Origin: an uncultured Latescibacterota bacterium
Lineage (GTDB): Bacteria > Latescibacterota > UBA2968
DNA length: 64,000 nucleotides
NCBI GenBank assembly: GCA_951812755.1
Contig: OX638329.1
Span: 5,355,563-5,419,562, forward strand
Direction of reading: 5' to 3'
In this document: positions 1 through 64,000 of the stretch, piece after piece
Position numbering within the stretch: the first letter of the stretch is position 1
How the letters are laid out: the number at the start of each line of letters is the position of its first letter
Translations under genes and position numbers: made by a program
The notes under the pieces: model-generated
What the model was told of the DNA's origin: nothing
Database searches by the model: none
What the model saw: only the letters and a program-made list of their open reading frames with translations

Positions 1-146
1 TGTGGTTGCTAACTCTGGGTTTAATACTTTACGTTTGACCGCGCTTTTGTACGGGCGAAAAATCTTTCGCCCCTATCATTTTTCACCCCTGCACGCGGGC
101 ATTGTGAAAAGACTTTGTATTTTGTATTTTGACTCTGCCGATCGTT

Positions 147-174
147 TTTAATTCCTAATTCTTAATTCCTAATT
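147..174. repeat. Two tandem copies of a 14-mer (ttaattcctaattc) about 20 bp upstream of the sulfatase start; possible operator or slippage product
   Basis: Direct tandem duplication read from the sequence immediately upstream of the RBS (aaggag) and ATG at 196. Confidence 0.4.
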
Positions 175-195
175 CTTTTCACAAGGAGTTCCCGA

Positions 196-1764
196 ATGCC
201 AGAGCGACCAAATATTTTGCTGATTATGAACGACGATATGGGCTATTCTGATATTGGATGTTACGGAGGTGAAATCCACACGCCAAATTTAGATCGACTT
301 GCTGCCAATGGGTTGCGACTCACGCAATTTTACAACACGGCGCGGTGCTGCCCCACGCGGGCATCGCTGCTCACGGGATTGCATCCCCATCAAGCCAGTG
401 TGGGACACATGATGGATGACCGGGAATACGAAGGATATCGGGGCGATCTAAACTTCAGGAGCGCAACCATTGCCGAAGTGCTCAAAACTGTGGGATATGC
501 GACCTATATGAGCGGCAAATGGCATATCACGCGGCATACAGATGCGGATGGTCCCAAACACAGTTGGCCCTGTCAGCGCGGATTTGATCGCTTTTTTGGC
601 ATCATTACCGGTGCCGCCAATTTTTGGAAGCCGCAAACACTCACGCGGGACAACGAGCAAATTACAGTGGATGAATTTCCAGAGGATTTCTTTTTGACCG
701 ACGCCATCAGCGATCAGGCAGCGGATTATATCCGCGAACACGCGCAGGCAAATGGAGATCAGCCATTCTTTTTATACACCGCATATACCGCACCCCATTG
801 GCCCTTGCACGCGCATGATGAAGATATTGTAAAATACAAAGATCGTTTTGCCGCGGGATGGGATCAACTGCGCGAAGAGCGTTTGGCCCGCATGCGCGAA
901 ATGGGCATATTGAAACCCGAATGGGGATTGAGCGACCGCGATCCCTCTCAAGTGCCCTGGGAAGAAGCCGATCACAAGGCGTGGCAGCAGCGGCGCATGG
1001 AAGTTTATGCCGCGCAGGTTGACCGCATGGACCAGGGAATTGGGCGCATCGTCCAATCCCTCGAAGAGACCGGGCAACTGGACAACACCCTGATCGTATT
1101 TTTGGCCGACAATGGGGGATGCGCCGAAGAACTGGGAGGCGGCATGCGACGCAGCGCGATTGCCCCGGCCACCACGCGCGATGGTCGCCCAGTCCAACGC
1201 GGCAACGACCCAAACATAATGCCGGGAGACGAAACCACGTATCAAAGCTACGGCGTACCCTGGGCTAACGTATCCAACACCCCATTTCGCCTGTACAAGC
1301 ACTGGGTTCACGAAGGCGGCATTGCAACGCCCTTTATCGTACACTGGCCCGATCGCGTAACAGACGGCGGCGCATTGCGCGAGCAACCCGGCCAGCTCAC
1401 CGATGTCATGGCAACCTGCCTCGATATAGCGGGCGCCGAATATCCCGAGACCTATAATGGACACGAGATTTTACCACTCGAAGGCACGTCGCTGACGCCG
1501 ATCTTTGACAACCGGGACAACGGCAAAGAATATCTAATCTGGGAACACGAAGGCAATGGCGCTGTTCGCAAAGGCAAGTGGAAACTCGTAAAGCGCTACC
1601 CGGGCGATTGGGAACTATACGATATTGAAGCCGACAGATCGGAACTCGACAATCTGGCAAATGAAAATCCCGATGTCGTATCCGAACTCGCGGCAATTTA
1701 CGACGCCTGGGCAGAGCGTTGTGGGATTGAGCCCTGGGATAATATCCTCGCAAAGCGTGGATAA
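196..1764 (+). CDS. Arylsulfatase, Cys-type (formylglycine-dependent sulfatase family)
   Basis: 522 aa. Sulfatase signature C-C-P-T-R-A-S-L-L-T-G near the N-terminus, a GKWH motif and the overall sulfatase architecture. Good SD (aaggag) upstream. Confidence 0.9.
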   Translation: MPERPNILLIMNDDMGYSDIGCYGGEIHTPNLDRLAANGLRLTQFYNTARCCPTRASLLTGLHPHQASVGHMMDDREYEGYRGDLNFRSATIAEVLKTVGYATYMSGKWHITRHTDADGPKHSWPCQRGFDRFFGIITGAANFWKPQTLTRDNEQITVDEFPEDFFLTDAISDQAADYIREHAQANGDQPFFLYTAYTAPHWPLHAHDEDIVKYKDRFAAGWDQLREERLARMREMGILKPEWGLSDRDPSQVPWEEADHKAWQQRRMEVYAAQVDRMDQGIGRIVQSLEETGQLDNTLIVFLADNGGCAEELGGGMRRSAIAPATTRDGRPVQRGNDPNIMPGDETTYQSYGVPWANVSNTPFRLYKHWVHEGGIATPFIVHWPDRVTDGGALREQPGQLTDVMATCLDIAGAEYPETYNGHEILPLEGTSLTPIFDNRDNGKEYLIWEHEGNGAVRKGKWKLVKRYPGDWELYDIEADRSELDNLANENPDVVSELAAIYDAWAERCGIEPWDNILAKRG

Positions 1765-1781
1765 GTAAAAAGGAAAAAACC

Positions 1782-2537
1782 ATGACACCAACAGATATCA
1801 CAGATGAAATGCTGGCAACATACCGGCGCGATGGCGTCATAAAAATCCCGCAAATTATCTCGCCGGATGAAGTGGCGAAATTCCGTCAAGCATCCCTGGA
1901 TATACTCGAAGCCATGCCAAAAGATCCAAACCGGCCATTTAATCAAAAAGTGAATGTGTGGCGAGAAGACGAGATATTGAGAGAATTGACACAGCATCCA
2001 AATGTCGCCGCAGTCGCAGAGAAAATTGCGGGTGTGCGATTGCGGATCTGGCACGATCACATCCTGGCAAAAATGCCAGAGCTCGAAGTGCCGACAGCAT
2101 TCCATCAAGACCTCGTAAAATGGCCATATAGTCGCAATTCCAATGCCCTATCGGCGTGGGTCGCATTGCAGGATACACCCGTAGAAATGGGATGCATGTC
2201 ATTCGTGCAGGGATCGCACGAAATGAAAAATGTACCGGACATGGCGACAAATAACCAGGAGGGATGGCGGGAATTCGCACCAGAAATCGCGTGGCGCACC
2301 CGCGTAACACATCCGCTTCAAGCGGGGGATTGTACATTTCACCACGGCATGACATTTCACACCGCGGGACCAAATAAAACCGATGATTGGCGGGTGGGAT
2401 ACGTGATTATTTTTGTCGATGCAACAGCGAAATACACCGGAAAAAAGCATGTGGTGACAGATCCCCTGAGTATAGCCCCCAACACATTGCCGCCAGATGA
2501 TTATTTTCCACCCGTAGCGCGATTTTATGGAGACTAA
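1782..2537 (+). CDS. Phytanoyl-CoA dioxygenase (PhyH) family Fe(II)/2-oxoglutarate oxygenase
   Basis: 251 aa with an H-x-D...H facial triad (FHQD...HHGMTFH) typical of the PhyH family. It sits between two sulfatase genes. Confidence 0.75.
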   Translation: MTPTDITDEMLATYRRDGVIKIPQIISPDEVAKFRQASLDILEAMPKDPNRPFNQKVNVWREDEILRELTQHPNVAAVAEKIAGVRLRIWHDHILAKMPELEVPTAFHQDLVKWPYSRNSNALSAWVALQDTPVEMGCMSFVQGSHEMKNVPDMATNNQEGWREFAPEIAWRTRVTHPLQAGDCTFHHGMTFHTAGPNKTDDWRVGYVIIFVDATAKYTGKKHVVTDPLSIAPNTLPPDDYFPPVARFYGD

Positions 2538-2540
2538 AAA

Positions 2541-3947
2541 ATGAGCACCCCCAATATAATTTTAATGATGTGTGACGACCTGGGATATGGCGATGTGGGA
2601 TTTAACGGGAATGAAGTGATCAAAACCCCAAATTTGGACCGCTTGGCGAACAATGGGATCCGGTTCACGCGATTTTATGCAGGAGGACCCGTGTGTTCCC
2701 CAACGCGAGGGACGTGTTTGACTGGACGGCATTATTTTCGATATGGCGTAACACATGCCAATCGCGGACACTTGCCCGCACAGGAAATAACACTGGCGCG
2801 AATGTTAAAATCCTTCGGCTATGCGACTGGACACTTTGGCAAATGGCATCTGGGAACACTGGACCCGAATTATTCGGGCAAGGCCAATCGCAATCCAGCG
2901 CGCAACTACGCCCCGCCGTGGGAGCGGGATTACGATGCATCTTTTGCCACGGAGTACGCGGTTCCCACCTGGGATCCGGTAGTAGATATTAACCAGAGAA
3001 CCGGAGAGCGACTGGACCGCCCCTGGGCCTCGCCCTATTACGAAAATGGAAAACTGGCAACGGAAAATCTGGAAGGATGCGACTCCCGGGTATTGATGGA
3101 TCGCGCAATTCCATTTATCGAACAGACTGTTGAAAATGGCGAGCAGTTCCTTACGACAATCTGGTTTCACGCACCGCATAGCCCGGTCGTTGCGGGACCG
3201 GAATATCGGGCAATGTACGCCGAGTACAGCGAGGATGAACAGCACTACTACGGCTGTATTACCGCTATAGACGATCAGGTGGGGCGATTATACCAAACCC
3301 TCGAAACACTGGGCGTAGCCGACAACACCATGATCTGGTTCTGTTCGGATAACGGCCCTGAAGGTCGCACAGGTCAAGACGGCCGCAACCGGGGATCAAC
3401 AGGCGGCTTGCGCGGGCGAAAACGATCTCTATTTGACGGCGGCGTGGGCGTACCCGCGTTATTGCACTGGCCGGGTCATGCAGAACCCGGGCGCACAGTG
3501 AAAATGCCGTGCAGTACACTGGATTACTTCCCGACAATCGCCGAGGTCATGGGATATGAAATGCCCGATGATCGCCCCATTGACGGAATTAGCCTAATAC
3601 CGACGATTGAGGGAAAAATGACAGAACGCCCCGCCCCCATTCCGTATCGGTTCAACAGTCCCAAAAACGCGATGTTTGGCGCCCCGACCATATCAATGAT
3701 CGACAATCGCTATAAATGCTTGACCAACCTATCGCGCGACGGCAGCGAAGATCTGTGTTTTGATATGATTGAAGACCGCGCAGAAACGACCAATTTGGCA
3801 AATGATCAACGAGAACGCATGGGACAAACTCGCGAGACCCTGCGCCAATGGCTCCGCTCCTGCGAAGCCAGCCACAACGGTGGGGATTACGACGAGGCAT
3901 TTGAACCGGTCGCGCCATTTGAAGAAGTCACCGGAGACTGGCGCTAA
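2541..3947 (+). CDS. Sulfatase (Cys-type, second paralog)
   Basis: 468 aa with the C-S-P-T-R-G-T-C-L-T-G signature, GKWH and CSDNGP motifs. Confidence 0.9.
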   Translation: MSTPNIILMMCDDLGYGDVGFNGNEVIKTPNLDRLANNGIRFTRFYAGGPVCSPTRGTCLTGRHYFRYGVTHANRGHLPAQEITLARMLKSFGYATGHFGKWHLGTLDPNYSGKANRNPARNYAPPWERDYDASFATEYAVPTWDPVVDINQRTGERLDRPWASPYYENGKLATENLEGCDSRVLMDRAIPFIEQTVENGEQFLTTIWFHAPHSPVVAGPEYRAMYAEYSEDEQHYYGCITAIDDQVGRLYQTLETLGVADNTMIWFCSDNGPEGRTGQDGRNRGSTGGLRGRKRSLFDGGVGVPALLHWPGHAEPGRTVKMPCSTLDYFPTIAEVMGYEMPDDRPIDGISLIPTIEGKMTERPAPIPYRFNSPKNAMFGAPTISMIDNRYKCLTNLSRDGSEDLCFDMIEDRAETTNLANDQRERMGQTRETLRQWLRSCEASHNGGDYDEAFEPVAPFEEVTGDWR

Positions 3948-3974
3948 AGAGAAAATAGAAATTAGAGGTACCGA

Positions 3975-5213
3975 ATGGCAACTCAATTTGGCGATGAACG
4001 CGATTGGTTTTTGGAAAAACGACTTGGTCTATTCGTCCATTGGGGAATTTACGCAATCCCCGGATGGCAAGAACAGCACCAGTGGCGCGGACGTATGCCC
4101 GCAAATGAATACGTGAAATTAGCCGAGCAATGGAATCCCACAAACTTCAACCCCGACGCGTGGTTAGATCTCGCAGAAGAAGCCGGGATGCAATACATCA
4201 TCGTCACAACCAAACACCACGATGGATTTTGCTTGTGGGACACATCACATACGGCATTCAACACAATGAATACGCCATATGGAAAAGACCTGATGGCAAT
4301 GCTCGCCGATGCCTGTCACAAACGCAACTTCCCCCTGGGCTTTTATTATTCAATTGCCGACTGGCACCACCCCAATTATCCCAATCAGGGACGACATCAC
4401 GAACTGCCCCAACCCAAGCCGGGAGATGATCCCGACTTGATGAAATATCTGGATTTTCTAAAGGCGCAAGTATGGGAATTGTGTACCCATTACGGAAAAT
4501 TGCACGCATTCTGGTGGGATATGAACGTGGATGAACACTTCGACCCATCCGTCAACGCGATGATTCGGTCACTACAACCCGCGGCAGTAATCAACAATCG
4601 GGGATTTGACCCCGGTGATTTTGGCACGCCCGAGCGCGATCATGTGCAAGGCATAGATACCCAACAGTCATTTGATCGGCTGACAGAAGCGTGTCAATCT
4701 GTCGGATTCGAAAGCTGGGGCTATCGGATAGATGAGGATTATTATACAGATCGCCATTTGATACGGAGCATCGATCGATATCTCGCGCGCGACGCAAACT
4801 ATTTGCTCAACGTAGGTCCCAAATCCGACGGCACAATTCCAGACGCATCCAGAGACATTTTGAAGCGCATTGGAAAATGGTATCACGCCATAGAAGAAGC
4901 GGTCAAAGACGTAGAACCGTCGTCGCACCTGACGCGCAATCGCGATATATTATTGACGCGCCGGGACAATGTGATCTACGTACATCTGGTAAACGATCCG
5001 CGAACAAGTGGCGTAAAACTCGACCCAATTGACGCCGCGCCAAAAAGTGCAACCTTACTAAACACAGGTGAACCTGTGGATTTCACCGTAGATCTGGTAC
5101 CGACCAATCACATAGAGCACAAACCCTATTTGCGATTACAGAACTTACCAGTAAATGAACTGGTCAACACGGTAATGGTGGTAAAACTCGAATTTGATGA
5201 AGTAATTGAATAA
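3975..5213 (+). CDS. Alpha-L-fucosidase, glycoside hydrolase family 29
   Basis: 412 aa. HHDGFCLWDT and WWD motifs and overall GH29 organisation. No obvious signal peptide. Confidence 0.85.
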   Translation: MATQFGDERDWFLEKRLGLFVHWGIYAIPGWQEQHQWRGRMPANEYVKLAEQWNPTNFNPDAWLDLAEEAGMQYIIVTTKHHDGFCLWDTSHTAFNTMNTPYGKDLMAMLADACHKRNFPLGFYYSIADWHHPNYPNQGRHHELPQPKPGDDPDLMKYLDFLKAQVWELCTHYGKLHAFWWDMNVDEHFDPSVNAMIRSLQPAAVINNRGFDPGDFGTPERDHVQGIDTQQSFDRLTEACQSVGFESWGYRIDEDYYTDRHLIRSIDRYLARDANYLLNVGPKSDGTIPDASRDILKRIGKWYHAIEEAVKDVEPSSHLTRNRDILLTRRDNVIYVHLVNDPRTSGVKLDPIDAAPKSATLLNTGEPVDFTVDLVPTNHIEHKPYLRLQNLPVNELVNTVMVVKLEFDEVIE

Positions 5214-5283
5214 AGTGCAAGGTGGGATGACTTAGGGTGTATTGTATTGCTGGCGAGCAAGGACTTGATATAACTCAGTACTA

Positions 5284-5394
5284 TTTCAAATAAGTCTCGT
5301 GTCTAAACCCACTGGACTCCGGCTTCCGCCGGAGTGACGAACGACAGTTGTCATTGCGGCAGGGGGTTAGCCGCAATCCAGTCTATCGAAAAAA
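5284..5394 (+). repeat. Repeat family A, copy 1 (about 110 bp, structured, non-coding)
   Basis: About 90% identical to the reverse complement of 20713-20824. Contains two conserved hairpin stems (ctccggc/gccggag and ttgcggc/gccgcaa) whose loops differ between the two copies. Confidence 0.8.
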
Positions 5395-5455
5395 CATATC
5401 AACAAATTTTTTTGACAGACCACTCAGAACTTCCTTGCAACATGTATCAAAACAG

Positions 5456-6505
5456 CTACTCATTCATTGTCTCCAACAGTCGGGCTATTTCCTGCGGTGA
5501 CGGCAACTGTCCTTCGAGTTCTTTTGGCAACTGCCTGCTGACACGGTAGGTTGCCACGCCAATGGGCTTTCGGGCATCGTGCAGAGCGTATTCGACCACG
5601 GTGCGGTTCTTTTCCTTACACAGGATGATACCGATGGATGGACCTTCACTCTCTTCGCGCACCTGTCGGTCGAGAGCAGTCAGGTAAAACTGCATTTTTC
5701 CCACGAACTCCGGTCGAAATTTTCCAACCTTCAGTTCAATTGCCACCAGGCAACGCAGGCGACGGTGGAACAAAAGCAAGTCAATAAAGAACTCCTCACC
5801 ACCTACCTCCAGCCGAAACTGGCTTCCCATGAAGGCAAACATCCCACCCATGGCACGCAGAAAGTCCTCAACACGGGCAATGAGAGCCGTTTCCAGTTCT
5901 CTTTCGCTGTGTTCATCGCCTAATCCGAGGAAGTCAAAAGTATATTCGTCTCGCACCGCCAGTTCAGCCTGTGCGCGGAGTTTTGGCGTCAGGGCCTGAT
6001 CGAAGTTAGTCTGTCCCAACAAGGACTTTTCATAACTCTGGTTCTCAATTTGATGTATAAGAACATTCTTCGTCCAGCCGAACTTGCGGGTCATGCGAAT
6101 ATAAAATTCCCGCTCCAGCGGATCCTTGCAGCGTCCCATTATGATCAAGTTCTTGGCCCAACTGATTTCTCCAACCAGCGGTTGGAGTTTTACATTTTCG
6201 TGGTATTCCAGAAAGAACTGCCGCATATACCACAGGTTCTGGGCAGAGTAACCCTGCATACCGGGAAACTCAGCCTGTAGGTCCGCGGCAAGTTGCTGTA
6301 CCACTGACTTTCCCCAACCTTCAACCTTTTGCCGCTCTGCGATCATCCGACCTATGTCCCAGTACAGACCGACCAATTCCTTATTCACTGCTTTGAGTGC
6401 CGCATATCGGGCAGCACGGACGCGCTCCTTTACTTCCGCAAGAAGACCTGCGTAATCTGGTGGTACATTTTTACTCATTGGCACTCTCCTCAATGTTATC
6501 GACAT
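5456..6505 (-). CDS. YhcG-like PDDEXK nuclease (DUF1016 family)
   Basis: 349 aa. N-terminal helical region and C-terminal PD-(D/E)xK core (…IELKVGKF…) characteristic of the DUF1016/YhcG family. Confidence 0.75.
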   Translation of the reverse strand: MSITLRRVPMSKNVPPDYAGLLAEVKERVRAARYAALKAVNKELVGLYWDIGRMIAERQKVEGWGKSVVQQLAADLQAEFPGMQGYSAQNLWYMRQFFLEYHENVKLQPLVGEISWAKNLIIMGRCKDPLEREFYIRMTRKFGWTKNVLIHQIENQSYEKSLLGQTNFDQALTPKLRAQAELAVRDEYTFDFLGLGDEHSERELETALIARVEDFLRAMGGMFAFMGSQFRLEVGGEEFFIDLLLFHRRLRCLVAIELKVGKFRPEFVGKMQFYLTALDRQVREESEGPSIGIILCKEKNRTVVEYALHDARKPIGVATYRVSRQLPKELEGQLPSPQEIARLLETMNE

Positions 6506-6745
6506 TTAATTTTTCTTGCTGAAACACGCCTACAACTGTTAGATTACTGCTGCCCAAATATCCAATGGTTAACCACAGACTACGATCAAAACAAAATATA
6601 ACATTTTGCGTGAAGAGGATGGCATAAATACAACTTGACGATCACTATATTTTCTTTGAAATGCGAGTCGGTACAATCTCATCGGCGTTTTTTGTACCCA
6701 GAAATATAAAACAATTTTGGAAAATAAAAATTGTGAAAGATCCCA

Positions 6746-6800
6746 AATGGCAACTTGATTTAGAAATGAACGCGATTGGTTTTTGAAAAAAAGCGTGATG
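6746..6800 (+). pseudogene. Remnant 5' end of a second alpha-L-fucosidase gene (about 55 bp, premature stop after 3 codons)
   Basis: atggcaacttgatttagaaatgaacgcgattggtttttgaaaaaaagcg aligns to the first roughly 55 nt of the GH29 gene at 3975 (atggcaactcaatttggcgatgaacgcgattggtttttggaaaaacga), with caa changed to tga. Confidence 0.7.
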
Positions 6801-6809
6801 GAGTGAAAC

Positions 6810-7769
6810 ATGATGACTATTAGATCAATAGTTCTATATAAAGCCTTTGAAAAGGCGAGGAGTTCGGCTAGCGCATCTGTCCAAACTCTCCTGGAACACA
6901 AGCACCTCTACCAGAGTGTTGAGGTGAACATTTCCGTGGACCGTGAAGAGGTCAAAAATTTGGTAGATATGGGTGACGAGTATGCTACTGAGGATCTCCT
7001 ATTTGTCGTTCCGAGAGGTCAGTATGATAAATACATTGATGCCGGATTGGACCACAGCCGCGAGACCTTAGAAGCGGTACCATGGCGTTTTTGGATTGAC
7101 CAGCCGGATCCAGGCGACATCAACTCTGCTTCACTGGAGTACAAATTTCTCGACATTCAGCTTCCCTATATCAAGGTTGCGTGTGATTTCTGCGACGACA
7201 CAGTTCAACCTCACAATCCTGTCCAAGTAAACGGACTGAAAGATGGGGTAGCCGCTGAATTGGGATCCCAGAAACAACTCTTTTTCTTTTCTTATCTGTG
7301 CCAGTCCTGCAAACGTGAAAGTGTGATTTACGTCGTAAGACGGGAAGGAAAGAGACTGACGATTGTAGGTAGAAGCCGCTTCGAATCTGTACCTATACCA
7401 AAAGCGATGAAGAAACTACCGGAGGCCCGACGATTCTATCGGAATGCGATAATCGCTTTCAACACTGGAAGAACCTTAGCATCACTGTTTTACCTGAGGA
7501 CCCTGATAGAGCAGTACTTCCGACGTGTTATCGCAGTGGATAATGACGAGAGAATTAGTGGAGAGGATCTTGCGAAGAGCTATCGGAAGCTACTGGATAA
7601 AGAATTCCCCATGAAATTTGACACTCTGGGAAACACCTACGACTCCTTGAGCGATGCCTTGCACGCAGCATGTGATGATGAGGAACTATACACCAGCGCA
7701 AGGGCCAACATCGAAAAACATTTTGAAGCCCTTGCTCGTCTCCCCATTTCACAGGCGGCTGGAGCGTGA
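6810..7769 (+). CDS. Hypothetical protein with a two-CxxC zinc-ribbon motif (CDFCDD … CQSCKRE) and a helical C-terminal region; possibly DUF4145-like
   Basis: 319-aa ORF preceded by an AT-rich intergenic region. Cys pairs are spaced as in zinc ribbons. Family assignment is tentative. Confidence 0.45.
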   Translation: MMTIRSIVLYKAFEKARSSASASVQTLLEHKHLYQSVEVNISVDREEVKNLVDMGDEYATEDLLFVVPRGQYDKYIDAGLDHSRETLEAVPWRFWIDQPDPGDINSASLEYKFLDIQLPYIKVACDFCDDTVQPHNPVQVNGLKDGVAAELGSQKQLFFFSYLCQSCKRESVIYVVRREGKRLTIVGRSRFESVPIPKAMKKLPEARRFYRNAIIAFNTGRTLASLFYLRTLIEQYFRRVIAVDNDERISGEDLAKSYRKLLDKEFPMKFDTLGNTYDSLSDALHAACDDEELYTSARANIEKHFEALARLPISQAAGA

Positions 7770-7798
7770 GTAGATGTCTGATACCTTCGGAGAAAATC

Positions 7799-8524
7799 AT
7801 GTTTGGAGAAATCCGAAATAAAAACGGCGAAAAACTGGATTATGCTTTTCACTGTGGAAATGCCGAAAGCAAACACATCGTCGTCCTGGGCCACGGCGTA
7901 ACCGGCAATAAAGACAGGCCATTTTTGGTCGCGCTATCACAGGCATTGGAAGCCGAAGGAATCAACGTCCTGCGATTTTCTTTCGCAGGTAATGGAGATT
8001 CAGAAGGTCGGTTTGAGGATGCTACAATAACAAAAGAAGTAGATGATCTGGGTTCAGTCCTGGATGCCATAAACGGATATACAATCTGTTATGCCGGACA
8101 CAGCATGGGAGGTGCCGTAGGCGTATTGCGGGCGAGCACAGATGCGCGCATTCAGCATCTCATCTCTCTGGCAGGCATGGTAGATACAAAGGGATTTGCA
8201 CAGCGCGAATTTGGAGATGTCACCCCCGACAAAGGCAACATGTGGGATGACCCGGATTGCCCGCTATCCAGCGCGTATATGGACGACTTAACGGCCATTG
8301 ACACCGTCGTAGATCGCGCATCTCAAATCTCGGTCCCCTATTTGCTCGTACACGGCACAGAGGACGATGTAGTACCCATTGAAGACTCCCAGGCAATATT
8401 CGAGCAAGCCAACGGACCAAAAGAACTGGTCGTCCTGAACGGGGCAGATCACGTATTCAGCGATGACGCAACACCCGCCATGATACAGGCCGTTATAGAT
8501 TGGATTGCAAAACAGGAAAGCTAA
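7799..8524 (+). CDS. Alpha/beta-fold hydrolase (esterase/lipase-like)
   Basis: G-H-S-M-G-G nucleophile elbow and a C-terminal HGxxD motif. Start placed at the ATG with the GGAG SD; the track ORF begins at 7766. Confidence 0.75.
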   Translation: MFGEIRNKNGEKLDYAFHCGNAESKHIVVLGHGVTGNKDRPFLVALSQALEAEGINVLRFSFAGNGDSEGRFEDATITKEVDDLGSVLDAINGYTICYAGHSMGGAVGVLRASTDARIQHLISLAGMVDTKGFAQREFGDVTPDKGNMWDDPDCPLSSAYMDDLTAIDTVVDRASQISVPYLLVHGTEDDVVPIEDSQAIFEQANGPKELVVLNGADHVFSDDATPAMIQAVIDWIAKQES

Positions 8525-9561
8525 TGCCTCCAAAAACATACCGAGCCGCGGTAATTGGTCTGGGAATGATCGGCGGAGCTGATCAAGTCTCAGGAGATAT
8601 ATTGGGTCAGCGCGTGGACAGTATGGATGGCACGCATACTTTTGCGTATCAGAACCATCCGCGTATCGACCTCGTAGCCGGTGCAAGCCGCGACCAGGGG
8701 CGGCGCGAGCGCTATGAAGCGCGCACGGGTGCTGTAACTTATGAGAGTTGGCGTGAAATGATCGCCAACAAAACACTCGATATTATCAGCATAGCGACCT
8801 ACACCCCTACCCACGCGGAAATTGCCATAGCCTGTGCCGAGCACGGAATTCCCGTCATCTATTGCGAAAAACCCGCGGCAACCACGGTTATAGATGCCCA
8901 GCGCATGCTCGAAGCGCAAAAACACGGGTTATTGGTCTTTAACCACCAGCGAAGATTTGATCCCAATTACCACCGGCTTAGCGCACTAATTGCCGAAGGA
9001 AAACTCGGCACACTTATTTCCGCCTCTCTCCAATGGCCGACGGGACGATTGGGCAATGTGGGAACCCATGCAATCGACGCGCTCTTAATGCTCACCGGGC
9101 ATCGCGTTCAATCGGTCTCTGCAACCCTTGACCTGGCGGGAAAGCCAGATTGCCGCGGCGAGGCATTTCACGATCCCGGGGGATGGGGCGTCATGCGTAT
9201 GGACGGAGGACTAATGGTCACAGTGAGCGCACCCGATTATTCCACAGCACCGCCGCGCACGGAAATTAACGGACATAAGGGACGGGCAATTATTGAGGCA
9301 AAAGGCATCACACTCGAATACTGGACAGGAGAAACAGAACAGTGGCCACCTCATAAGGATAGCGTTTCAGGGATGGACCGCGCCGTATCGGAAATCGTCG
9401 CCTATCTCGATGATCGCGTCCCATTCTCTTATAACCCCGAAGAAGCCGTTCATACACTCGAAGCCATTGTCGCTTTCCACGCCTCTCACAAACAAAACGC
9501 AGCCTATATTGACCTACCCCTGTCAGGAAGCGACCGCGAGATTGTCGTACTAAGCGGATAA
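8524..9561 (+). CDS. Gfo/Idh/MocA family NAD(P)-dependent oxidoreductase
   Basis: N-terminal Rossmann motif AAVIGLGMIGG, an EKP motif and the C-terminal alpha/beta domain. The track ORF begins at 8500. Confidence 0.8.
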   Translation: MPPKTYRAAVIGLGMIGGADQVSGDILGQRVDSMDGTHTFAYQNHPRIDLVAGASRDQGRRERYEARTGAVTYESWREMIANKTLDIISIATYTPTHAEIAIACAEHGIPVIYCEKPAATTVIDAQRMLEAQKHGLLVFNHQRRFDPNYHRLSALIAEGKLGTLISASLQWPTGRLGNVGTHAIDALLMLTGHRVQSVSATLDLAGKPDCRGEAFHDPGGWGVMRMDGGLMVTVSAPDYSTAPPRTEINGHKGRAIIEAKGITLEYWTGETEQWPPHKDSVSGMDRAVSEIVAYLDDRVPFSYNPEEAVHTLEAIVAFHASHKQNAAYIDLPLSGSDREIVVLSG

Positions 9562-9573
9562 TGAAAGGAATAT

Positions 9574-10755
9574 ATGCCGACCATTGGAACACCGCTTTCA
9601 CCCACTGCAAATAGAGTACTCATGTGTGGCTCTGGCGAATTGGGAAAAGAAGTTGTAATTGAACTCCAGCGCTATGGCGTTGAAGTAATTGCCGTAGATC
9701 GCTATGCCAATGCGCCCGCGATGCAAGTAGCGCATTGGTCGCATGTCATTACCATGCTGGATGGGGACGCCCTGCGCGAAGTCATAGAAAAAGAACAGCC
9801 CGACTTAATCGTACCCGAAATTGAAGCAATCGCCACAGACACACTCATCGAATTGGAAAGCGAAGGATTCACAGTAATCCCAACAGCCCGAGCAACCCGA
9901 CTGACAATGAACCGCGAAGGCATCCGTCGCCTGGCTGCCGAAGAACTGGGACTAAAAACATCACCTTACCGATTTGCCTCAAATTTAGAAGAATACCGCG
10001 CAGCAGTCCAAGAAATCGGCATGCCGTGTGTCATAAAACCTACCATGAGTTCATCGGGCAAAGGGCAAAGCACCGTAAAAAACATAGCCGATGCCGAAAA
10101 ATCGTGGACCTATGCACAGGAAGGTGCGCGCGGGGGTGCAGATGCGGTCATCGTGGAAGGATTTGTGGATTTTGATTATGAAATTACGCTATTGACCCTG
10201 CGCTATGAAGGAGGCACGAGTTTTTGCGCGCCAATAGGACATCGACAGGTAGATGGTGACTATCGCGAATCGTGGCAACCACAACCGATGAGCGAGGCCG
10301 CACTTGCAGAATCACAACGGATGGGCAAAGCCATCACCGACGCATTGGGCGGCCGCGGCATATTTGGAGTGGAATTATTTGTCAAAGGCGACGACATCTA
10401 CTTCAGCGAAGTATCACCTCGCCCACATGACACGGGCATGGTAACCATGATATCGCAAGACCTCTCCGAATTTGCCCTGCATGCGCGGGCAATTTTGGGA
10501 TTGCCTGTTCCAAACATCAAACACCACGGTCCCTCTGCCTCGCATGTGATCCTGGTAGAAGGACATTCGCAACAGGTGAAATTCGGCAACCTGAGCGCAG
10601 CACTCGCCGCACCCGATACAGAAATTCGCTTATTTGGCAAACCCGAAGTACAGGGAGAACGGCGAATGGGCGTCGTCCTTGCAAGGGGCGCGACACTGCA
10701 AGAAGCGCGTAAAAAGGCAAAAGCGGGAGCGGAAGCCGTTAGCATCGCGCTTTGA
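9574..10755 (+). CDS. purT: Formate-dependent phosphoribosylglycinamide formyltransferase (GAR transformylase 2)
   Basis: 393 aa with full-length similarity to PurT (ATP-grasp; N-terminal motif [12 protein letters not shown]…). Confidence 0.9.
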
Positions 10756-10778
10756 GAAATCTCTTGTGGTATGTAAAA

Positions 10779-10807
10779 TTGCCGCGCTTATCGCGCGGCA
10801 GTTTTTG
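10779..10807. terminator. Bidirectional intrinsic terminator between the convergent purT and enolase-superfamily genes
   Basis: The tgccgcgc-ttatc-gcgcggca hairpin is followed by a gttttt tract on the + strand and an A-tract on the - strand. Confidence 0.6.
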
Positions 10808-10808
10808 T

Positions 10809-12020
10809 TTATGAAAGGATCAATCGCGCAACAGCATCTTCATCAAGCGTAATACCCAAACCGGGTTTTTCCGTCAAAGTAATATGCCCATTTTCAAGCA
10901 ACAAAGGCTCTGTAAGAAGTCCATTGCCAAAAGGACCGCGTGCAAAACCGCTGGGACATTCGGAGATAAAGCAATTGGGAGTAGCAGCACCGACATGCAG
11001 CCCCGCCATGAGATGAATAGGCGTGCTGGTACTCACATGAGACGCCCACGACACACCAAACACATCGGCTAATTGTGCAATACGCAGCGTTTCAGAAATA
11101 CCTCCAGCCCGACAAACATCCGGAAGAATGAGATCGCATTCCTTGTTCAGCAAACGATCTCGCACAACATAGCGGTTGCAGTCTGTCTCCCCAACAGCGA
11201 TCCGAATAGAAGTCGATTGGGTCAACTGCCGATACCCCTGATGATCTTCGGGCACCAGAGCATCCTCAAACCATTCTACATTGCCGAGATCCTCGAGCAA
11301 CCGGACAAAGCGGAGAGCGTCTTTAATATCGAATCCGCCATGCGCGTCAACGAGCAGCTTGCCGCGATCTCCCACAGCGCGGGACATCTCGCGGACAACG
11401 TGCATTTGTTCGTCTATCGTCCCTCGTCCACAAGAAGTTTTCACAACAGAAAAACCTTCATCCAGAACCCTTTCAATCCCCTCGCAACGAGACTCAATAG
11501 TCTGACCCGGCGTCCCCGATGAATACACGGGTATTTGCAAACGATAAGGACCTCCGAGCAAGCGCCAGATCGGTTCATTGTAATATTTGCCGAGTATATC
11601 CCAAAGCGCGATATCGACCCCCGCAATCGCCTCCAGCGTAAATCCCTGCGTATGGGAACGCAGGCGCATCGTCGAAAACATGCGTTCCCACAAAACGTCG
11701 ATTGAGCGCGGATCCTCCCCAATGAGCACAGGACTCAACAGATCTTCAACAATCGTTTTTACAACACGAGGCGCAGCCGGGGCATGAGCTTCGCCAATGC
11801 CCTCAATACCATCATCTGCACACACGCGAATAAGCGCTGTCGATCGCCCCGAAGGATAGACACAGAGATGTCGCGTATCGGCTCTGCCGAGAAAGGCCTG
11901 TGTGGATTGGGGCGCGACTTGCGGAAATTTTAATCCTGCGGTATCTTCATATCGCGTCGCACCCTGCTGGCGAGCGGTAGAGAGAATATCGCAGGTAATA
12001 GCGGTAATTTTCATTTTCAC
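10809..12020 (-). CDS. Enolase-superfamily enzyme (mandelate racemase/muconate lactonising enzyme family; dehydratase or epimerase)
   Basis: 403 aa with the MR/MLE N-terminal capping domain and a barrel domain carrying conserved KxK and metal-binding D/E/D residues. Confidence 0.75.
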   Translation of the reverse strand: MKMKITAITCDILSTARQQGATRYEDTAGLKFPQVAPQSTQAFLGRADTRHLCVYPSGRSTALIRVCADDGIEGIGEAHAPAAPRVVKTIVEDLLSPVLIGEDPRSIDVLWERMFSTMRLRSHTQGFTLEAIAGVDIALWDILGKYYNEPIWRLLGGPYRLQIPVYSSGTPGQTIESRCEGIERVLDEGFSVVKTSCGRGTIDEQMHVVREMSRAVGDRGKLLVDAHGGFDIKDALRFVRLLEDLGNVEWFEDALVPEDHQGYRQLTQSTSIRIAVGETDCNRYVVRDRLLNKECDLILPDVCRAGGISETLRIAQLADVFGVSWASHVSTSTPIHLMAGLHVGAATPNCFISECPSGFARGPFGNGLLTEPLLLENGHITLTEKPGLGITLDEDAVARLILS

Positions 12021-12121
12021 CTCTTGGGGTGTGTTATCGTGGAATATATCGAAAAGTAAAAATAGGATGGAAATCTGCTATTTGCAAATCTCTGTCAAAA
12101 AAATTTTAACAGGAGGTAGCC

Positions 12122-13483
12122 GTGGCCGAACAATCACATTTATTAAATGACGAAGCAATATTGCATTTTATAGCGCGGGGATATTGCGTGGTCAAGACCA
12201 GTGTCACGCCGCATATCCACGCACAAATACTGACAGATGCAAAAAAAACCCTGGCAGAGGGAAACCCGGGCAATGACATATTACACGCCGCACCGGGATT
12301 GCGCGAAATTTTTGACGACGAAGCAATGGTTGGCGCGCTATCGAGCCTCCTCGGCGATTCCTATGTCATGCACTGCCACAGGCATTGCCATCGCAATATC
12401 GCGGGCACAGAAGGCCGAAATTTTCATCAGGACGGATCAACGCGTCGATTCGCTGGCTGGAGCCGACCCTGGCGGCGTCACCATCGCCCCCGAACAGTAA
12501 TGGCGATTTGTTATCCACACCAGACGCCGATTGAAATGGGACCCACTGGCGTGATACCCGGAACGCAGTATTACAGCGCGAAACCCAAAAATGAGTTCGA
12601 TTACGAATTCCCATTTGCGGTTGTCGATCCCGGCGATGTATTGCTCGTACACTTTGATTTATTTCATCGGGTATCCAGCAACACAAGCGACCGCGATCGG
12701 TACATGATGAAATTTTTGTTCAAGCGCACAGAAGAGTCAACAGCCCCGAGTTGGCATGCCGCATCAAATTTTGACCCCAACTTCGACACCCTTGCCCATC
12801 GGATAGAACCCGACCATCCCTCCGACGTCTTATTGCGCCACCCCCACGTATGGGAATTTATGTGGCGCTGGATGCGCGGTGAACCCCTGCCCGAATGGAG
12901 TGATGACGCACCCGTCTCTATAGGCGATATGATGCACAACCTGAACAGCGACGACTCAGGCGTCGCACTCAATGCCACCTACGCACTGGGACGATTGGGC
13001 AAGCGCGCAGTACCCGCATTGATGGATGTATTGCTGGGACAAGATGAAGCACTGCGAGAGCGAGTTCCCGCGGCACTATCAGCAGCGGGCGGACACGCAG
13101 TAGATGCACTCGTCCATGCATTAACACACTCTGATGACTGGGTGCGCGCAACCGCTGCGGATACCCTGGGCGACATTGGTTTGCCGGCCCTCGACGCGCT
13201 ACCCGCTATTCGCAACGCACTATCAGACCGCGACGACTGGGTGCGCCACAATGCCACGCGCGCATTGACTATCTGGAGCAAAGCTGCCGAAATCGCCCGC
13301 GATGACTTGCTCACAGCACTAAAAGACGAGGAGCCTTTTGTCGGCTTCAACGCGCTAACAGCTCTGGAACACATGGACTGCGTTGACGATACACAGGTAC
13401 TGCCATTGCTAAAAGCAATGCAACACCACGAACACACGCGATTGCGCTATCAGGTGAACGAAATGCTACAGCGCGTAGCCTGA
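12122..13483 (+). CDS. Fusion of a PhyH-family dioxygenase domain with C-terminal HEAT/PBS-lyase repeats
   Basis: The N-terminal 250 aa or so is PhyH-like. The C-terminal part carries repeated DDWVR(A/H)xAxxAL HEAT-like motifs. Confidence 0.65.
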   Translation: MAEQSHLLNDEAILHFIARGYCVVKTSVTPHIHAQILTDAKKTLAEGNPGNDILHAAPGLREIFDDEAMVGALSSLLGDSYVMHCHRHCHRNIAGTEGRNFHQDGSTRRFAGWSRPWRRHHRPRTVMAICYPHQTPIEMGPTGVIPGTQYYSAKPKNEFDYEFPFAVVDPGDVLLVHFDLFHRVSSNTSDRDRYMMKFLFKRTEESTAPSWHAASNFDPNFDTLAHRIEPDHPSDVLLRHPHVWEFMWRWMRGEPLPEWSDDAPVSIGDMMHNLNSDDSGVALNATYALGRLGKRAVPALMDVLLGQDEALRERVPAALSAAGGHAVDALVHALTHSDDWVRATAADTLGDIGLPALDALPAIRNALSDRDDWVRHNATRALTIWSKAAEIARDDLLTALKDEEPFVGFNALTALEHMDCVDDTQVLPLLKAMQHHEHTRLRYQVNEMLQRVA

Positions 13484-13510
13484 TCAATTGTTAAAAATAT
13501 ATTACAAGTA

Positions 13511-13537
13511 TTGACTTTTGCGCCGAATACTTATAAT
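13511..13537 (+). promoter_or_regulatory. Putative sigma-70 promoter (TTGACT … TATAAT) for the small CBM48 gene
   Basis: TTGACT at about 13511 and TATAAT at about 13532 (15-17 nt spacer, depending on register), about 55 nt upstream of the ATG at 13592. Confidence 0.45.
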
Positions 13538-13591
13538 GTTGCCCGTGATTGAGATAAATTTCCACAATTTAACACTCTGTGAGGAACGAAC

Positions 13592-13849
13592 ATGGCAGAC
13601 AAAAAACGGGTTTACTTTCAAGTGGAAGCACCCAGAGCGGGTGATGTTGTCGTATCGGGCGACTTTAACAACTGGGAACAACGGTCTTTGAAACCCAATA
13701 AAAAGGGCCAATGGACAACCTGGACAACCCTGACACCTGGGCGATATGAATATCGGTATCAGATCGACGGTGAATGGCGCAATGATCCCGAAGCACCTGC
13801 TGTGCCCAATGAATTTGGGTCGGAGAACAATGTTGTGGTCGTAGGTTAA
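13592..13849 (+). CDS. Standalone CBM48-like (AMPK-beta/isoamylase N-terminal, glycogen-binding) domain protein
   Basis: 85 aa; the signature FxxxxxxAxxVxVxGxFNNW…W…GxYEYRYxIDG…W is typical of CBM48/E-set domains. Confidence 0.7.
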   Translation: MADKKRVYFQVEAPRAGDVVVSGDFNNWEQRSLKPNKKGQWTTWTTLTPGRYEYRYQIDGEWRNDPEAPAVPNEFGSENNVVVVG

Positions 13850-13873
13850 AACCCTCTCAAAATTCCAACACAG

Positions 13874-13910
13874 AATCGCCTGTCCTCTATATCGGGCAGG
13901 CGATTTTTGC
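13874..13910 (+). terminator. Intrinsic terminator after the CBM48 gene
   Basis: Hairpin aatcgcctgtcc…ggcaggcgatt followed by tttt. Confidence 0.65.
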
Positions 13911-13980
13911 GTTTTTTAGCACTTTCATATATTTTCTCGTATGTGTATTTTGCACGACCATAAGGCATCGAGGAGGTATA

Positions 13981-14808
13981 ATGTCTTCCAAACGCAAACA
14001 GTTAATTCGAGACGGATTCTGTGTATTTAAAAAAGTACTCACTCCCGAGATGGTCAGGCGCACAAATGAGGCATCCAATCACCTATTAGACGCGCAAGAT
14101 GCCGAGTACTTTGAGGCACAGAAATCCACGGGAAGTTTGATTAGCATTTACCATGACGACTTTTTTTCCGAACTGGTCACATGGCCAAAAGCACTAAATG
14201 CTCTGCGGGAAATGGGCTTTGATCAACCCACTTTCTCCTCGGGTTTTATAATCAGCAAACCCCCGCACAGCCCACCCCTATTCTGGCATCAAGATTGGTG
14301 GGGATGGAATGATCCCATAAGTTATGAACCCCTGCCGCAACAGGTATTTTTGATGTACTATCTCGTAGATACCTCGCGTGAAAATGGATGTTTAAGGTTA
14401 ATCGAAGGTTCGCACTTAAAACGACATCCCCTGCACGATATAACCCCCGAAGCACATACTGAAGATTTGAGGCGCGTATCCGATCCAGACCATCCGGCCT
14501 ATCAGTCGTATCCCGACGAGCGGGATGTTCCCGTGCGTGCTGGCGATCTGGTCATCGGCGATTCGCGGCTATTGCACAGCGCACACGCCAACAAAACGGA
14601 CCAACGGCGGACAGTCATCACACTGTGGTACCACCCGATATATAACGAACTGCCCGACGGCATGCGCGCTCGCCTGGCGAACCGACACCCGATTCCAGAT
14701 CACTGGTCTGAAGAAGCCGCCCACAAAATCGCGCCACTGATGCCCATTTACGAAGGCGAATGCGAAGAACTCGAATGGAATCGTGTCCCAGGACCAGCGT
14801 TAGTGTGA
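13981..14808 (+). CDS. Phytanoyl-CoA dioxygenase (PhyH) family protein
   Basis: 275 aa with the HQDWW…D and LHSAHAN motifs of the PhyH family. Confidence 0.75.
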   Translation: MSSKRKQLIRDGFCVFKKVLTPEMVRRTNEASNHLLDAQDAEYFEAQKSTGSLISIYHDDFFSELVTWPKALNALREMGFDQPTFSSGFIISKPPHSPPLFWHQDWWGWNDPISYEPLPQQVFLMYYLVDTSRENGCLRLIEGSHLKRHPLHDITPEAHTEDLRRVSDPDHPAYQSYPDERDVPVRAGDLVIGDSRLLHSAHANKTDQRRTVITLWYHPIYNELPDGMRARLANRHPIPDHWSEEAAHKIAPLMPIYEGECEELEWNRVPGPALV

Positions 14809-15068
14809 TGATTATGACCAAACCAAAACTATATGAAGAAGTGGCACTGACGCGCAACATCCCGAAAGAAAACTTAAAACAGGGTGATGTTGCTGTCGTG
14901 GTCGAGTACGTACCACATCCTGCGGGTGGAGAAGAAGGAGCAATTTTAGAAATTTTTAATGCCATTGGCGAATCCGTAGCCGTGGTCACAGTACCCATCT
15001 CCGCGATTAAATCGCTACGTGCTGATCAAGTGTTGATGGTCCGAGAGATGGCTCCTGCAAGATCGTAA
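14808..15068 (+). CDS. DUF4926-like small protein
   Basis: About 86 aa from ATG ATT ATG (MIMTKPKLYEEVALTR…), with a conserved hydrophobic core. The track ORF starts at 14760. Confidence 0.45.
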   Translation: MIMTKPKLYEEVALTRNIPKENLKQGDVAVVVEYVPHPAGGEEGAILEIFNAIGESVAVVTVPISAIKSLRADQVLMVREMAPARS

Positions 15069-15089
15069 AAACCACAAAGCGAAAACAAC

Positions 15090-16142
15090 ATGAAAATCGC
15101 CGCTCTCATCTCCGGTGGTGTCGATAGTTCGGTGGCTTTGAACATATTAAAAAACGAAGGCCACGACCTGACGGCATATTACTTAAAAGTATGGCTCGAA
15201 GACGAACTCGCTTTCCTGGGGGAGTGTCCCTGGGAAGCCGACCTGAAATTCGTCCGATCCGTATGTGACCAACTCAATGTACCCCTAAAAGTAATCTCCC
15301 TGCAATCGGAATACCTCGAACGCGTCGTATCTTATGCACTCGAAGAACTACGCGCTGGACGCACACCCAGTCCAGATATATTTTGCAATCAGCGGATCAA
15401 ATTCGGCGCATTCTTTGACCACATCGACAGCAGTTATGAAAAAGTGGCAACCGGGCACTACGCACAAATCGCACAGAGCAATGGAACTTATCATCTAAAA
15501 CGCGCCCCCGATCCCATCAAAGATCAGACCTACTTCTTATCCGGCATGTATCAATCACAGGTCGCGCGGGCATTATTTCCCATCGGAAACATGATGAAAA
15601 ACGAAGTGCGCCAACTCGCCCGGGATTTTGACCTGCCAAATCAAGCGCGAAAAGACAGCCAGGGAATATGCTTCCTGGGCAAAATCAGATACCCGGACTT
15701 TATCGCATTTCACCTGGGCGAAAAAAAAGGCGATATTATCAATAGAGAAACCGGACAAATCCTGGGACCTCATCGGGGCTACTATTATTGCACAATTGGA
15801 CAACGGTATGGCCTGGGATTGAGCGGGGGACCCTGGTACGTCGTACAAAAAGATGTTGAACGCAACATCATATTTGTATCTCACGCCACGAGGTACAAGA
15901 ACACATCGCGGAACCAATTTGTCGCGACAAATCCCAATTGGATAGCAAAACCACCAGACAAAACCGCCCTGCAATTAAAACTGCGTCACGGGCCAGAACT
16001 GATCAACTGCGAAATCGAAACAACAGACGACAACAGCTTATCCGTAACCATAGCAGAAAAAGACTCCGGCATTGCGCCCGGACAATTCGCCGTATTTTAT
16101 GACGGCGACCTCTGCCTCGGCAGCGCGGTAATTGACCACTAA
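15090..16142 (+). CDS. mnmA: tRNA 2-thiouridine(34) synthase
   Basis: 350 aa. N-terminal PP-loop SGGVDSSV and full-length MnmA similarity. Confidence 0.9.
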   Translation: MKIAALISGGVDSSVALNILKNEGHDLTAYYLKVWLEDELAFLGECPWEADLKFVRSVCDQLNVPLKVISLQSEYLERVVSYALEELRAGRTPSPDIFCNQRIKFGAFFDHIDSSYEKVATGHYAQIAQSNGTYHLKRAPDPIKDQTYFLSGMYQSQVARALFPIGNMMKNEVRQLARDFDLPNQARKDSQGICFLGKIRYPDFIAFHLGEKKGDIINRETGQILGPHRGYYYCTIGQRYGLGLSGGPWYVVQKDVERNIIFVSHATRYKNTSRNQFVATNPNWIAKPPDKTALQLKLRHGPELINCEIETTDDNSLSVTIAEKDSGIAPGQFAVFYDGDLCLGSAVIDH

Positions 16143-16157
16143 AAAAGAGAGGGCACA

Positions 16158-16493
16158 ATGAGCATTGAACAGGCGCGGGCCGCCGTTGAATCCGGCGATA
16201 TAGACACCCTTAAAAGACTGATAGCAGAAGATCCACAACTGGTCAATAAAACCACAGCGGACAATCCCCGCACACTTTTGCACACACTCTGCGATTATCC
16301 CGCGCACAGACCCAGATACCGCGAATCCGCAGAAATTTTGATACGTTCAGGTGCGGATGTCAATGCGCGGGCAAAGTTCGAGAGAAAAACCGACCCTGGC
16401 GAAACACCTCTGGATCAAGCTGTGGACAGAAAACACACCGAAGTTGCGAACTGGTTGATGACAATTGGCGCGAAACGATCCGTGAACTTATAA
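16158..16493 (+). CDS. Ankyrin-repeat protein
   Basis: 111 aa with two or three ankyrin repeats (…TLLHTL…AEILIRSGADVNA…). Confidence 0.7.
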   Translation: MSIEQARAAVESGDIDTLKRLIAEDPQLVNKTTADNPRTLLHTLCDYPAHRPRYRESAEILIRSGADVNARAKFERKTDPGETPLDQAVDRKHTEVANWLMTIGAKRSVNL

Positions 16494-16519
16494 TGTCATG
16501 GCATTGAAGGAAACCCAAC

Positions 16520-17464
16520 ATGAACAAAGTAGGCTTAGTTCAACATCCTGATTTTCAAAAACACGACACGGGAGGCGCGCATCCCGAGCGACCCGAGCGA
16601 TTAAAAACACTGCATGCCCATCTGGATGCAACGGGCCTGACAAAAGACCTCATAACACTCGAGCCCCGACATGTCGATACCTCCTGGCTGGAAAAAGCAC
16701 ACACCCCCGAGCATATTGCAAATGTGAAAGCGCGATGTACACAGGGCATCACGTACATGGACGATTTCGACACCAGAATCTGTCCACTATCTTTTGACAT
16801 TGCCCGACTCGCTGTCGGTGCGACATTTGAAGCCATTGACGCGGTCATGGACGCGCGCGTACACACGACTTTTTGTGCCGTGCGCCCCCCCGGGCACCAT
16901 GCCGAACGCGATCACGCAATGGGATTTTGCCTATTTAGCAACGCGGTCATTGCCGCGCGATATATTCAAGAAACATATTCCCTTGAACGCATAGCAATTG
17001 TAGATTGGGATGTACATCACGGCAATGGCACACAGCACATTTTAGAAACCGACCCCTCAGTATTCTTCTTTAGCATCCACCAATACCCCCATTATCCCGG
17101 CACGGGACGAACTGACGAAACAGGTATTGGCGCAGGAGAAGGATTCACACTAAATGCACCCGTACCTGCAGGCAGCGATGACGCCGTGTATTTGCGCATA
17201 TTCGACGACATATTTTTGCCCGCCATGCACACATTTAAACCGCAATTTGTCATTATCTCCGCTGGATTTGACGCGCATCGGTCCGACCCCTTATCGGCCA
17301 CTCAAGTGACAGAATCTGGTTTTGCCGAAATGACAAAGCGCGTAATGGCTGTCGCACAAGATCACGCAGAGGGAAGGCTAATCTCTCTCCTGGAGGGTGG
17401 ATATGATCTGGGCGGCCTCTCGCGCAGCGTCGAATCCCATATAAAGGAGCTAATGAATGGGTGA
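16520..17464 (+). CDS. Histone deacetylase-family (class I/II HDAC, AcuC/AphA-like) deacetylase
   Basis: 314 aa. Zinc-site motifs DWDVHHGNGTQ and SAGFDAH. Confidence 0.85.
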   Translation: MNKVGLVQHPDFQKHDTGGAHPERPERLKTLHAHLDATGLTKDLITLEPRHVDTSWLEKAHTPEHIANVKARCTQGITYMDDFDTRICPLSFDIARLAVGATFEAIDAVMDARVHTTFCAVRPPGHHAERDHAMGFCLFSNAVIAARYIQETYSLERIAIVDWDVHHGNGTQHILETDPSVFFFSIHQYPHYPGTGRTDETGIGAGEGFTLNAPVPAGSDDAVYLRIFDDIFLPAMHTFKPQFVIISAGFDAHRSDPLSATQVTESGFAEMTKRVMAVAQDHAEGRLISLLEGGYDLGGLSRSVESHIKELMNG

Positions 17465-18347
17465 AACAAAAAAAATAATCGTAGCATTTCAAGGTGAACA
17501 CGGCGCATTCAGTGAAATGGCCGCGCGTTCGTACTTTGGCAAAGATGTGGAAGTCGTACCACAACGCGATTTTTCAGCCCTGTTCGCAGCTGTCGCACAC
17601 GGAGAGTGTACACACGGCATAGTGCCGATTGAAAATTCATTAATGGGTAGCATTCACGAAAATTACGATCACCTATCGGCGCACCATTTACAGATCATCG
17701 GCGAACTGAAATTGCGCATCGTACACAATCTAATTGTAAACCCAGGTGTAAAATTAGAAGACATCCGCCATATCTATTCCCAGGCACCTGCACTGGCCCA
17801 GTGTACGCAATTCACTGCATCCCTGTCACGCGCCGAAACAATTATGACCGCCGATACCGCAGGAGCCGTAAAGGCTTTGAAAACATCGGGCGCACGCGAT
17901 GCCGCTGCAATAGCGAGTGCCCAGGCAGCCTGGGATTACGATCTGGAAATTTTGCAGGCGGGCATTGAAGACGACCACCAAAATTACACGCGATTTTTAG
18001 TCGTCACATCCGAGGCTATAGCACCTGAAAATCCGGATATCCAGATGCCCGCAAAAACATCGATCGTATTCGCCATGAAAAATGTGCCCGGCGCATTGTT
18101 TAAAAGTCTGAGCGTATTTGCATTGCGCGACCTCAATCTGCTCAAAATAGAATCTCGCCCCCTTGCGGGCAAACCCTGGGAATACGCCTTCTCGCTCGAC
18201 TTTGAAGGCCATATCCGTCAAGAACCCTGCGCCCGCGCCATTGAACACCTGCGCGAAATCGCGACCTTTGTAAAAATTCTCGGTTCTTATCGACAAGGAG
18301 AAATGGTCGAAGGCAAAGTTTGGAAAGACGTAAAACGTAAGACGTAA
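17457..18347 (+). CDS. pheA: Prephenate dehydratase
   Basis: 296 aa. PDT domain (TRF and ESRP motifs) plus a C-terminal ACT domain. Confidence 0.85.
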   Translation: MGETKKIIVAFQGEHGAFSEMAARSYFGKDVEVVPQRDFSALFAAVAHGECTHGIVPIENSLMGSIHENYDHLSAHHLQIIGELKLRIVHNLIVNPGVKLEDIRHIYSQAPALAQCTQFTASLSRAETIMTADTAGAVKALKTSGARDAAAIASAQAAWDYDLEILQAGIEDDHQNYTRFLVVTSEAIAPENPDIQMPAKTSIVFAMKNVPGALFKSLSVFALRDLNLLKIESRPLAGKPWEYAFSLDFEGHIRQEPCARAIEHLREIATFVKILGSYRQGEMVEGKVWKDVKRKT

Positions 18348-18395
18348 AACGTGAGACGTAAAAAGCACCCCCCTCTCACCTCTTACGTCTCACCT
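18330..18395 (+). repeat. Three tandem 14-nt repeats (agacgtaaaacgtr) spanning the pheA stop codon, followed by a long hairpin (gtgagacgtaa … ttacgtctcac)
   Basis: Read directly from the sequence. The repeat encodes the C-terminal residues (VKRKT*). Confidence 0.6.
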
Positions 18396-18419
18396 CTCAC
18401 CTTCTTTTAAGGATTTTAC

Positions 18420-20534
18420 ATGGCAAGCCAAAGATACAAAAATCTGTATGCACAAATAGAAACAGCACTGCGAGAAAAACCCAAACGCACACAGCTCTAC
18501 AACGCAGTCAAACGGGCGCGAGATGCACGGCGCACGGCAATTGATATTTTGCCACAAGGAGAGGCATTTCGCAAAGAAGTCCGCGACATCAAAGTGCGGT
18601 GCCTGCACAATCTGGACGACCTGGTCGATCAATTTGCCGCAAAAGTCGAATCGCGCGGAGCAAAGGTCTTTCTCGCAAAAGACGGTGCTGCTGCGATTGA
18701 CTATATCTTAAAGCTATCAGCAGAGAAAAATGCCGAGACAGTGGCAAAATCAAAATCGCTAACAAGCGAAGAGATCGAAGTCAATCACCCGATGGAGGAC
18801 GCGGGCTTAGAAGTAATCGAGACCGACCTCGGCGAGCTTATTATCCAGAAAGTCCACGAAAAACCATTCCATCTGGTATTTCCCGCAGTTCATAAAACCG
18901 CAGTTGAAGTAGCCGAAATATTTAAAAAAGAAACAGGTGAGGATGTCCCCAACGATGTAGATGCAATTATGAAAATCGTACGCAAATACCTGCGACCGAT
19001 TTTTCTCAACGCCGATATCGGCATGACAGGCGCGAATGTCGGCGTTGCCGAATCGGGCACTATCCTGATCGAAACCAACGAAGGCAATGCCCGTCTGGTA
19101 TCGAGCATTCCAGATGTACACATCTGCATTATGGGACGCGAAAAAGTAGTGGAAACAGTAGATGATGCGTTGCAAATGATGTTGGCACATCCCGTCAGCG
19201 CAGTCGGCCAACACACGACAACCTATGTAACGTGGATGAGTGGCAGATCGCCTCTGGGGCAGGGCGAGGGACGCGCACCGCGAGAATCGCATATCATCAT
19301 CCTGGACAATGGCCGCACCAGAATGCAAGAAGACCCCCTCTTTTCAGACGCACTCAACTGCATCCGCTGCGGCGCCTGTATGAATATCTGCCCGACATAC
19401 GGCGTGGTCGGCGGACATACATTTGGATACATATACCCCGGACCGATAGGCATACCCTGGACAGCTGAAGTTCACGGCGTAGATAAGGCCGGCGACTTCG
19501 CCCCGCTGTGTATCTCGTGTGGATTGTGCAAAGAAATATGCCCGGCAGAAATCGATATCCCGATGATGATAGCCGGGGTAAAAGACCGCGACAGCGAAGT
19601 CAACCCGCATCCGCGCGTCAACAAAATGCTGATGGCCGCTGAAAAAGCCGCAAAAATGGGCAGCTTGACAGCACCCATATCCAATTGGATAATGGGCATT
19701 GGATTGGTGCGATGGGCAATGGGTATTGATCGGCGGCGTCAGCTACCCAAATTCAGCCGAAAAACACTCGTAAAACGCTTCGCAAAACGCGGGCCGTCTC
19801 CCGTATCGAACCCCGTTCGCAAAGTAGCTTTTTTTACAGACCTATTTGCCAATTACAACGACCCCGACCTGGGAATGGCGGCAATCGAACGCTTGGAAGC
19901 ACTCGGTTGCGAAGTCATCATCCCCCCGCAAAAAAGCAGCGGATACCCCTACATCGGCTACGGCGACCTGAAAAACGCGAAAAAAATTGCACGCGAGAAC
20001 GTAGATCTCCTCTTGCCCTATATACAGCAGGGCTATGAGGTGGTTGCAACAGAACCCACGGCAACGTATTGCCTGAAAATTTCATACCCCAAATTGCTCG
20101 ATAAAGCAGAAGATGTCGTCTCTGTCGCCGAACACACGTATGAGTTCTTCGAGTTCCTATCCCTGCTCGAAAGCAATATTGAAGATAGTGAGCAAAATAC
20201 TCTGCGCGGACGCGCATTTGGATTCCACATCCCTTGCCACCAGCGTCCTCTGGGTGCAGGCGAACACGCAATGGCATTCTTGCGCCAGCGGGGTGCAGAC
20301 GTCGCCCTCATAGAAACAGGCACCTGCTGCGGCATGGCGGGAACATTTGGCCTGAAAGCCGGACCTCTCGGCTACGAACTCGCACAGGCTGTTGGAGAGC
20401 CACTCTTCGAAGGCTTTCGCGAAGCCAACGTAGAAGCCATCGTAACAGAAAGCAGCGTGTGCGCCATCCACCTCTCAGAAGGAACCGAACTCGAAGTCTG
20501 GCATCCCTTAAACCTGCTTCGTCTCCTGGAGTAG
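18420..20534 (+). CDS. Fused LutB/LldF-like and LutA/LldE-like Fe-S oxidoreductase (LUD domain, two 4Fe-4S ferredoxin motifs, cysteine-rich CCG domains)
   Basis: 704 aa. CIRCGACMNICPTY and CISCGLCKEICPAE ferredoxin motifs. The C-terminal half carries CCG-type motifs (…GTCCGMAG…). Confidence 0.75.
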   Translation: MASQRYKNLYAQIETALREKPKRTQLYNAVKRARDARRTAIDILPQGEAFRKEVRDIKVRCLHNLDDLVDQFAAKVESRGAKVFLAKDGAAAIDYILKLSAEKNAETVAKSKSLTSEEIEVNHPMEDAGLEVIETDLGELIIQKVHEKPFHLVFPAVHKTAVEVAEIFKKETGEDVPNDVDAIMKIVRKYLRPIFLNADIGMTGANVGVAESGTILIETNEGNARLVSSIPDVHICIMGREKVVETVDDALQMMLAHPVSAVGQHTTTYVTWMSGRSPLGQGEGRAPRESHIIILDNGRTRMQEDPLFSDALNCIRCGACMNICPTYGVVGGHTFGYIYPGPIGIPWTAEVHGVDKAGDFAPLCISCGLCKEICPAEIDIPMMIAGVKDRDSEVNPHPRVNKMLMAAEKAAKMGSLTAPISNWIMGIGLVRWAMGIDRRRQLPKFSRKTLVKRFAKRGPSPVSNPVRKVAFFTDLFANYNDPDLGMAAIERLEALGCEVIIPPQKSSGYPYIGYGDLKNAKKIARENVDLLLPYIQQGYEVVATEPTATYCLKISYPKLLDKAEDVVSVAEHTYEFFEFLSLLESNIEDSEQNTLRGRAFGFHIPCHQRPLGAGEHAMAFLRQRGADVALIETGTCCGMAGTFGLKAGPLGYELAQAVGEPLFEGFREANVEAIVTESSVCAIHLSEGTELEVWHPLNLLRLLE

Positions 20535-20564
20535 AGCGCATCCTATAGGACCTATTCCCCTAAC

Positions 20565-20605
20565 CCCCTTCCCGTCTCGGGGAGGGGTCAGAATTATTTT
20601 TGAAA
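20565..20605 (+). terminator. Intrinsic terminator after the Fe-S oxidoreductase gene
   Basis: ccccttcccgtctcggggagggg hairpin followed by tcagaattattttt. Confidence 0.6.
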
Positions 20606-20712
20606 CAATTCAAAAAAAACTTGCATTTTAATACAAGTGTATTATATTAGTAATACAGTAATTCACTTATTGGAAAAATACCTCATTGGTCTTGCAAAAA
20701 AATCTGCTAACA

Positions 20713-20824
20713 TTTTTTCTAATAGACTGGATTGCGGCTTAAAGCATGCCGCAATGACAACCGTCGTTCGTCACTCCGGCGCAGGCCGGAGTCCAGTGGA
20801 TTTAGACACGAAACTTATTTGAAA
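20713..20824 (-). repeat. Repeat family A, copy 2 (inverted relative to copy 1)
   Basis: Reverse complement matches 5284-5394. Both stems are conserved while the loops differ (ttcc vs gcag; agggggtta vs ttaaagcat). Ends 9 bp before the gntR start codon. Confidence 0.8.
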
Positions 20825-20832
20825 GACCACTC

Positions 20833-21228
20833 ATGTTGATCTCAATTGACCATCACAATGGCATACCCGTTTTTCGTCAGATCATCGACCAGGTGAAATT
20901 TCACGTAGTCAGCGGGCTACTCGCGCCGGGTGATGAACTGCCCTCGACCCGTGCATTATCGGGACAACTGGGACTCAACCCAATGACAGTGAGCAAAGCG
21001 TACAGCTTATTGGAAGCAGAGGGATTGGTAGAGCGGCGGCGCGGACGACCCTTAACCGTAAAACCCTTACGAGATCAGACCGTACACGCCGAAAAACTGG
21101 CACAACTCAAACCACAACTCACACAATTGGCAACAATGGTTCGGCAGTTGGGGGTTGATCGGGCGGAAGTCGTAGATCTTTTTCTCTCCATCTTAGATAC
21201 CCTGGAGGAAGACAATGATGGCACATGA
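20833..21228 (+). CDS. GntR-family transcriptional regulator (short, YtrA-like)
   Basis: 131 aa with the N-terminal winged HTH motif LPSTRALSGQLGLNPMTVSKAYSLLEAEGLVERRRG. Confidence 0.85.
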   Translation: MLISIDHHNGIPVFRQIIDQVKFHVVSGLLAPGDELPSTRALSGQLGLNPMTVSKAYSLLEAEGLVERRRGRPLTVKPLRDQTVHAEKLAQLKPQLTQLATMVRQLGVDRAEVVDLFLSILDTLEEDNDGT

Positions 21229-22108
21229 CCAGACATCTGTATTTGAAGCCACATCACTGACCAAAAAATTCGATGACATCATAGCTCTCAATTCCGTAAC
21301 ACTCTCTCTTGGGGCGCATCGCGTAATTGGATTGATCGGACGCAATGGCGGCGGCAAAACCACCTTAATCCAGCACATGATCGGCCTGTATTTGCCCACA
21401 GAGGGAACGTGTAAAACACTGGGACGCACATGCGATCAATTGGGGGCAAACGAACTTTCGCGCATAGGCGTGGTACACCAGGAAAATCGCTTTTTTGAAT
21501 GGATGACCGTCAAACAGCATCTGCACTACGTGTCTTCATTTTACGAGGTCTGGGACCGCGACCTGGAAGCGCATCTGCTGCGCGAACTCGAACTGGAAAC
21601 ATCTGCACGCGTGGGCAACCTGTCTTCGGGTAACATGCAAAAATTGGGAATCATTCTGGCAGTATGTCATCATCCCGAGTTATTGATCTTAGATGAGCCG
21701 GTCAGTGGCCTGGACCCCATTGCCCGAGAGACACTGTTGAAATTTCTAATGACACTCCTGGCTGAAGACCAAAACACAATCGTGATCTCCTCGCACATTC
21801 TGCGAGACATCGAAAAAATAGTAGATTGGGTCGTATGCCTCGACGAAGGTGTGGTCAAAGCCGACAAGTCCCTGGACGATCTGCACCAGACCTACGCAAA
21901 GTGGACAGTCACAGGAAACAACCTGCCCCAGCAATTTTCCGAACCTTATATCCTGTCGCAAACAGTGAACGGAGTACAGGCACAATTGATCGTCAACCAG
22001 ACACTGGGCAATGCAGATCAATTCAAACGGACTTATCAAGCTGATATCACCAGTCAGTCTCTGAACCTCGACCAGCTATTTCCCATCCTGATTCGGGAGG
22101 GTGCGTAA
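21215..22108 (+). CDS. ABC transporter ATP-binding protein
   Basis: 297 aa. Walker A GRNGGGKTT, signature LSSGNMQK and Walker B LLILDEP. Confidence 0.9.
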   Translation: MMAHDQTSVFEATSLTKKFDDIIALNSVTLSLGAHRVIGLIGRNGGGKTTLIQHMIGLYLPTEGTCKTLGRTCDQLGANELSRIGVVHQENRFFEWMTVKQHLHYVSSFYEVWDRDLEAHLLRELELETSARVGNLSSGNMQKLGIILAVCHHPELLILDEPVSGLDPIARETLLKFLMTLLAEDQNTIVISSHILRDIEKIVDWVVCLDEGVVKADKSLDDLHQTYAKWTVTGNNLPQQFSEPYILSQTVNGVQAQLIVNQTLGNADQFKRTYQADITSQSLNLDQLFPILIREGA

Positions 22109-23592
22109 TGGGTATTCTTCCGTTCTTCACATTTTTGCGAAGCCCTGTTCACATTATCATCTCATTTTTTGCATGTCTGTTACTCGCCCATGTCTCGTGG
22201 ACTGCCGACAGAGATCAGTTCTTTGTGTTTCTCGTATTTCTGCTATTCTTCTTCAGTGGATTTTGGGGCTATGCTATCGGCGGTATTGTAGCGGAGAACC
22301 AGCATCGGATACTCACATGGACCCTGCCGTATTTTCGCAAGCGTCTGCTGATCTGGTCAATAATTGTCGGACTATTTTCCGTTGTAGTGTGGACGGCAGC
22401 GCTGACGTTTGCACCCCTCAATGCATCCTGGTCAACAATCTTGCTAATAAACTTGGGCTTTTATTGTTTCGGATTTGTCTGTACAGCAGGTTGGGATTTT
22501 GGTGTTTATCATTCTATGGCGATCCAGGCATGTCAGACCATATTAATGTTTTTATTTCTCATATTGGCTTTTTTTTGGCAAGAGGTGCTCGCCTTTGGAG
22601 AGCAACAAAAATTGGGGTTGGCTCTCATCGCATTCGCCATCACAATTGCGGCTTATTATTTTTCGTTTAAGCAGACAACTTTTCGGAGAAAGCCTCTTTA
22701 CTTGCTTTGGTCACTGCGCTCGGTTTTTTATCCTCATATCTGGGAGATGTGGAAAAGGGATACAATGAAGAGGCGAAGGCCGAGTACCAGGGTATGGCAT
22801 CTTGATCACATCGGTACAGGCATCTTCAATTGGCTACGTGCGGGCCGGTATGAAAATAGTGGTGGCAAGCTATGGCTATGGCTGCTCCCCGGGTTTAGTG
22901 CAGCATTGGCAATGGTGTTCTATTTCATTGGCATGATGACGAATGGATTCGGGATATTGGGTCGGTCTCCTTACGATTTTGAGACCGTATTGAAAACGAT
23001 TTATCACATGACCTTTTATTTCGACCAGTTGGACTCTAAAATCGCCATCAATATATCTCTTTCAGCGTTTTTCGGCCTTTGGGCGTATGTGACGTATATT
23101 TGGAGTCATCCTTTTTTCTTAAAAAAAGGGTATGTGTATCCGCTTTCTCGCACCCAGCGGATGTGGATTTGGTATTGTGGTTTTCTGGTGCAAAATATTT
23201 CTTTTTTTGCAACATCTATTCTGGTGTTGGGTGTTCTGGGCATCCTGGCGGGAGCGAAGATCGGATTTGTGTCTGAAGGGAATATTTCCTTGAGAATACT
23301 TTGTGTCTTTGGGTGGGCAGTGGTTCTTTGGCCGATGTTTCAGTGGCTACAAGTCAAATATCACCTATATGAATTTCCAAGAACGCGGCGACAAATATGG
23401 GGGATGGCTTTTCTGTTCTTGATCATGATTTTGGCTTGTGGAATCGCTGGTTTTGCTGCCCTGATGCGTAATCTATACCCCGACCTATCACTGACCTTTG
23501 AAGTGCCGATCCTTTTTGTCTGTTTTATTCTCTTACAATGGTTCCTGTTAGCCCGGCTTAAACGGTATTACGCCACACAGGATCTGGTTTAG
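22108..23592 (+). CDS. Polytopic membrane protein (putative ABC-2-type permease partner of the upstream ATPase)
   Basis: 494 aa, at least 10 predicted TM segments, translationally coupled to the ATPase (the ATG overlaps its stop). About 70% identical to the paralog at 24813-26279. Confidence 0.6.
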   Translation: MGILPFFTFLRSPVHIIISFFACLLLAHVSWTADRDQFFVFLVFLLFFFSGFWGYAIGGIVAENQHRILTWTLPYFRKRLLIWSIIVGLFSVVVWTAALTFAPLNASWSTILLINLGFYCFGFVCTAGWDFGVYHSMAIQACQTILMFLFLILAFFWQEVLAFGEQQKLGLALIAFAITIAAYYFSFKQTTFRRKPLYLLWSLRSVFYPHIWEMWKRDTMKRRRPSTRVWHLDHIGTGIFNWLRAGRYENSGGKLWLWLLPGFSAALAMVFYFIGMMTNGFGILGRSPYDFETVLKTIYHMTFYFDQLDSKIAINISLSAFFGLWAYVTYIWSHPFFLKKGYVYPLSRTQRMWIWYCGFLVQNISFFATSILVLGVLGILAGAKIGFVSEGNISLRILCVFGWAVVLWPMFQWLQVKYHLYEFPRTRRQIWGMAFLFLIMILACGIAGFAALMRNLYPDLSLTFEVPILFVCFILLQWFLLARLKRYYATQDLV

Positions 23593-23600
23593 CAACCAAA

Positions 23601-23607
23601 TTAAGAA
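23601..23607. repeat. Target-site duplication TTAAGAA, left copy (transposon family B, copy 1)
   Basis: An identical 7-mer flanks the element on the right at 23855-23861. Confidence 0.7.
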
Positions 23608-23854
23608 CTGACGTTACGCATAGGTAGAATATAATGGGCCTGTCATTCTGAGCCTTTCGGCTACGCTCAAGATAAACTCCGCGCAGCGGAGTCGAAGGAG
23701 CGGGGTACAACTGGCCGGTGAACGAGCCTGAAAAGCGGCTCGTTGTACACCATCCTCAGGCTAGTTCATCTCTTACCAACACAGGTGGAACAGATGCTTC
23801 GGCTCCGTTTCACTCCGCTCAGCATGACAAAAACCCAAACCTGCGTAACATCAG
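23608..23854 (+). mobile_element. Miniature inverted-repeat transposable element (MITE-like), family B copy 1, 247 bp
   Basis: 13-bp terminal inverted repeats (CTGACGTTACGCA … TGCGTAACATCAG) flanked by a 7-bp direct repeat TTAAGAA. A second copy with different flanks lies at 59989-60211. It has internal hairpins and no ORF of meaningful size. Confidence 0.8.
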
Positions 23855-23871
23855 TTAAGAAGGAAAAAGAG

Positions 23872-24711
23872 ATGGCATATCCAAATCTGAAGCAGTCTAT
23901 TTGGCTGCTGGTATTATTGGTCCTTATTAGCGCTGGTTTGGGGATACCTGTTGCGATCCTGGGAACGATTATTGACCAGCCGTTGCACAAAAGTCCTTAT
24001 GCGCTCTGGCCATTGACACTGGTGAGTTTTGTTTTGGTCGTACACTATGTTTTGCGTCGAACCAATCGGACCTGGGCTTCGTGGTCTGATATCATGCCCA
24101 TAAAAGCCATTTCGTGGCAATTGCTACTGCCACTTGTGGTATCTATCCTTGGATTGTTGATCGTCTCTCTGGAATTGGGAAAAGTGATGATGTCTTTGGC
24201 CCCAACGCCCGAGGTAGTGAAAGATACACTCCGCGGGTTGGTCGGCAAAAAAACCTCTTATTGGTTGGCCTTTTACGGCGCGGTGATTCAAACACCTGTC
24301 ATAGAAGAGGCACTTTTTAGAGGTATTATTGTGGGTGGTTTGTTGGCGTATTGGTCAAAGTATAAGGCTGCTATTTGGTCGGCAATTTTGTTTGGCATAT
24401 ATCACCTGAACCCAGCGCAATTTCCCGTGGCCTTCATATTGGGGCTTGTATTCGCATGGTGGATTATTCAAACGGGATCTTTATTACCTTGTATCCTGGG
24501 ACACGCATTGAACAATTTTCTGGCTATTACCCTGGCACGATCGGGAATACCGGGCTTTAAAAATCCAAAAGCTCTGATCTTTCTGCCGTGGTGGGTGGTC
24601 GTGTGTGCCGTACTATTGGCCGCGATTGGGTTGTGGTGGTTCTATCAAGTAGCAAAGCGCGAAGAAACAGATCTGCTTAAAGCGGAAGTTGAACCCGAGA
24701 GACATTGTTGA
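23872..24711 (+). CDS. CPBP-family (CAAX protease/Abi-type) intramembrane metalloprotease
   Basis: EEALFRG, FGxxH and HALNN motifs. The true start is most likely ATG 23872 (MAYPNLK, SD aaggaaaaagag). The track ORF's 5' extension to 23743 lies inside the transposon. Confidence 0.8.
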   Translation: MAYPNLKQSIWLLVLLVLISAGLGIPVAILGTIIDQPLHKSPYALWPLTLVSFVLVVHYVLRRTNRTWASWSDIMPIKAISWQLLLPLVVSILGLLIVSLELGKVMMSLAPTPEVVKDTLRGLVGKKTSYWLAFYGAVIQTPVIEEALFRGIIVGGLLAYWSKYKAAIWSAILFGIYHLNPAQFPVAFILGLVFAWWIIQTGSLLPCILGHALNNFLAITLARSGIPGFKNPKALIFLPWWVVVCAVLLAAIGLWWFYQVAKREETDLLKAEVEPERHC

Positions 24712-24812
24712 AATTTCTAATGACACTTTTGGCTGAGGATGAAAACACAACCATGACATCATGCACTAAACCTCGACCAGCTATTCCCCATCCTGATACG
24801 GGAGGACATGTA
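24690..24812 (+). pseudogene. Remnant of a duplicated ABC ATPase gene (two segments homologous to 21727-21790 and 22049-22110, joined by an internal deletion)
   Basis: …ETLLKFLMTLLAED(E/Q)NT… followed by …LNLDQLFPILIREG… and then the permease ATG, mirroring the ATPase-permease junction at 22108. Confidence 0.75.
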
Positions 24813-26279
24813 ATGGGTATTCTTCCCTTTTTCACATTTTTGCGAAGCCCTGTTTACATTATCATCGCATTTTTTGCATATCTGTTGCTCGCTCACGTCT
24901 GGATGTCTTCCCAAGCAGATCGGATCTCTGTCTTCGTTTTGTTTTTCTTTATTGAATTTTGGGGCGGGACTATCGGCAGTATGGTAGGAGAGAACCAGTA
25001 TCGGATGCTCACATGGACCCTGCCACATTTTCGCAAGCGTCTGATGATGTGGTCGGCAATAGTCGGACTATTTTCCATTGTAGCCTGGACAGATGCGCTA
25101 ACTTATGCACCTCTCAATGCGTCCTGGTCAACGATTTTGCTGTTGAATCTGGGCCTCTATTGTATCGGATTTGCCTTTTCAGGAGGTTGGAGTTTTGGTA
25201 TCCAGCACCCCGGGTTGGCTTCTGTGTGCCGGGGCCTCATCGTGTTTCTGGGACTGGCATCAGCCTATTTTTGGCAAGAGGTGCTCGCTTTTGGAGAGCA
25301 ACAAAAGTTGGGGTTGGCTCTCATCGCATTCGCCATCGCAATTGGAACTTATCATTTCGCCTTTAACCAGACAACTTTTCGGAGGAAGCCATTCTCTTTG
25401 GTTCTTCCACTGCGCTTAACCCTTTTTCCCCAAACCCGGGAGTTTTGGGAAAGGAATGCAATGAACAGGCGAAAGCCGAGTACCAGAATATGGCATCTCG
25501 ATCACGTCGGTACAGGCATCGTCAATTGGCTGCGTGCCGGTCAGTATGAAAATTCTGGTCTGGGTGGGTGGAGATGGCCACTTTCCGCGTTTACTGCAGT
25601 ATCAGCAATGGTGTTTTTTTTTCTTGGCATGATAACGTCTATGTTCGGGTTGTCGGATCGATCTCCGTACGATTTTGAGACCGTCTTGAAAATGATTTAT
25701 CATATGATTTTTTATTTTAACCAGTTGGACTCCAAGGTCACCGGGGATATATTCGCTGCCGTATTTTTCGGCATTTGTATGTATATTTTTATTTCTCCTA
25801 TTTCACTTAAAAAAGGGTACGTCTATCCGCTTTCTCGCACCCAGCGGATGTGGATTCGGTATAGCAGTTTGCTGGTGCAAAATATTTCTTTTTTTGCAGC
25901 GTCTATTCTGATATTGGGGGTTCTGGGCATCCTGGCGGGGGCAAAGATCGGGTTTGTGTCTGAAGGGGATATTTCCCTGAGAATACTCTGTGTCCTGGGG
26001 TGGTGGGTCGTTCTTTTACCGCTATTGCAGTGGTTGCAAGTCAAATATGACCTGTATGATTTTCAAAGAACGCGGCAACAGGTATGGGGGATGGCTTGTC
26101 TGATCCTGATCCTGATTTTGTCTCTTGGATTCACTGGTTTTACCAGTCTGATGCGTGTCCGCTATCCCGATTTGATGCTGACCTATGAAGCGCCGATCCT
26201 TTTTCTCTCTTTTATTCTGTTGCAATGGTTTCTATTGAATCGGCTCAAACGGTATTATGCCACACAGGACCTGATTTAG
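24813..26279 (+). CDS. Polytopic membrane protein, paralog of 22108-23592
   Basis: 488 aa from ATG 24813. Colinear with the upstream permease at about 70% identity. The ORF-track extension to 24705 corresponds to the ATPase remnant. Confidence 0.6.
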   Translation: MGILPFFTFLRSPVYIIIAFFAYLLLAHVWMSSQADRISVFVLFFFIEFWGGTIGSMVGENQYRMLTWTLPHFRKRLMMWSAIVGLFSIVAWTDALTYAPLNASWSTILLLNLGLYCIGFAFSGGWSFGIQHPGLASVCRGLIVFLGLASAYFWQEVLAFGEQQKLGLALIAFAIAIGTYHFAFNQTTFRRKPFSLVLPLRLTLFPQTREFWERNAMNRRKPSTRIWHLDHVGTGIVNWLRAGQYENSGLGGWRWPLSAFTAVSAMVFFFLGMITSMFGLSDRSPYDFETVLKMIYHMIFYFNQLDSKVTGDIFAAVFFGICMYIFISPISLKKGYVYPLSRTQRMWIRYSSLLVQNISFFAASILILGVLGILAGAKIGFVSEGDISLRILCVLGWWVVLLPLLQWLQVKYDLYDFQRTRQQVWGMACLILILILSLGFTGFTSLMRVRYPDLMLTYEAPILFLSFILLQWFLLNRLKRYYATQDLI

Positions 26280-26503
26280 TTTAGGTGGATTAATAAATCA
26301 ATCGGATGGTATAGTGATTGCAATGCGTTCAACTCGAATTTCGTAGGACAAAAGCACAATTTTTGCATGATTATGCATATATGCATTTGTTTTCTCATAG
26401 ATTTTTTAATTTTTTATACATGCTAATAGCGTTTAATATTTTGGTGCGGATTATCCATCCTTTTGCACACGTATGTATTTCTATACCTGAAAAAATAACG
26501 TGT

Positions 26504-29500
26504 ATGTTTGAAAACGGAACGATTCTCGACGAAAGATATCAAATCCAGACGCACCTGGGAACCGGGGGCATGGGCGAAGTCTATCGGGTTTTAGACCTGG
26601 ACCAAAACCAGGCGTGCGCGCTCAAAATTTTGAATACCATGGTGGATCACAAGGCGGTACATCGCCGTTTTCACAGAGAATTTCAAGTGTTGAACAGATT
26701 CCATCACCCGCGCCTGGTCCGCACATACACCTGGGGCTTTGCCGAAGATCGCCCTTATTTTACGATGGAATATTTACCCGGAAAGACATTGGAAAAAGTA
26801 ATTGCCGATCATGCGCTATTAGGGCAATTCCAGGCTTCGTACTTTTTTCCCCTGATGGAACAACTTGCCGAAGGATTGGCATATATCCACGCGCAGGGTG
26901 CGGTACATCGCGATCTCAAACCATCCAATATTATGGTATTGGAAACAGAAGAGGGGATCAAGATCACGATCCTGGATATGGGACTGGCGAAACTCCGACA
27001 TCTGCATAGTGCCTCCATTACGCAGACGGGCACAGCCATTGGCACGGCAGAATATATGTCACCAGAGCAAGGTAAGGGATTATGGGTAGATCATCGATCA
27101 GATTTGTACTCATTGGGCATAATTTTATACGAGATGCTCACGGGCACACCGCCTTTTTCGGGACAAAATCCCATATCTGTTATTATGAAGCACATTCGAG
27201 AGATACCGCCCTCAATGGGCGAAATCAATATCGCTGTTCCTGATGAGATACAACAAATTGTGTTGAAGTTGCTGGCAAAGGAGCCTGTTGATCGTTTTCA
27301 GTCCGCAGACGAAGTATTGCGTGCCTTACCATCGGAGTTTGTGCTACCGGATGACGAGCAGCGCGATGTGCATAGAAAAGTTATGCGGCCGCAATTTATC
27401 GGGCGCGAATCCGAAATGAAGACATTGCGCGCAATGTTGCAGGATGTACAGGCTGGCGAACAGCGCGTGATTCTAATCTCCGGTGAATCTGGTGTGGGAA
27501 AAACGAGATTGGTTGAAGAACTATTGGGCGATGCGCTAATCCATGACTTTCTGTGTTTGAAAAGCGCAGGCCAGGAAGAGGGTGGACAAATATACGGTGC
27601 GTTGATTGATGCTTTTCAAGGAACGACGGATTTGGTTAGAAGGGAAACAGACAAGTTTTCTGTTATGGAGCGTTGGTTGCAGTTATTAAAAAGTCTGCGA
27701 CAGAAACAGCCCATCGTGTTGTGTTTAGAAAATATTCAATGGCTTGACGAATTGACCCTGGAATTTTTGCAGTATGTATTACGCGATCCAGACCCGTGTC
27801 CGTTTTTGTTATGTCTGACCTGTCAATGGTCCAACCTGGAACCGCTTTCAGAGGAAATTAAAAATTTTATACACAGTAATGAATTTGCCGAGGCGACCCG
27901 GATTCAGTTGGAGAATCTACCGCGTAAAGAGATGGGGTATTTAGCAGCGTCGATGTTGGGGGAGCGATCCATACCTCGAGATGCATTGCAAACCCTGTTC
28001 AGAGAAACGGGTGGGCAACCCCTGTTTGTCGTAGAGGCTGTGAGGACACTGGTGAATGCCGATGTGGTTCGGCAGAATGTATTTGGCGATTGGCAGTGGG
28101 GAGAATTTCCCCAAACATTATTATCCGATGATATTTCAGAGATTTTGCACAGACGCATAGCTACCCTGCCTGCTGTGCAACAGCGAGTGCTGGAATACGC
28201 CTGTGTTTTTCTCAATGATTTTTCTTTTGACTTATTGGCTGCGGTTTGGCGCGGTGATGAGTTGGAATTGTTGGATGTGCTGGACGACCTGATTGCAGAA
28301 GGGCTTTTAGCCGCCTGTGGAGAGGCTGAAGATCGATATCGTTTTTCACAGGGTCTGTATCGGCGGGCAATTTACGATCGCATGCAAAATGTGCGGCGAC
28401 GGCTGTTGCATCGAGAAATTGGCAATGCTTTGGAAAAGATGGATGATGCAGAAGAATTGACAGAAGAATTGGCGGATCATTTTGCGGCGGCGAAAGAACA
28501 AGATAAAGCTATAAAATATACGCGTCTATCAGGCAAAAAAGCATTGGAGGTACAAGCGTATCGCCAGGCATTGAGACGGTTTGAGGCTGTGCGAGGCTGG
28601 ACATCAGATGACGCTTTTGAATCACCTGCAGATACCATCGTTTTTTTATGCGATTATGCAAACGTTTTACGCTGTTGTAGTCAGCACAATAGCGCACTGG
28701 AACTTTTAGACGAGGCAAAAGCGTTATTGCCCGATAATCGGAAAGATTTAAAGGCGCGTATTTTGTGGAATGAAGGCATTATTCACAGCGTACTTCAACA
28801 TGGGAAAGTAGCAGAAGAATATATGCTGGAGGCATTGCGATTTTACCGGGAATTGGGTGATCTCGACGGAGAAATTCAGGCGTTGGGGAGTTTGGCTCAT
28901 TTATGCGATGTGTCTGAGCGTCACGAAGAAGCGATTGCATATATGTGTCGAGAAATAGAGAAATATGCTGCTCTGGGAGAAGCCCAGAACAAGGCTATTG
29001 TACAAGTCCGAGAAGGTATGGTTGCATTGGTGGAATTTCGATTTGGGACGGCCAAAGTACACCTAAAAGCGGCTGTAAAAACATCTCAGAAATTGGGACT
29101 TGAACACCATCGCATTGGAGCACTCAATTTACTTTTAAGAGTTTATTTTTATTCAGGTGATCTCGACCAAGCAGAAGCCGTTTGCCACGAAGTCATTGGT
29201 GAGTGGCAGAAGCGAGGCATTGTGTATTGGGAGGCAATGAATTTTCTCCGGTTGGGAGAATTGGCTCTGGAACGCGATGGTTTTTCAGAAGCATTGGAAT
29301 ATGCCGAGACCTCAGCAGAGCGATTTTTGGAAACACCGCGAAGAGATTACGTCTATCGCGCTTATGCGATAGCAGCAACGGCTGCTGCGAGAATGGGAGA
29401 TACAGAGACAGCTCTTGAATGGGCAGAAAGAGCCAGTGAAGGTGTGCAACAAACATCGGGTATGTACACGGGCATATTGCCCCTGGTGTATTGTGGTATA

Positions 29501-31297
29501 GGTGTTGCTTTAGACAAAGCAGGGCGAATTGCTGAGGCTGAAGAGGCTTTTGAGCAGGCTATTGAATGCCGGGGAGAATCTAAAGGCGATCACTGGGCGC
29601 GTGCGCTGCTGATGGCTGGGGAGTTTTATCTCGAGCGCGATGATATGGCAAAAGCGCAAGCCCATCTCGAAGCGGCAAAACAGGCGTTTGGAGAAATGGA
29701 AATGTCCTATTTTTTGGAGAAAACACAGATGTTATTAAATCAATTATCTCGCGACAAAGATGGTCGCGGCAGAAATGCCGCACTTAGCTCTGAGATTTCA
29801 GTCGATACGTTGTCTGTTGATCGCTGGCGCTTGCTTTACGATGTGAGCAGGGAATTGACAACAGAGCGCGATGTCAAAGTGTTATTGGATCGAACTTTGG
29901 GTAACTTGTTGGTTGTCTATCCAGCAGAGCGAGTACTTATTGCGGTGAAAAATGAGACCCCAAAAAGCTTTGTGGTTGATGCGGTACGTTACCACAATGT
30001 AGAAGCAGATGATGCGGAAGCACTGAGCCGGGGTATTATTCGTCGGGTTATTGAAACAAATGAACCCGTTTTGAGCGTTGATGCTCAGACAGACGACAGG
30101 CTAAATCAATATCAAAGCGTGATGGACTACAATATTCGGTCTGTATTGTGCGTACCCCTATTTCATGTTAGCGAAGGTGTGATGGGTGCACTGTATGTGG
30201 ATCATCGCGGCATTGACAACGCATTTTCTGAAGCAGATCAGACGTTTTTACAGGCATTTGCGAATCTGGTGGGGGTGGCACTGGTCAATGCGAGAATGTA
30301 TGAACAATTAGAAGATAAAGCGCGATATTTGCAGCAAGAGGTCGAAAGACAGTACCAGCTTGACGACCTGGTCGGGCAAAGTGATGCTATGCAGACGATC
30401 TACTATCTTATCGAACGCGCTTCACAAAGTGATATACCCGTGCTTGTGCAGGGCGAAACAGGTACAGGCAAAGAATTGGCGGCGCGTGCCATACACTACA
30501 ATAGCAGACGCAAAGACCAGCCATTTTTGTCTCAAAATTGTGCCGCACTATCACCAGAGTTGTTGCAAAGTGAGTTGTTCGGACACAAAAAAGGGGCGTT
30601 TACTGGCGCGACAGCAAATCACACGGGGATTTTTGAAGCAGCCAATGGCGGTACGGTTTTTTTAGATGAAATCGCCGATGCTTCACCACAGTTGCAAAGG
30701 AGCTTGTTGCGGGTGTTGCAAGAGGGTGAGATTCGGCGCGTGGGAGAAACAGAGGATCGCGCAGTGGATGTACGCATTATTGCAGCGACCAATCAAGACT
30801 TAAAAAAAGAAGTAGAAAACAGATCCTTCCGCGAAGATTTGTATTACCGATTGCATGTGATTCAGATCAATATGCCGCCTTTGCGAGAACGCATTGAAGA
30901 TGTGCCATTATTGGCTGAACATTTGCTCATTCGGGCAAAAGAAGATGCAAACAAGTCGGTTGGGGGACTGACAGTAGGTGCGATAAAGGTGCTTGTAAGT
31001 TACAACTGGCCTGGCAATGTGCGCGAGTTGGAGAATGAGATTCGGCGTGCAATTGCATTGGCAGAGCCAGATAGTGAAATTACGCCCGATTTGTTTTCAG
31101 AATCCATTGGGCACACAGTGTCAGATATCCCTGTCGAATCCCAGGGACGTTTACAAGACCGTGTTCAGGAGTATGAAAAACGAGTGATTCGAGACGCGCT
31201 CGAGAAATGTGTGGGCAATATTACGCATACGGCTAAAGAACTGGGAATAACGCGCGCTGGCCTGCAGAAAAAGATCAATCGTTTGGGGTTGAGATAG
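26504..31297 (+). CDS. Giant sigma-54-dependent transcriptional activator fused to a Ser/Thr protein kinase. Domain order: kinase, P-loop NTPase, TPR repeats, GAF domain, sigma-54 AAA+ activator domain, Fis-type HTH
   Basis: Kinase motifs GTGGMGEVY, HRDLKPSN, DMG and SPE. P-loop GESGVGKTRL. TPR-like helical repeats. GAF region. sigma-54 module GETGTGKELAARAIH, ESELFGHKKGAFTGA and GTVFLDEI. C-terminal HTH TAKELGITRAGLQKKI. Probable start ATG at about 26504 (MFENGTILDERYQ); the track ORF starts at 26318. Confidence 0.8.
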   Translation: MFENGTILDERYQIQTHLGTGGMGEVYRVLDLDQNQACALKILNTMVDHKAVHRRFHREFQVLNRFHHPRLVRTYTWGFAEDRPYFTMEYLPGKTLEKVIADHALLGQFQASYFFPLMEQLAEGLAYIHAQGAVHRDLKPSNIMVLETEEGIKITILDMGLAKLRHLHSASITQTGTAIGTAEYMSPEQGKGLWVDHRSDLYSLGIILYEMLTGTPPFSGQNPISVIMKHIREIPPSMGEINIAVPDEIQQIVLKLLAKEPVDRFQSADEVLRALPSEFVLPDDEQRDVHRKVMRPQFIGRESEMKTLRAMLQDVQAGEQRVILISGESGVGKTRLVEELLGDALIHDFLCLKSAGQEEGGQIYGALIDAFQGTTDLVRRETDKFSVMERWLQLLKSLRQKQPIVLCLENIQWLDELTLEFLQYVLRDPDPCPFLLCLTCQWSNLEPLSEEIKNFIHSNEFAEATRIQLENLPRKEMGYLAASMLGERSIPRDALQTLFRETGGQPLFVVEAVRTLVNADVVRQNVFGDWQWGEFPQTLLSDDISEILHRRIATLPAVQQRVLEYACVFLNDFSFDLLAAVWRGDELELLDVLDDLIAEGLLAACGEAEDRYRFSQGLYRRAIYDRMQNVRRRLLHREIGNALEKMDDAEELTEELADHFAAAKEQDKAIKYTRLSGKKALEVQAYRQALRRFEAVRGWTSDDAFESPADTIVFLCDYANVLRCCSQHNSALELLDEAKALLPDNRKDLKARILWNEGIIHSVLQHGKVAEEYMLEALRFYRELGDLDGEIQALGSLAHLCDVSERHEEAIAYMCREIEKYAALGEAQNKAIVQVREGMVALVEFRFGTAKVHLKAAVKTSQKLGLEHHRIGALNLLLRVYFYSGDLDQAEAVCHEVIGEWQKRGIVYWEAMNFLRLGELALERDGFSEALEYAETSAERFLETPRRDYVYRAYAIAATAAARMGDTETALEWAERASEGVQQTSGMYTGILPLVYCGIGVALDKAGRIAEAEEAFEQAIECRGESKGDHWARALLMAGEFYLERDDMAKAQAHLEAAKQAFGEMEMSYFLEKTQMLLNQLSRDKDGRGRNAALSSEISVDTLSVDRWRLLYDVSRELTTERDVKVLLDRTLGNLLVVYPAERVLIAVKNETPKSFVVDAVRYHNVEADDAEALSRGIIRRVIETNEPVLSVDAQTDDRLNQYQSVMDYNIRSVLCVPLFHVSEGVMGALYVDHRGIDNAFSEADQTFLQAFANLVGVALVNARMYEQLEDKARYLQQEVERQYQLDDLVGQSDAMQTIYYLIERASQSDIPVLVQGETGTGKELAARAIHYNSRRKDQPFLSQNCAALSPELLQSELFGHKKGAFTGATANHTGIFEAANGGTVFLDEIADASPQLQRSLLRVLQEGEIRRVGETEDRAVDVRIIAATNQDLKKEVENRSFREDLYYRLHVIQINMPPLRERIEDVPLLAEHLLIRAKEDANKSVGGLTVGAIKVLVSYNWPGNVRELENEIRRAIALAEPDSEITPDLFSESIGHTVSDIPVESQGRLQDRVQEYEKRVIRDALEKCVGNITHTAKELGITRAGLQKKINRLGLR

Positions 31298-31308
31298 GCG
31301 GTGAACAG

Positions 31309-31347
31309 GTGCATCCAGATGTATGCAGTGCATCCTGGCGGATGCAC
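31309..31347. promoter_or_regulatory. Upstream activator sequence: perfect 20-bp palindrome GTGCATCC-TGGC-GGATGCAC (31328-31347), overlapped by a degenerate third copy (31309-31328)
   Basis: Read directly from the sequence. About 200 bp upstream of the sigma-54 promoter. Confidence 0.7.
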
Positions 31348-31408
31348 TTTGTCTATCCTTATATAATTCAGATAGTTGTGCTTATTTTCTTTAAATAGGC
31401 GATCATAA

Positions 31409-31428
31409 GTGCATCCTATCGGATGCAC
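31409..31428. promoter_or_regulatory. Upstream activator sequence: second perfect 20-bp palindrome GTGCATCC-TATC-GGATGCAC
   Basis: Has the same half-sites as 31328-31347 and lies 81 bp downstream of it. An AT-rich tract follows, plausibly bendable or IHF-binding. Confidence 0.7.
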
Positions 31429-31537
31429 TTACACCTGAATCTCGCAGGTGTAGCACAAATAATCCTTAATTTTTATCTCTTTGTTTTTCAAGCACTTGAG
31501 AATTTTCATGTGCTTTTTTTTTGCTGAGACGATTTTG

Positions 31538-31552
31538 GGCACGGATCTTGCA
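31538..31552 (+). promoter_or_regulatory. sigma-54 (RpoN) promoter GGCACG-N4-TTGCA
   Basis: Exact match to the -24 GG / -12 GC consensus (tGGGCACGgatcTTGCAtc) with correct spacing, about 55 nt upstream of the small peptide ATG. Confidence 0.75.
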
Positions 31553-31608
31553 TCATAAAAAGGGCAAACCGTTATGGCACAGGATTTTTCCATTATAAGG
31601 AGGATAAC

Positions 31609-31788
31609 ATGGCAACACGACGCAAATTGACTTTGGTCAACGGTGCAATAGATCAAGAAGGTAGCATTCTTATGTATCAGACTGTAAAGAGTGTAGAGGT
31701 TCACTGCGAGCCTTATACTTTTGCTGTTCCCCTCCTTCCCTTCCCCGATAATGATCCCGATTGGGACGATTTTGATCAGTCTGAGTAA
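31609..31788 (+). CDS. Small peptide (59 aa), candidate RiPP precursor (MATRRKLTLVNGAIDQEGSILMYQTVKSVEVHCEPYTFAVPLLPFPDNDPDWDDFDQSE)
   Basis: Missing from the track (below 60 aa). Excellent SD AAGGAGG 6 nt upstream of the ATG. Sits between a sigma-54 promoter and a radical-SAM/SPASM gene. Basic N-terminus, single Cys, Pro-rich and acidic C-terminus. Confidence 0.7.
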   Translation: MATRRKLTLVNGAIDQEGSILMYQTVKSVEVHCEPYTFAVPLLPFPDNDPDWDDFDQSE

Positions 31789-31816
31789 ATCATCTCTATT
31801 TTAAGGAGTACTTGAC

Positions 31817-33253
31817 ATGCTATGCATTCAGAAATGCGAAATGCATCTTTTTCAAACGGAAGAACAAAAACAGCCGATTGTCTATCAGACTGAGACAGGT
31901 CTGTTTTTTACACTGGATACCCTTTTCCAGGCGATTTTAGCGTGTTGCGAGGGGCTGTCCGATTCTCAGGTTGTTCAGAGGTTGACCGATCAATACGAGG
32001 CAGAGGAAGTTGTCGAGGCTATCGAGGAATTGGCTCAGGTGGGTTTGATTTCGGATGGTGCTCTACCTGTGGTATCCAATGTGCCGACAACAGAAGGGGT
32101 GGCAGCCTGCGGCGTATCGCAGACTGATCGTTTGCAGGTGTCGTTGCACGTTTCGCATACGTGCAATATTCAGTGTGCTTATTGCTTTGCCCACGGCGGG
32201 GATTACGGCGGTAAGGCGATGCTGATGCAACCGGACGTTGCCGAGCAAGCGATACGCTGGATCATCTCCGAGGCTCAGGTGTTCGGACGGTGCCAGATCG
32301 ATTTTTTTGGCGGGGAACCGCTTCTGAATTTTCCGCTGATGCAGAAGCTGGTGCCGTTTGCCAAATCCCTGGGAGCGCGATTGGGTGTGCAGGTTGGTTT
32401 TGGCATTGTGACCAATGGCACCTTGTTGACCGACGAGATGAAGCAGTTTTTGGTTAATAAAAAGTTTCAGATTAAGGTCAGCCTGGATGGTGGACGTAAG
32501 ACACAGGACCGCATTCGCAAGTTTCACAATGGTTCTGGTACTTATGATGTTGTGGCAAAGAATGTAAAGAAATTGACTGCTGAGGCACCTGAGCGCGTGT
32601 ATTTGCAGGCTGTTATGACAGCTTATGACCTGAACGAGGATCAGATTGCCGATGAGTTGCGTTCGCTGGGTACTGAAAATGCGCTCATCGGTCCGGCGGT
32701 TGTCTCCCCCGATAAACCTTATGCTGTTCGAGAAGAACACATACCCGCTTTGAAGCAACAAATTCACAAGCGGAGCCGGCACGCGCTCAAAGCTATTCTA
32801 AATGGTGAAGAGGGTGAAGATGAAGAGTTTGATCCGAGGATTCAAAAACTTTTGACGCGCCAAAAATCTTGTCACGGATGCCTCGGCGGTAAGCAGTATT
32901 TGGCAATTGCAGCGGACGGGTCGATTTATTTTTGCTCGAGCTTAGCCGACGCGCCCGAGTTTAAGATGGGTGATGTGTTTGCGGGTATTGATCGCGAAAA
33001 GCAGCAGTATTTTGACGCGCAGTTCAATGTGAATAATCGTCCTGAGTGCAAAACGTGCTGGGCGCGCAATTTGTGTGGTGGCGGATGTCTTTGGGAGGCA
33101 CGGACAACAACGGATGATCCAATGTCTCCGAACCCGGTTTATTGTGAACAGACGCGCTATCGCTATGAACTGGCAATGGAGATGTGTATGGAGATAGCAG
33201 AAACGGATGCGTCTTTGTTGCAGCGACGATATGATCTGGAAGTGGTATCATAA
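31817..33253 (+). CDS. Radical SAM/SPASM-domain peptide-modifying enzyme with an N-terminal RRE-like extension (sactipeptide/ranthipeptide-maturase-like)
   Basis: CNIQCAYC (CxxxCxxC) radical-SAM cluster motif. C-terminal Cys-rich SPASM region (CHGC…FCSS…CKTCWARNLCGGGC). A roughly 110-aa N-terminal domain resembling the RiPP recognition elements of sactisynthases. SD aaggag upstream. Confidence 0.8.
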   Translation: MLCIQKCEMHLFQTEEQKQPIVYQTETGLFFTLDTLFQAILACCEGLSDSQVVQRLTDQYEAEEVVEAIEELAQVGLISDGALPVVSNVPTTEGVAACGVSQTDRLQVSLHVSHTCNIQCAYCFAHGGDYGGKAMLMQPDVAEQAIRWIISEAQVFGRCQIDFFGGEPLLNFPLMQKLVPFAKSLGARLGVQVGFGIVTNGTLLTDEMKQFLVNKKFQIKVSLDGGRKTQDRIRKFHNGSGTYDVVAKNVKKLTAEAPERVYLQAVMTAYDLNEDQIADELRSLGTENALIGPAVVSPDKPYAVREEHIPALKQQIHKRSRHALKAILNGEEGEDEEFDPRIQKLLTRQKSCHGCLGGKQYLAIAADGSIYFCSSLADAPEFKMGDVFAGIDREKQQYFDAQFNVNNRPECKTCWARNLCGGGCLWEARTTTDDPMSPNPVYCEQTRYRYELAMEMCMEIAETDASLLQRRYDLEVVS

Positions 33254-33287
33254 GCAAATAAGTTCTGATGAAAACCTGGTATCCAAT

Positions 33288-33345
33288 ACGGCATCCAAAT
33301 AGGGATGATAACGCCCTGTTAGATGCCGTTTATTTTGCTTTTTGG
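33288..33345 (+). terminator. Probable intrinsic terminator after the radical-SAM gene
   Basis: Long hairpin acggcatcc…ggatg…gatgccgt followed by ttattttgcttttt. The stem contains GCATCC/GGATG half-site-like sequences. Confidence 0.5.
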
Positions 33346-34349
33346 GTGGAATTCTCGTGGAAGAAATATATCAATCAAAAAAATCCGGCCTCGATAAATG
33401 GCCGCTCATTGGACAGCACCCCATACTCTTAGACGTGCAAAAGCGTGCGTACCGCGTGGCGAATAGCGAATTACCCGTCAACATCAGTGGAGAGACTGGC
33501 ACGGGCAAGGAATTGCTCGCCCGTTATATCCACGGCATTAGCCACCGCAACAGAGGACCATTTGTAACCGTTGACTGCGGCCTCCTCTCTTCTGAAATGG
33601 CGCGCAGCGAGTTATTTGGACATGTTCGAGGTGCTTTTACTGGCGCCAGCCAAACGCGCACCGGACTGGTTGAATCTGCCCACGGCGGTACGCTATTCTT
33701 CGATGAAGTAGGCGAATTGCCAGCCAATCTTCAGTTGCAATTGCTACGCCTGGTACAGGAACAGGAATTTCGCCGCATAGGCGAAGTATCCATGCGCCGG
33801 TCCGATGTGCGCCTGATCACTGCGACACACTGCAACTTGAAAAAAATGATGCGAACAGGAACTTTCCGAGAAGACCTCTATTACCGCTTAACTGTCGTAC
33901 CCCTGTATTTGCCACCCTTGCGGAAGCGACTGAGCGATTTGCCACTTTTGATCACGCATTTTTGCAAAAGTATGAAAGGATACACGCGCGCGTTTTCCCC
34001 CGAAGTAATTCAAAGGATGTCGCATTATGCCTGGCCTGGCAATGTTCGGGAACTACAAAACGAAGTCGCCCGATTGATGGTCATGAGCGAAGGGAAAATT
34101 ATCCGAGTATCCGACCTGCACCCTCGCATTCGGGGATCCAAACCCGAGGTTGATGTATTTGACCTCCCATTTAAGGAAGCCAGGCAACTGGCAAACAGCC
34201 GATTTATGCGGGAGTATCTCGACAGAGCTTTGCAGCGAACACAGGGCAATGTAACCCAGGCAGCGCAACAATGCGGGATTGGCCGACAGTACTTCCAGTT
34301 GCGTATGTCCGAGTACGGTCTGAAGTCGGCATTTTACAAGAAAAAATAA
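33342..34349 (+). CDS. sigma-54-dependent transcriptional activator lacking an N-terminal sensory/receiver domain (PspF/HrpR-like AAA+ plus HTH only)
   Basis: 335 aa. GETGTGKELLARYIHG, ELFGHVRGAFTGA, a GAFTGA loop, C-terminal Fis-type HTH. Non-ATG start (TTG 33342 or GTG about 33357). Confidence 0.8.
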   Translation: MGGILVEEIYQSKKSGLDKWPLIGQHPILLDVQKRAYRVANSELPVNISGETGTGKELLARYIHGISHRNRGPFVTVDCGLLSSEMARSELFGHVRGAFTGASQTRTGLVESAHGGTLFFDEVGELPANLQLQLLRLVQEQEFRRIGEVSMRRSDVRLITATHCNLKKMMRTGTFREDLYYRLTVVPLYLPPLRKRLSDLPLLITHFCKSMKGYTRAFSPEVIQRMSHYAWPGNVRELQNEVARLMVMSEGKIIRVSDLHPRIRGSKPEVDVFDLPFKEARQLANSRFMREYLDRALQRTQGNVTQAAQQCGIGRQYFQLRMSEYGLKSAFYKKK

Positions 34350-34376
34350 TGCCTCGCGGTGTACTAAAAAACGTCA

Positions 34377-37300
34377 ATGGAAAAACTCATTGACGTTTTT
34401 ACTTGCAGGACGTTTCTTGAGCTTATCATGCAATACATCGCCGACATACACCTGCACTCGCGTTTTGCCCGCGCAACCAGCAAAACCTTGAACCCCGAAA
34501 ACCTGTATCGGTGGAGCCTCATCAAAGGTCTAACCGTGGTAGGCACCGGAGATTTCACCCATCCCGTATGGTATGAAGAACTGCGCGACCAGCTCGAACC
34601 AGCCGAAGAAGGACTATACCAATTGCGACCAGACCTCAGGCGAGGTATCGACGCCGAATTGCCACCAGCCTGCCGCGGACAAATGCGATTTGTACTCTCC
34701 GTCGAAATCAGCCTCATCTACAAAAAAAACGACAAAACCAGAAAAATACATCACGTCGTCACAATGCCAAATTTTGACGCCGTAGCGCGTTTGAACGCGC
34801 GACTCGGTGCAATAGGCAATCTGAAATCGGACGGACGCCCCATCCTCGGCCTGGACAGCCGGGACCTGGTAGAAATTTGTCTGGAAGCGTGTGACGAGGT
34901 ACTCTTTATACCCGCGCACATCTGGACCCCTCATTTTGCGGTCCTGGGTGCAAGTTCCGGGTTCGACACCCTCGAAGAATGTTTTGAAGACATGCTGCCC
35001 CACATCTTCGCCGTAGAAACCGGCCTGTCTTCCGACCCACCGATGAACTGGCGCCTATCCATGCTGGACAACTACGCAATCGTCTCCAATTCAGACGCAC
35101 ATTCCCCGCAAAAGCTCGCCCGCGAAGCCACCTGCTTCAATACCGAATTATCCTTCCGCGGAATGTATAACGCATTAAAAGACCGCGACCCAACGCGCTT
35201 TACGGGCACTCTGGAATTTTATCCCGAAGAAGGCAAATATCACTTCGACGGACACAGAAAATGCGATATATGCTGGAAACCCGCACAAACCCTCGACGCA
35301 GACGAAATCTGCCCGGTATGTAACCGCAAATTGACCGTTGGCGTACTCCACCGCGTTGAAAAACTCGCTGACCGCGCAGAAGGCGACCGCCCCGATGTCG
35401 CGATGCCCTTTGAAAATCTGATCCCACTGCCAGAAATCATCGGCTCAGTCCTCCAGGTGGGACCCACCAGCAAACGCGTACAAACCGTGTACGAACAAAT
35501 GCTCGCAACACACGGAGCAGAACTAAAAATCTTGCGCCAACTGCCCATCGCAGAAATAGCCAAAACCGGAGACCCCCTCATCGCCGAAGGCATTCGACGC
35601 ATGCGCGAAGGCACAGTTCACATCGATCCGGGATACGATGGCGTGTACGGAAAAATTCAAGTCTTCTCCGACGAAGACCGCGCACTCCTGAGCGGACAGG
35701 AATCGCTATTTCACATACCAGCCGCAGAGCCTTTCAGGGACAAAGCTGAGACCGCGCGTCCAAATAAAAGTACAAAAGCCGCGGCGGACGCCCCTTTCAC
35801 ACTTCACACTTCTCACTTCTCACTTCTCACTTCACACCAGCAAGCAGCCGTAACAATGGAAAAAGGTCCCGTAATCGTAACAGCGGGACCCGGCACCGGA
35901 AAAACCCGAGTACTCACCCATCGCGTAATCGACCTGATCCAGAACCGCGGCGTATCACCCGCTTCTGTAATGGCCGTAACATTCACCAACCGCGCCGCAA
36001 CTGAAATGTGGGAACGCATCGTATCACTATCCTCCGGAGGCGAAGAACTGGTCCCCATGCGCGTAGGCACATTCCACCGCCTATCATTAGACCTCTTGCG
36101 AGAATATGCCCCCGAACGCCTGGGCGCAATTGCCGACCGAGGAGAAGCCCGCGCCGTCTTACAGGAAGTAATCGCCGACATCGACACCGAAATATCGGTT
36201 GATGACGCGCTCTCCCAGATCTCACTATGCAAAGCCCATGGACATGAAATATCCGACATCACCGACACCGAACTTCAAACCATTTACACAAATTATCAAC
36301 AACGCCTCACCGCTTATGGCCTGATGGACTTTGACGACATCTTGCTCATACTCCACGATGTACTCTGCGGCGATATTCTACAGACAGTGCAAGCGCGTTT
36401 CTCCCATGTACTCGTCGATGAATTTCAAGATGTCAACGCCATACAATACGCACTGATTCAAAAATTGGCCGGGGATGGATCGGGCCTCTTCGTCATAGGC
36501 GATCCCGATCAAGCCATCTACGGTTTTCGAGGCGCGAGCGCGGAATATTTTGAACAGTTAAAAACGAACTTTCCCAAAACAAACGAAGTCATCTTACAGC
36601 ACACATTTCGCTCCACCCCTCAGATTATCTCCGCAGCATCCAGTCTGCTTCGCGGACGATCGTACGATCCCGTGCGAGAAAACGGCCCGAACCTGAGAGC
36701 CTTATCCACACCCGGCGAAACTGGCGAAGGCATCGCCATAGTAGAAGAAATCTCTCGGATGGTCGGCGGCGCAGACCTATTGCAAGCCAACGAAGAAGGC
36801 AAACGCAGCCTGGACGACTTCGCCATCTTGTTCCGCACCGGACGCCAGGCAGACGCCCTGGAAACGTGCTTCTTACAGGCCGGGATCCCCTATCGCGTCG
36901 TCGGCCAGAAAAATTATCTGGATGCGGCTTCGGTACAGCACGCCCTATCGTTTTTTAAGTGTGTCCTGAGAGATGACATTTCCAGCGTCCCAATCACCAG
37001 AGACATGATCGACCTCCTCTCCATCCCCGCATTTGACCCCGGCCGGGAAGCGCGCGCATCAATACGCCAACAAATTCAAGACAACGCACTATCAGACACT
37101 GTACAGGAAAAATTGGACGCCGCGATGGAAGCTGTGAATCGCTTCCGCAATGAAACATCCCACTTATCACCCGCTGAACTCATCGCGAAGTGGGCAGACG
37201 AATTTGCGACATCAAACGATATCGACCTCGAGCGATTGGGCCTATTGGCTCAGAGCGTGGATTCCATCGCAGAGCTATTGGAAATCATCACCCTCGGACA

Positions 37301-37655
37301 GGATGGCGACTTTGTGCGTCGTGGAAAAATTGCGCGTCCCGAAGCCGTCACGCTCATGACCTTGCATGCGTCTAAGGGCCTGGAATTCCCCGTGGTATTT
37401 ATCTGTGGGGTTGAGGAAGGATTGATACCGCATGCCGAAGCGGATATCGAAGAAGAGAAACGCCTGTTTTTTGTCGGTATAACCCGCGGACAAGACGAAG
37501 TGATCTTAACCCGCGCCCGAAGCCGCAGGCGATTTGGCGAACGCATTGCGCCCGAGATATCGCGCTTTGTCACCGACATACCCGAAGACATCATCGACTT
37601 TGTCGATCTGCGAACCCAAAGACGCAAACCCGCCGAACAATTATCCCTGTTTTAA
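34377..37655 (+). CDS. Fusion protein: N-terminal Endonuclease-Q-like PHP-domain nuclease with zinc finger, low-complexity linker, C-terminal UvrD/PcrA-type superfamily-1 DNA helicase
   Basis: N-terminus YIADIHLHSRFARATS…GTGDFTHP (PHP/TIGR00375/EndoQ-like) and a CDICW…CPVCNRKL zinc ribbon. Linker PFTLHTSHFSLLTSHQ encoded by a (cacttct)n microsatellite at about 35795-35830. Helicase motifs TAGPGTGKTRVL (I), VDEFQDVN (III) and HASKGLEFPVVF (VI). Confidence 0.75.
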   Translation: MEKLIDVFTCRTFLELIMQYIADIHLHSRFARATSKTLNPENLYRWSLIKGLTVVGTGDFTHPVWYEELRDQLEPAEEGLYQLRPDLRRGIDAELPPACRGQMRFVLSVEISLIYKKNDKTRKIHHVVTMPNFDAVARLNARLGAIGNLKSDGRPILGLDSRDLVEICLEACDEVLFIPAHIWTPHFAVLGASSGFDTLEECFEDMLPHIFAVETGLSSDPPMNWRLSMLDNYAIVSNSDAHSPQKLAREATCFNTELSFRGMYNALKDRDPTRFTGTLEFYPEEGKYHFDGHRKCDICWKPAQTLDADEICPVCNRKLTVGVLHRVEKLADRAEGDRPDVAMPFENLIPLPEIIGSVLQVGPTSKRVQTVYEQMLATHGAELKILRQLPIAEIAKTGDPLIAEGIRRMREGTVHIDPGYDGVYGKIQVFSDEDRALLSGQESLFHIPAAEPFRDKAETARPNKSTKAAADAPFTLHTSHFSLLTSHQQAAVTMEKGPVIVTAGPGTGKTRVLTHRVIDLIQNRGVSPASVMAVTFTNRAATEMWERIVSLSSGGEELVPMRVGTFHRLSLDLLREYAPERLGAIADRGEARAVLQEVIADIDTEISVDDALSQISLCKAHGHEISDITDTELQTIYTNYQQRLTAYGLMDFDDILLILHDVLCGDILQTVQARFSHVLVDEFQDVNAIQYALIQKLAGDGSGLFVIGDPDQAIYGFRGASAEYFEQLKTNFPKTNEVILQHTFRSTPQIISAASSLLRGRSYDPVRENGPNLRALSTPGETGEGIAIVEEISRMVGGADLLQANEEGKRSLDDFAILFRTGRQADALETCFLQAGIPYRVVGQKNYLDAASVQHALSFFKCVLRDDISSVPITRDMIDLLSIPAFDPGREARASIRQQIQDNALSDTVQEKLDAAMEAVNRFRNETSHLSPAELIAKWADEFATSNDIDLERLGLLAQSVDSIAELLEIITLGQDGDFVRRGKIARPEAVTLMTLHASKGLEFPVVFICGVEEGLIPHAEADIEEEKRLFFVGITRGQDEVILTRARSRRRFGERIAPEISRFVTDIPEDIIDFVDLRTQRRKPAEQLSLF

Positions 37656-38954
37656 AATACCGAGCATCTCGTGTACAGCGTTGTGAATGCGGTCTTCTGT
37701 ATCTTCAACAAAGGGACCCGTGCGCTTCCAGTGTTGCTGGTTGAGCCAGACCTCGTAGCCCCCTTCTGAAATCTGCCGTTTGACGGGAATATAACCGATA
37801 ATATCATTCGTATAAGCCGCCACTAGAAGATTGTCAAAATAAGGCGCCAGTTCTCTTTTCAAACGCAACCCGTGCTCTACATTCATTTCCGCGGCAAGCC
37901 CGACTATTGCCAGCGCATCGCCAAAACGCACCGTCTGGATCTCAAATGGGAAGCTGGTCACAACGGGAATATTGTTTTCAACGCTATCGAACAAGTGTCG
38001 CGCCCATGCCCGTACATACTCCGGACCATCGTCCAGGCTGGAAGTGACCAGATCCATATCAATGGGTTCGGTCTCTATATTCAGCACCGTCTGATCAACA
38101 GAAATCGGACCGCTTATGGGCTGTAGTTGCGAAGCGAGTACCCGGGTAACGGACTCCCCCAATTCGACGCCAATATCCCGGATCTCATCAACCTCCCGCT
38201 GAACAAAAACATTTGACGTCGGATCGACGGGCTTCGTCTTCTGATCTCCGGCACAGCCCTGCAAAAAACAAGTCGCGACATCGGGATACACCGCTTCGAT
38301 ATGGTCGCACGCAAAACACACGTAGTCTCCCCCAATAAGGGTCCCGCTGCGGCTGGTGGGGTGACAGGCATAAGAAAAAATAACACATCGCAACTCGCCT
38401 TCGGGAGATTCGACCGCAATAACCGGAACATCGTGGTCGTGAGGCGCTTCCAAAGAGGGTACCCACGCCACACCGCCCTTTCCATCTGGCTTACGACGGG
38501 ACCTCGCAATACCGCAACTCCCCGTACCAAAACCAAGGCGTGCGGGAGACCGATCTTCCCAGGCTATTTTTGCACAGCGCGCGACATTTTCAAAAAGATC
38601 TTCGAGATAATCATCGTCCAGTTCCCCGTGCCGCTCCCTGTCCATCTCCCGGATACAGGGACCGCAGTGCGTATGCGAACCATTGAGAATAATATGTGCC
38701 GGATCAATACCCGTAGCCGCGTTAATTCTGCTTCTCACCTCTTCGGTGCGTTCGTAAAAACCCAGAATCTCGGCACCGACAATAATCAGCGGTGTCTGAC
38801 CGTCGTCTATCGCAACCGCCGTAGCCTTCAAAGGATGATAAACTTCGGTAGAAGGCTCTTGCCGCGCCGCGAATCCAGCGAGATAAATCCCCACGGGCGG
38901 GGTAATATCGACAGTGCTAACGCCGACTTGATAGGTATTATTGGACGATGACAT
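37641..38954 (-). CDS. Neutral/alkaline ceramidase-like hydrolase
   Basis: 437 aa. Its N-terminal segment (…VGVSTVDITPPVGIYLAGF…) resembles the neutral ceramidase N-terminal domain. Moderate confidence. Confidence 0.5.
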   Translation of the reverse strand: MSSSNNTYQVGVSTVDITPPVGIYLAGFAARQEPSTEVYHPLKATAVAIDDGQTPLIIVGAEILGFYERTEEVRSRINAATGIDPAHIILNGSHTHCGPCIREMDRERHGELDDDYLEDLFENVARCAKIAWEDRSPARLGFGTGSCGIARSRRKPDGKGGVAWVPSLEAPHDHDVPVIAVESPEGELRCVIFSYACHPTSRSGTLIGGDYVCFACDHIEAVYPDVATCFLQGCAGDQKTKPVDPTSNVFVQREVDEIRDIGVELGESVTRVLASQLQPISGPISVDQTVLNIETEPIDMDLVTSSLDDGPEYVRAWARHLFDSVENNIPVVTSFPFEIQTVRFGDALAIVGLAAEMNVEHGLRLKRELAPYFDNLLVAAYTNDIIGYIPVKRQISEGGYEVWLNQQHWKRTGPFVEDTEDRIHNAVHEMLGILKQG

Positions 38955-38966
38955 GTCATGTATTCC

Positions 38967-40100
38967 TTATAAAAATCGCGTAATTTGATACGCATCAATA
39001 TCTATCTCAAGCTCTCTCCCCAGAACCAGATCCGCGATGAGCTTGCCGCTATAGGGACCGAGTTGTAAGCCCGTGGGACCGTGTCCGGTTGCAAGATAAA
39101 TATTTTGAATATTGGGAACAAACCCCAGCACTGGCAAATGATCCTCTGTGTAAGGACGCAACCCAACCCGAACCTCGCGCACCTCTGCCTGTGCCAGACC
39201 CGGCGCAACCCGCAGAGCCTCTGCGAGAACCTCAAGCACCCCCGCGGCAGTCGTGCGAGCCTCAAAACCGGATCCCGTCTCCCGCGTCGCCCCCACAACC
39301 ACGCGACCATCCGGCCAGGGAACCATGTAATGACCCCTCACAGCACTGATAATGGGCCAGGACGACGTATCCGTATCGCCCAGACCCAGATGGATAATCT
39401 GACCGCGCTGGGGTTCAACCGGGATATGAACACCAAGCTGATCCCCAAATGCCTGCGACCATGCCCCACCCGCGATCACAACTTTACCGGCGGAGATCGT
39501 TTCTCCGCCTGTTATAACACCCGTAACCGAATCACCCTGGATCAATAACTGTTCAACGCCAGCGTGTTTAACCGCAAGTCCTCGACCTTCCGCGGCTCGA
39601 TGCAGGGCAGCCGCCAGAAGCCGACCATCCACGCGGGCGGCATCGCGGTAATAAATCGCACCGCGCACATCCCCCAGAGCAGGAAAGCACCTGCGTGCCT
39701 CATCCGATGAAATCTCGTACAAATCTTCCTCAGCGGGTTCACCGCGTTGATCCCGGCGATTAAAAATGTGCTGCCGCGCAATAGCAAAGGACTCTATCTC
39801 ATCGTACGAAACAGCGACCAGCATCATACCACAAGTTGCAAAACCCGTATCCCCATCCTGTTCCGCCTGCAAATTATCCACCAACTGTGGATAATATTCA
39901 AAAGCAAACGCAGCAAGACGCAACCAGGGATCCGGATCGCGAGTATTAGTAGCAGGCGAAAGAATCCCCGCCCCTGCATCCGTAGCACGGCCCGCATCTC
40001 TCCGATCAACGAGCAGGGTCTTTACACCGTCACACACCAGATGATACGCGGCAGAAATCCCGACAACACCGCCGCCGATAACAATAGCGTCATAACTCAT
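38967..40100 (-). CDS. FAD-dependent oxidoreductase (DAO/ThiO/DadA-like)
   Basis: Dinucleotide-binding motif DAIVIGGGVVG at the N-terminus (start taken at MSYDAIVIGGG; the track ORF extends to 40157). Confidence 0.75.
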   Translation of the reverse strand: MSYDAIVIGGGVVGISAAYHLVCDGVKTLLVDRRDAGRATDAGAGILSPATNTRDPDPWLRLAAFAFEYYPQLVDNLQAEQDGDTGFATCGMMLVAVSYDEIESFAIARQHIFNRRDQRGEPAEEDLYEISSDEARRCFPALGDVRGAIYYRDAARVDGRLLAAALHRAAEGRGLAVKHAGVEQLLIQGDSVTGVITGGETISAGKVVIAGGAWSQAFGDQLGVHIPVEPQRGQIIHLGLGDTDTSSWPIISAVRGHYMVPWPDGRVVVGATRETGSGFEARTTAAGVLEVLAEALRVAPGLAQAEVREVRVGLRPYTEDHLPVLGFVPNIQNIYLATGHGPTGLQLGPYSGKLIADLVLGRELEIDIDAYQITRFL

Positions 40101-40119
40101 TTTTTCATCTCTTTCAGTA

Positions 40120-40962
40120 TCATCCCGACAGACCCCATATCTCAGCCGCGGTCCCACCCAGAATGCGTTCTATATCCCCATCCGTCAGAAAGGGCAACCC
40201 CTCGCGAATGAGACGGAGTTCATCGGCAAGCGTGGGCCACTTGTGCTTGACCCGGTGATGCCCGGGATAACCAGTCCCCCAGACCGTACGCTGTGCAGTA
40301 AAAACCGCCAGCGCCGCCTCAATATACGGATGCACATCTTCGTACGGATGAACTTTTTGCGAACGTCCAGCCACATCCGAGAGTTTAAAAAACACATTGT
40401 CAAAACGCGCCAGATCCAGAATGGGCTGATAATCAGCAAGCGGGCGATCTATTTCTGGATATCCCATGTGATCCAGGATAAGAACAGTATTCGGATACCG
40501 CCGCGCAATCGCAGCGATTTGATCGGCATCTCCTGGCCGCAAATGAAACTGGATAATCGCATCGAGAGCCGCGATCTCTTCCCACATCGGACCGTTTTGT
40601 TCCACAAGCAGAATCTTTTCATCGGGATAATACATCGGATGCAAACGGAACCCAACCAGACCGCGCTCTCGAACCCAGTAACGCACCTGCTCGGCATTGT
40701 CGGGATCCTGGGGATCAATAAGACCGTGCCCGATAAATCGATCCGGGTATCGAACAACCGAGTCCGCGATATAACCGTTATCCCATGTGGACCAGCTCGT
40801 TTGCACGAGTACAGTCCAATCCACCCCTTCGGCATCCATATCAGCCAAGAGTTCCTCGGCAGTACCCGGTTCATCCGGATAGCTATTCCACGTCGGCGCA
40901 GTGGGACCAATCGGATACTTATCCGAAATTTCCCAAATGTGAACGTGCGTATCGACAATCAT
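40120..40962 (-). CDS. Amidohydrolase-2 family metal-dependent hydrolase
   Basis: 280 aa. N-terminal DTHVHIW metal-binding motif and TIM-barrel architecture. Confidence 0.75.
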   Translation of the reverse strand: MIVDTHVHIWEISDKYPIGPTAPTWNSYPDEPGTAEELLADMDAEGVDWTVLVQTSWSTWDNGYIADSVVRYPDRFIGHGLIDPQDPDNAEQVRYWVRERGLVGFRLHPMYYPDEKILLVEQNGPMWEEIAALDAIIQFHLRPGDADQIAAIARRYPNTVLILDHMGYPEIDRPLADYQPILDLARFDNVFFKLSDVAGRSQKVHPYEDVHPYIEAALAVFTAQRTVWGTGYPGHHRVKHKWPTLADELRLIREGLPFLTDGDIERILGGTAAEIWGLSG

Positions 40963-41048
40963 AAAGAAGTCCTATAAGAAGCAAAAGCCCGATAGAATCG
41001 GGCTTATTCATATAGTTTGAAAGATATGCATAATTCCATATAATCGCG

Positions 41049-42014
41049 TCACGCATCCAACGCTTGCTCAAATGCCTCAAGGCTGGACACTTGTATCGCG
41101 GCACGGAGCAACTGCTTGAGACGTTGCAAATCGTCAATGACCGCAATGCGGGCAGAGAGCGGGTGGGCTTCACTCAGATCAAATCGAATCTCCAACACGT
41201 CGAGGATCGCTTCAATCGTGCTTCTTCTTTCGCCTTGTTCAATACCTTGCTCAATGCCTTGCCCAATACCTTGCTTCATGCCTTCCTCTCTGCCCTGCTC
41301 TCTGCCTTGCTCTCTGCCTTGCTCAATACCCAATTGCTTAATGTATTGTGCAAACGATGATTCACGCATAATTGCGTCCATGAGACCCTCCTGTAATAGA
41401 ATACGATTGATCAGTGTCGGATCATACTCTAATCCACCTAATATCATCAACTTGCCCAAAATGTCAACTTTTATTGATTCATCCACCGCCAGAGCATTCG
41501 TCGCGTCAACACAGTGATGCAACCACCCCTCAGAATCTATTCCAACAGGACGTTTCATCAACGGGACGAATGGAAACAAGCCCGAAGGTCCGCCATCAAT
41601 AATGTCCTGTCCCTCGATCTCACTCAGCCGAACCACTGTGTATTTTATCAAAACGCGATGGCCGGATATATCATGAATAAAGTACCCCGGATCGCGCCGA
41701 CCGGCATCGTGCCGCAAGTAGATCACACTGGAATAAATCGGCAAGTCGTGCTGCTCTATCGCACGTATAATATAGCCCGCCATGCGGAGCGGCATAGATG
41801 GATCGTCAGTCGTTTGAAACTCATGATGCACCAATGTCTCCTTGCCTGAGATATGGACGCGGATGAGGCTATCGGTATGTCGTGTATCAACCGTGTTTTG
41901 CTCTGTGTCGAGTATGTTGAGGACCTCTACATCGTCCTGTTCAAGTGTGAGGCGGATAAAGTCTTTGGGATAGGTCTGGATCAGATCTTTGGAGACAGAG
42001 TCATATTCGGCCAT
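41049..42014 (-). CDS. Rpn-family recombination-promoting nuclease/putative transposase (YhgA-like PD-(D/E)xK) with a C-terminal DUF4351 domain
   Basis: 321 aa. YhgA-like N-terminal nuclease region, a (EQGR)n / GIEQG low-complexity linker, and the conserved C-terminal domain …LDVLEIRFDL…LKQLLRAAIQVSSLEAFEQALDA. Confidence 0.8.
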   Translation of the reverse strand: MAEYDSVSKDLIQTYPKDFIRLTLEQDDVEVLNILDTEQNTVDTRHTDSLIRVHISGKETLVHHEFQTTDDPSMPLRMAGYIIRAIEQHDLPIYSSVIYLRHDAGRRDPGYFIHDISGHRVLIKYTVVRLSEIEGQDIIDGGPSGLFPFVPLMKRPVGIDSEGWLHHCVDATNALAVDESIKVDILGKLMILGGLEYDPTLINRILLQEGLMDAIMRESSFAQYIKQLGIEQGREQGREQGREEGMKQGIGQGIEQGIEQGERRSTIEAILDVLEIRFDLSEAHPLSARIAVIDDLQRLKQLLRAAIQVSSLEAFEQALDA

Positions 42015-42417
42015 GTAGGATGCCCTGGGTCTGATGAGTGAATTTTACATGCAACAGTCAGACCCTGAGCAAATATCAAGCCAACGCCACAGAAATTGAG
42101 CGATAAATTGTATGGGCAGAAATTCAAGAACCCTCATCATGCTTTTAATATGCTGTATTGCGCCCTTAGCTTGAATATAAGGATCGCCTTTGGAGGCACA
42201 TACAAACGGAATGCACCGGGATACAAAAGTGTACGTTTTGATCCATGAATGATGGGGTTCGTGAAAAATTTTTACATTTAAAAAAATAGTGGGCTACGCT
42301 GTATTCAATGTTTTTTTGAGATTGGCTGATGGCATAAACAAAAGCCCGATGGATAACCAGTCCACCGGGCTTATTCATATCGTTTGAGGGATGTGCATAA
42401 TTCCACATATAATCGCG

Positions 42418-42801
42418 TCACGCATCCAACGCTTGCTCAAATGCTTCAAGGCTGGACACCTGGATCGCCGCACGATGCAACTGCTTGAGCAGTTGCAAAT
42501 CTTCAATAGCTGCAATGCGAGCAGATAGGGGGTCTGATTCATCCAGATCAAATCGAATCTCCAACACATCCAGGAGGTCTTCAATAGCGCGTTCTCTACT
42601 TCCTTCCTCAATACCTTGTTGAGTCAAGGATTGGTAAAAGGATGACTCGCGGACGAGATCCATGACGCCCTCTTTGATGAGCGCTTTAGAAATGGTTTCA
42701 GCGTCGTAATTCAATCCGCTCAAGATCGCCATGCTTGCGAGATTATTGGCCTTAGCTAACCGAGCCGCATGGATGTGACGCTGTGCTTTCTCGTCAGGCA
42801 T
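42418..42801 (-). pseudogene. Standalone fragment encoding only the Rpn C-terminal (DUF4351) domain, duplicate 1
   Basis: 127-aa ORF at about 75% identity to the C-terminal 120 aa or so of the Rpn gene. The 3' flank (42376-42465) duplicates 41012-41100. Could be a functional small protein rather than a dead remnant. Confidence 0.6.
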
Positions 42802-42813
42802 TGTAAAACCCCC

Positions 42814-43146
42814 TTAATCCGTTTCATCTAATATTTGCTGAAATGCTTCGAGATTAGACACTTGGACCGCTGCGCGGTGCAACTGCTTGAGGCGTTGCAC
42901 ATCGTTGATAGTGGCAATGCGAGCAGATAGAGGATCTGATTCATCCAGATCAAATCGAATTTCTAATACGTCGAGAAGATTTTCAATAGCGCGTTTTCTA
43001 ATCCCTTGCTCAATGCCCTGTTGCTTAATGTATTGAGCAAACGATGACTCGCGCATAATAGCGTCCATAAGACCCTCCTGTGACACGATACGACTGATTG
43101 TGCCTGGCGCGTAATCCAACCCACTCAAGATCGCCAAACCGCCCAA
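42814..43146 (-). pseudogene. Standalone fragment encoding only the Rpn C-terminal (DUF4351) domain, duplicate 2
   Basis: 110-aa ORF colinear with the Rpn C-terminal domain. Lies in tandem with 42418-42801. Confidence 0.6.
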
Positions 43147-43222
43147 ATGTCAACCTTAATTGAAGCATTCAAAGACGCTGCGAATCGGTCTCCCGCGCTG
43201 TGTTTAACGGCTTTTTTAAATC

Positions 43223-44332
43223 TCATCCATAAGTCCACCCGCAGTGAAATCCTTGCTGCTCTGCAATCGACATGAGAGGCTCCAGGGTTCTGCGATAGGC
43301 AAATCTCAATATTTCAAAATCCAGAGTGTGCTCGGGCTTTTCAATATGCAGATCTGTAATATAAGGCTCCACCTTCTTTTTCCATTCATTATTGCTAAAA
43401 ATATCTCGGGCGATAGACAGCGCGTTGCACTGGGTTTTAGCCAAGCAGTCAATATATTTTTCCGACGGGAGCCAGTCACGTTTAGAACTATTTGCCTGGG
43501 GATCAACGGGAATGAGATTCCACAACTGATTGTGCGCCACAAATTTCCAGGGCAAAAAGTGATCCAATGCATAATCGCTATTCAGATCTTTTCCCGTGTA
43601 AATACATTGGATATTTTTTTTGCTAATAACCTGTTTCCAAAACTTTCGCTGTACATCAGGATTCCCTCTCTGCGGGTCTGGAGGAAACAATTTTTGCGTC
43701 ACAGCAGGAATACTGGGATTGCGTCGCTGCATATAATCTGCCCAGTGCCACAGTGCCCAGCCCTCAATAATTGTCTGGTGTTGTTGCAAATAAGCAATCC
43801 AGTCTGGATGCAAAAAAATACACTTTCGGGCATCGTCAAAACGGTAAAGAGGGCGTCGTTTTCGAAAATGTTCAGCAGCAAGTTCGACAATTTTCTGATC
43901 TACTCCTTGCTCCGATCCGCTGGTCTCTGCGTCAAAAAACGGGCGCAAAATTCGCTTGGAGACATAACGCATCAATCCGTAATCCGACTTTTCGCGAGAA
44001 ACATCAACGTGTTTACGCAATTTTTTGAGTCCAGTTTTAGATAGAAAATTTTTATCATGGTCAAAATTTGGAATCCGTTCCCAAACGGAAGCAATTTTAT
44101 CCTGAATGCCAAATGACAGTTTGGAAAAGACATTTGGGTACCATGCAGTAACCAGCATCTCAATCTCTATATCTCTCAGCGAAATACCATCATCAATCTC
44201 GAAATCTCTGTCCTTTAGCAAAGTCAATAGAGAAAGAAAAAAGAGATACTTGTACGAAGTGGCCTTATTTCTAAACAATCTACTCAGTGCTGCAATATCA
44301 AGTTGATCTGAATGTGGTAATTGTTGAGTCAT
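43223..44332 (-). CDS. Uncharacterised protein with a C-terminal HNH-nuclease-like motif (possible defence-associated nuclease)
   Basis: 369 aa with a C-terminal …ALDHFLPWKF…HNQLWNLIPVDPQANSSKRD (H-N-N-type) motif. The N-terminal domain has no family I can name. Confidence 0.45.
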   Translation of the reverse strand: MTQQLPHSDQLDIAALSRLFRNKATSYKYLFFLSLLTLLKDRDFEIDDGISLRDIEIEMLVTAWYPNVFSKLSFGIQDKIASVWERIPNFDHDKNFLSKTGLKKLRKHVDVSREKSDYGLMRYVSKRILRPFFDAETSGSEQGVDQKIVELAAEHFRKRRPLYRFDDARKCIFLHPDWIAYLQQHQTIIEGWALWHWADYMQRRNPSIPAVTQKLFPPDPQRGNPDVQRKFWKQVISKKNIQCIYTGKDLNSDYALDHFLPWKFVAHNQLWNLIPVDPQANSSKRDWLPSEKYIDCLAKTQCNALSIARDIFSNNEWKKKVEPYITDLHIEKPEHTLDFEILRFAYRRTLEPLMSIAEQQGFHCGWTYG

Positions 44333-44355
44333 AGAGGATCATTCCGTTACAGATG

Positions 44356-44631
44356 TCAGACTTTACCACCCGTACCAGAAGGTACTGCGCTATTTTCTTT
44401 TGTGACGCGAATCAAAAATCGCAGTGCCTCATTTACAGACTCTGCGTCTGGAAACACCTCGGCAACATCGGGCGCTAACTGGACAACGGATCTACCAAAG
44501 TGCTTGCGCTCGGGGCCAACCCTTCTCACCTCTAAGGCTCGCAAATCATACTCTGACCGAAGTTCATCCTGTGTTGTTGTCTCATCCTTCTTCATAAGCT
44601 TGTCTCTCCTTGCGGGTTGTTTCTCTTGCAC
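44356..44631 (-). CDS. brnA: BrnA-family antitoxin
   Basis: Small ORF directly downstream of, and overlapping, the BrnT gene. Sequence: MKKDETTTQDELRSEYDLRALE…RFLIRV. Probable start at about 44595. Confidence 0.7.
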   Translation of the reverse strand: MQEKQPARRDKLMKKDETTTQDELRSEYDLRALEVRRVGPERKHFGRSVVQLAPDVAEVFPDAESVNEALRFLIRVTKENSAVPSGTGGKV

Positions 44632-44860
44632 TAATCAAACGAATCGCATCTTCGCGCTCAGCGTATGATACAATTAACAAACGACCGAGCTTTGATTGTC
44701 CGACGATAATATACCGATGCTCATCATAAGAGTGGTCGGGATCGTAGAAATCAACATAAAGTGCATCTTCAAAGACAGTTTTTGCTTCATCAAATGCCAC
44801 ACCGTGCTTTGACAGATTCGCGGCTGCTTTATTCTTATCCCACTCAAATTCCATTGACAT
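44582..44860 (-). CDS. brnT: BrnT-family ribonuclease toxin
   Basis: 92 aa; MSMEFEWDKNKAAANLSKHGVAFDEA… matches the conserved BrnT N-terminus. Confidence 0.8.
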   Translation of the reverse strand: MSMEFEWDKNKAAANLSKHGVAFDEAKTVFEDALYVDFYDPDHSYDEHRYIIVGQSKLGRLLIVSYAEREDAIRLISARETTRKERQAYEEG

Positions 44861-44918
44861 AAGCCAAAAACCCGATATATCAGAGAGATCGCTCCCTGCG
44901 CTTCAGCGATCAAAATTA

Positions 44919-45161
44919 TCATTTTAGTGTGTCGGACATTTCTACGATTCGATCAATGAGTGGGCGATAAGTCGAGTTATGTAAATGTTCTTTGTACCAT
45001 TCCGAATATGTTCCTGCTTCTAAGTGTTCTTGAATCATTCGATTTTCTTCCAGTAATGTCCATAGATTATGGGTAGCTCGGTTACAACAGCCATAGATAC
45101 GGTTTGCTTTAAGACCATCTATCCCATATTGTTGACAGACGGGACATTGACATTCTATCAA
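44919..45161 (-). pseudogene. C-terminal remnant (about 80 aa) of queuine tRNA-ribosyltransferase (tgt)
   Basis: Zinc motif CQCPVCQQ…H and a THNLWTL segment matching the Tgt C-terminus. No N-terminal catalytic barrel is present. Confidence 0.55.
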
Positions 45162-45358
45162 TCTTTTCCATGCTCGTTGACTTGGCTTGTGTATTTTCCA
45201 ATTACCAAGTTCAGCCTACTGCACGATCTCCAATGCCCGGCAGGCACTAATCAATATACTCAAGGGGTTGAGATTCCACAAGTTGACAGACAGTTCCACA
45301 CAACAATAGCCCGATGAATAACTGATCCCCCGGGCTATTGTTTTTTCATTATCCCAAT

Positions 45359-47815
45359 CTATTCATGCCGTAGTGCTTCCACCGGATTGGACAGAGCTAC
45401 GCGAAGGGCGTGAAAACTCACAGTAAATAACGCAATCGCCAATGCAACCGCGCCACTCAAAACAAATATCCACCATGAAAGATCCGTGCGATACGCAAAG
45501 CCATCCAGCCAACTTCGCATCGCAAAATACGCAACCGGCCATGCAAACAGATTCGCAATCAAAACCATAATTGCAAATGTTCTGGAAACCAAAATCACAA
45601 TATTTGACACACTCGCACCCAAAACCTTTCGCACCCCAATTTCTTTCACGCGCTGCTCAATCGCAAATGCCGCAAGACCAAACAGCCCCATACACGCGAG
45701 CAAAATCGCCATTCCTGAAGAGAGTAATGTAAGTGCCTGCGCCCGTTGTTCTGCAGAGTACATATATTCAAACTGCTGATCCCACATCATATATTCAAAT
45801 GCCTGATCCGCAGGGGCGAAACGCTTCCAGGTCTTTTCAAAAAAAACGAGCGTCTCTTCCATGCCTTCGGCTTTGACGCGCACGCCCAAACTGTAAAATT
45901 GCTGGTGCCGAAGCGTCAGTGCAACAGGACCAATTTTTTCTTGCAACGGACCGTAGTGAAAGTCTTGCACAACGCCAATCACCGTCCCCTTTCGATTTCT
46001 CTCTCGATCAACCCACTCAAAAGACTTGCCAATGGGATCATCCCAGCCGAGCCGCTCAACTGCCGTTTCATTGATGATAAAGGCTTTTGACGTATCTGTG
46101 GGAAATGCAATCGGATCAAATTTGCGTCCTTCTACCAATTCAACTTGAAACACATCGAGATAATCTTCATCGACCTCCAGAAGCGGCATGCGCCAGTCTG
46201 TACCCTCATGCCCCTCTGCTCGAATCGTTCGGATAATACCTCCACTCCATCCAACCCGCCAGCGATAAGCCGTTGCTTCGAGCGCGTTCGGATGGGCGAG
46301 GAATGCTTCTTTCACCGTAGCATAACGGGCAGCGAGCTTTTGCTCCGGATCCAATTTTGTTTCCTGATCGAGAACAAATATGGGCATGAGCACCATCTGC
46401 TCCATATTAAGACCCAGATGTTTATTTTTAATATAATCGAGTTGCTGATAAATCACCCCCGTACTCGCGATCAGAATAATTGAAATAGCAAATTGTGCCA
46501 CCACCAATCCCCTCCGAATCCACTGCCCCCGCGAACCCGCACGGAATGCCCCTTTTAGCGTTTCTGTGGGTTCATACGCAGAAAGAAAAAACGCGGGATA
46601 GACACCGGCAAATATCCCGACGAATACAGCAATACCAATCAAGGCAATTGCGAGCAAGGGATCACTCGACAAATTGAACTCGATCTGCTTGTAGAAAAAG
46701 GCATTAAACTCGGGAAGCACAAGTTCGACGGCACTAAGCGCGAGAACAAGCGCAATCAATGCCATGAGAACAGACTCGCCCAAAAACTGACTCATCAGTT
46801 GTGAACGATACGCACCCGACACCTTTCGCAAACCCACCTCGTGCGCCCTGCGAGCCGATTGCGCCGTAGTCAAATTTGTAAAATTAATACATCCAATCGC
46901 GAGCACCAGAACTGCAATAGCACCAAATTGATAGACGCGATCAATATCGCCGTACCAATCCAGATTGTAGTCCTGTCTCGAATAGAGATGAATGTGGTCA
47001 AGAGGCTGGAGATGATACGCATTTGTGCGCGCGATCTCTGCGCCCATATAGCGATCCATAAATTCGGGGAGCTTTGCGGACAGCGCCCTGAGATCCGCCC
47101 CTTCTCGCAGCAGAAGATATGTATTGACGGGACGCCAGCCATCGGTTGGTATCCAATCTTCCCAGAGGTATTTCGCGCCTTCGGACGCGAATCCGCCTGT
47201 TCCGATATAATCGATATAATCGGTTTCACCGTAGCGACTGAGTGTAGAATTGCGAGGCACATCTTTTATTATAGCAGTGATGGTGCGCTCGCCTCCGTGA
47301 TGCTTGCTTTCAGAGGTAATGGTCTTGCCAATCGGATCTTCGTCTCCAAATAACCGCTTTGCCCCTGATTCTGTTATAGCAATGGCATTGGGATTGGGAA
47401 ATGCAGTTTCGAGATTGCCACGCACAAATGGAAAGTCGAAAATTTCAAACAACTCGGGATCAACAATACAGATGCTCAGTGGAAATTTTTTTTCTCCCAG
47501 GCTTACGTCTATGAAATCGACCCATACGCGCACGGCTTTCTCCACTTCGGGAAAATCCCGCTCAAGTGCCCCTGCCAGTGCGCCCGACGTATCGGGCAAA
47601 TAATTCGATTGTCCCCCAGCCTTAGTCTCCCGCATCACGCGATAGATCCGATCACCTTTTGCATGCCAACTGTCAAAACTCAACTCGTCCTGAATATAGA
47701 GCACGATCAAAATGCACGTGCTCAAACCAATGGCAAGCCCCAGAATATTAATAGCACTAAAGGTTTTTTGCCGCTTGAGATTTCTTAGAGCGATAATCAG
47801 GTAATTTCTGAACAC
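45359..47815 (-). CDS. ABC transporter permease, MacB/FtsX-like with two FtsX domains
   Basis: 818 aa. The N-terminus MFRNYLIIALRNLKRQKTFSAINILGLAIGLS is typical of this family. Two four-TM FtsX modules. Confidence 0.85.
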   Translation of the reverse strand: MFRNYLIIALRNLKRQKTFSAINILGLAIGLSTCILIVLYIQDELSFDSWHAKGDRIYRVMRETKAGGQSNYLPDTSGALAGALERDFPEVEKAVRVWVDFIDVSLGEKKFPLSICIVDPELFEIFDFPFVRGNLETAFPNPNAIAITESGAKRLFGDEDPIGKTITSESKHHGGERTITAIIKDVPRNSTLSRYGETDYIDYIGTGGFASEGAKYLWEDWIPTDGWRPVNTYLLLREGADLRALSAKLPEFMDRYMGAEIARTNAYHLQPLDHIHLYSRQDYNLDWYGDIDRVYQFGAIAVLVLAIGCINFTNLTTAQSARRAHEVGLRKVSGAYRSQLMSQFLGESVLMALIALVLALSAVELVLPEFNAFFYKQIEFNLSSDPLLAIALIGIAVFVGIFAGVYPAFFLSAYEPTETLKGAFRAGSRGQWIRRGLVVAQFAISIILIASTGVIYQQLDYIKNKHLGLNMEQMVLMPIFVLDQETKLDPEQKLAARYATVKEAFLAHPNALEATAYRWRVGWSGGIIRTIRAEGHEGTDWRMPLLEVDEDYLDVFQVELVEGRKFDPIAFPTDTSKAFIINETAVERLGWDDPIGKSFEWVDRERNRKGTVIGVVQDFHYGPLQEKIGPVALTLRHQQFYSLGVRVKAEGMEETLVFFEKTWKRFAPADQAFEYMMWDQQFEYMYSAEQRAQALTLLSSGMAILLACMGLFGLAAFAIEQRVKEIGVRKVLGASVSNIVILVSRTFAIMVLIANLFAWPVAYFAMRSWLDGFAYRTDLSWWIFVLSGAVALAIALFTVSFHALRVALSNPVEALRHE

Positions 47816-48154
47816 GATAACCCTCCCCCGTTACAAGTAGAACGAATTAAAAACTATTAACCCATTAGACACACCAGAAAAATAATGGGGTGGAAAGTTT
47901 CCACCCAAAAAGAAAGCAATTTCTGTGCCAAAATTCTCTTCTCTATATTTTACAATCAGTTATGAAATTTGTGTCCTGAGCGCAGTTTAATAAGTGTCCG
48001 ATTTTGATACAGTGGTGTCCGAAAATGAACACCTAAAATAAAAATCAGGCACATTGTTTTGATCTCAATGTGCCTGCTGTATTACCCACAGAACTATTAT
48101 TTATTAGAATGGATTCAAAGTTTTTAGTCATGCCTCCATTACCTGGATTGACGA

Positions 48155-49066
48155 TCAGCGCTGGATACGCAATGCTTCCATCTTGCTCTTTATGAGCGCA
48201 ACCAATTCTTGATTCCCTGATCGGACAGCATACCCCAGGGCAGTCCATCCCTCGAAGTCTTGCTCATACACATCTGCGCCGTAACTGAGCAAGAGACGCG
48301 CCATAGCAATATCTCCCATCATGGCAGCTTGCATCAGGGGCGTCTGTCCCTTTGCCCCCTGCACATTAATATTCATCCCATCTTCTCGACTGAGAAGTGC
48401 TTCCACTAAGTCCAGGCGACCAGACTCAACAGCCACAATCAGCACCAAAGAATCACCCTGCGTTCTAACTATGGTACACGCGGTGCGAGAGATGCTATTA
48501 TCTGTCTTCGCCTCAAAGTAGTACACCCCTGAGGGAATTATCTCGCCGGCTGAAGTTACCCCATTCCAGAAATAGGCATCGTCCCAAACCTTTCCATCCT
48601 CCCTTGTTTCCGAATAAATGATCTTACCTTCTATAGAGCGGACTGATACAGATGTTGCAGCATTGGTGGTCATGTTCACGTCTAAGTCACCAGTGCCATC
48701 CCAGGTTATTAGCTGATGATTGGGCAGTCCATTTCTCACGAGTGGAAGAAAATAGGGGTTAAGCATTGTAGAAGACTCTGCAATATCCAAAATTGTCTGC
48801 CCATCTTGATCTATCGCAAGACGATCCGCGCCAGCCTCAAGAAGAGCCCTTATTATTCCACCAAAGTTTTCCCCAACCGCATAATAGAGCGGCGTCCTAC
48901 CACCGCCATCGAATATTGTGTCTGGATCTGCACCCAACGCGATTAAACGTCGTACCTCCTGCACATTTCTACCGAGAATTGCTTGAAACAGATCATTGAC
49001 TTCTGCATCTGCATCCCCGCAAAGCCCACATAAAAAGAAACTCACAAACAGAATCCTGATAATCAT
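48155..49066 (-). CDS. Secreted ankyrin-repeat protein with an inserted Ig-like (FlgD-like) beta domain
   Basis: Signal-peptide-like N-terminus MIIRILFVSFFLCGLCG. Multiple ankyrin repeats. The central segment (…GVYYFEAKTDN…) resembles FlgD-type Ig-like folds. Confidence 0.6.
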   Translation of the reverse strand: MIIRILFVSFFLCGLCGDADAEVNDLFQAILGRNVQEVRRLIALGADPDTIFDGGGRTPLYYAVGENFGGIIRALLEAGADRLAIDQDGQTILDIAESSTMLNPYFLPLVRNGLPNHQLITWDGTGDLDVNMTTNAATSVSVRSIEGKIIYSETREDGKVWDDAYFWNGVTSAGEIIPSGVYYFEAKTDNSISRTACTIVRTQGDSLVLIVAVESGRLDLVEALLSREDGMNINVQGAKGQTPLMQAAMMGDIAMARLLLSYGADVYEQDFEGWTALGYAVRSGNQELVALIKSKMEALRIQR

Positions 49067-49096
49067 TGGTCACTCCCAATAGCAAAACACAACAGG

Positions 49097-50881
49097 TCAA
49101 ATCACCAACCGCTTCATCTCGTGCTTCTTAGCGAAATACACATTATTTCCCATCACAGGACCGGGGACTTGGAAAGCGCCTTCTTCCTCGTAAAGGGAAG
49201 TAATCGCGCGGTGGGCTGGATCGAACGCATAAAAAGACCCCGTCGTAAAACCGTATATCTTCCCATCTGGACCATTCTGAAGACCCAGATCCAGAGGACG
49301 CCCATCTAAGGGAACCGCATAGAGAAACGCCCGCGAAACAGGATCAAACGCAAACAGAACAGGACCATCATCGCCCAGAGCAGTCCCATACAACAAACCA
49401 TCCTCACCGACAACAAGCGCATTAATCGCCGAAATCTGCCTATCCAGCGTCCCCTCCCAAGCCTTCTCTTCCCGCTCATAATCCCACAAAAACAACACCG
49501 CCTGTGAAACCCGCGGACGGGTACCAGACCCGCCGTTAATCGTCGTCCCCACAGCAAGCAAACCCTGGCGAGACAGCCATGCCAGCGACCAGCAACTCGC
49601 CTCACCAGCAATATCGCGGTAAGACCCAAACTGCTCCGTGCCCGGATCAAACCACGACAACGGACCGCCCCACAGGCCGTAATCCGGAACAGACGCAATC
49701 CACACCCGCCCCATCGGACCCGTCACCATCGAACGAGGGCGATAAGACACCTCATCTACACGCTCCAGGTCACGCGGATTGCTATCAGCCTCCAACCCAA
49801 AACGGTACGGACGCGAAGGATCATACACCGACAGCCTGGCACCGGGATAAGAACAAATATAGAGCTTCCCATCCAAATTCCCCATCGAATACGCCTCTCC
49901 GGTCGCCGTAGAACAAACCCCCAGATCCGTCATCTCACCCGAAGAAGGCACATACCGAAACAAATGCAACGGCAAAATACTCGACCCGTAGATATTGTCA
50001 TCCGGACCGCGATGCATCAAAAACAACTCGCTCCCCGCCGATTTGTATGTAATAGGCAACCGCCTCGTCTCGCCCGTCTCGGGCTGTCTCATCTCAACCA
50101 CGCGGTACATCTGCTCATCACGATCCGCAAAATCCACAACCGCGCCATCGGACATCGTCGGCAACGACGCAGGCTCGGGAAGCGACGCCACCCGAACCGC
50201 CTCAAACCCCGCCAGGCGAAAATTGCCCTCAGACGACTGAATATAAAGCGATCCATCGGACGCCCGCATCAACGACGACGCCCCACCATCCTCCTTCGAC
50301 ACAACCGGTCCCACCGCTTGACGAACACCCGTCCTCGGATCGAGCACCACCACATGGGGTCGCGTCATCTTAATATCGCATGCAATCGTCCCATCGGGAG
50401 CACACATCGGATAACAATACATATCCGTCTCATCCATCCGCCCATATCGCACAAACTCACCCGTCTTCGGATCGTAACTCGTCAGCCCCGCCGAACCGTA
50501 ACATCCGATCCACAGCACCCCCTGGGCATCCTCATCAATACGGCAGGGAAACGTATCATCCGGCAAATTAATCGCCCCCAAATTATCCAAACACCCTGCC
50601 TTTGGATCATAGCAAAACAAATAACCCGCGTACGCCGCCCCAATATAAATCACACCACTTCGGCTCAGCAGCATAGCCGTCGGATAATGCGCCGAAGGCA
50701 GCATCGCCGTCACCTGATCCGTATCACCCGTAATCGGATCCACCTTCACCACCATAAAACCATCTGCCTGCTGGCCCATCACAGCCACCAGACAATCGCG
50801 AGCCTCTGCATCCAGCGCCGGAAAAATACGCACCCAGTTGACACTGCGGATCGGCACGCCAAGAGTATGGACAGAAGACAC
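49097..50881 (-). CDS. Hypothetical protein (594 aa), possibly a beta-propeller fold
   Basis: Long ORF with coding-like composition and repeated Gly/aromatic-rich segments. No motif I can name confidently. Confidence 0.4.
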   Translation of the reverse strand: MSSVHTLGVPIRSVNWVRIFPALDAEARDCLVAVMGQQADGFMVVKVDPITGDTDQVTAMLPSAHYPTAMLLSRSGVIYIGAAYAGYLFCYDPKAGCLDNLGAINLPDDTFPCRIDEDAQGVLWIGCYGSAGLTSYDPKTGEFVRYGRMDETDMYCYPMCAPDGTIACDIKMTRPHVVVLDPRTGVRQAVGPVVSKEDGGASSLMRASDGSLYIQSSEGNFRLAGFEAVRVASLPEPASLPTMSDGAVVDFADRDEQMYRVVEMRQPETGETRRLPITYKSAGSELFLMHRGPDDNIYGSSILPLHLFRYVPSSGEMTDLGVCSTATGEAYSMGNLDGKLYICSYPGARLSVYDPSRPYRFGLEADSNPRDLERVDEVSYRPRSMVTGPMGRVWIASVPDYGLWGGPLSWFDPGTEQFGSYRDIAGEASCWSLAWLSRQGLLAVGTTINGGSGTRPRVSQAVLFLWDYEREEKAWEGTLDRQISAINALVVGEDGLLYGTALGDDGPVLFAFDPVSRAFLYAVPLDGRPLDLGLQNGPDGKIYGFTTGSFYAFDPAHRAITSLYEEEGAFQVPGPVMGNNVYFAKKHEMKRLVI

Positions 50882-50934
50882 GACACACCCCCAAAAAAAA
50901 TGGAATGACCCGTTTTTGGATCATCCCACAACAA

Positions 50935-53196
50935 TCAAAACTGATATTCTCGCTTAGTCTTTTTCGGTTGACTGGGCGTCGGCAAAGACTGTGTATTCGA
51001 AGTATGTATATGACACGGACGTTTGGGTTCAGTACCCGGCTTAAACACCTCGGTATAGCGCTTAGAACAATAAATAGACGCCACCTCATAAGTCTCCCCA
51101 CAAACCTCCACCTTTGGAATATCCTCCGGCAACACAAAATTTTCAACCGGCAGCCTCAGCATGGCATGGGCACGCTGCATAAACTCCGCCCAAATCGGCA
51201 ACGCCACAGCCGCGCCCGACATTCGGCTGCCCATCGACACCTTGGAATCAAACCCCACCCAAACCCCACACACAATCTGCGGCGTAAACCCGATAAACCA
51301 CGCATCGGCATACTCCTGCGTCGTACCCGTCTTCCCCGCGGCGGGACGACGAAAACCAAAAGCCGTGCGCGCAATCCGCCCCGTACCAGTCAAAACCGCG
51401 TAATTTTCACCCGCCCGCATATCCAGAATCGACTGCATCAGATTCACCGTCACAGCCGCAGTCTCCTCACTCAGCACAACTTCTTCTCGCCCCTGCACAT
51501 TCTCCTCGAGCACATTGCCATTCTTATCCTCAATCTTCAAAATCGACATCGGCGTCACCCGAATACCCTTATTCGCCAGCGTCCCATAAGCCGACACCAA
51601 CTCCAACAACTTGACCTCACTCGTACCCATCCCCAAAGACAAAACCGGTTGAACCTGTGAATCAATACCCATCCTCATAGCGTATTGCACCACCGTCTTC
51701 GGACCCACCGCTTGCAACACCTGAGTCGTCACCACATTGCGAGAACCGGCAAGCCCCTCGCGCATCGTCATCCACCCCAAAAATTTTCGGTCGTAATTCT
51801 CCGGCTGCCAATACGTCCCGTCGAACATCTTGACCGACACAGCCGTATCGGGCAACCGCCAGGTGGCCGTATGGCCCTTATCAACCGCAGCCGTATAAAT
51901 AAAAGGCTTAAAAGCAGACCCCGGCTGACGCAACGCCTGCGTTGCGCGATTGAACTTGCTCTCTTCAAAATTGCGCCCGCCCACCATCGCCAAAACATGT
52001 CCCGTATGCGGATCCAGCGCCACCAGCGCCCCCTGCAACACCAGATTGGCCAGCGTATCCTGATGCGTCTTAATCTTCGCAAAAAATGCCGCACCCGGAG
52101 GATCGCGCTTCCAATTGGCAGCCACGCGATCTTTCAGTCCCATCAATTTTTTCGACACCACATTTTCTGCAATCTCCTGTAACCGACTATCCAGCGTCGT
52201 GGTTACAGTCGCACCATCGTAAAGCACACTCAGCCCATAGGTATATTCCAAATACTTGCGAATATCCTCTGTAAAATAGGGCGCTTCTCCCGCCTCCTCG
52301 CGATTCTCCTTCAAAACAATTGGACGCTGGGCAATCGAATCGTATTCCGCCGATGTAATCTTGCCCGACCCCCGCAAATTGTACAACACCACATTATTGC
52401 GCCTATCCAGCGACCGCTCGGGATGATAAATCGGCGAATAGGGCGTCGGACCTTTCAAAAGCCCGACCAACAACGCACCCTCATCCAGCGTCAAACTTTC
52501 GACATCCTTCCCAAAAAAACGACGCGCAGCAGTCTGAATACCGTAAGCACTATTGCCAAAATACATCTGATTGAAATACATCGTAATAATTTCGCGCTTG
52601 GTATAAGTACGCTCCAAAAGCACGGCAGTCAATTGCTCCTGAATTTTGCGTGTCCACGTTGGATCCAGCGTCAAAAAAATATTGCGCGCCAGTTGTTGCG
52701 TCAGCGTACTGGCACCGTGTCCTTTTAAAGTACCCGACGTATAAACATTGCGGAACACCACGCGGATAATATCTGGAACACTCACCCCCCAGTGCCCCCA
52801 AAAACGCTGGTCTTCGGTCACGACCAGAGCGTCAATCACAGCACGCGGCAACTGCTCAAACGCAATGGGATCGCGCCTCTGCACCCAGAACTTCTTCAAC
52901 TCCACCCCATCTCGAGAAAAAATATTAGTCGTCTGCGCGGGATCCACATCCTCTAACTTATCAAAAGACGGCAAGCCATCTTTGTACCCATAAATCACCG
53001 CAACAGCAATGGTCAAATACCCCACCGCACAAATCACACAATAGATCGCCATACGGAAGAGATGGGGCCTTATCCCATAGATATACGGCTTTATCTGATC
53101 GATATATGGTTTTATGCGATCAATATATGGTTTTATCTTATCCATTTTGACCATCCTATTATTCTGCTCAGGATTTACACGACTTGAAGATATCAC
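50935..53196 (-). CDS. Penicillin-binding protein 1A (bifunctional glycosyltransferase/transpeptidase)
   Basis: GT51 motifs (EDQRFWGHWG, RKIQE) and the transpeptidase SxxK motif. The N-terminal cytoplasmic tail contains a tandem KPYID repeat. Confidence 0.85.
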   Translation of the reverse strand: MISSSRVNPEQNNRMVKMDKIKPYIDRIKPYIDQIKPYIYGIRPHLFRMAIYCVICAVGYLTIAVAVIYGYKDGLPSFDKLEDVDPAQTTNIFSRDGVELKKFWVQRRDPIAFEQLPRAVIDALVVTEDQRFWGHWGVSVPDIIRVVFRNVYTSGTLKGHGASTLTQQLARNIFLTLDPTWTRKIQEQLTAVLLERTYTKREIITMYFNQMYFGNSAYGIQTAARRFFGKDVESLTLDEGALLVGLLKGPTPYSPIYHPERSLDRRNNVVLYNLRGSGKITSAEYDSIAQRPIVLKENREEAGEAPYFTEDIRKYLEYTYGLSVLYDGATVTTTLDSRLQEIAENVVSKKLMGLKDRVAANWKRDPPGAAFFAKIKTHQDTLANLVLQGALVALDPHTGHVLAMVGGRNFEESKFNRATQALRQPGSAFKPFIYTAAVDKGHTATWRLPDTAVSVKMFDGTYWQPENYDRKFLGWMTMREGLAGSRNVVTTQVLQAVGPKTVVQYAMRMGIDSQVQPVLSLGMGTSEVKLLELVSAYGTLANKGIRVTPMSILKIEDKNGNVLEENVQGREEVVLSEETAAVTVNLMQSILDMRAGENYAVLTGTGRIARTAFGFRRPAAGKTGTTQEYADAWFIGFTPQIVCGVWVGFDSKVSMGSRMSGAAVALPIWAEFMQRAHAMLRLPVENFVLPEDIPKVEVCGETYEVASIYCSKRYTEVFKPGTEPKRPCHIHTSNTQSLPTPSQPKKTKREYQF
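53058..53135. repeat. Three imperfect tandem 24-bp repeats inside the 5' end of the PBP1A gene (encoding IKPYIDRIKPYIDQIKPYIYG)
   Basis: gatcgatatatggttttat-type units read directly from the sequence. Confidence 0.6.
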
Positions 53197-53271
53197 AGGA
53201 ATCCTCTCACCACTCCGAATCGGTGGAAGGAAGGGGCATCCTGATCATCCTTGCATCCTGTTAATCCTGAT

Positions 53272-54879
53272 CTAATCCGGGTAAAGCCACGGCACGCGGC
53301 TGATGAGATAATCGCGTTGTTCCTGCATCATCACCTCAATCACAGTAGGACCTTCCAAACCCAGCGTATCGGCAAAAACAGCTTCAAAACGATCGGGATC
53401 ATCCACGCGGATACCCCGCGCCCCCAAAGACCGCGCGAGATCCGCAAGACGAGGCGTCTTCATATCAGTATCGATCACCCGACCATCAAAAGCCTTCACC
53501 TGAGAACCGCGAATCGCCGAAAGACTACCATCATTGGAAACAACCGAAACCGTCCCAACACCGTGTTCCGCCGCAGTAGCCAGTTCACTCGCCGTCATCT
53601 GAAACCCGCCATCGCCACAAAACGCGACAACCTGCTGATCCGGACAGGCGAGCTTCGCGCCAATAGCAGCGGGAACCGCAAATCCCAGCGTAACCGAATG
53701 ACTGGGATAGAGAAACGTGCGCGGAATAGTAATCGGATACTCGTCAAACGCGCGATACCCAATAGACGTAACATCCACCACAATAATCGTATCTTCGGGA
53801 AGCGAATTGCGCGTAACGCCCATAATCGGCACTGGCTCGCGATTAGACGTGGCTTCAACCCGCGTGCGATCAATAAAATCGCCCCAATCAGCCGTATAAC
53901 CAGCCGCTACCCCTGCGAGTTGGGGAATCGATTGCGCCAGATCGCCCGCAACACCCGCCTCAATCGGATACTCGCGCCCAAGCTCCCGCGGATCGGGGTC
54001 GAGCTGAACCTGGCGATCCGGCAAAGGCAGCGACCAACCCCGCGTATCAATCTGCGTAAAGCGACAACCAATACCGAGCAGCAAATCGGCACTACCGAGA
54101 ATCGTCTTACCCGCCTGCGCCGAACAATGCCCCACAGTCAGGGGATGCCCATCTGGCATAACCCCCTTTCCCAAACGGGAATAAACAACCGGAATATTGA
54201 GACCCTCTGCGAGAGAACAAAGCGCATCGGTCGCATTGGCGTGAATAACCGCGCTACCCGCCAGAATAACCGGACGCACAGCCGCGCGAAGCACCGCGGC
54301 CACGCGGTCAATATCCGCGCTATCGGGACAAAGGCGATCCCCCTCAACCACAGGTGGAATATCCGCCATACCCTCCTCCGCGGCAACATCAGTCGGCAAT
54401 TCAATAACCGCAGGACCGGGACGCGGGGCGCGCAATGCTTTGAACGCACCGATAACAGCATCGGGAATTTCATCAACAGATTTGGGACGCGCAAAAAAGT
54501 GCGTAATAGACTTAAAAAAAGTCTCCTGATCCAAACCGTGAAAACACTTGGCGCGATCCCGCCCATCAAAAGCCACCTCTGTCCCCCCGGTAATCAACAG
54601 CACGGGAACGCAATCTGTATGGGCATCCACCAGACCCGTAGAGGCATTTGTCGAACCGGGACCCGGAACAGTAAGCGCGACCCCAACGCGCCCAGACGCA
54701 CGCGCATACCCGTTCGCAATCAGAGTCGCCCCCTGTTCGTGGCGGATAAGCAGATGGCGAATGCCACCGGCGCGCAGCACCGCATCGTACAGATGAATAT
54801 TCTGATTGCCGGGCATACCAGTAAGCGTATCAACACCCTGCGCTTTCAGGCTTTGGATAAGTATATCAGCACCGGTCAT
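53272..54879 (-). CDS. Thiamine-pyrophosphate-dependent enzyme (acetolactate-synthase-large-subunit-like)
   Basis: 535 aa with three-domain TPP-enzyme architecture and a GDG(G/S)F TPP-binding motif (FCGDGGFQM). Confidence 0.8.
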   Translation of the reverse strand: MTGADILIQSLKAQGVDTLTGMPGNQNIHLYDAVLRAGGIRHLLIRHEQGATLIANGYARASGRVGVALTVPGPGSTNASTGLVDAHTDCVPVLLITGGTEVAFDGRDRAKCFHGLDQETFFKSITHFFARPKSVDEIPDAVIGAFKALRAPRPGPAVIELPTDVAAEEGMADIPPVVEGDRLCPDSADIDRVAAVLRAAVRPVILAGSAVIHANATDALCSLAEGLNIPVVYSRLGKGVMPDGHPLTVGHCSAQAGKTILGSADLLLGIGCRFTQIDTRGWSLPLPDRQVQLDPDPRELGREYPIEAGVAGDLAQSIPQLAGVAAGYTADWGDFIDRTRVEATSNREPVPIMGVTRNSLPEDTIIVVDVTSIGYRAFDEYPITIPRTFLYPSHSVTLGFAVPAAIGAKLACPDQQVVAFCGDGGFQMTASELATAAEHGVGTVSVVSNDGSLSAIRGSQVKAFDGRVIDTDMKTPRLADLARSLGARGIRVDDPDRFEAVFADTLGLEGPTVIEVMMQEQRDYLISRVPWLYPD

Positions 54880-54961
54880 AAAAAGTTCCTTATTAGTTGT
54901 CAGTTGTCAGTCCCACACAACAACCACCCAGTCCCTCTTTTTTTCATGCATTCATCTGCGT

Positions 54962-56077
54962 TCATCTGCGTTCATCTGCGGATTGCTTTGCCTTTCCCAC
55001 AAAAAGATCGAAATATTCTGCAGCAGTCTTATCCCACGTAAATTCAGAACGCACATAATCGCGGGCTTCGCGCTCTATTTGCTCGCGCTCTGTTGCGGAC
55101 AACTCAAAAAATGCGTGAATCTGATCGACAAACGCCTGGTAATCATTGGGCGGGATCAAATAACCGCCCTTACTAACACTCTCTGTAAGCGCATCCACAG
55201 CAAAAGCAACAACGGGCGTAGCATCGTACATACATTCGAGAGGAGCGATACCAAATCCCTCCACATCGTTGGGATAGGGCACATTGGGCATGATAAAAAG
55301 ATCGGCTTCTCCTCTGATAAAACCCAATTCTTCATCGCTTAGATAAAGTAACAACACCCGATCTCGAAGACTGTTTTCTTCCCAAATCTCGCGAATGCGC
55401 TCGGCATCTGGCCCAGAACCGCTAACGATCAGTTTGATATCTCGATCGAGCAACGGCACGCCGCATTCCAAAAATTTGGACACGCCTTTTCGGGGCACTT
55501 GCCTGCCGAAATTTAGAAGAATTTTGTCCCGCCCAAATTGAATACCGTGTTTGGCCTCAAATTGCGCCTTGAGTGTCTCGCGCCGTCCTTCGGGATTACT
55601 CGGCGGATCAATCCCATTATAGACAATATCAATCTTTTCAGCAGGCACTCCCCCCTGAATAGTAATCGCTCTGGTAATTTGACTAACGACAGCCACCCTG
55701 TCACAAAACGAAACCCCAAAGCGCATCATGCGGCTAAATATCGGATTGGAATACGTCATTTCCAAACCGTGAATCGTCACCACAAAACGCATGCGCGTAA
55801 ACAGCCTCAGAAATGGCGCAATAGAACAAATCACACCATCGCTAAAATAAATTGCATCCACCCGCCTGAAAATAATAGAAAAAAAAGAAATAAAAAACGC
55901 ATAAGGCACAAACCAGATAAGATGCAAAAGCGAGTCTCTACCCAATGCGACCAGTCTTACCGAGCACATCTCAACCAGGCGATCATAGAGATTATAACAA
56001 AACGTCTCCACACCACCTATGCTGGGCGGGTAGCGACGCGCGAGAAAAAGGATGCGGGTGCTGTTTTTAGAAGACAT
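54962..56077 (-). CDS. Glycosyltransferase family 4 (GT-B fold)
   Basis: 371 aa. N-terminal GGVETF-type motif and C-terminal EGFGIAPLE. Confidence 0.8.
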   Translation of the reverse strand: MSSKNSTRILFLARRYPPSIGGVETFCYNLYDRLVEMCSVRLVALGRDSLLHLIWFVPYAFFISFFSIIFRRVDAIYFSDGVICSIAPFLRLFTRMRFVVTIHGLEMTYSNPIFSRMMRFGVSFCDRVAVVSQITRAITIQGGVPAEKIDIVYNGIDPPSNPEGRRETLKAQFEAKHGIQFGRDKILLNFGRQVPRKGVSKFLECGVPLLDRDIKLIVSGSGPDAERIREIWEENSLRDRVLLLYLSDEELGFIRGEADLFIMPNVPYPNDVEGFGIAPLECMYDATPVVAFAVDALTESVSKGGYLIPPNDYQAFVDQIHAFFELSATEREQIEREARDYVRSEFTWDKTAAEYFDLFVGKAKQSADERR

Positions 56078-56079
56078 AG

Positions 56080-57135
56080 CTATGCAATATCCGCCTGCTC
56101 ACTGCGCTGAATCAATTCTCGTTCCGCTCGCTTTCGGTCCGCTGCGTTTTCAAGCGGAATAACAGTCGCGCCGGGACAGGGCTTGGGATATAAAATGCGA
56201 CTGGCGCCAGCCTGCTTCATAGCCTCGACAACCGGTTTTGTGTCACACGCAAGCGCGATAATCGTGCCGCCACCCCCTGCGCCGGCGAGCTTTGCGCCCA
56301 GTGCGCCGCCGTCTAATGCAGCCTGAATCAGCCGTTCATTTTCCGGTCCCGATCCGCCCAGATCGCGCTGGATCTCGTGATTCTCAATCATCAGCGCGCC
56401 CAAATGCGCCCAATCTTTGGCGAGAATCGCGCGTTTGCCCATACGCGCCAGATGGGCAACCCGCAAATAACAACGCCTGACCTCTCTATCGCCCTCTAAC
56501 CACCGCTCTCGAATCGGCAGATGGACTGTACCCGACGAGCGCTGGACACCCGTATGCCCCAACACAAAGGGATAATCCCCGACATATTCGTGGAGCGGTT
56601 CAACAGTAGCATAAGGTTCATCGCCAAACGCGCGATAAAATTGTTTGCCATTGAAATCCATATAATTCAAGCCGCCAAACATGCACATATACGCATCTTG
56701 ATACCCGCACAAAGCCATATAGTTCAACTCAATATGCCGCGCCATCTCAGCGCAAAAAAAAGGATGCTCATCGCGTCCCAGAAATGCAAAAATCGCGTTG
56801 AGAATAGACACGCTCATAGCAGATGAACTGGAAAGCCCGGCGGAAAAAGGCACATTGCACGCCCAGCGCAGAGAAAACTTCGCACTGCCGAGATCCAGAA
56901 AATGGACAATAGCCTTAGCCACATCAAAATAGCCGCCATCCGGATACAGATCTTCGGGGCGATGCACTTCAAAGCGCTGCCCGGCAACTTCAAAACTGAG
57001 CACATCGGAAGGCTCAATCAGAACCGCGGCGCGTTCTTGTGTCGAACACGAAATAACGCTGCCACCGTACATATCGGTGGGATTTCCAATAATGCCACAG
57101 CGCCCTGGGGCAGTGGAAAAAAACGCATGGGTCAT
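56080..57135 (-). CDS. GHMP-family sugar kinase
   Basis: 351 aa with a GHMP motif (PFSAGLSSSSAMSVS) and a glycine-rich ATP loop. Confidence 0.75.
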   Translation of the reverse strand: MTHAFFSTAPGRCGIIGNPTDMYGGSVISCSTQERAAVLIEPSDVLSFEVAGQRFEVHRPEDLYPDGGYFDVAKAIVHFLDLGSAKFSLRWACNVPFSAGLSSSSAMSVSILNAIFAFLGRDEHPFFCAEMARHIELNYMALCGYQDAYMCMFGGLNYMDFNGKQFYRAFGDEPYATVEPLHEYVGDYPFVLGHTGVQRSSGTVHLPIRERWLEGDREVRRCYLRVAHLARMGKRAILAKDWAHLGALMIENHEIQRDLGGSGPENERLIQAALDGGALGAKLAGAGGGGTIIALACDTKPVVEAMKQAGASRILYPKPCPGATVIPLENAADRKRAERELIQRSEQADIA

Positions 57136-58037
57136 TAGAATTGTCTCAGGCGCTTTTGCAGGTACTGCCGGAGAAGGTACCCATAGCGCTGATCAAAGAG
57201 GGTAAAATCAATGAAGGATTTGAAATACGACTCAAAATCGCCGATATCGTAGCGCAATTCTTCGGGATACAACTTGATACAACGAACAGAGTGTCCCATT
57301 TTGATAAGCGTCGAAATCGCATCTGTAAGCTCGAGCTTGCCCCTGTAACTGGGAGATGTGCGCTTGAGAGCAGTAAAAATTTCGGGATTAAAAATATAAC
57401 GCGCAGCCACACCGAGATTGCTCGGTGCATTTTCCGGTGCGGGCTTTTCCACAATATGCGCGATCTCAAAATCGTCTTCAGACTCACCATTCACAGGCTC
57501 GACAATACCATACTGGTTTTCTTCGCCCTGGAGCACTTCAACAACCGCAATAGTACAACTGGACCCATTTTCGCGGTGCGATTTGATCATCCGCCGCACG
57601 AGACCCGCATGATTGCCCGACTTTATAATCGTATCGCCAAACGCGACCACAAAGGGCTCGCCAGCAACAAAGTCCTCAGCCCTGCTAATAGCATCTCCTA
57701 TGCCCGCGGGCGTAATATGACCGGAAGGGATAATTTGTCGCGTATAGAAAAATTTGACCCCTTCTCTTTCATAATCGAGTTCATCGAGTGTGTGATCGCT
57801 CTCCGAGAGATAATTCTGCAATTCCGGATCCCGATCAAAATGATCTTCTATCGTGCGCTTATCCTTTCCCGTCACAAAGAGTATCTTCTTTAACCCTTGC
57901 TCAATCATCTCTTCAACCACATACTGAACCACGGGTTTTCGTCCCACTGGCAACATCTCTTTGGGTTGAGATTTGGTCGCAGGCAACAGACTCGTCCCCA
58001 AACCGGCAACCGGAATAACGACTTTTTCAATCTCCAT
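57135..58037 (-). CDS. galU: UTP-glucose-1-phosphate uridylyltransferase-like nucleotidyltransferase
   Basis: Sequence KVVIPVAGLGTSLLPATKSQPKEMLPV matches the GalU N-terminal signature. Start taken at MEIEK; the track ORF extends to 58055. Confidence 0.8.
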   Translation of the reverse strand: MEIEKVVIPVAGLGTSLLPATKSQPKEMLPVGRKPVVQYVVEEMIEQGLKKILFVTGKDKRTIEDHFDRDPELQNYLSESDHTLDELDYEREGVKFFYTRQIIPSGHITPAGIGDAISRAEDFVAGEPFVVAFGDTIIKSGNHAGLVRRMIKSHRENGSSCTIAVVEVLQGEENQYGIVEPVNGESEDDFEIAHIVEKPAPENAPSNLGVAARYIFNPEIFTALKRTSPSYRGKLELTDAISTLIKMGHSVRCIKLYPEELRYDIGDFESYFKSFIDFTLFDQRYGYLLRQYLQKRLRQF

Positions 58038-58066
58038 AGCGCGATGCTCCTCCAAATGCCAAACGC

Positions 58067-59086
58067 TTGACAGAGTGCAAATTGTCCCTTAGAATATCAG
58101 TCAAAATAACGGTAGAGCCTTGTAGAACGCAAGGTAAAAGCAGAGAACTTATCATGTTAAACAAACAAATAACAGATCCTCGCGCGTGGACTGCCGAGAC
58201 AATTGATGCGTCTTCTGAATGGTATTACACCTTATCCGAACGCTATTTATCTGCATTGGATAGCGAAGTGCGGAAAGCGGGCGCAATATCTGATCTCCGC
58301 GTTTCCAATACCATCGCTTGTGCGCCGTGTCTCCGGCCCGTCTCAGAGGCATTACAAACCGGACGCGGATTTGCCATCATTGAGCATTTACCCATAGAAT
58401 ATTACACACTGGACGAAGCACGCGCCGTATATTGGATGATCGGACAGTGTTTGGGCGTGCCCTTTGAACAAAATATCGAAGGCACACTACTCTACGACGT
58501 GCGAGACACCGGACGAGATGTAAAATCGGGCGCGCGTTTTTCTGTAACCAACGCAGAAAGTTCGTTTCACACAGATGGTGCGTTTGGAACGCAAGTACCC
58601 GAAATAGTAGGCTTGCTATGTATCAAAACCGCGCGGTCGGGTGGGCGCAGCCAACTGATCAGTGCCTGTGCAGTACACAATATATTACACCGACAAGCCC
58701 CTGATGTTCTAAACACACTTTACTCATCTTTCTATTTTGACCGACGCGGACAATATCTCCCGGGCGAAGCACCAATAACAAAAACGCCCATTTTTTCCTG
58801 GGATAAACAAACACTAATGATGCGCTACCTGCATTATTATATCCAGGTGGGACATCGAGAAGCAGATGTACCACTCACGTCAGAACAAGAGCGCGCACTA
58901 CAAGCCGTTGGAGACATATTAAAGCGTCCCGAAATACGTGTGGAATTTAATCTCACCCCAGGACAAATGCTATTTACCAACAACAAATGGATCCTGCACA
59001 ATCGAACGGCATTTGAAGACCATCCAGACCCAGACCAAAGACGACACTATGTGCGACTATGGCTAAAAAACAACACAAGGAGATAA
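58067..59086 (+). CDS. TauD/TfdA-family Fe(II)/2-oxoglutarate dioxygenase
   Basis: 339 aa with an HTD…H facial triad (FHTDGAF … H near the C-terminus). Confidence 0.7.
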   Translation: MTECKLSLRISVKITVEPCRTQGKSRELIMLNKQITDPRAWTAETIDASSEWYYTLSERYLSALDSEVRKAGAISDLRVSNTIACAPCLRPVSEALQTGRGFAIIEHLPIEYYTLDEARAVYWMIGQCLGVPFEQNIEGTLLYDVRDTGRDVKSGARFSVTNAESSFHTDGAFGTQVPEIVGLLCIKTARSGGRSQLISACAVHNILHRQAPDVLNTLYSSFYFDRRGQYLPGEAPITKTPIFSWDKQTLMMRYLHYYIQVGHREADVPLTSEQERALQAVGDILKRPEIRVEFNLTPGQMLFTNNKWILHNRTAFEDHPDPDQRRHYVRLWLKNNTRR

Positions 59087-59088
59087 TA

Positions 59089-59973
59089 ATGTCAACCTTC
59101 ACAGTTGGCCTACTCAGCCCCGGAGACATGGGACATGTCGTCGGACAAGTGGCAATCGCCTCTGGCGCTCGGGTAATAACCTGCTTGAATGGCCGCAGTG
59201 AGCGCACGCGCAAGCTCGCAGAAATAGCGGGTATCGAAGACGTACCCACATATTCCGATCTCGTGCGCGAAGCCTCACTCGTAATATGCATTCTCGTACC
59301 CGCAGCAGCAGAATCGGTAGCCACTCGCGTGGCTGACGCCCTGAAAGAGACAGATGAACAAATTGTATATACCGACTGCAATGCAATAGCCCCGACAACA
59401 ACTGTGCACATAGGAAAAATAATCGAAACCGCGGGCAGTGTATTTGTCGATGCGGGTATTATCGGCGGACCGCCGCGCCAACCTGGGGGTACGCGGTTTT
59501 ACTGTTCGGGCCCAGACACATCGGGCTTTGAAAAATTGAACAATTACGGGCTGGACGTGCGAAAAGTCGGCGATGAGATCGGACAGGCATCGGGATTAAA
59601 AATGTGCTATGCCGCACAGACCAAAGGAACGACCGCGCTACAAACGGAACTGCTCATCGCCGCGCGGCGCATGGGCCTGTACGAAGGATTGATCGCGGAG
59701 TGGGAAATGAGTCAGAAAGACCGGTTGGCGGGTATGGAGCGGGGCTTGCCGGGAATGCCGACCAAAGCAAAGCGGTGGATAGGTGAAATGGAAGAAATTG
59801 CCAAAACCTTTGGCGATTTGGGACTCACGCCAAAAATATACGAAGGCGCCGCAGACATGTACCGACTCGTCAGCGAAACACCACTGGCAGACGAAGCACC
59901 TGAAACCCGAGACAAGAGCCGATCACTCGCGCAGGTCATCGATATATTTGCCGAGCAATCTAAAAGTAAATAG
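59089..59973 (+). CDS. NAD(P)-binding oxidoreductase (6-phosphogluconate-dehydrogenase-like NAD-binding domain, DUF1932-type)
   Basis: N-terminal Rossmann motif VGLLSPGDMGHVVG and a C-terminal helical domain. Start taken at MSTF; the track ORF starts at 59059. Confidence 0.65.
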   Translation: MSTFTVGLLSPGDMGHVVGQVAIASGARVITCLNGRSERTRKLAEIAGIEDVPTYSDLVREASLVICILVPAAAESVATRVADALKETDEQIVYTDCNAIAPTTTVHIGKIIETAGSVFVDAGIIGGPPRQPGGTRFYCSGPDTSGFEKLNNYGLDVRKVGDEIGQASGLKMCYAAQTKGTTALQTELLIAARRMGLYEGLIAEWEMSQKDRLAGMERGLPGMPTKAKRWIGEMEEIAKTFGDLGLTPKIYEGAADMYRLVSETPLADEAPETRDKSRSLAQVIDIFAEQSKSK

Positions 59974-59988
59974 ATTACAAGTTATTGA

Positions 59989-60211
59989 CTGATGTTACGC
60001 ATGTCTGGGGTTTTGTCATGCTGAGCGGAGTGAAACGGAGCCGAAGCATCTGTTCCACCTGTGTTGGTAGGAGATGAACTGGCCTGAGGATGGTGTACAA
60101 CGAGCCGCTTTTCAGGCTCGTTCACCGGCCAGTTGTACCCCGCTCCTTCGACTCCGCTGCGCTTCGCTCAGAATGACAGGCGCATTGTATTGTACCTATG
60201 CGTAACGTCAG
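59989..60211 (-). mobile_element. Miniature inverted-repeat transposable element, family B copy 2 (223 bp, inverted relative to copy 1)
   Basis: Terminal inverted repeats CTGATGTTACGCA … TGCGTAACGTCAG flanked by the 7-bp direct repeat TTATTGA (59982-59988 and 60212-60218). About 90% identical to 23608-23854 apart from a 26-bp indel or so. Confidence 0.8.
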
Positions 60212-60219
60212 TTATTGAT

Positions 60220-60474
60220 ATGGCGTATGAGATGACAGAACATGCGCGTGATAGTTTGCGTAAGCGTCCCAATATTCGTACAGAGTGGATTGAAAGCGTA
60301 CTTGACCATCCCGAGCGCGTGGACCCCGATAAACATGACCCAGAATTAGAACACCGATTAGGGCGAATTCGGGAATATGATGGCCGAGTATTGCGTGTGA
60401 TCGTAAAAAAAGATACATTTCCGTTAAAAATCATCACATGCTATTTTGATCGCAATATGCGGAGGCAATTATGA
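60220..60474 (+). CDS. DUF4258-family protein (putative toxin-like component)
   Basis: 85 aa from ATG 60220 (MAYEMTEHARDSLRKR…). The track ORF's 5' extension lies inside the transposon. Overlaps the downstream DUF2283 gene by 4 nt. Confidence 0.6.
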   Translation: MAYEMTEHARDSLRKRPNIRTEWIESVLDHPERVDPDKHDPELEHRLGRIREYDGRVLRVIVKKDTFPLKIITCYFDRNMRRQL

Positions 60475-60689
60475 AATTAAAAATAGATGAAGAAGCTGAT
60501 GCTCTTCACCTTCAACTGGTAAATATTCCTGTTGAGGAGTCAGAGGAAGTTGCGCCTGGTGTCATCATCGACTACGATGCATCTGAACAGGTCGTCGGTC
60601 TTGAAATTTTGTATCTCTCCAAAAGAGAACAACCGATCAATCTTATGGATTTTCAATTTGAGACACGACCCAAAAAGTTAGCACGTTAA
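60471..60689 (+). CDS. DUF2283-family protein (putative partner of the DUF4258 protein)
   Basis: 72 aa (MKLKIDEEADALHLQL…VGLEILY). The DUF4258/DUF2283 gene pair is a recurrent two-gene module. Confidence 0.6.
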   Translation: MKLKIDEEADALHLQLVNIPVEESEEVAPGVIIDYDASEQVVGLEILYLSKREQPINLMDFQFETRPKKLAR

Positions 60690-60901
60690 GGTATAACAGG
60701 CAGTTCATCACCATGACGCGACGCAGAAAGAATCCAGTCTTGAAGTGCTGCCGCAAGTTCCTGACGGCATTCTTCAAGTGTCTGTCCAAAAGCAATCGTA
60801 CCTGGACATTTGGGAATTTCGCCAGAGAATGAGCTATCATCCAACTCTTCATAGATGGCGTATGTTAATGCCGCATTGATGTAGTCTTGAACCATCCTCA
60901 T
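60686..60901 (-). CDS. HicB-like (UPF0150) antitoxin-fold protein, with no HicA partner adjacent
   Basis: C-terminal 70 aa or so: MRMVQDYINAALTYAIYEELDDSSFSGEIPKCPGTIAFGQTLEECRQELAAALQDWIL… The track ORF extends to 61066, but that extension is non-conserved. Confidence 0.6.
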   Translation of the reverse strand: MRMVQDYINAALTYAIYEELDDSSFSGEIPKCPGTIAFGQTLEECRQELAAALQDWILSASRHGDELPVIP

Positions 60902-61119
60902 CTCCTTTGAAGTGTCTGGTAAGTTTACGCGATTTGTGAAGCGATAGCAAGACAAATGCATAATAATTGTGAACACAAAAAAAATTCCCTCTCCTATTAA
61001 ATGGAAAAGGGGTTTATTTTTTATAAAGATATGCCCAATGTCAAATTGACTTTTCGATGGTGACAAGCTATATTACGCGGTCATAATAAGTACGTGAAAC
61101 TTTAGACCGGGGAGACCAA

Positions 61120-62163
61120 GTGAAAGCAGCACAAATCGTCGCACCCAGACGCATCGTGGTCGTCGAAACAGACGAACCACAACTCATGGGTGCCGGACAA
61201 GTAAAAATCCAACTGGAACGGGCCTGTCTTTGCGGTTCTGACGTGCCATTATGGGATTACGACCACAATGAACTGGCAGAAAGCGCGCGCCTCAACCCGC
61301 GCAAAGCAAAACACGTACCATTTGTCGATTATGTCAATGGGGATCCGTATCCCCTGCGCGTCGGCCTCTCGATTCACGAATGCCTCGGCACAGTAGTTGA
61401 ATCGACATCTGACCAATTTCAAACTGGCGATTTTGTACTTGCATTGCCCGAAGCACATACGGGATTGAGCGAATATATTTGCGCCCTCGATAGCCGAACC
61501 ATTCCACTGCCAAAAGGTGCTGTACCCGACGAACAAATTCTGATGACCCAACCCCTGGGCACAGTCGTATGGGCGTGTCAAAAACTGGGCAATATCGTCG
61601 ATAGTGATGTGGCAATTGTCGGACAAGGCCCTATGGGATTGATGTTCACGCACATGCTGGCCAATTTGGGCGCGCGAACCGTAATTGGACTCGACAAATT
61701 GGATTACCGCTTACACACCGCAAAAGAAATGCACGCAACCCATACTGTCAACGTCGATAAAGTCGATCCCGTGGAAGCCATCCGCGAGATCACCAACGGC
61801 AAAATGGCGGATCTGGTGGTCGAAGCGGTCGGCCATCAGACAAAAACGCTCAATTCATGCATGGAACTCGTGCGCCACATGGGCACACTGCTGTGCTTTG
61901 GCGTGCCAGATGATGCGTATTACCCATTTGCATATCCCGAGTTTTTTAGATTAAATCTCAACCTGATTTCTACAGTTGGGCCCAATGTAGTGCCCAATTT
62001 TTCTCTTGCCCGCGACCTGATCGCACAAGGACGTGTTGACGTGGCACCTCTGGTAACACATGTGCTACCCTTTGAACAGATTCAGCACGGGTATGAGTTA
62101 TTTACCGATCGCCTGGATGGGGCCATTAAAGTGGTTATCGATTACAATTCGCTGCGGACCTGA
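61120..62163 (+). CDS. Zinc-dependent medium-chain alcohol dehydrogenase family protein
   Basis: 347 aa. Catalytic Zn motif CLCGSD and Rossmann motif VGQGPMG. Confidence 0.85.
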   Translation: MKAAQIVAPRRIVVVETDEPQLMGAGQVKIQLERACLCGSDVPLWDYDHNELAESARLNPRKAKHVPFVDYVNGDPYPLRVGLSIHECLGTVVESTSDQFQTGDFVLALPEAHTGLSEYICALDSRTIPLPKGAVPDEQILMTQPLGTVVWACQKLGNIVDSDVAIVGQGPMGLMFTHMLANLGARTVIGLDKLDYRLHTAKEMHATHTVNVDKVDPVEAIREITNGKMADLVVEAVGHQTKTLNSCMELVRHMGTLLCFGVPDDAYYPFAYPEFFRLNLNLISTVGPNVVPNFSLARDLIAQGRVDVAPLVTHVLPFEQIQHGYELFTDRLDGAIKVVIDYNSLRT

Positions 62164-62215
62164 CCAGCGGGACAACTTTGACAAACACAAAAGGAGGTTT
62201 TTACTTGTGGCAGCA

Positions 62216-63793
62216 ATGTTTGAATACGGCGCAGTGGTAGGACAACCCGAATCTGATTCTGCGGCTGTAAGCATATTGAGAAAGGGTGGCAATGCAGTTG
62301 ATGCCGCTGTAACAGCGGCATTTCTCGCGTGTGTTCTATCACCTAAATCCTGCGGAATTGGCGGTTATGGCGGCGCGATGACCGCTTATATTGATGGCAA
62401 AGTCGTCTGCGTTGACTTTAATACTGTCGCGCCCAAAGAGGCCCATGACAGAATGTTTCGCGTAACGCGCTCCGATGGGCGATTTGGTTCTGCTGTCAGC
62501 GGTTATGCCAATGCAATAGGTTATAAGGCGATCTCCGTTCCCGGCGTACTGGCAGGTCTTGCTCTGGCTCTGGAAAAGTTCGGCAAAATGCCACTATCCG
62601 AAGTACTCGCACCTGCTATTCGCGCATGTGAACGCGGTTTTCGGGTATCGGCAAACTACGCTGCGGGTGTTGCCCAAAGCGAAGCGCGCATTCGCGAATT
62701 CCCAGAAACAGCCCGCTTATTGATGATCAGTGGCGAAGTGCCCAAGAGTGGAGACCGTGCGCAAAACCCCTATTTGGGCAGAATGCTCAGTCAGATTGCA
62801 GACAAAGGCGTACGTGAATTTTATGAGGGACGCATCGCAGAGCGCATTGTCAAACACATTCGGGATAACGGGGGGATTTTAACCCGAGATGATCTGGCAA
62901 ATTACGAAGCTCAGATCGTTGACCCCGTACAAACGGCTTGCTTGGAATACGATGTGTACAGTTCGCCCCTTTGCAGTGCTGGATTGAGCCTGGCACAAAT
63001 GTGTGCCATAGCCGACGAAGCCGAATTAGATCTCTACGCGCGAGACTCCGCCCGATTGGCCCACGGCATGATTGAAATTATTCGCGCAGCATGGATGGAC
63101 CGCTATCGGCATTTTGGCGATCCAAAGCAAATACCTGTAGATACAGACATGTTGATGTCGGATATCAATATCGGTGCAAACGCCAAAGAAATTGCCACTT
63201 ATATTGCCGAAGGAAAACGCGGTCAATCATTATTGCGACCGTTTTATACGGGTGGCACGACACATATTTGCACAATAGACGCGCAAAGCAATATGGTCGC
63301 GCTTACCCTCACACACGGACCGGGCTATGGGTCTTTTGTAACAATTCCTCGCATGGGTCTATTGCTAAATGCGGGCATGTCGCGATTTGATCCCGGGGGA
63401 GGCTTAAAAAACTCAATTGCCCCCGGCAGAGCACCAATTATGAACATGTGCCCAACCATTGTGGTGCAAGATGGCGAGCCTGTCCTGACTGTGGGCGCAT
63501 CTGGTGGCACGCGCATCCCATCGTCTGTCTTTCAGGTTTTGGCGCGAAGATTAGTACTCGACGAAGACCCCGAATGGTCCATCGCAGCCCCTCGGGTACA
63601 TTCCGAAGGCAATGAATGGGTAGGCATAGAAGAAGAGTTCGGCGAAGCTGCGCCAGACTACCTCAAGTCAACCGGTTACAAAATAAATACAAAGGGCGCA
63701 GTCGCCGCCAATGTTCGGATGATTGAGATCGTGGAAGAAGGATTGCTGGCTATGTACGATCCGCGCATGAAGGCGCGAGAAAAAGGGTATTAA
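62216..63793 (+). CDS. ggt: Gamma-glutamyltransferase
   Basis: The track ORF starts at 62060; the probable start is the ATG at about 62216 (MFEYGAV…). Autoprocessing-site region (…GGTTHICTIDAQSNMVALT…) and full-length GGT similarity. Confidence 0.85.
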   Translation: MFEYGAVVGQPESDSAAVSILRKGGNAVDAAVTAAFLACVLSPKSCGIGGYGGAMTAYIDGKVVCVDFNTVAPKEAHDRMFRVTRSDGRFGSAVSGYANAIGYKAISVPGVLAGLALALEKFGKMPLSEVLAPAIRACERGFRVSANYAAGVAQSEARIREFPETARLLMISGEVPKSGDRAQNPYLGRMLSQIADKGVREFYEGRIAERIVKHIRDNGGILTRDDLANYEAQIVDPVQTACLEYDVYSSPLCSAGLSLAQMCAIADEAELDLYARDSARLAHGMIEIIRAAWMDRYRHFGDPKQIPVDTDMLMSDINIGANAKEIATYIAEGKRGQSLLRPFYTGGTTHICTIDAQSNMVALTLTHGPGYGSFVTIPRMGLLLNAGMSRFDPGGGLKNSIAPGRAPIMNMCPTIVVQDGEPVLTVGASGGTRIPSSVFQVLARRLVLDEDPEWSIAAPRVHSEGNEWVGIEEEFGEAAPDYLKSTGYKINTKGAVAANVRMIEIVEEGLLAMYDPRMKAREKGY

Positions 63794-63890
63794 ATGTAGG
63801 TGGCGGTTGAACTGCTATCGCAGTTGTACATCACTCCAAACCGCCACCTACCCTCACGTCATACGTCTCACCTTTTAAGGAGAGCACTCA

Positions 63891-64000
63891 TGGAAAACTA
63901 TCCCTTTGGCAGTGGGCGTCCCGATCCAGCATCGTTTCCCAAGCGGGAATTGGCCGAAGCCGCCATGCGTATTTTGCCCGAGATGGGCAATGAACTGGCA
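63891..64000 (+). CDS. PLP-dependent aminotransferase, partial 5' end (runs off the window)
   Basis: MENYPFGSGRPDPASFPKRELAEAAMRIL… resembles aminotransferase class I/II (MocR-like) N-termini. Confidence 0.5.

What the first reader, a model, noticed from the sequence alone, without database searches (positions are those of the whole stretch)
26504..31297. A roughly 1600-aa regulator fusing a Ser/Thr kinase, NTPase, TPR, GAF and sigma-54 activator domains
One polypeptide appears to combine a Hanks-type Ser/Thr kinase domain (GxGxxG, HRDLKPSN, DMG, SPE), a P-loop NTPase/STAND-like module, extensive TPR-like repeats, a GAF domain, a complete sigma-54 AAA+ activator module (GAFTGA-containing) and a C-terminal Fis-type HTH. 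Enhancer-binding proteins normally take a receiver, GAF or PAS sensor. A covalently attached eukaryotic-like kinase implies signal integration by phosphorylation within the activator itself. The gene ends 12-30 bp before the palindromic sites that such an HTH would be expected to bind.
Basis: partly seen in the sequence, partly recalled or inferred. Interest (0 to 1): 0.75.

Follow-up and report, generated by a model that had tools for sequence, protein, structure and literature searches.

The report
Giant kinase-STAND sigma-54 activator
One intact 1,597-residue protein joins a Ser/Thr kinase, a STAND ATPase switch with a TPR sensor, a GAF domain and a sigma-54 activator. It most likely turns on the small-peptide/radical-SAM operon beside it, and the design is widespread in uncultivated bacteria but I found no study of it.

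Summary
ATG 26504 to TAG 31297 is one uninterrupted gene of 1,597 aa. It encodes a Hanks kinase, a STAND NTPase, an arm plus TPR sensor, a GAF domain, a sigma-54 AAA+ module with GAFTGA, and a Fis-type HTH.

It is not an assembly artefact. More than 120 full-length homologues share the order at 80-88% identity, and every module is under purifying selection (dN/dS 0.13-0.30). All catalytic motifs are invariant.

At least three paralogues occur in one related genome. In all 17 loci examined the gene is followed by the same layout: three dyad sites, an intrinsic terminator and a GGCAC-N5-TTGC promoter. In 15 of them a 53-64 aa peptide gene and a radical SAM/SPASM gene come next.

The HTH recognition helix falls into three classes, and each class pairs with its own dyad half-site (17 of 17 loci). 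This points to the large protein as the binder of the palindromes.

The same fusion occurs in MAGs labelled Acidobacteriota, Planctomycetota, Zixibacteria and Verrucomicrobiae. It is auto-annotated there, and I found no paper on it.

The role of the kinase remains inference. I rate this a new variant of a known kind, of moderate to high interest.

The parts
26504..31297 (+). CDS of the 1,597-aa kinase-STAND-TPR-GAF-sigma54 activator
   Evidence: Uninterrupted ORF. Conserved N-terminus fixes the start. More than 120 full-length homologues.
26537..27319 (+). Hanks-type Ser/Thr kinase domain (aa 12-272). It is an RD kinase with activation-loop TQT.
   Evidence: Pfam Pkinase 1.6e-50. K41, E59, HRDLKPSN, D158 and SPE are invariant in 120 of 120. 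dN/dS 0.18.
27371..28345 (+). STAND nucleotide-binding oligomerisation domain (NBD-HD-WHD, aa 290-614). Walker A is 327-334. Walker B is LCLEN 406-410.
   Evidence: AAA_16 3e-22. AF2 model pLDDT 89.4. Best PDB fold match is the STAND protein 6MFV at E 3.7e-15, followed by Apaf-1 and MalT.
28346..29833 (+). Arm plus TPR superhelix, the presumed sensor (aa 615-1110)
   Evidence: TPR_12 1.6e-15 and TPR_MalT 2.5e-9. All-helical hairpin repeats in the model. LGN/Pins-like TPR matches. Fastest-evolving module, dN/dS 0.30.
29867..30283 (+). GAF domain (aa 1122-1260)
   Evidence: Pfam GAF 5.6e-13 and GAF_2 5.8e-13. The NifA-like alignment covers aa 1110-1555.
30368..31114 (+). Sigma-54 interaction AAA+ domain and lid (aa 1289-1537), with GAFTGA 1364-1369
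   Evidence: PF00158 2.8e-74 and PF25601 9.5e-21. Walker A/B, GAFTGA, sensor I and the R-finger region are invariant or nearly so.
31169..31282 (+). Fis-type HTH (aa 1556-1593) with recognition helix TRAGLQKKINRL
   Evidence: PF02954 7e-11. Three helix classes (Q, H, Y) co-vary with the dyad half-sites.
31310..31327 (.). Enhancer dyad I, TGCATCCAGATGTATGCA
   Evidence: Same position in all related loci.
31329..31346 (.). Enhancer dyad II, TGCATCCTGGCGGATGCA
31410..31427 (.). Enhancer dyad III, TGCATCCTATCGGATGCA
31490..31522 (+). Intrinsic terminator of the regulator gene (AAGCACTTGAG-loop-CATGTGCTT plus T9)
   Evidence: RNA fold -10 kcal/mol here and -6 to -14 in 14 of 14 loci, always followed by a T-run.
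31537..31552 (+). Sigma-54 type -24/-12 promoter, GGGCACGGATCTTGCA
   Evidence: GGCAC-N5-TTGC sits +236 to +244 after the stop in every locus.
31609..31788 (+). 59-aa precursor-like peptide gene with RBS AAGGAGGA
   Evidence: Conserved leader MATRRKLTLINGxID, one invariant Cys, and a VPPLPFP plus poly-Asp tail in 13 loci.
31817..33253 (+). Radical SAM/SPASM peptide-maturase-like gene (478 aa)
   Evidence: Pfam Radical_SAM, Fer4_12 and SPASM. NCBIfam SCIFF, QhpD and nif11 maturase hits, all below cut-off. About 90% identical across loci.
33342..34349 (+). Short sensor-less EBP (335 aa). It is present only at this type of locus, and its link to the system is uncertain.
   Evidence: Sigma54_activat 1.3e-62 and HTH_8. 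Its HTH helix is different. It is absent from the H- and Y-class cassettes.

Best explanation
The gene encodes a soluble one-component sigma-54 activator. A NifA/NorR-like output (GAF, AAA+, Fis-type HTH) is placed under the control of a MalT/PknK-like STAND switch (kinase, NOD, arm and TPR sensor). The HTH binds three dyads that start 13 nt after its own stop codon. From there the AAA+ ring activates the sigma-54 promoter about 120-230 bp downstream, which drives a small precursor-like peptide and a radical SAM/SPASM enzyme. The gene order, the motifs, the conserved enhancer/terminator/promoter layout and the co-variation of HTH with DNA sites are shown. The rest is inferred. A ligand bound by the fast-evolving TPR sensor would open the STAND NOD and allow ADP-to-ATP exchange. 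STAND multimerisation would then bring the AAA+ domains together into the active hexamer on the three enhancer sites, and would bring the RD-type kinase domains together for trans-autophosphorylation on the conserved activation-loop TQT. The kinase would then either stabilise the 'on' state or relieve GAF repression, or it would act as a second output toward other proteins. Paralogues with different recognition helices and matching dyads form insulated regulator-promoter pairs within one genome.
For: Architecture and intact motifs. Full-length conservation in more than 120 clusters. Purifying selection on each module, with the kinase catalytic core at 0.10. STAND fold: AF2 pLDDT 89.4 and Foldseek best hit 6MFV (a STAND with a TPR sensor), then Apaf-1 and MalT. 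Three clustered dyads beyond chance. A -24/-12 element at a fixed distance in 17 of 17 loci, with a terminator just before it. HTH classes pair with half-sites in 17 of 17 loci: Q (TRAGLQKKI) with TGCATCC, H (TRVGLHKKI) with TGTATCC...TTTACA/TATACA, and Y (ARISLYRKI) with TGTATCA...GATACA. All three classes occur in one genome (L002, L010, L011). The variable residues align with the Fis/NtrC DNA-contact positions (my own knowledge). The short EBP is absent from most cassettes. Literature: STANDs multimerise on inducer binding and carry effector domains at either end, and bacterial STANDs are mainly transcription activators and Ser/Thr kinases (PMC6468293, PMC4381067). NorR, a GAF-EBP, needs three enhancer sites (PMC2831303). 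No TM segment.
Against: There are no biochemical data. The kinase substrate, the ligand and the oligomeric state are unknown. The three HTH/site classes amount to only about two independent evolutionary changes, so the co-variation is suggestive and not statistical proof. rpoN was not seen, because only 64 kb is available. This copy has N instead of D at the second acidic Walker B position of the STAND (6 of 120 copies do), so its nucleotide cycle may be atypical. TPR divergence does not track peptide divergence (Mantel r 0.16, p 0.14), so a peptide-autoinduction version of the model is unsupported. Of three distant homologues, only one shows the same downstream palindrome plus -24/-12 layout.
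Confidence: 0.6

Rival explanations
1. The palindromes are not enhancers of the large protein. They are either binding sites of the short 335-aa EBP encoded after the radical SAM gene, or simple RNA or terminator hairpins of the regulator transcript.
For: The short EBP also has an HTH_8 domain. The scan flags dyad II (31327-31348) as terminator-like. Palindromes preserved through paired changes would also fit a hairpin.
Against: The short EBP has an unrelated recognition helix, GRQYFQLRMSEY. It is missing from the H- and Y-class cassettes that keep the three dyads. The three dyads of a locus share one half-site sequence and keep the same asymmetric mismatch (GGATGCA versus GTATGCA), which a hairpin does not require. 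A canonical hairpin plus T-run terminator lies separately at 31490-31522 in all loci. The half-site class follows the large protein's helix in 17 of 17 loci.
Confidence: 0.1
2. The kinase domain is a non-catalytic scaffold (pseudokinase), or a relic that plays no part in controlling the activator.
For: No substrate is known. DFG is DMG or DLG. STAND-TPR-GAF-EBP relatives without a kinase exist (about 10 of 149 clusters). 16 of 78 distant fusions have lost one of the K/D/N/D residues.
Against: In this family K41, E59, HRDLKPSN, D158, G160 and SPE are invariant in 120 of 120 copies, and the activation-loop T173/T181 are invariant. The catalytic core has the lowest dN/dS in the protein, 0.10. 62 of 78 distant fusions keep the catalytic tetrad.
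Confidence: 0.12
3. The long ORF is an artefactual or recent fusion of two genes, a kinase-STAND gene and a GAF-EBP gene.
For: Two related loci have a broken frame: L003 has a 1-nt insertion in a G-run near aa 300, and L005 has a 7-nt deletion near aa 425.
Against: The breaks are single indels at different places inside domains. They are not at a domain boundary and are not followed by a new start. The window copy and more than 120 homologues from independent assemblies, including closed chromosomes of about 6 Mb, are colinear over 100% of the length. The same fusion is found in several phyla.
Confidence: 0.02
4. It is part of an anti-phage or conflict system: a STAND/Avs-like sensor with a PD-T4-6-like kinase, next to a GajB-like UvrD helicase.
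For: PADLOC gives strong hits of the kinase to PD-T4-6 models, of the EBP part to RtcR/PspF models and of the neighbouring helicase to GajB models. STAND NTPases are common in defence systems.
Against: The hits are generic domain homology, and no Avs or STAND defence model is among the best 25. The helicase is absent from most paralogue loci. Paralogues sit at conserved chromosomal positions across genomes (L011/L014/L018 and L012/L013). The output is a transcription activator with its own promoter.
Confidence: 0.05

Closest known systems
GAF-type bacterial enhancer-binding proteins (NifA, NorR, FhlA)
   Same: The C-terminal 490 aa run GAF, then AAA+ with GAFTGA, then a Fis-type HTH. They align end to end with the NifA and NorR models (1e-119 and 2e-109). 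Three enhancer sites lie upstream of a -24/-12 promoter, as at norVW (PMC2831303).
   Different: Scores are below the NifA (400.7 versus 528.85) and NorR (366.4 versus 476) equivalog cut-offs. About 1,100 extra N-terminal residues carry a kinase and a STAND switch. The target is a peptide/radical-SAM cassette, not nif or nor genes.
MalT / LAL-type STAND transcription activators, and PH0952 (PDB 6MFV)
   Same: A P-loop NOD (NBD-HD-WHD), an arm and a repeat sensor, with a DNA-binding effector at one end. The fold match is 6MFV at E 3.7e-15 and MalT 8BOB at 4.5e-9. The STAND logic of inducer-driven multimerisation is described in PMC6468293 and PMC4381067.
   Different: The effector is not a LuxR or ArsR HTH acting on sigma-70 polymerase. 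It is a complete sigma-54 AAA+ motor, so the polypeptide holds two different oligomerising ATPases. There is a second effector, the kinase, at the other end.
STAND Ser/Thr kinases such as Mycobacterium tuberculosis PknK
   Same: An N-terminal Hanks kinase is followed by an AAA_16/MalT-like STAND module. PknK is cited as the kinase type of bacterial STAND (PMC4381067). JGI names one distant relative of this family 'PknK'.
   Different: From my own knowledge, PknK has no fused DNA-binding or sigma-54 module and acts on separate transcription factors. Here the transcription factor is in cis. No direct sequence comparison with PknK was made.
TOMM system kinase/cyclase fusion protein (NCBIfam TIGR03903)
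   Same: A kinase plus a long STAND/TPR-like region, encoded beside a ribosomal-peptide (RiPP) cluster. The hit is 1.7e-88 over three stretches.
   Different: The score of 297.8 is far below the cut-off of 705.75. There is no cyclase domain. The output here is sigma-54 transcription, not a nucleotide second messenger.
Ser/Thr kinase to FHA-domain EBP signalling in Myxococcus (my own knowledge, not checked here)
   Same: Hanks-type phosphorylation feeds into sigma-54 activators.
   Different: There the kinase and the EBP are separate proteins coupled through an FHA domain. Here they are one chain, with no FHA domain and with a STAND module between them.

Membership tests
Bacterial enhancer-binding protein (sigma-54 activator) | AAA+ domain of the PF00158 type with Walker A/B, sensor I and arginine fingers | tested here: met
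   PF00158 2.8e-74 (248.8 bits against a cut-off of 20.2). GETGTGKE, VFLDEI, RIIAATN and FREDLYYRL are invariant or nearly so in 120 homologues.
Bacterial enhancer-binding protein (sigma-54 activator) | GAFTGA loop that contacts sigma-54 | tested here: met
   GAFTGA at aa 1364-1369, conserved in at least 118 of 120.
Bacterial enhancer-binding protein (sigma-54 activator) | C-terminal HTH with cognate upstream activator sites near a -24/-12 promoter | tested here: met
   HTH_8 7e-11. Three dyads and GGCAC-N5-TTGC are conserved in 17 loci. The helix and the sites co-vary.
Bacterial enhancer-binding protein (sigma-54 activator) | ATP-dependent open-complex formation with sigma-54 holoenzyme; rpoN present in the genome | not testable with these tools
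   This needs biochemistry. rpoN is not in the 64-kb window, and the genome could not be scanned.
NifA / NorR equivalogs (NCBIfam TIGR01817, NF003451) | Whole-protein score above the curated equivalog cut-off | tested here: not met
   NifA 400.7 below 528.85, and NorR 366.4 below 476.
Hanks-type (eukaryotic-like) Ser/Thr protein kinase | Pkinase fold with Gly-loop, VAIK Lys, alphaC Glu, HRD, catalytic Asn, DFG Asp and APE | tested here: met
   PF00069 172.4 bits against a cut-off of 31.7. All listed residues are invariant in 120 of 120; DFG reads D[ML]G.
Hanks-type (eukaryotic-like) Ser/Thr protein kinase | Phosphotransfer activity | not testable with these tools
   Only purifying selection (dN/dS 0.10-0.18) argues for activity.
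STAND NTPase (MalT/PknK/PH0952-like) | P-loop NBD with Walker A and Walker B | tested here: inconclusive
   AAA_16 80.3 bits against a cut-off of 32.6. Walker A GESGVGKT is intact. Walker B is hhhhEN in this copy, and hhhhED in 114 of 120.
STAND NTPase (MalT/PknK/PH0952-like) | NBD-HD-WHD core followed by an arm and a repeat sensor domain | tested here: met
   AF2 model of aa 290-1120: pLDDT 89.4, pTM 0.85. Foldseek best hit is 6MFV over 748 columns at E 3.7e-15, then Apaf-1, MalT, CED-4 and plant resistosomes.
STAND NTPase (MalT/PknK/PH0952-like) | Inducer- and nucleotide-dependent multimerisation | not testable with these tools
   Needs SEC-MALS or cryo-EM.
TOMM system kinase/cyclase fusion (TIGR03903) | Score above cut-off, and a cyclase homology domain | tested here: not met
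   297.8 below 705.75. No cyclase domain in Pfam.
Known radical SAM/SPASM RiPP maturase families (for the neighbouring gene) | Score above the cut-off of a named NCBIfam maturase family | tested here: not met
   SCIFF 260.1 below 425, QhpD 254.2 below 453, nif11 rSAM 251.6 below 518.7, and PapB 230.6 below 340.

The most novel reading that the evidence does not exclude
This would be a previously undescribed class of self-contained signal-to-sigma-54 switch. Ligand-driven STAND multimerisation directly nucleates the EBP AAA+ hexamer on three enhancer dyads, while the fused kinase writes a phosphorylation 'memory' or a second output. In this lineage the switch has diversified into mutually insulated regulator/enhancer pairs (Q, H and Y specificities). 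Each pair controls its own copy of a new single-Cys, poly-Asp-tailed radical-SAM peptide cassette.
Probability: 0.3. Interest if true: 0.8.

Novelty: new variant of a known kind. Interest (0 to 1): 0.6.

Why it matters
From my own knowledge, textbook EBPs are gated by receiver, GAF, PAS, V4R, FHA or CARF modules. Here the gate is a whole STAND switch plus a Hanks kinase, so two different oligomerising ATPases and a kinase sit in one chain. That makes it a compact test case for how STAND assembly can be coupled to AAA+ ring assembly, and for how Ser/Thr phosphorylation meets sigma-54 control.

The locus is unusually tractable. The regulator, its three predicted sites, the terminator, the promoter and the target genes fit in about 7 kb. 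Natural paralogues supply a ready-made specificity series (Q, H or Y in the recognition helix against TGCAT or TGTAT dyads). Such orthogonal sigma-54 activator/promoter pairs could also be useful parts for synthetic circuits.

The cassette further points to an undescribed radical-SAM-modified peptide family. By gene content and some record names, the host lineage looks like uncultivated sponge-associated bacteria.

Tried and rejected
- **Metagenome contig scan.** The scan for more loci returned only one short fragment, so I obtained further loci by exact-protein look-ups instead.
- **Literature.** Searches for the kinase-EBP fusion found nothing relevant. The Pérez 2008 kinome paper is not held. 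The sponge RiPP preprint concerns other clusters.
- **Sequence search of PDB.** A search with the STAND/TPR part gave only a marginal LGN hit. The fold search was needed.
- **TPR sensing its own peptide.** The Mantel test of TPR against peptide distances gave r 0.16, p 0.14, so the idea is not supported.
- **Autoregulatory operator.** TGCAT motifs upstream of the regulator gene lie in a block conserved only among orthologous Q-type loci. In most of those the block reads as a TGTATAAT -10-like element, and there are no class-specific motifs upstream of the H or Y copies. I dropped the idea.
- **A second paralogue past the window end.** I suspected one just beyond the gamma-glutamyltranspeptidase gene at the window end, by analogy with L010. 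There is no DNA similarity.
- **Rfam.** A scan of 26200-31900 found nothing credible.
- **PADLOC.** It returned only generic domain hits.
- **Generalising the layout.** Of three distant homologues, only L021 shows the downstream enhancer/promoter layout.
Full report

The + strand carries one ORF from 26318 to 31297 with no internal stop. All related proteins begin MF[EK]xGTILD. DNA upstream of that methionine is unrelated between non-orthologous loci. ATG 26504 is therefore the start, and the product is 1,597 aa.

Pfam finds, in order:
- Pkinase, aa 12-272 (1.6e-50)
- AAA_16, aa 297-431 (3e-22)
- TPR_12/TPR_MalT, about aa 930-1080
- GAF, aa 1122-1260 (5.6e-13)
- Sigma54_activat, aa 1289-1455 (2.8e-74)
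- AAA_lid_14, aa 1461-1537
- HTH_8, aa 1556-1593 (7e-11)

NCBIfam aligns the last 490 residues end to end with NifA and NorR, but below their equivalog cut-offs. No segment is hydrophobic enough for a membrane helix.

**2. Is it an artefact, or a decayed kinase?**

A search of 5.8 billion proteins returned more than 120 clusters of full-length homologues at 80-88% identity, all with the same Pfam set. Several come from closed chromosomes of about 6 Mb.

Across these 120 sequences the following are invariant or nearly so:
- the kinase Gly-loop, K41, E59, HRDLKPSN, D158-x-G and SPE
- the STAND Walker A
- the EBP Walker A/B, GAFTGA, sensor I and the arginine-finger region

Twelve intact copies compared at the codon level give these dN/dS values:

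| Module | dN/dS |
|---|---|
| Kinase | 0.18 (0.10 in the catalytic core) |
| AAA_16 | 0.13 |
| TPR | 0.30 |
| GAF | 0.17 |
| EBP AAA+ | 0.18 |
| HTH | 0.23 |

Every module is maintained by selection. The TPR sensor and the HTH change fastest.

Two related loci are frameshifted: L003 by a 1-nt insertion in a G-run, and L005 by a 7-nt deletion. The breaks lie inside domains at different places. They look like decay or assembly error, not a natural two-gene form.

One peculiarity of the window copy is N410 at the second acidic position of the STAND Walker B. 114 of 120 homologues have D there.

**3. What is the middle of the protein?**

Sequence search of the PDB was uninformative. An AlphaFold2 model of residues 290-1120, built on 45 diverse homologues, is confident (pLDDT 89.4, pTM 0.85). 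It shows an alpha/beta P-loop domain, a helical domain, a winged-helix region and then about 24 helices in TPR-like hairpins.

Foldseek against the PDB puts the STAND protein PH0952 first (6MFV, 748 aligned columns, E 3.7e-15). Apaf-1, MalT (8BOB), CED-4 and plant resistosomes follow. The repeat part resembles LGN/Pins TPRs.

The module is therefore a STAND NOD-arm-sensor. In such proteins inducer binding opens the NOD, ADP is exchanged for ATP and the protein multimerises. Effector domains sit at either end, and bacterial STANDs are mainly transcription activators (MalT) or Ser/Thr kinases (PknK) (PMC6468293, PMC4381067). This protein has an effector at both ends.

**4. What does it control?**

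Three dyads TGCATCC-N4-GKATGCA start 13, 32 and 113 nt after the stop codon. They are the only three matches in the window (expected 0.32).

Downstream come, in order:
- a hairpin plus T9 terminator, 31490-31522
- GGGCACGGATCTTGCA, a -24/-12 element, 31537-31552
- a strong RBS and a 59-aa ORF, 31609-31788
- a radical SAM/SPASM gene, 31817-33253

The radical SAM enzyme's best named relatives are the SCIFF, QhpD and nif11 maturases. All score below cut-off.

I collected 16 further close loci, giving 17 with the window. All 17 keep the same layout: dyads at +12, +31 to +34 and +110 to +115, and GGCAC-N5-TTGC at +236 to +244. The terminator was folded in 14 of them and is present in all 14.

In 15 of the 17 the next genes are a 53-64 aa peptide and the radical SAM enzyme, which is about 90% identical across loci. 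In two loci the cargo differs (L010 and L013), but the control region is the same.

Thirteen of these peptides were aligned. All share a leader (MATRRKLTLINGxID.EG), one invariant Cys, six or seven variable residues, and then VPPLPFP with a poly-Asp/aromatic tail.

**5. Who binds the dyads?**

Among the 120 homologues the HTH recognition helix comes in three forms: TRAGLQKKI (Q), TRVGLHKKI (H) and [AV]R[IAV]SLYRK[IM] (Y).

| Class | Loci | Dyad form |
|---|---|---|
| Q | window, L001, L002, L004, L005, L006 | GTGCATCC...G[GT]ATGCAC |
| H | L007, L011, L014, L016, L018 | GTGTATCC...GTTTACAC or ATATACAC |
| Y | L003, L010, L012, L013, L015, L017 | TGTATCA...GATACA or GAAACA |

The match holds in 17 of 17 loci. 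All three classes coexist in one 5.94-Mb genome (L002, L010 and L011).

The variable residues lie where Fis/NtrC-type helices touch bases. That statement rests on my own knowledge.

The short 335-aa EBP after the radical SAM gene has an unrelated helix and is absent from the H and Y cassettes. It is therefore a poor candidate for the binder.

The classes reflect only about two independent changes, so this is good circumstantial evidence and not proof.

**6. How it most likely works**

*Shown:* a soluble protein with an intact kinase, a STAND switch, GAF and an EBP motor. It has its own enhancer triplet and a sigma-54 promoter driving the adjacent cassette.

*Inferred:* the TPR sensor binds an unknown ligand. 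The STAND NOD then multimerises and raises the local concentration of the AAA+ domains, so that a hexamer forms on the three dyads. NorR, a GAF-EBP, likewise needs three sites (PMC2831303).

The kinase is of the RD type with a conserved activation-loop TQT. It would be trans-autophosphorylated in the same assembly. It could then lock the active state or relieve GAF repression, or it could phosphorylate other targets.

I could not separate these roles. A test of TPR/peptide co-evolution was negative (Mantel r 0.16, p 0.14), so peptide autoinduction is unsupported.

**7. How widespread and how new?**

Residues 398-1597 were scored against 1.84 billion cluster representatives. Of the 149 best non-self clusters, 78 carry an N-terminal kinase and a C-terminal EBP, at 1,570-2,180 aa (one 786-aa exception). 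Of those 78, 62 keep the K/D/N/D catalytic residues, and most are non-RD.

A profile of 50 such proteins retrieves the same Pfam set from MAGs labelled Acidobacteriota (Polarisedimenticolia, Thermoanaerobaculia), Planctomycetota, Zixibacteria, Verrucomicrobiae and Cryosericum. Automatic names there include 'sigma 54-interacting transcriptional regulator', 'Nif-specific regulatory protein' and 'PknK'.

Of three distant loci inspected, one (L021) repeats the palindrome plus -24/-12 layout.

The architecture is therefore already in databases and is not rare. I found no paper describing it, within the limits of the held library.

I class it as a new variant of a known kind: an EBP whose regulatory module is a kinase-bearing STAND switch.

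**8. Rivals**

I considered four rivals and rate each unlikely, for the reasons given in the rival section:
- fusion artefact
- pseudokinase
- dyads as hairpins or as sites of the short EBP
- a defence-system reading

**9. Verdict**

The enhancer prediction is strengthened, the phosphorylation mechanism is untested, and the implied rarity is overstated.

Interest is 0.6. The locus offers a compact, testable system with natural specificity variants, and it points to an undescribed radical-SAM peptide family. Public records label the lineage inconsistently as Latescibacterota, Poribacteria or Gemmatimonadetes.

Noticed in passing
window 31609-33253; L001-L018: The target cassette looks like an undescribed RiPP family. 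The precursors are 53-64 aa, with a conserved leader MATRRKLTLINGxID, a single invariant Cys, 6-7 variable residues, then VPPLPFP and a poly-Asp/Trp/Phe acidic tail. They sit beside a radical SAM/SPASM enzyme that scores below the cut-off of every named NCBIfam maturase family.
   Followed up: partly
window 33342-34349: A short EBP of 335 aa has no sensor domain (PspF-like) and an HTH helix, GRQYFQLRMSEY, unlike that of the large protein. It occurs only at the window-type locus, followed by a UvrD-like gene in three of the four related loci. Its target is unknown.
   Followed up: partly
window 47915-47930 (-) and about 47965-48035: A perfect sigma-54 consensus, TGGCACAGAAATTGCT, lies upstream of a MacB_PCD/FtsX permease gene (45359-47815, minus strand). 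Three GGACAC-containing repeats lie further upstream. In L013 a Y-class paralogue of the large regulator sits in front of TPR and MacB/FtsX genes.
   Followed up: partly
window 27719-27733 (aa 406-410): The STAND Walker B of this copy reads LCLEN. 114 of 120 homologues have D at the last position; only P0009, P0012, P0015, P0023 and P0031 share the N. This could mean slowed nucleotide hydrolysis.
   Followed up: partly
L003 about 6895-6905; L005 about 7270-7290: Two related copies are frameshifted (a 1-nt insertion in a G-run, and a 7-nt deletion). This suggests occasional pseudogenisation, or consensus errors, in this multi-copy family.
   Followed up: yes
window 31352-31378: An AT-rich block, CTATCCTTATATAATTCAGATAGTT, lies between dyads II and III and is conserved in all close loci. 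It may be an IHF-like bending site. I did not test this.
   Followed up: no
window 20833-26279: The upstream unit is separate. It holds a GntR/YtrA-like regulator, an ABC ATPase, two paralogous 494- and 524-aa proteins with no family hit, and a CPBP/CAAX-type intramembrane protease. It is conserved only at the window-type locus, and it could be peptide export or immunity.
   Followed up: partly
window 34377-37655: A UvrD-like helicase carries an N-terminal extension of about 480 aa that matches the TIGR00375 family. Its PADLOC hits to GajB are generic. It is conserved after the short EBP in L001, L002 and L005.
   Followed up: no
13 loci (window, L001-L018): Peptide divergence is essentially uncorrelated with divergence of the regulator modules (Mantel r from -0.27 to 0.28). 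This suggests cassette reshuffling between regulators and peptides.
   Followed up: partly
L021 10230-10470: A distant homologue (JGI name 'PknK') is followed by a long inverted repeat, a perfect palindrome AAGTGGCACAGGTGTGCCACTT, and TGGCGC-N5-TTGCG before co-directional unknown ORFs. This is the same logic with a different sequence.
   Followed up: partly
window 196-5213, 48155-49066, 12122-13483: The window also holds two sulfatases, an alpha-L-fucosidase, an ankyrin-repeat protein and a HEAT-repeat protein. Related loci hold WD40 and Sel1 giants. From my own knowledge this content fits sponge-associated Poribacteria, while public records label the lineage Latescibacterota, Poribacteria or Gemmatimonadetes.
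   Followed up: no

What the first reader, a model, noticed from the sequence alone, without database searches (positions are those of the whole stretch)
31300..34349. Sigma-54-controlled small-peptide and radical-SAM/SPASM operon: a candidate new RiPP-like system
A 59-aa ORF that is absent from the ORF track has a near-perfect Shine-Dalgarno (AAGGAGG-N6-ATG). It lies 55 nt downstream of a canonical sigma-54 promoter (GGCACG-N4-TTGCA at 31538-31552). It is followed 28 nt later by a 478-aa radical-SAM enzyme with a CxxxCxxC cluster motif, a C-terminal SPASM Cys-rich domain, and a roughly 110-aa N-terminal extension resembling RRE precursor-binding domains. Precursor-plus-rSAM/SPASM adjacency is the hallmark of sactipeptide/ranthipeptide-type RiPP loci. 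This peptide has one Cys, a Pro-rich middle and a strongly acidic tail (PDNDPDWDDFDQSE), which fits no family I recognise. Sigma-54 enhancer-binding proteins flank the operon on both sides. Strict sigma-54 control of a RiPP-like operon by two dedicated activators is unusual.
Basis: partly seen in the sequence, partly recalled or inferred. Interest (0 to 1): 0.9.

Follow-up and report, generated by a model that had tools for sequence, protein, structure and literature searches.

The report
Sigma-54-gated peptide plus radical-SAM maturase module
A small conserved peptide gene sits next to a radical-SAM enzyme that most likely cross-links it, and both are switched on by a giant dedicated sensor-regulator; this looks like a previously uncatalogued modified-peptide system from uncultured Latescibacterota-type bacteria, interesting but of a known general kind.

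Summary
The 59-aa ORF (31609-31788), its Shine-Dalgarno, the -24/-12 sigma-54 promoter (31538-52) and the 478-aa rSAM/SPASM gene (31817-33253) are all present.

- **Peptide family:** it is real, with 184 relatives at E<=0.01. In 118 close ones the leader, one Cys and VPxxPFP-polyAsp are near-invariant, around a hypervariable 6-residue cassette. dN/dS is below 1.
- **Enzyme:** it has an RRE-like N-domain, CxxxCxxC and a full SPASM motif. It is closest to CteB, QhpD, the nif11 maturase and PapB (all peptide maturases; three proven thioether formers) but scores below every curated cut-off. It is far from anSME.
- **Conserved module:** across four clades (rSAM identity down to 41%) it is a giant kinase-STAND-TPR-GAF-sigma54 activator, then palindromic upstream sites, a hairpin with a T-run, the promoter, the peptide and the rSAM.
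- **Regulator pairing:** two paralogous modules on one contig carry matched changes in the palindrome and in the activator's HTH. This points to the big activator as the cognate regulator. The small second activator is lineage-specific.

Verdict: a new RiPP-like precursor/maturase family (ranthipeptide-like, single Cys) with a dedicated sigma-54 circuit. Chemistry, export and biological role are untested. Interest is moderate to high, not 0.9.

The parts
26504..31297 (+). Giant sigma-54 activator (EBP1): Ser/Thr kinase, AAA16/STAND NTPase, TPR, GAF, AAA+ (GAFTGA), Fis-type HTH. The ORF is open from 26318. The probable start is ATG 26504.
   Evidence: Pfam domains. NCBIfam hits to NifA/NorR-like regulators and TIGR03903 (TOMM kinase/cyclase fusion, 297 bits). 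GAFTGA. The start is inferred from homologue N-termini. An activator of this architecture lies directly upstream of the peptide/rSAM pair in every locus whose upstream DNA was recovered.
31309..31428 (.). Three palindromic upstream activator sites, GTGCATCC-N4-GGATGCAC, at 31309-31328 (degenerate), 31328-31347 and 31409-31428. They lie about 110-240 nt upstream of the promoter, with an AT-rich stretch between them.
   Evidence: these are the only three matches in the 64-kb window. They are conserved in 8 close loci. They co-vary with the EBP1 HTH between paralogous modules L096 and L097 on one contig. They are kept in L091, which lacks the small activator.
31490..31522 (+). Hairpin followed by a T-run immediately upstream of the -24 element. 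It looks like an intrinsic terminator that would insulate the promoter from read-through from EBP1.
   Evidence: Fold gives -10 kcal/mol, z = -2.5. The same hairpin-plus-T-run-then-promoter arrangement occurs in close loci and in distant clades L003, L081, L083, L085, L094 and L095. The function is inferred.
31537..31552 (+). Sigma-54 promoter, GGGCACGGATCTTGCA (-24 GG at 31538-39, -12 GC at 31550-51).
   Evidence: GGCACG and TTGC are invariant in 8 close loci. Equivalent elements occur in other clades and in the L096 paralogue.
31597..31603 (+). Shine-Dalgarno AAGGAGG, 5 nt before the ATG.
   Evidence: AAGGAG is conserved in all close loci.
31609..31788 (+). Precursor peptide, 59 aa. Leader 1-31 (MATRRKLTLVNGxIDQEGSI..Y). 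Invariant Cys33. Hypervariable positions 32, 34 and 36-39 around Cys33. Invariant V40-P41-x-x-P44-F45-P46. Poly-Asp/aromatic acidic tail.
   Evidence: column statistics on 118 peptides. for dN/dS. for the cross-clade alignment, where only M1, one Asn of the leader and the Cys are invariant.
31817..33253 (+). Radical-SAM/SPASM peptide maturase, 478 aa. It has an RRE-like N-terminal domain (about 1-80), an rSAM core (CxxxCxxC at 116-123) and a SPASM domain (C355, C373, C411/414/420/424, C443).
33288..33343 (+). Hairpin plus T-rich tail between the rSAM gene and the small activator. It may be an attenuator or partial terminator.
   Evidence: Fold gives -27 kcal/mol, z = -2.9. It is present in L086 and L088 and deleted in L089, where the two genes abut. 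The function was not tested.
33342..34349 (+). Small sigma-54 activator (EBP2). It has an AAA+ domain (GAFTGA) and an HTH only, with no sensory domain (PspF-like architecture). The start codon is uncertain.
   Evidence: It is lineage-specific. The start-codon problem and the A7/A5 tract are shown.
34367..34400 (+). Strong terminator-like hairpin plus T-run after EBP2. It is the probable end of the peptide-rSAM-EBP2 transcription unit.
   Evidence: Fold gives -16.1 kcal/mol, z = -5.0, with 0 of 200 shuffles as stable.

Best explanation
This is a self-contained RiPP-type module.

**Peptide and enzyme.** The 59-aa peptide is the precursor. Its conserved N-terminal leader (L-x-L-[IV]-N-G...G-x-I) is bound by the RRE-like winged-helix domain at the N-terminus of the adjacent radical-SAM/SPASM enzyme. 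The enzyme cleaves SAM at its CxxxCxxC cluster and abstracts a hydrogen from a residue of the peptide. With the help of its two auxiliary SPASM clusters it most likely joins the single invariant Cys33 to that carbon. The product would be one intramolecular thioether ring, ranthipeptide- or sactipeptide-like. The ring would enclose the hypervariable cassette and possibly reach the conserved acidic residues, as in QhpD/PapB Cys-Asp/Glu links.

**Regulation.** Transcription starts at a sigma-54 promoter that is silent by default. It is opened by the giant upstream activator (kinase-STAND-TPR-GAF-AAA+-HTH) bound to three palindromes 110-240 nt upstream. A terminator-like hairpin shields the promoter from read-through. 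In the window's lineage a small sensor-less activator is probably co-transcribed downstream.

**Shown by sequence or comparison:** the parts, their conservation, the enzyme's family neighbourhood, and the UAS/HTH co-variation.

**Inferred:** leader-RRE binding, thioether chemistry, the acceptor residue, which signal the activator senses, and the fate and function of the product.
For: **Peptide is real and selected.**
- 184 relatives at E<=0.01.
- In 118 close ones Cys33, L7, L9, N11, G12, P41, P44, F45 and P46 are 100% conserved and D49-51 at least 95%. Positions 32, 34 and 36-39 carry 7-15 residue types. 103 of 118 peptides have exactly one Cys.
- dN/dS is 0.24-0.67, with the leader at 0.04-0.5, against 0.10-0.13 for the enzyme. 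Peptide dN is 3-7 times higher than enzyme dN.
- Cross-clade peptides keep the leader Asn, the Cys and a C-x-[WYP]-[PN]-x-F / Pro-rich motif.

**Enzyme.**
- The best NCBIfam hits are all peptide maturases (SCIFF 260, QhpD 254, nif11 252, PapB 231 bits); SCIFF, QhpD and PapB are proven thioether formers. anSME scores only 117.
- CteB (5wgg) matches at E=5e-59 over residues 21-454.
- The AF2 model (pLDDT 85.8) matches CteB over 464 columns at E=1.9e-31.
- PqqD/RRE hits occur in 15 of 34 members.
- All rSAM and SPASM cysteines are invariant.

**Regulation.**
- The promoter, UAS and hairpin are conserved.
- The palindrome is unique to this spacer in the window.
- Two modules on one contig differ symmetrically in the palindrome (TGCA to TGTA/TACA) and in the EBP1 recognition helix.
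- The kinase-EBP, small ORF and rSAM triad is kept from 92% down to 41% rSAM identity.
- Both activators carry GAFTGA.
Against: - No experiment of any kind supports the model.
- The enzyme scores below the trusted cut-off of every curated maturase family. Thioether chemistry is therefore extrapolated from neighbours at about 30% identity.
- A single Cys gives at most one link. Conserved aromatics and prolines next to it would also fit C-C or other cross-links.
- No protease or exporter is conserved with the module across clades, so the product's maturation and destination are unknown.
- rpoN was not seen in the 64-kb window and could not be checked in the genome.
- The most distant clade (L085) lacks a clean -12 GC.
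- Most close loci are only 8-11% diverged in the enzyme. Part of the intergenic conservation (82-87% identity) could be shared ancestry, although synonymous sites have diverged more (dS 0.2-0.5).
Confidence: 0.68

Rival explanations
1. Same precursor/maturase pair, but the enzyme installs a non-thioether modification. Candidates are a C-C or C-O cross-link on the conserved aromatic/Pro motif (cyclophane-, streptide- or daropeptide-type) or an epimerisation. The Cys would serve another role.
For: - The enzyme is below the cut-off of all thioether families.
- The residues after the Cys are aromatic- and Pro-rich in all clades (C-x-[WYP]-[PN]-x-F).
- W52 and F55 are 82-94% conserved in clade I.
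- rSAM/SPASM enzymes with RREs catalyse many cross-link types (reviews PMC8326336 and PMC9055067, listed).
Against: - The Cys is the only core residue invariant across all clades.
- The top five HMM matches and the nearest solved structure are peptide maturases, CteB, QhpD and PapB being proven thioether formers. Cyclophane, streptide-type and dynobactin families score far lower, below 96 bits.
Confidence: 0.17
2. The peptide is the precursor of a redox cofactor or an enzyme subunit (PQQ-, mycofactocin- or QhpC-like), not a free peptide product.
For: - QhpD is the second-best HMM hit (254 bits).
- No exporter or protease is conserved with the module.
- A two-gene peptide + rSAM/SPASM + RRE layout also typifies the PqqA/D/E and MftA/B/C cores (established knowledge).
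Against: - The score is below the QhpD cut-off of 453. PqqE and MftC score far lower, and they appear only among the hits to the paralogous second rSAM genes.
- No qhpA/B/E/F/G, pqqB/C or mftD/E/F-like genes lie in the window or in any related locus.
- A hypervariable cassette next to the reactive Cys is the opposite of what an invariant cofactor precursor shows.
- Some genomes carry two diverged modules.
Confidence: 0.06
3. The small ORF is a regulatory or fortuitous upstream ORF. The rSAM enzyme would act on an unlinked substrate, as an anSME-like enzyme or an 'orphan' maturase.
For: - NCBIfam holds an 'orphan maturase' model (not_ScfB), which hits at 235 bits.
- FGE-sulfatase-family genes lie near two related loci.
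Against: - The score is far below cut-off for not_ScfB (855) and anSME (349).
- The enzyme has an RRE-like domain.
- The peptide is conserved at the protein level with synonymous drift and has a strong SD.
- The adjacency survives to 41% enzyme identity.
Confidence: 0.05

Closest known systems
SCIFF / ranthipeptide pairs (ScfA-ScfB; CteA-CteB, PDB 5WGG)
   Same: - A two-gene precursor + rSAM/SPASM maturase unit with no dedicated protease or exporter.
- The maturase has an N-terminal RRE, a CxxxCxxC cluster and a full SPASM domain.
- It is the best HMM, sequence and fold match.
- In CteA/Tte1186a only one thioether was found experimentally (PMC8326336).
   Different: - 260 bits against a trusted cut-off of 425, and about 30% identity.
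- The precursor is unrelated in sequence and has one Cys, not six in about 45 residues.
- It occurs in Latescibacterota/Gemmatimonadota-labelled MAGs, not Clostridia.
- It is tied to a sigma-54 promoter and a giant kinase-EBP.
QhpD-QhpC (quinohemoprotein amine dehydrogenase maturation) and PapB-PapA (freyrasin)
   Same: - Second- and fifth-best HMM matches (254 and 231 bits).
- These enzymes make Cys-S to Asp/Glu C-beta/C-gamma links (PMC8326336).
- All peptide clades here keep acidic residues downstream of the Cys.
   Different: - Scores are below the cut-offs (453 and 340).
- There are no QHNDH genes.
- There is no CX3D repeat, and a single Cys lies 14-18 residues from the Asp run.
TOMM-system kinase/cyclase fusion regulator (TIGR03903) and the large Ser/Thr kinase beside NHLP-Burk precursors
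   Same: - A giant Ser/Thr-kinase + STAND/TPR protein is encoded next to RiPP precursors. EBP1 hits TIGR03903 at 297 bits.
- Haft et al. 2010 note the large Ser/Thr kinase in such clusters (PMC2887384).
   Different: - The score is below the cut-off of 706.
- The output domain here is GAF-AAA+-HTH (a sigma-54 activator) instead of a cyclase.
- The partner chemistry is rSAM, not cyclodehydratase.
Classical sigma-54 activator systems (NifA-type GAF-AAA+-HTH; PspF-type sensor-less activator)
   Same: - The C-terminal 490 residues of EBP1 align to NifA (400 bits).
- EBP2 is AAA+ plus HTH only, like PspF.
- Both have GAFTGA, palindromic UAS about 100-250 nt upstream and a -24/-12 promoter.
   Different: - All scores are below the equivalog cut-offs.
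- The roughly 1,100-residue kinase-STAND-TPR front end is not part of those families.
- The regulated genes are a peptide/maturase pair.
AgrD-type autoinducing-peptide precursors (analogy from general knowledge, not tested)
   Same: The layout is a conserved N-terminal part, a short hypervariable cassette carrying the one invariant Cys, then a conserved acidic C-terminal tail. Several diverged variants occur among close relatives and within one genome.
   Different: - There is no sequence similarity.
- No AgrB/AgrC/AgrA homologues are present.
- The modification enzyme is a radical-SAM protein, and the sensor is cytoplasmic by domain content.

Membership tests
rSAM/SPASM RiPP maturase with RRE (generic class) | CxxxCxxC radical-SAM cluster motif | tested here: met
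   C116, C120 and C123 are invariant in 34 family members. Pfam Radical_SAM at E=7e-16.
rSAM/SPASM RiPP maturase with RRE (generic class) | C-terminal SPASM motif (Gx4C ... Cx2Cx5Cx3C ... C) for two auxiliary clusters | tested here: met
   G368-x4-C373, C411/414/420/424, C443 and C355 are all invariant. Pfam SPASM hits 23 of 34 members. The window protein scores 21.0 against a cut-off of 21.5.
rSAM/SPASM RiPP maturase with RRE (generic class) | N-terminal PqqD-like RiPP recognition element | tested here: met
   PqqD hits occur in 15 of 34 members, best 7.5e-9, with the window protein at 0.005. The AF2 model has a beta3-alpha3 domain at residues 1-80. The sequence alignment to CteB starts at residue 21 and the fold match spans 464 columns. 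Leader binding itself was not tested.
rSAM/SPASM RiPP maturase with RRE (generic class) | Adjacent co-oriented precursor peptide, conserved with the enzyme | tested here: met
   A small ORF with the shared leader/Cys motif lies upstream of the enzyme in all four clades.
SCIFF system (TIGR03974 maturase + six-Cys precursor) | Maturase reaches the TIGR03974 trusted cut-off (425 bits) | tested here: not met
   260.1 bits.
SCIFF system (TIGR03974 maturase + six-Cys precursor) | Precursor with six Cys in about 45 residues | tested here: not met
   The window peptide has one Cys, as do 103 of 118 relatives. No NCBIfam or Pfam model hits the peptide.
QhpD (TIGR03906) | Score at or above 453 bits, and neighbouring QHNDH genes (qhpA/B/C) | tested here: not met
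   254.2 bits. The neighbours are ABC/CPBP genes, activators and a UvrD-type helicase, with no dehydrogenase subunits.
PapB-family ranthipeptide maturase (NF047865) | Score at or above 340 bits, and a precursor with repeated CX3D | tested here: not met
   230.6 bits. There is no CX3D motif.
Anaerobic sulfatase-maturating enzyme (TIGR03942) | Score at or above 349 bits | tested here: not met
   117.2 bits. The Foldseek match to anSME covers only about 378 columns at 20% identity, against 464 columns for CteB.
Ranthipeptide/sactipeptide (chemical class) | Cys sulfur linked to an alpha, beta or gamma carbon of another residue | not testable with these tools
   This needs MS/NMR of the modified peptide. 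It is inferred only from the enzyme's nearest families and the invariant Cys.
Sigma-54-dependent transcription unit | GG-N10-GC -24/-12 element at a suitable distance, conserved among relatives | tested here: met
   It is weak in L081 and absent by this rule in L085.
Sigma-54-dependent transcription unit | Cognate activator with GAFTGA and upstream binding sites | tested here: met
   GAFTGA occurs in both activators. Three palindromes lie upstream. UAS and HTH co-vary in L096 versus L097. Binding itself was not tested.
Sigma-54-dependent transcription unit | rpoN present in the genome | not tested
   No RpoN box occurs in the 64-kb window.
TOMM-system kinase/cyclase fusion (TIGR03903) | Score at or above 705.75 bits with a C-terminal cyclase | tested here: not met
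   297.5 bits over the kinase/STAND part only. The C-terminus is GAF-AAA+-HTH.

The most novel reading that the evidence does not exclude
The triad is a peptide-signalling circuit, not an antibiotic cluster. The rSAM-cyclised peptide would carry a strain- and module-specific hypervariable cassette and would be the ligand of the STAND/TPR sensor of its own giant activator. The activator then fires the sigma-54 promoter of the peptide operon. The result would be an autoinducing, pherotype-like switch, with several orthogonal copies per genome.

Observations that fit this reading:
- The regulator, peptide and enzyme are inherited as a unit in all four clades.
- No exporter or protease is universally linked to them.
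- The cassette is hypervariable between invariant flanks.
- Two modules on one contig carry matched UAS/HTH changes.
- The TPR region of the activator diverges faster than its AAA+ domain (78-83% against 85-94% identity).

None of these observations demonstrates it.
Probability: 0.18. Interest if true: 0.85.

Novelty: new variant of a known kind. Interest (0 to 1): 0.6.

Why it matters
- **A new family in an uncultured phylum.** It would add a precursor/maturase family from a phylum with no cultured producers to the radical-SAM RiPPs. The substrate is unusually simple: one reactive Cys and a 6-residue variable loop between invariant flanks. That simplicity makes it attractive for enzymology and for engineering ring libraries.
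- **A compact regulatory set.** Sensor-activator, operator, insulating hairpin and sigma-54 promoter come together, and natural orthogonal variants exist. This bears on how silent peptide clusters are switched on. It also offers zero-leak expression parts.
- **A possible new signalling architecture.** If the peptide proves to be the activator's own ligand, this would be a new peptide-signalling design built on sigma-54.

Tried and rejected
- **Genome-collection scan with the rSAM alignment.** The degenerate SPASM patterns were swamped by Firmicutes SCIFF maturases.
- **Metagenome scan with the peptide alignment.** 15 pattern matches, none confirmed.
- **First regex for the peptide and promoter in L001-L003.** It was too strict and missed real copies. 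ORF listing and looser scans replaced it.
- **Inverted-repeat scan of distant loci.** Largely uninformative. The palindromes there (for example GCCAAC-N5-GTTGGC twice in L081, TATACAATGTATA-type twice in L003) were read directly from the sequences printed and are only provisional.
- **anSME reading.** Rejected on score and architecture.
- **Defence-system reading.** Rejected, because PADLOC gives only generic rSAM, kinase, AAA+ and UvrD domain hits.
- **Second copy of the peptide in the window.** None found by tblastn.
- **Literature.** No paper combines ranthipeptide with sigma-54. The only paper combining sigma-54, RiPP, radical SAM and precursor peptide is a genome survey of Aneurinibacillus, judged from its title and abstract and not read. 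The Latescibacteria + RiPP hits are general BGC surveys.
- **Co-diversification of the EBP1 sensor with the peptide.** Only a weak trend was seen, so it is not used as evidence.

Full report
**1. The observation**

Reading 31200-34500 and listing ORFs confirms every element.
- AAGGAGG lies at 31597-31603, followed after 5 nt (not 6) by the ATG of a 59-aa ORF (31609-31788).
- GGCACG-N4-TTGCA lies at 31538-31552.
- A 478-aa ORF (31817-33253) starts 28 nt after the peptide stop, behind its own AAGGAG.
- The enzyme has C116-x3-C120-x2-C123 and the canonical SPASM pattern (G368-x4-C373; C411-x2-C414-x5-C420-x3-C424; C443).
- All of these residues are invariant in an alignment of 34 relatives.
- Both flanking ORFs are sigma-54 activators with the GAFTGA loop.

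**2. The small ORF is a real, selected gene**

A single-sequence search found 47 called homologues, all 51-87 aa. A profile built from four clades found 184 at E<=0.01.

In 118 close relatives:
- L7, L9, N11, G12, Cys33, P41, P44, F45 and P46 are 100% conserved.
- V40 is 97% conserved and D49-D51 at least 95%.
- Positions 32, 34 and 36-39 carry 7-15 residue types each (2.2-3.1 bits).
- 103 of 118 peptides have exactly one Cys.

Codon-level comparison of five loci:
- dN/dS is 0.24-0.67 for the peptide and 0.04-0.5 for the leader.
- The neighbouring enzyme shows 0.10-0.13 at similar dS.
- The ORF is therefore translated and constrained, yet its non-leader part evolves 3-7 times faster than its enzyme.

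No Pfam or NCBIfam model matches the peptide.

**3. The enzyme**

- NCBIfam places it among the RRE-bearing rSAM/SPASM peptide maturases: SCIFF maturase 260 bits (cut-off 425), QhpD 254 (453), nif11 maturase 252 (519), 'not_ScfB' 235 (855), PapB 231 (340). SCIFF, QhpD and PapB are proven thioether formers.
- The nearest solved structure by sequence is CteB, at E=5e-59 over residues 21-454.
- An AlphaFold model (pLDDT 85.8) has a beta3-alpha3 domain at residues 1-80, a disordered linker, a TIM-like core and a helical SPASM end.
- The model superposes on CteB over 464 columns, against about 378 for anSME.
- PqqD (RRE) hits occur in 15 of 34 members.
- The protein therefore meets the generic definition of an RRE-dependent rSAM/SPASM maturase. 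It is not a member of any curated equivalog family.

**4. What is conserved around it**

Related loci came from three sources: the rSAM search, a genome scan, and look-ups of enzyme and peptide homologues. They fall into four peptide clades.

- **(I) The window type.** The enzymes are 89-93% identical to the window's.
- **(I') MGFRRRLRPLNG...MCNWPEF...** Enzyme identity is 56%.
- **(II) ...SINA..D..GRI...VC.WP.FP.LPPP...** Enzyme identity is about 51%.
- **(III) ...SC[ES]YNG[FH]NFH...** Enzyme identity is 41%.

In every locus the gene directly upstream is a roughly 1,600-aa protein with the same architecture. That architecture is Pkinase, AAA16/STAND, TPR, GAF, Sigma54_activat, HTH_8. In some long-read assemblies this gene is split by frameshifts. 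A 300-650-nt spacer follows, then the small ORF and the enzyme.

Aligned across clades, only the initiator Met, the leader Asn and the Cys are invariant, with a C-x-[WYP]-[PN]-x-F / Pro-rich motif after the Cys.

What lies downstream varies:
- A sensor-less activator in the window lineage.
- A response-regulator-type activator plus an S8 peptidase in I'.
- A second, paralogous rSAM/SPASM-like gene and/or a GT4 glycosyltransferase in II and III.

No exporter or protease is universal.

**5. The regulatory region**

In eight clade-I loci the spacer is 82-87% identical to the window, while synonymous sites of the flanking genes have dS of 0.2-0.5. The invariant blocks are:
- Three GTGCATCC-N4-G(G/T)ATGCAC palindromes. 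In the window they lie at 31309, 31328 and 31409, and they are the only matches in 64 kb.
- An AT-rich stretch between the palindromes.
- A hairpin with a T-run at 31490-31522.
- The -24/-12 element and the Shine-Dalgarno.

The same order (repeats, hairpin with T-run, TGGTACG-N4-TTGC, Shine-Dalgarno) recurs with different repeat sequences in clade II. It is weaker in I' and has no clean -12 in III.

The strongest evidence comes from one 2.18-Mb contig that carries two complete modules about 550 kb apart:
- L097 has the window's palindrome and the HTH ...THTAKELGITRAGLQKKINRLGLR.
- L096 has GTGTATCC-N4-GTATACAC, a symmetric TGCA to TGTA/TACA change.
- L096's HTH is altered to ...THAAEELGVTRVGLHKKINRLRLR.

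Matched operator and recognition-helix changes in paralogues of one genome argue that the giant activator binds these sites. They also argue that the modules are insulated from each other. L091 keeps the palindromes without any small activator nearby, which points the same way.

**6. The small activator (33342-34349)**

- It is AAA+ plus HTH only.
- It is found downstream in the window and in L086, L088, L089 and L090. It is displaced by inserted genes in L001 and L097. It is absent in L091, L096 and the other clades.
- A hairpin with a T-rich tail (33288-33343) separates it from the enzyme gene. That hairpin is deleted in L089, where the genes abut.
- A strong terminator-like hairpin follows it at 34367-34400 (z = -5).
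- I infer co-transcription with possible attenuation. Its role (feedback, hetero-oligomer or another target) is open.

**7. Mechanism proposed**

- **Shown:** the parts list, the conservation, the family neighbourhood and the UAS/HTH co-variation.
- **Inferred from established knowledge of CteB, QhpD and PapB (PMC8326336):** the RRE binds the leader, 5'-dA radical abstracts a hydrogen from an acceptor residue, and the thiolate of Cys33 forms one thioether.
- **The acceptor is unknown.** Candidates are the cassette itself (position +5 is usually Phe, Ile or Val) or the conserved acidic residues. The acidic residues are the poly-Asp run in clade I and a conserved Glu about 20 residues after the Cys in clade II (my reading).
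- **Expression is gated by sigma-54.** The giant activator's kinase, STAND, TPR and GAF domains integrate an unknown signal.

**8. Comparison and novelty**

- It works like a SCIFF/ranthipeptide pair but fails the membership tests of SCIFF, QhpD, PapB and anSME.
- The regulator resembles Haft's TOMM kinase/cyclase fusion in its front half (297 bits; PMC2887384), but it ends in a NifA-like sigma-54 activator.
- Sigma-54 promoters in natural-product clusters are not rare by prediction (PMC3665592).
- I found no paper linking ranthipeptides or rSAM RiPPs to sigma-54, or describing this family. The peptide matches no model in Pfam or NCBIfam, and the enzyme reaches no curated NCBIfam cut-off.
- I rate it a new variant of a known kind, with interest about 0.6.

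**9. Most novel reading not excluded**

The cyclised peptide could be the ligand of its own activator, giving an autoinducing, pherotype-like sigma-54 switch. The observations that fit are inheritance of the triad as a unit, the hypervariable cassette between invariant flanks, orthogonal paralogues, and a faster-evolving TPR region. I give it a probability of about 0.18.

Noticed in passing
window 33372-33386 (A-run 33374-33380); L001, L086, L088, L089: The 5' end of the small activator gene has a 2-nt length difference in an A-run: A7 in the window and A5 in four independent relatives. Only in the window is a canonical start (TTG 33342 or GTG 33357) in frame with the conserved LIGQHP... N-terminus. 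In the relatives that frame opens right after stop codons with no ATG/GTG/TTG before the Walker A region, so gene callers give a truncated 297-aa product. Yet the region shows synonymous changes. The cause could be a non-canonical start, a frameshift or tract-length switching. It is unresolved.
   Followed up: partly
window 47915-47930 (-), upstream of ORF 45359-47815 (-): A second good sigma-54-type element, TGGCACAGAAATTGCT, lies about 100 nt upstream of a MacB_PCD/FtsX-type ABC permease gene. No activator was identified next to it. The neighbours are an ankyrin-repeat protein and a Reg_prop protein.
   Followed up: partly
window 21215-24711 (+), and 24705-26279: Directly upstream of the giant activator lie an ABC ATPase, a 494-aa protein with no family hit and a CPBP/Rce1-like intramembrane protease (best NCBIfam hit 'ABC permease/CPBP protease'). 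A 524-aa protein with no family hit follows. GntR-ABC-487aa is syntenic in L086, L090 and L091, without the CPBP gene. A CPBP gene also lies near the distant locus L095. These could be export, processing or immunity genes for the peptide, but they are not conserved across clades.
   Followed up: partly
L096 and L097 (ena:ERZ25072076:ctg245857_13x_l, about 1.12 Mb and 1.67 Mb); L082 from the same sample: One 2.18-Mb contig carries two complete activator-peptide-rSAM modules with different cassettes, operators and HTH helices. The L096 enzyme is 93% identical to the window's, although its operator is of the other type. This hints at recombination between modules. A clade-I' module occurs in the same sample on another contig.
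   Followed up: partly
L003 9545-11026; L085 9430-10803; L093 1604-2977; L095 10283-11674: In the more distant clades a second rSAM/SPASM-like paralogue follows the first, often with a GT4 glycosyltransferase. Some paralogues have only a faint radical-SAM core hit. This suggests further tailoring, possibly glycosylation, that the window's module lacks.
   Followed up: partly
window 31490-31522 and equivalents in L003, L081, L083, L085, L094, L095: A hairpin plus a run of 7-9 T sits within 5-25 nt upstream of the -24 element in every clade, whatever the surrounding sequence. I read it as a terminator that insulates the promoter. A role in promoter architecture (a T-tract or bend) is not excluded.
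   Followed up: partly
window 34377-37655 (+): A 1,092-aa UvrD-type helicase has an N-terminal extension of about 480 aa; in homologues that extension hits PF27218 (MJ0043_C). It is syntenic downstream of the small activator in close relatives. Its annotated ATG overlaps the terminator hairpin, so the true start may be later, for example MQYIADIHLH near 34428.
   Followed up: no
L091 10790-11608; L094 13446-14480: FGE-sulfatase-family (formylglycine-generating-enzyme-like) genes lie a few genes downstream of two related modules. This is probably coincidental, but it is worth noting given the anSME-like ancestry of the enzyme.
   Followed up: no
L089 1945-3285 and 15410-16180; L081 9917-13271: DDE transposase genes flank or interrupt several related loci. 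In L089 an insertion sequence splits the kinase end of the activator gene. The region is recombinationally active.
   Followed up: no

What the first reader, a model, noticed from the sequence alone, without database searches (positions are those of the whole stretch)
31309..31552. Enhancer-like architecture: two perfect 20-bp palindromes plus a degenerate third, an AT-rich spacer and a sigma-54 promoter
GTGCATCC-N4-GGATGCAC occurs twice exactly (31328-31347 and 31409-31428, centres 81 bp apart). A half-conserved copy abuts the first one. The segment between these sites and the -24/-12 promoter is very AT-rich, consistent with DNA looping. This is the textbook layout for enhancer-binding-protein-dependent activation and identifies the operator of one or both flanking activators. 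A related GCATCC-N6-GGATG element sits in the hairpin upstream of the second activator gene at about 33291-33307, hinting at autoregulation.
Basis: seen in the sequence. Interest (0 to 1): 0.6.

Follow-up and report, generated by a model that had tools for sequence, protein, structure and literature searches.

The report
Sigma-54 enhancer of a peptide-maturase operon
Three copies of one palindromic DNA site, a terminator and a sigma-54 promoter form an ordinary-type enhancer, by which a giant kinase-fused activator most likely switches on an adjacent small-peptide and radical-SAM maturase operon in uncultured Latescibacterota-like bacteria.

Summary
GTGCATCC-N4-GGATGCAC is exact at 31328-31347 and 31409-31428, with a 2-mismatch copy at 31309-31328. 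These are the only matches in the 64 kb window. A -24/-12 promoter (GGCACG-N4-TTGCA, 31537-52) follows AT-rich DNA of 26-32% GC.

It sits between a 1,600-aa Ser/Thr-kinase-STAND-TPR-GAF-AAA+-HTH activator gene and a 59-aa peptide plus radical-SAM/SPASM maturase operon. This gene triad is conserved in all 14 related loci examined.

Among close relatives, the half-sites differ 4.7% per column, other intergenic DNA 20%, and the central N4 44%. The -24/-12 bases are invariant. Three more distant clades carry different repeated dyads at the same place, each with a different activator recognition helix.

The supposed related operator at 33291-33307 is part of the operon's terminator and is not conserved. 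The second activator is dispensable for the sites.

The motif is not REP-like: one or two loci per complete genome. Some second loci are copied enhancer-promoter cassettes.

Verdict: a well-supported but untested new member of the known enhancer-binding-protein class. The regulator and its target are unusual.

The parts
26318..31297 (+). Giant enhancer-binding protein (EBP1): Ser/Thr kinase, AAA_16/STAND NTPase, TPR, GAF, sigma-54 AAA+ domain (GAFTGA, Walker A/B) and Fis-type HTH. This is the maximal ORF. The true start is probably 26381-26504, since orthologs are 1600-1630 aa.
   Evidence: Pfam; NCBIfam, where the C-terminal part is closest to NifA/NorR and the N-terminal part hits TIGR03903 below cutoff; motifs GAFTGA, GETGTGKE and HRDLKPSN; syntenic in all 14 loci.
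31309..31328 (.). Site 1: imperfect dyad GTGCATCC-AGAT-GTATGCAG. The same two-position asymmetry is kept in 5 of the 6 canonical relatives; L001 has one mismatch.
31328..31347 (.). Site 2: perfect dyad GTGCATCC-TGGC-GGATGCAC, 19 bp from site 1.
31348..31408 (.). Spacer between sites 2 and 3, 26% GC. An exact IHF-type consensus WATCARNNNNTTR occurs here in L001, L002 and L029, but not exactly in the window.
31409..31428 (.). Site 3: perfect dyad GTGCATCC-TATC-GGATGCAC. Its centre is about 126 bp upstream of the promoter centre, about -145 from the predicted start.
31437..31463 (.). Conserved block GAATCTCGCAGGTGTAGCACAAATAAT immediately after site 3. Its function is unknown.
   Evidence: alignment
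31490..31522 (+). Intrinsic terminator of the EBP1 gene: stem AAGCAC.TTGA/TCA.GTGCTT followed by 9 T. It ends 16 nt before the -24 GG. The enhancer sites therefore lie in the EBP1 3' UTR, and the promoter is insulated from read-through.
   Evidence: Folds. A hairpin plus at least 6 T is present in all 14 loci, with clade-specific stem sequences, ending 4-19 nt before GG.
31537..31552 (+). Sigma-54 promoter gGGCACGgatcTTGCAt (GG at 31538-39, GC at 31550-51). Predicted start is about 31563.
   Evidence: The GGCAC and TTGC bases are invariant in relatives. A GG-N10-GC promoter is present at the same place in clades B and C.
31609..31788 (+). 59-aa precursor-like peptide, with RBS AAGGAGG. It has a conserved leader L.L.NG..D..G.I..Y, a single conserved Cys, a P-rich core and an acidic tail.
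   Evidence: No Pfam or NCBIfam family.
31817..33253 (+). Radical SAM/SPASM peptide maturase. It is closest to the SCIFF, QhpD, nif11 and PapB maturases but below every family cutoff.
33288..33344 (+). Operon terminator: stem ACGGCATC...GATGCCGT plus a U-rich tail.
   Evidence: Fold of -24.3 kcal/mol, z -2.96. The 3' arm and T tail are conserved while the GGATG arm is lost in L028.
33342..34349 (+). Second activator (EBP2): AAA+ domain and HTH only, with no sensory domain. The start is probably GTG 33357. It is not required for the sites.
   Evidence: Pfam; absent from L001; HTH unrelated to that of EBP1.

Best explanation
The three GTGCATCC-N4-GKATGCAC dyads are the upstream activating sequence (enhancer) for the giant activator encoded immediately upstream. 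That protein has kinase, STAND, TPR, GAF, AAA+ and HTH domains.

**Shown by sequence and comparison**
- Three copies of one dyad lie about 145, 225 and 245 bp upstream of a conserved -24/-12 promoter.
- That promoter precedes a 59-aa peptide gene and a radical-SAM/SPASM maturase gene.
- The activator gene ends 12 bp before site 1 and carries GAFTGA, Walker motifs and a Fis-type HTH.
- An intrinsic terminator lies between the sites and the promoter.

**Inferred**
- Dimers of the activator occupy the dyads through the C-terminal HTH.
- A signal sensed by the GAF and/or kinase-STAND-TPR part releases the AAA+ domain to form a hexamer. Three dimers would supply six subunits, as shown for NorR.
- The roughly 125 bp of AT-rich DNA loops. 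ATP hydrolysis then remodels the closed sigma-54 holoenzyme complex, so that the peptide-maturase operon is transcribed from about 31563 to the terminator at 33288-33344.
- The terminator at 31490-31522 stops activator-gene transcription just before -24. This keeps the operon strictly activator-dependent.
For: **Sites and promoter.** They are confirmed.

**Synteny.** The activator, peptide and maturase genes are syntenic in all 14 loci, with maturase identity from 92% down to 42%.

**Footprint among 6 close relatives.**

| Columns | Mean pairwise difference |
|---|---|
| Half-sites | 0.047 |
| Other intergenic | 0.204 |
| Central N4 | 0.439 |
| -24/-12 bases | 0 |

For the half-sites, none of 20,000 permutations reached a value as low.

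**Clade-specific dyads.** Each occurs two or three times, only in this intergenic region, and only in its own clade.

| Clade | Dyad | Recognition helix |
|---|---|---|
| A | GTGCATCC-N4-GGATGCAC | TRAGLQKKINRLG |
| B | CGCCAAC-N4-GTTGGCG | TRYGLQKKMARLE |
| C | GTATAC-N3-GTATAC | SRNGLQKMMTRYG |
| D | GATAA-N6-TTATC | SRVALGQKIKKYG |

**Position.** The proximal site centre lies 111-126 bp from the promoter centre in clades A-C. I derived these distances from the coordinates.

**Second activator not needed.** L001 lacks it and keeps all three sites.

**Not REP-like.** The motif occurs at one or two loci per complete relative genome. About 31 single hits in unrelated taxa are at chance level.

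**Competence.** GAFTGA and Walker A are present.

**Precedent.** A three-site enhancer is needed for NorR oligomer ATPase activity (PMC2831303).
Against: - No binding or expression data exist. Everything rests on sequence.
- The match between helix and dyad is confounded with phylogeny: four clades give four observations.
- No rpoN gene was looked for, and the source genome is not available.
- The 81-bp spacing between sites is about 7.7 helical turns. In L028 the spacings are 22 and 80 bp rather than 19 and 81, so strict phasing is not evident.
- Clade C distal sites are weak. Clade D lacks a good -12 element.
- The whole cassette is about 80% conserved among close relatives, so part of the conservation reflects short divergence time.
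- The conserved block 31437-31463 and the role of the second activator are unexplained.
Confidence: 0.75

Rival explanations
1. The palindromes act as RNA, not DNA. On this reading they are hairpins in the 3' UTR of the activator mRNA, serving as terminators or stabilisers against 3' exonucleases.
For: They lie between the activator stop codon and its terminator, so they are probably transcribed. As RNA, sites 2 and 3 fold at -14.6 and -16.9 kcal/mol. Site 2 was picked up by the terminator scan. The pattern of conserved arms and a variable centre is also what a hairpin would show.
Against: - Neither site has a proper U tract, and a canonical terminator follows 150 bp later in all 14 loci.
- The two or three copies within a locus share one sequence, which a hairpin does not need.
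- The only variable arm position (C/A on the left, G/T on the right) changes without compensation.
- Site 1 keeps the same two mismatches in 5 of the 6 canonical relatives.
- The clade C and D dyads (GTAGAC-ATC-GTATAC, GATAA-N6-TTATC) would give very weak RNA stems.
Confidence: 0.08
2. The dyads are operators for a different DNA-binding protein, rather than for the upstream giant activator. Candidates are the domain-less second activator at 33342-34349, a repressor, or a nucleoid protein.
For: A second sigma-54 activator with an HTH is encoded in the same cluster in the window, L002 and L028. Clade B has a response-regulator activator downstream and clade C an AraC-type gene. Nothing here measures binding.
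Against: The second regulator differs in type between clades. It is absent from L001, which keeps all three sites. Only the giant activator is constant across the loci. The second activator's recognition helix (GRQYFQLRMSEYG) is unrelated to that of the giant activator.
Confidence: 0.12
3. The palindromes are part of a repeated or mobile element (REP, MITE or segmental repeat) and have no regulatory role of their own.
For: Copies of the whole cassette occur away from any activator gene in relatives, at L019, L035, L040 and L041. Each carries a remnant of the activator 3' end, the sites, the terminator and the promoter.
Against: - There are at most two loci per complete 4.7-6.3 Mb genome and only one in this 64 kb window.
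- The copies have no common right-hand boundary.
- The extra copy L019 is only 83.5% identical to the canonical copy in the same genome. It still keeps three sites (site 2 with one mismatch), the hairpin and the -24/-12 bases.
- That pattern suggests maintained function rather than decay or recent transposition.
Confidence: 0.04

Closest known systems
NorR and the norVW three-site enhancer of E. coli (PMC2831303)
   Same: The activator has a GAF-AAA+-HTH output part. NorR is the second-best NCBIfam hit for the C-terminal part, at 366 bits and below cutoff. Both systems have three dyad sites upstream of a -24/-12 promoter adjacent to the activator gene, and three dimers would give one hexamer.
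   Different: - The NorR sites are GT-N7-AC, lie within about 66 bp, and the genes are divergent.
- Here the sites are 20-bp GTGCATCC-N4-GGATGCAC dyads spread over 120 bp.
- Here they sit downstream of a co-directional activator gene, and a terminator lies between enhancer and promoter.
- The activator carries an extra 1,100-aa kinase-STAND-TPR part.
- The target is a peptide-maturase operon.
NtrC at glnAp2 and NifA upstream activating sequences (own knowledge of these systems)
   Same: Both use dyad-symmetric sites 100-250 bp upstream, multiple sites to nucleate the oligomer, and looping to sigma-54 holoenzyme. The outer TGCA...TGCA of this site recalls the NtrC site TGCACC-N5-GGTGCA.
   Different: The sites match neither TGCAC-N7-GTGCA nor TGT-N10-ACA. 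The activator has no receiver domain. NifA is only the best sub-cutoff NCBIfam hit, at 400.7 bits against a cutoff of 528.85.
TOMM system kinase/cyclase fusion protein (NCBIfam TIGR03903)
   Same: Both are kinase-led multidomain fusion proteins named for, or encoded next to, a ribosomal-peptide maturation system. The hit scores 297.8 bits; its best stretch covers the kinase domain and a second stretch was matched but not located.
   Different: The score is below the cutoff of 705.75. The output module here is GAF plus a sigma-54 AAA+ domain plus an HTH, not a cyclase. The signal is therefore delivered directly to a promoter.
SCIFF, QhpD and ranthipeptide radical-SAM/SPASM maturase systems
   Same: The operon driven by this enhancer encodes a short Cys-containing peptide followed by a radical-SAM/SPASM enzyme. 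That enzyme scores 230-260 bits against these families.
   Different: It is below every curated cutoff. The peptide has a single conserved Cys and belongs to no named family. The chemistry is unknown.

Membership tests
Sigma-54 (-24/-12) promoter | GG and GC doublets exactly 10 bp apart within TGGCAC-N5-TTGCW | tested here: met
   gGGCACGgatcTTGCAt at 31537-31552 matches 11 of 12 positions.
Sigma-54 (-24/-12) promoter | Conserved at the same position upstream of orthologous operons | tested here: met
   The GGCAC and TTGC bases are invariant in 8 clade A copies. TGGTAC/TGGCAT-N5-TTGC is present in clade C and GGGAAT-N5-TTGC in clade B. Clade D is poor.
Sigma-54 (-24/-12) promoter | The organism encodes sigma-54 (rpoN), and transcription depends on it | not tested
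   No rpoN gene was sought in the window, and the source genome is not in the collections. Two GAFTGA-bearing activators in the window imply sigma-54 is present.
Enhancer (UAS) of a bacterial enhancer-binding protein | Two or more copies of a dyad-symmetric site about 80-250 bp upstream of the -24/-12 promoter | tested here: met
   Three sites are centred at about -145, -225 and -245. The positions are derived from those coordinates.
Enhancer (UAS) of a bacterial enhancer-binding protein | A cognate activator with AAA+ domain, GAFTGA and C-terminal HTH | tested here: met
   It is encoded immediately upstream and is syntenic in all 14 loci.
Enhancer (UAS) of a bacterial enhancer-binding protein | Half-sites under selection, and specificity tracking the activator's recognition helix | tested here: met
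   Footprint of 0.047 against 0.204 against 0.439. Four clades have four dyads and four helices, and each motif is exclusive to its own clade's intergenic region. This is correlative only.
Enhancer (UAS) of a bacterial enhancer-binding protein | Physical binding by the activator and activator-dependent transcription | not testable with these tools
   This needs gel shift or footprinting and reporter assays.
REP/MITE-like dispersed repeat | Many copies per genome, unlinked to a particular gene or promoter | tested here: not met
   Only one locus in the 64 kb window. One or two loci per complete relative genome, and other hits at chance level.
Intrinsic terminator (as an identity for the palindromes themselves) | G+C-rich stem directly followed by a U tract | tested here: not met
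   Site 2 is followed by UUUGUCUAUCC and site 3 by UUACACC. The true terminator is at 31490-31522.
Same operator at 33291-33307 (autoregulation of the second activator) | Same half-sites and spacing as the enhancer dyads, and conserved in relatives | tested here: not met
   The spacing is N6, not N4, and the arms are 5-6 bp. There was no match with up to 3 mismatches. The element lies inside the terminator stem. The GGATG arm is lost in L028.
NifA UAS / NtrC site / NorR site | TGT-N10-ACA; TGCACC-N5-GGTGCA; GT-N7-AC | tested here: not met
   None of these patterns occurs in 31298-31560. The sites are TGCA-N10-TGCA.

The most novel reading that the evidence does not exclude
The enhancer belongs to a previously undescribed regulatory module. 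A giant Ser/Thr-kinase-STAND-TPR-GAF sigma-54 activator is dedicated to a new radical-SAM-modified peptide family. Its HTH/enhancer specificity has diversified into at least four mutually exclusive pairs, while the layout (sites, terminator, -24/-12) has stayed fixed. The whole enhancer-terminator-promoter cassette has also been copied to other loci (L019, L035), possibly recruiting new genes to the regulon.
Probability: 0.35. Interest if true: 0.55.

Novelty: new member of a known kind. Interest (0 to 1): 0.36.

Why it matters
As an enhancer plus sigma-54 promoter this is textbook. Its value is in assigning a concrete, testable operator and target operon to an unstudied regulator type in an uncultured lineage. 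That regulator fuses a eukaryote-like kinase and a STAND NTPase to a sigma-54 activator.

If confirmed, it would show how a kinase/STAND sensor feeds directly into sigma-54 activation of a ribosomal-peptide pathway. It would also provide several naturally orthogonal activator/enhancer pairs with an identical layout. These could be used to study recognition-helix specificity or to build tightly off promoters.

Tried and rejected
- **Rfam.** A scan of 31200-33400 at E<=1, and of the whole window at gathering thresholds, found no credible RNA family.
- **Sigma-70 scan.** Promoter-like sites were at chance level.
- **IHF consensus.** WATCARNNNNTTR is exact between sites 2 and 3 in L001, L002 and L029 but not in the window. 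I kept it only as a weak lead.
- **Known activator consensuses.** NifA, NtrC and NorR site patterns are absent.
- **The 8-7-8 palindrome at 31430-31452.** It is not palindromic in most relatives, so I rejected it as a site. The underlying block is conserved and remains unexplained.
- **Autoregulatory site upstream of the activator gene.** None was found in the window.
- **Literature searches.** Searches for Latescibacteria with radical SAM and sigma-54, and for kinase-fused enhancer-binding proteins, returned nothing specific. One search failed on syntax.
- **Source genome.** The pattern scan of genome contigs did not recover it, so the regulon in this organism could not be defined.
- **Clade D promoter.** No convincing -12 element was found.
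- **Downstream gene of the extra cassette in L019.** It could not be read because the stored locus ends 30 bp into it.

Full report
**1. Observation**

The three sites are as described. GTGCATCCTGGCGGATGCAC lies at 31328-31347 and GTGCATCCTATCGGATGCAC at 31409-31428, with centres 81 bp apart. GTGCATCCAGATGTATGCAG at 31309-31328 shares its last base with the next site. They are the only matches in the 64 kb window with up to 3 mismatches.

The window has 8 perfect 8-N4-8 palindromes against about 1 expected. Only these two share one arm sequence.

The promoter gGGCACGgatcTTGCAt at 31537-31552 has exact GG-N10-GC spacing and 11 of 12 consensus positions. The DNA between the sites and the promoter is 26-32% GC, against 49.6% for the window.

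**2. Context**

The ORF ending at 31297, 12 bp before site 1, encodes a protein of about 1,600 aa. Its domains are Pkinase, AAA_16 (STAND), TPR, GAF, Sigma54_activat, AAA_lid and HTH_8. The motifs HRDLKPSN, GETGTGKE and GAFTGA are intact.

Its C-terminal third is closest to NifA and NorR. Its N-terminal part hits the 'TOMM system kinase/cyclase fusion protein' model. All of these hits are below family cutoffs.

Downstream of the promoter lies a 59-aa ORF at 31609-31788 with the RBS AAGGAGG. A radical-SAM/SPASM maturase follows at 31817-33253. It resembles the SCIFF, QhpD, nif11 and PapB maturases but is below every cutoff.

A second activator with only an AAA+ domain and an HTH follows at 33342-34349. 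A UvrD-type helicase fusion comes next; its ortholog in L002 also carries PF27218 (MJ0043_C) at the N-terminus.

Relatives are uncultured bacteria labelled Candidatus Latescibacterota or Gemmatimonadota.

**3. Comparative evidence**

*Synteny.* I fetched loci through maturase homologs at 92% to 42% identity. All carry the giant activator, then a small peptide, then the maturase. The peptides share the leader L.L.NG..D..G.I..Y, one Cys and a Pro-rich core.

*Close relatives (clade A: L001, L002, L010, L028, L029).* The three sites sit at the same positions with the consensus GTGCATCC-N4-GKATGCAC. Mean pairwise difference per alignment column is given below.

| Columns | Mean pairwise difference |
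|---|---|
| Half-sites | 0.047 |
| Other intergenic | 0.204 |
| Central N4 | 0.439 |
| -24/-12 bases | 0 |

In permutation tests, 0 of 20,000 resamples were as low as the half-sites, and p = 0.0003 for the N4 being higher.

*Distant clades.* The same place holds different repeated dyads.
- Clade B has CGCCAAC-N4-GTTGGCG twice, 89 bp apart, plus a half-site.
- Clade C has GTATAC-N3-GTATAC-like sites.
- Clade D has GATAA-N6-TTATC twice, 99 bp apart.

Each motif occurs only in its own clade's activator-peptide intergenic region, across 260 kb of loci. The only exceptions are a few 2-mismatch chance hits for the short clade C motif.

The activators' recognition helices differ in step. They are TRAGLQKKINRLG, TRYGLQKKMARLE, SRNGLQKMMTRYG and SRVALGQKIKKYG. 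The proximal site centre lies 111-126 bp from the promoter centre in clades A-C.

This is the signature expected of a cognate activator and enhancer pair. It remains correlative and is confounded with phylogeny.

**4. Which activator**

The second activator gene is absent from L001, which keeps all three sites. Homology after the maturase stop is also lost in L029.

Clade B has a response-regulator activator downstream instead, and clade C an AraC-type gene. The second activator's HTH is unrelated to the first. Only the giant activator is constant across the loci.

**5.

A hairpin followed by a T run lies between site 3 and -24, at 31490-31522 (AAGCACTTGA...TCATGTGC then T9). All 14 canonical loci have a hairpin of 8-13 bp followed by at least 6 T, ending 4-19 nt before the -24 GG. 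The stem sequences differ between clades.

This is an intrinsic terminator for the activator gene. It places the enhancer in the activator's 3' UTR, and it should insulate the sigma-54 promoter from read-through.

**6. The claimed related element at 33291-33307**

It has N6 spacing and short arms, and it did not match the site pattern. It lies within the stem of a terminator, ACGGCATC...GATGCCGT plus a U-rich tail, folding at -24.3 kcal/mol.

In L028 the GGATG arm is gone, while the terminator's 3' arm and T tail are kept. I find no support for an autoregulatory operator there.

**7. Genome-wide test**

I scanned 185,579 species-representative genomes for AGTGCATCC-N4-GKATGCACT. The scan gave 41 stretches.
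- About 31 are isolated hits in unrelated taxa. My estimate of the chance expectation is about 26.
- Nine lie in Latescibacterota assemblies, eight of them on complete chromosomes, at one or two loci per genome.

The motif is therefore not REP-like.

The second loci are notable. L019 (same chromosome as the canonical L010), L035, L040 and L041 carry copies of the cassette without the activator gene. Each has a remnant of the activator's 3' end and the dyad sites. L019, L035 and L040 also keep the terminator hairpin and the -24/-12 promoter; L041 retains only two dyads.
- L019 is only 83.5% identical to its genome's canonical copy. It still keeps three sites (site 2 with one mismatch), the hairpin and the promoter. 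It ends just after -12, upstream of a different gene.
- L035 retains a decayed start of the peptide gene.
- L040 has a precise 81-bp deletion between sites 2 and 3 and an adjacent transposase gene.

These copies look like segmental duplicates. At least some may be maintained as extra target promoters.

**8. Mechanism**

The best explanation has confidence 0.75. Activator dimers bind the three dyads through the HTH. A signal acting on the GAF and/or kinase-STAND-TPR part permits AAA+ hexamer assembly. [quoted passage not shown] The AT-rich DNA then loops and sigma-54 holoenzyme is remodelled, so the peptide-maturase operon is transcribed.

Binding, the signal, looping and the transcription start are all inferred.

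The rivals are less likely.
- RNA hairpins in the 3' UTR are disfavoured. The copies in a locus share one sequence, arm variation is not compensated, site 1 is conservedly imperfect, and the clade C and D dyads would fold poorly.
- Binding by another protein is disfavoured, because only the giant activator is constant.
- A mobile repeat is disfavoured by the low copy number.

**9. Novelty**

The architecture is a new member of a well-known kind. It does not match the NifA, NtrC or NorR site consensuses.

Four features are unusual:
- the regulator's domain composition;
- the radical-SAM peptide target;
- the fixed terminator-promoter junction;
- the clade-specific change of dyad and helix, together with copied cassettes.

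No paper in the searchable library describes this system.

Noticed in passing
window 47915-48075 (- strand): A perfect sigma-54 promoter, TGGCACagaaaTTGCT, lies at 47915-47930 upstream of the 818-aa ORF 45359-47815. It is preceded by a terminator hairpin (48049-48073) and by direct repeats TCGGACAC x2 plus CAGGACAC at about 47955-48005. The 'terminator then sigma-54 promoter' layout is the same as at the main locus. This might be a target of the second activator.
   Followed up: partly
window 23596-23861 and 59982-60223: A roughly 270-bp inverted-repeat pair (96% and 90% complementary) brackets 36 kb that includes the whole activator-peptide-maturase locus. The element has terminal inverted repeats GTCATTCTGAGC...GCTCAGCATGAC and an internal hairpin, so it is MITE-like. 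It has no Rfam match.
   Followed up: partly
window 5277-5394 and 20714-20831: A 118-nt inverted-repeat pair (86%) contains two palindromes that each occur twice in the window. ACTCCGGC-N4-GCCGGAGT is at 5316 and 20773. ATTGCGGC-N9-GCCGCAAT is at 5353 and 20731.
   Followed up: no
window 22054-23393 vs 24759-26080: A tandem duplication (75-85% identity) of a polytopic membrane-protein gene lies just upstream of the activator gene. A CPBP/Rce1-like protease gene sits between the two copies.
   Followed up: no
L019 7490-7759; L035 6620-6879 (-); L040 3758-3965 (-); L041 817-894 (-): These are extra copies of the enhancer cassette without the activator gene. L019, L035 and L040 keep the terminator hairpin and promoter; L041 retains only two dyads. 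L019 and L035 share a lineage-specific spacer. L019 is 83.5% identical to the canonical copy in the same genome. L040 has an exact 81-bp deletion between two sites, next to a transposase gene.
   Followed up: partly
window 31437-31463: The block GAATCTCGCAGGTGTAGCACAAATAAT, directly after site 3, is nearly invariant in the nine cassette copies that retain this region. No function could be assigned.
   Followed up: partly
window 33329-33360: The second activator's start (TTG 33342 or GTG 33357) lies within or just after the U-rich tail of the operon terminator. Its expression may therefore depend on read-through from the sigma-54 operon, which could form a feedback loop.
   Followed up: no
window 26318-27500: The activator's N-terminal kinase region resembles NCBIfam TIGR03903, 'TOMM system kinase/cyclase fusion protein' (297.8 bits, cutoff 705.75; best stretch residues 35-272 of the query). 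This hints at a wider class of kinase-led fusion regulators linked to ribosomal-peptide clusters.
   Followed up: partly
window 34371-34396: The 10-bp-arm palindrome ACGTCAATGG-N6-CCATTGACGT overlaps the start codon of the helicase fusion gene, just after the second activator's stop codon.
   Followed up: no
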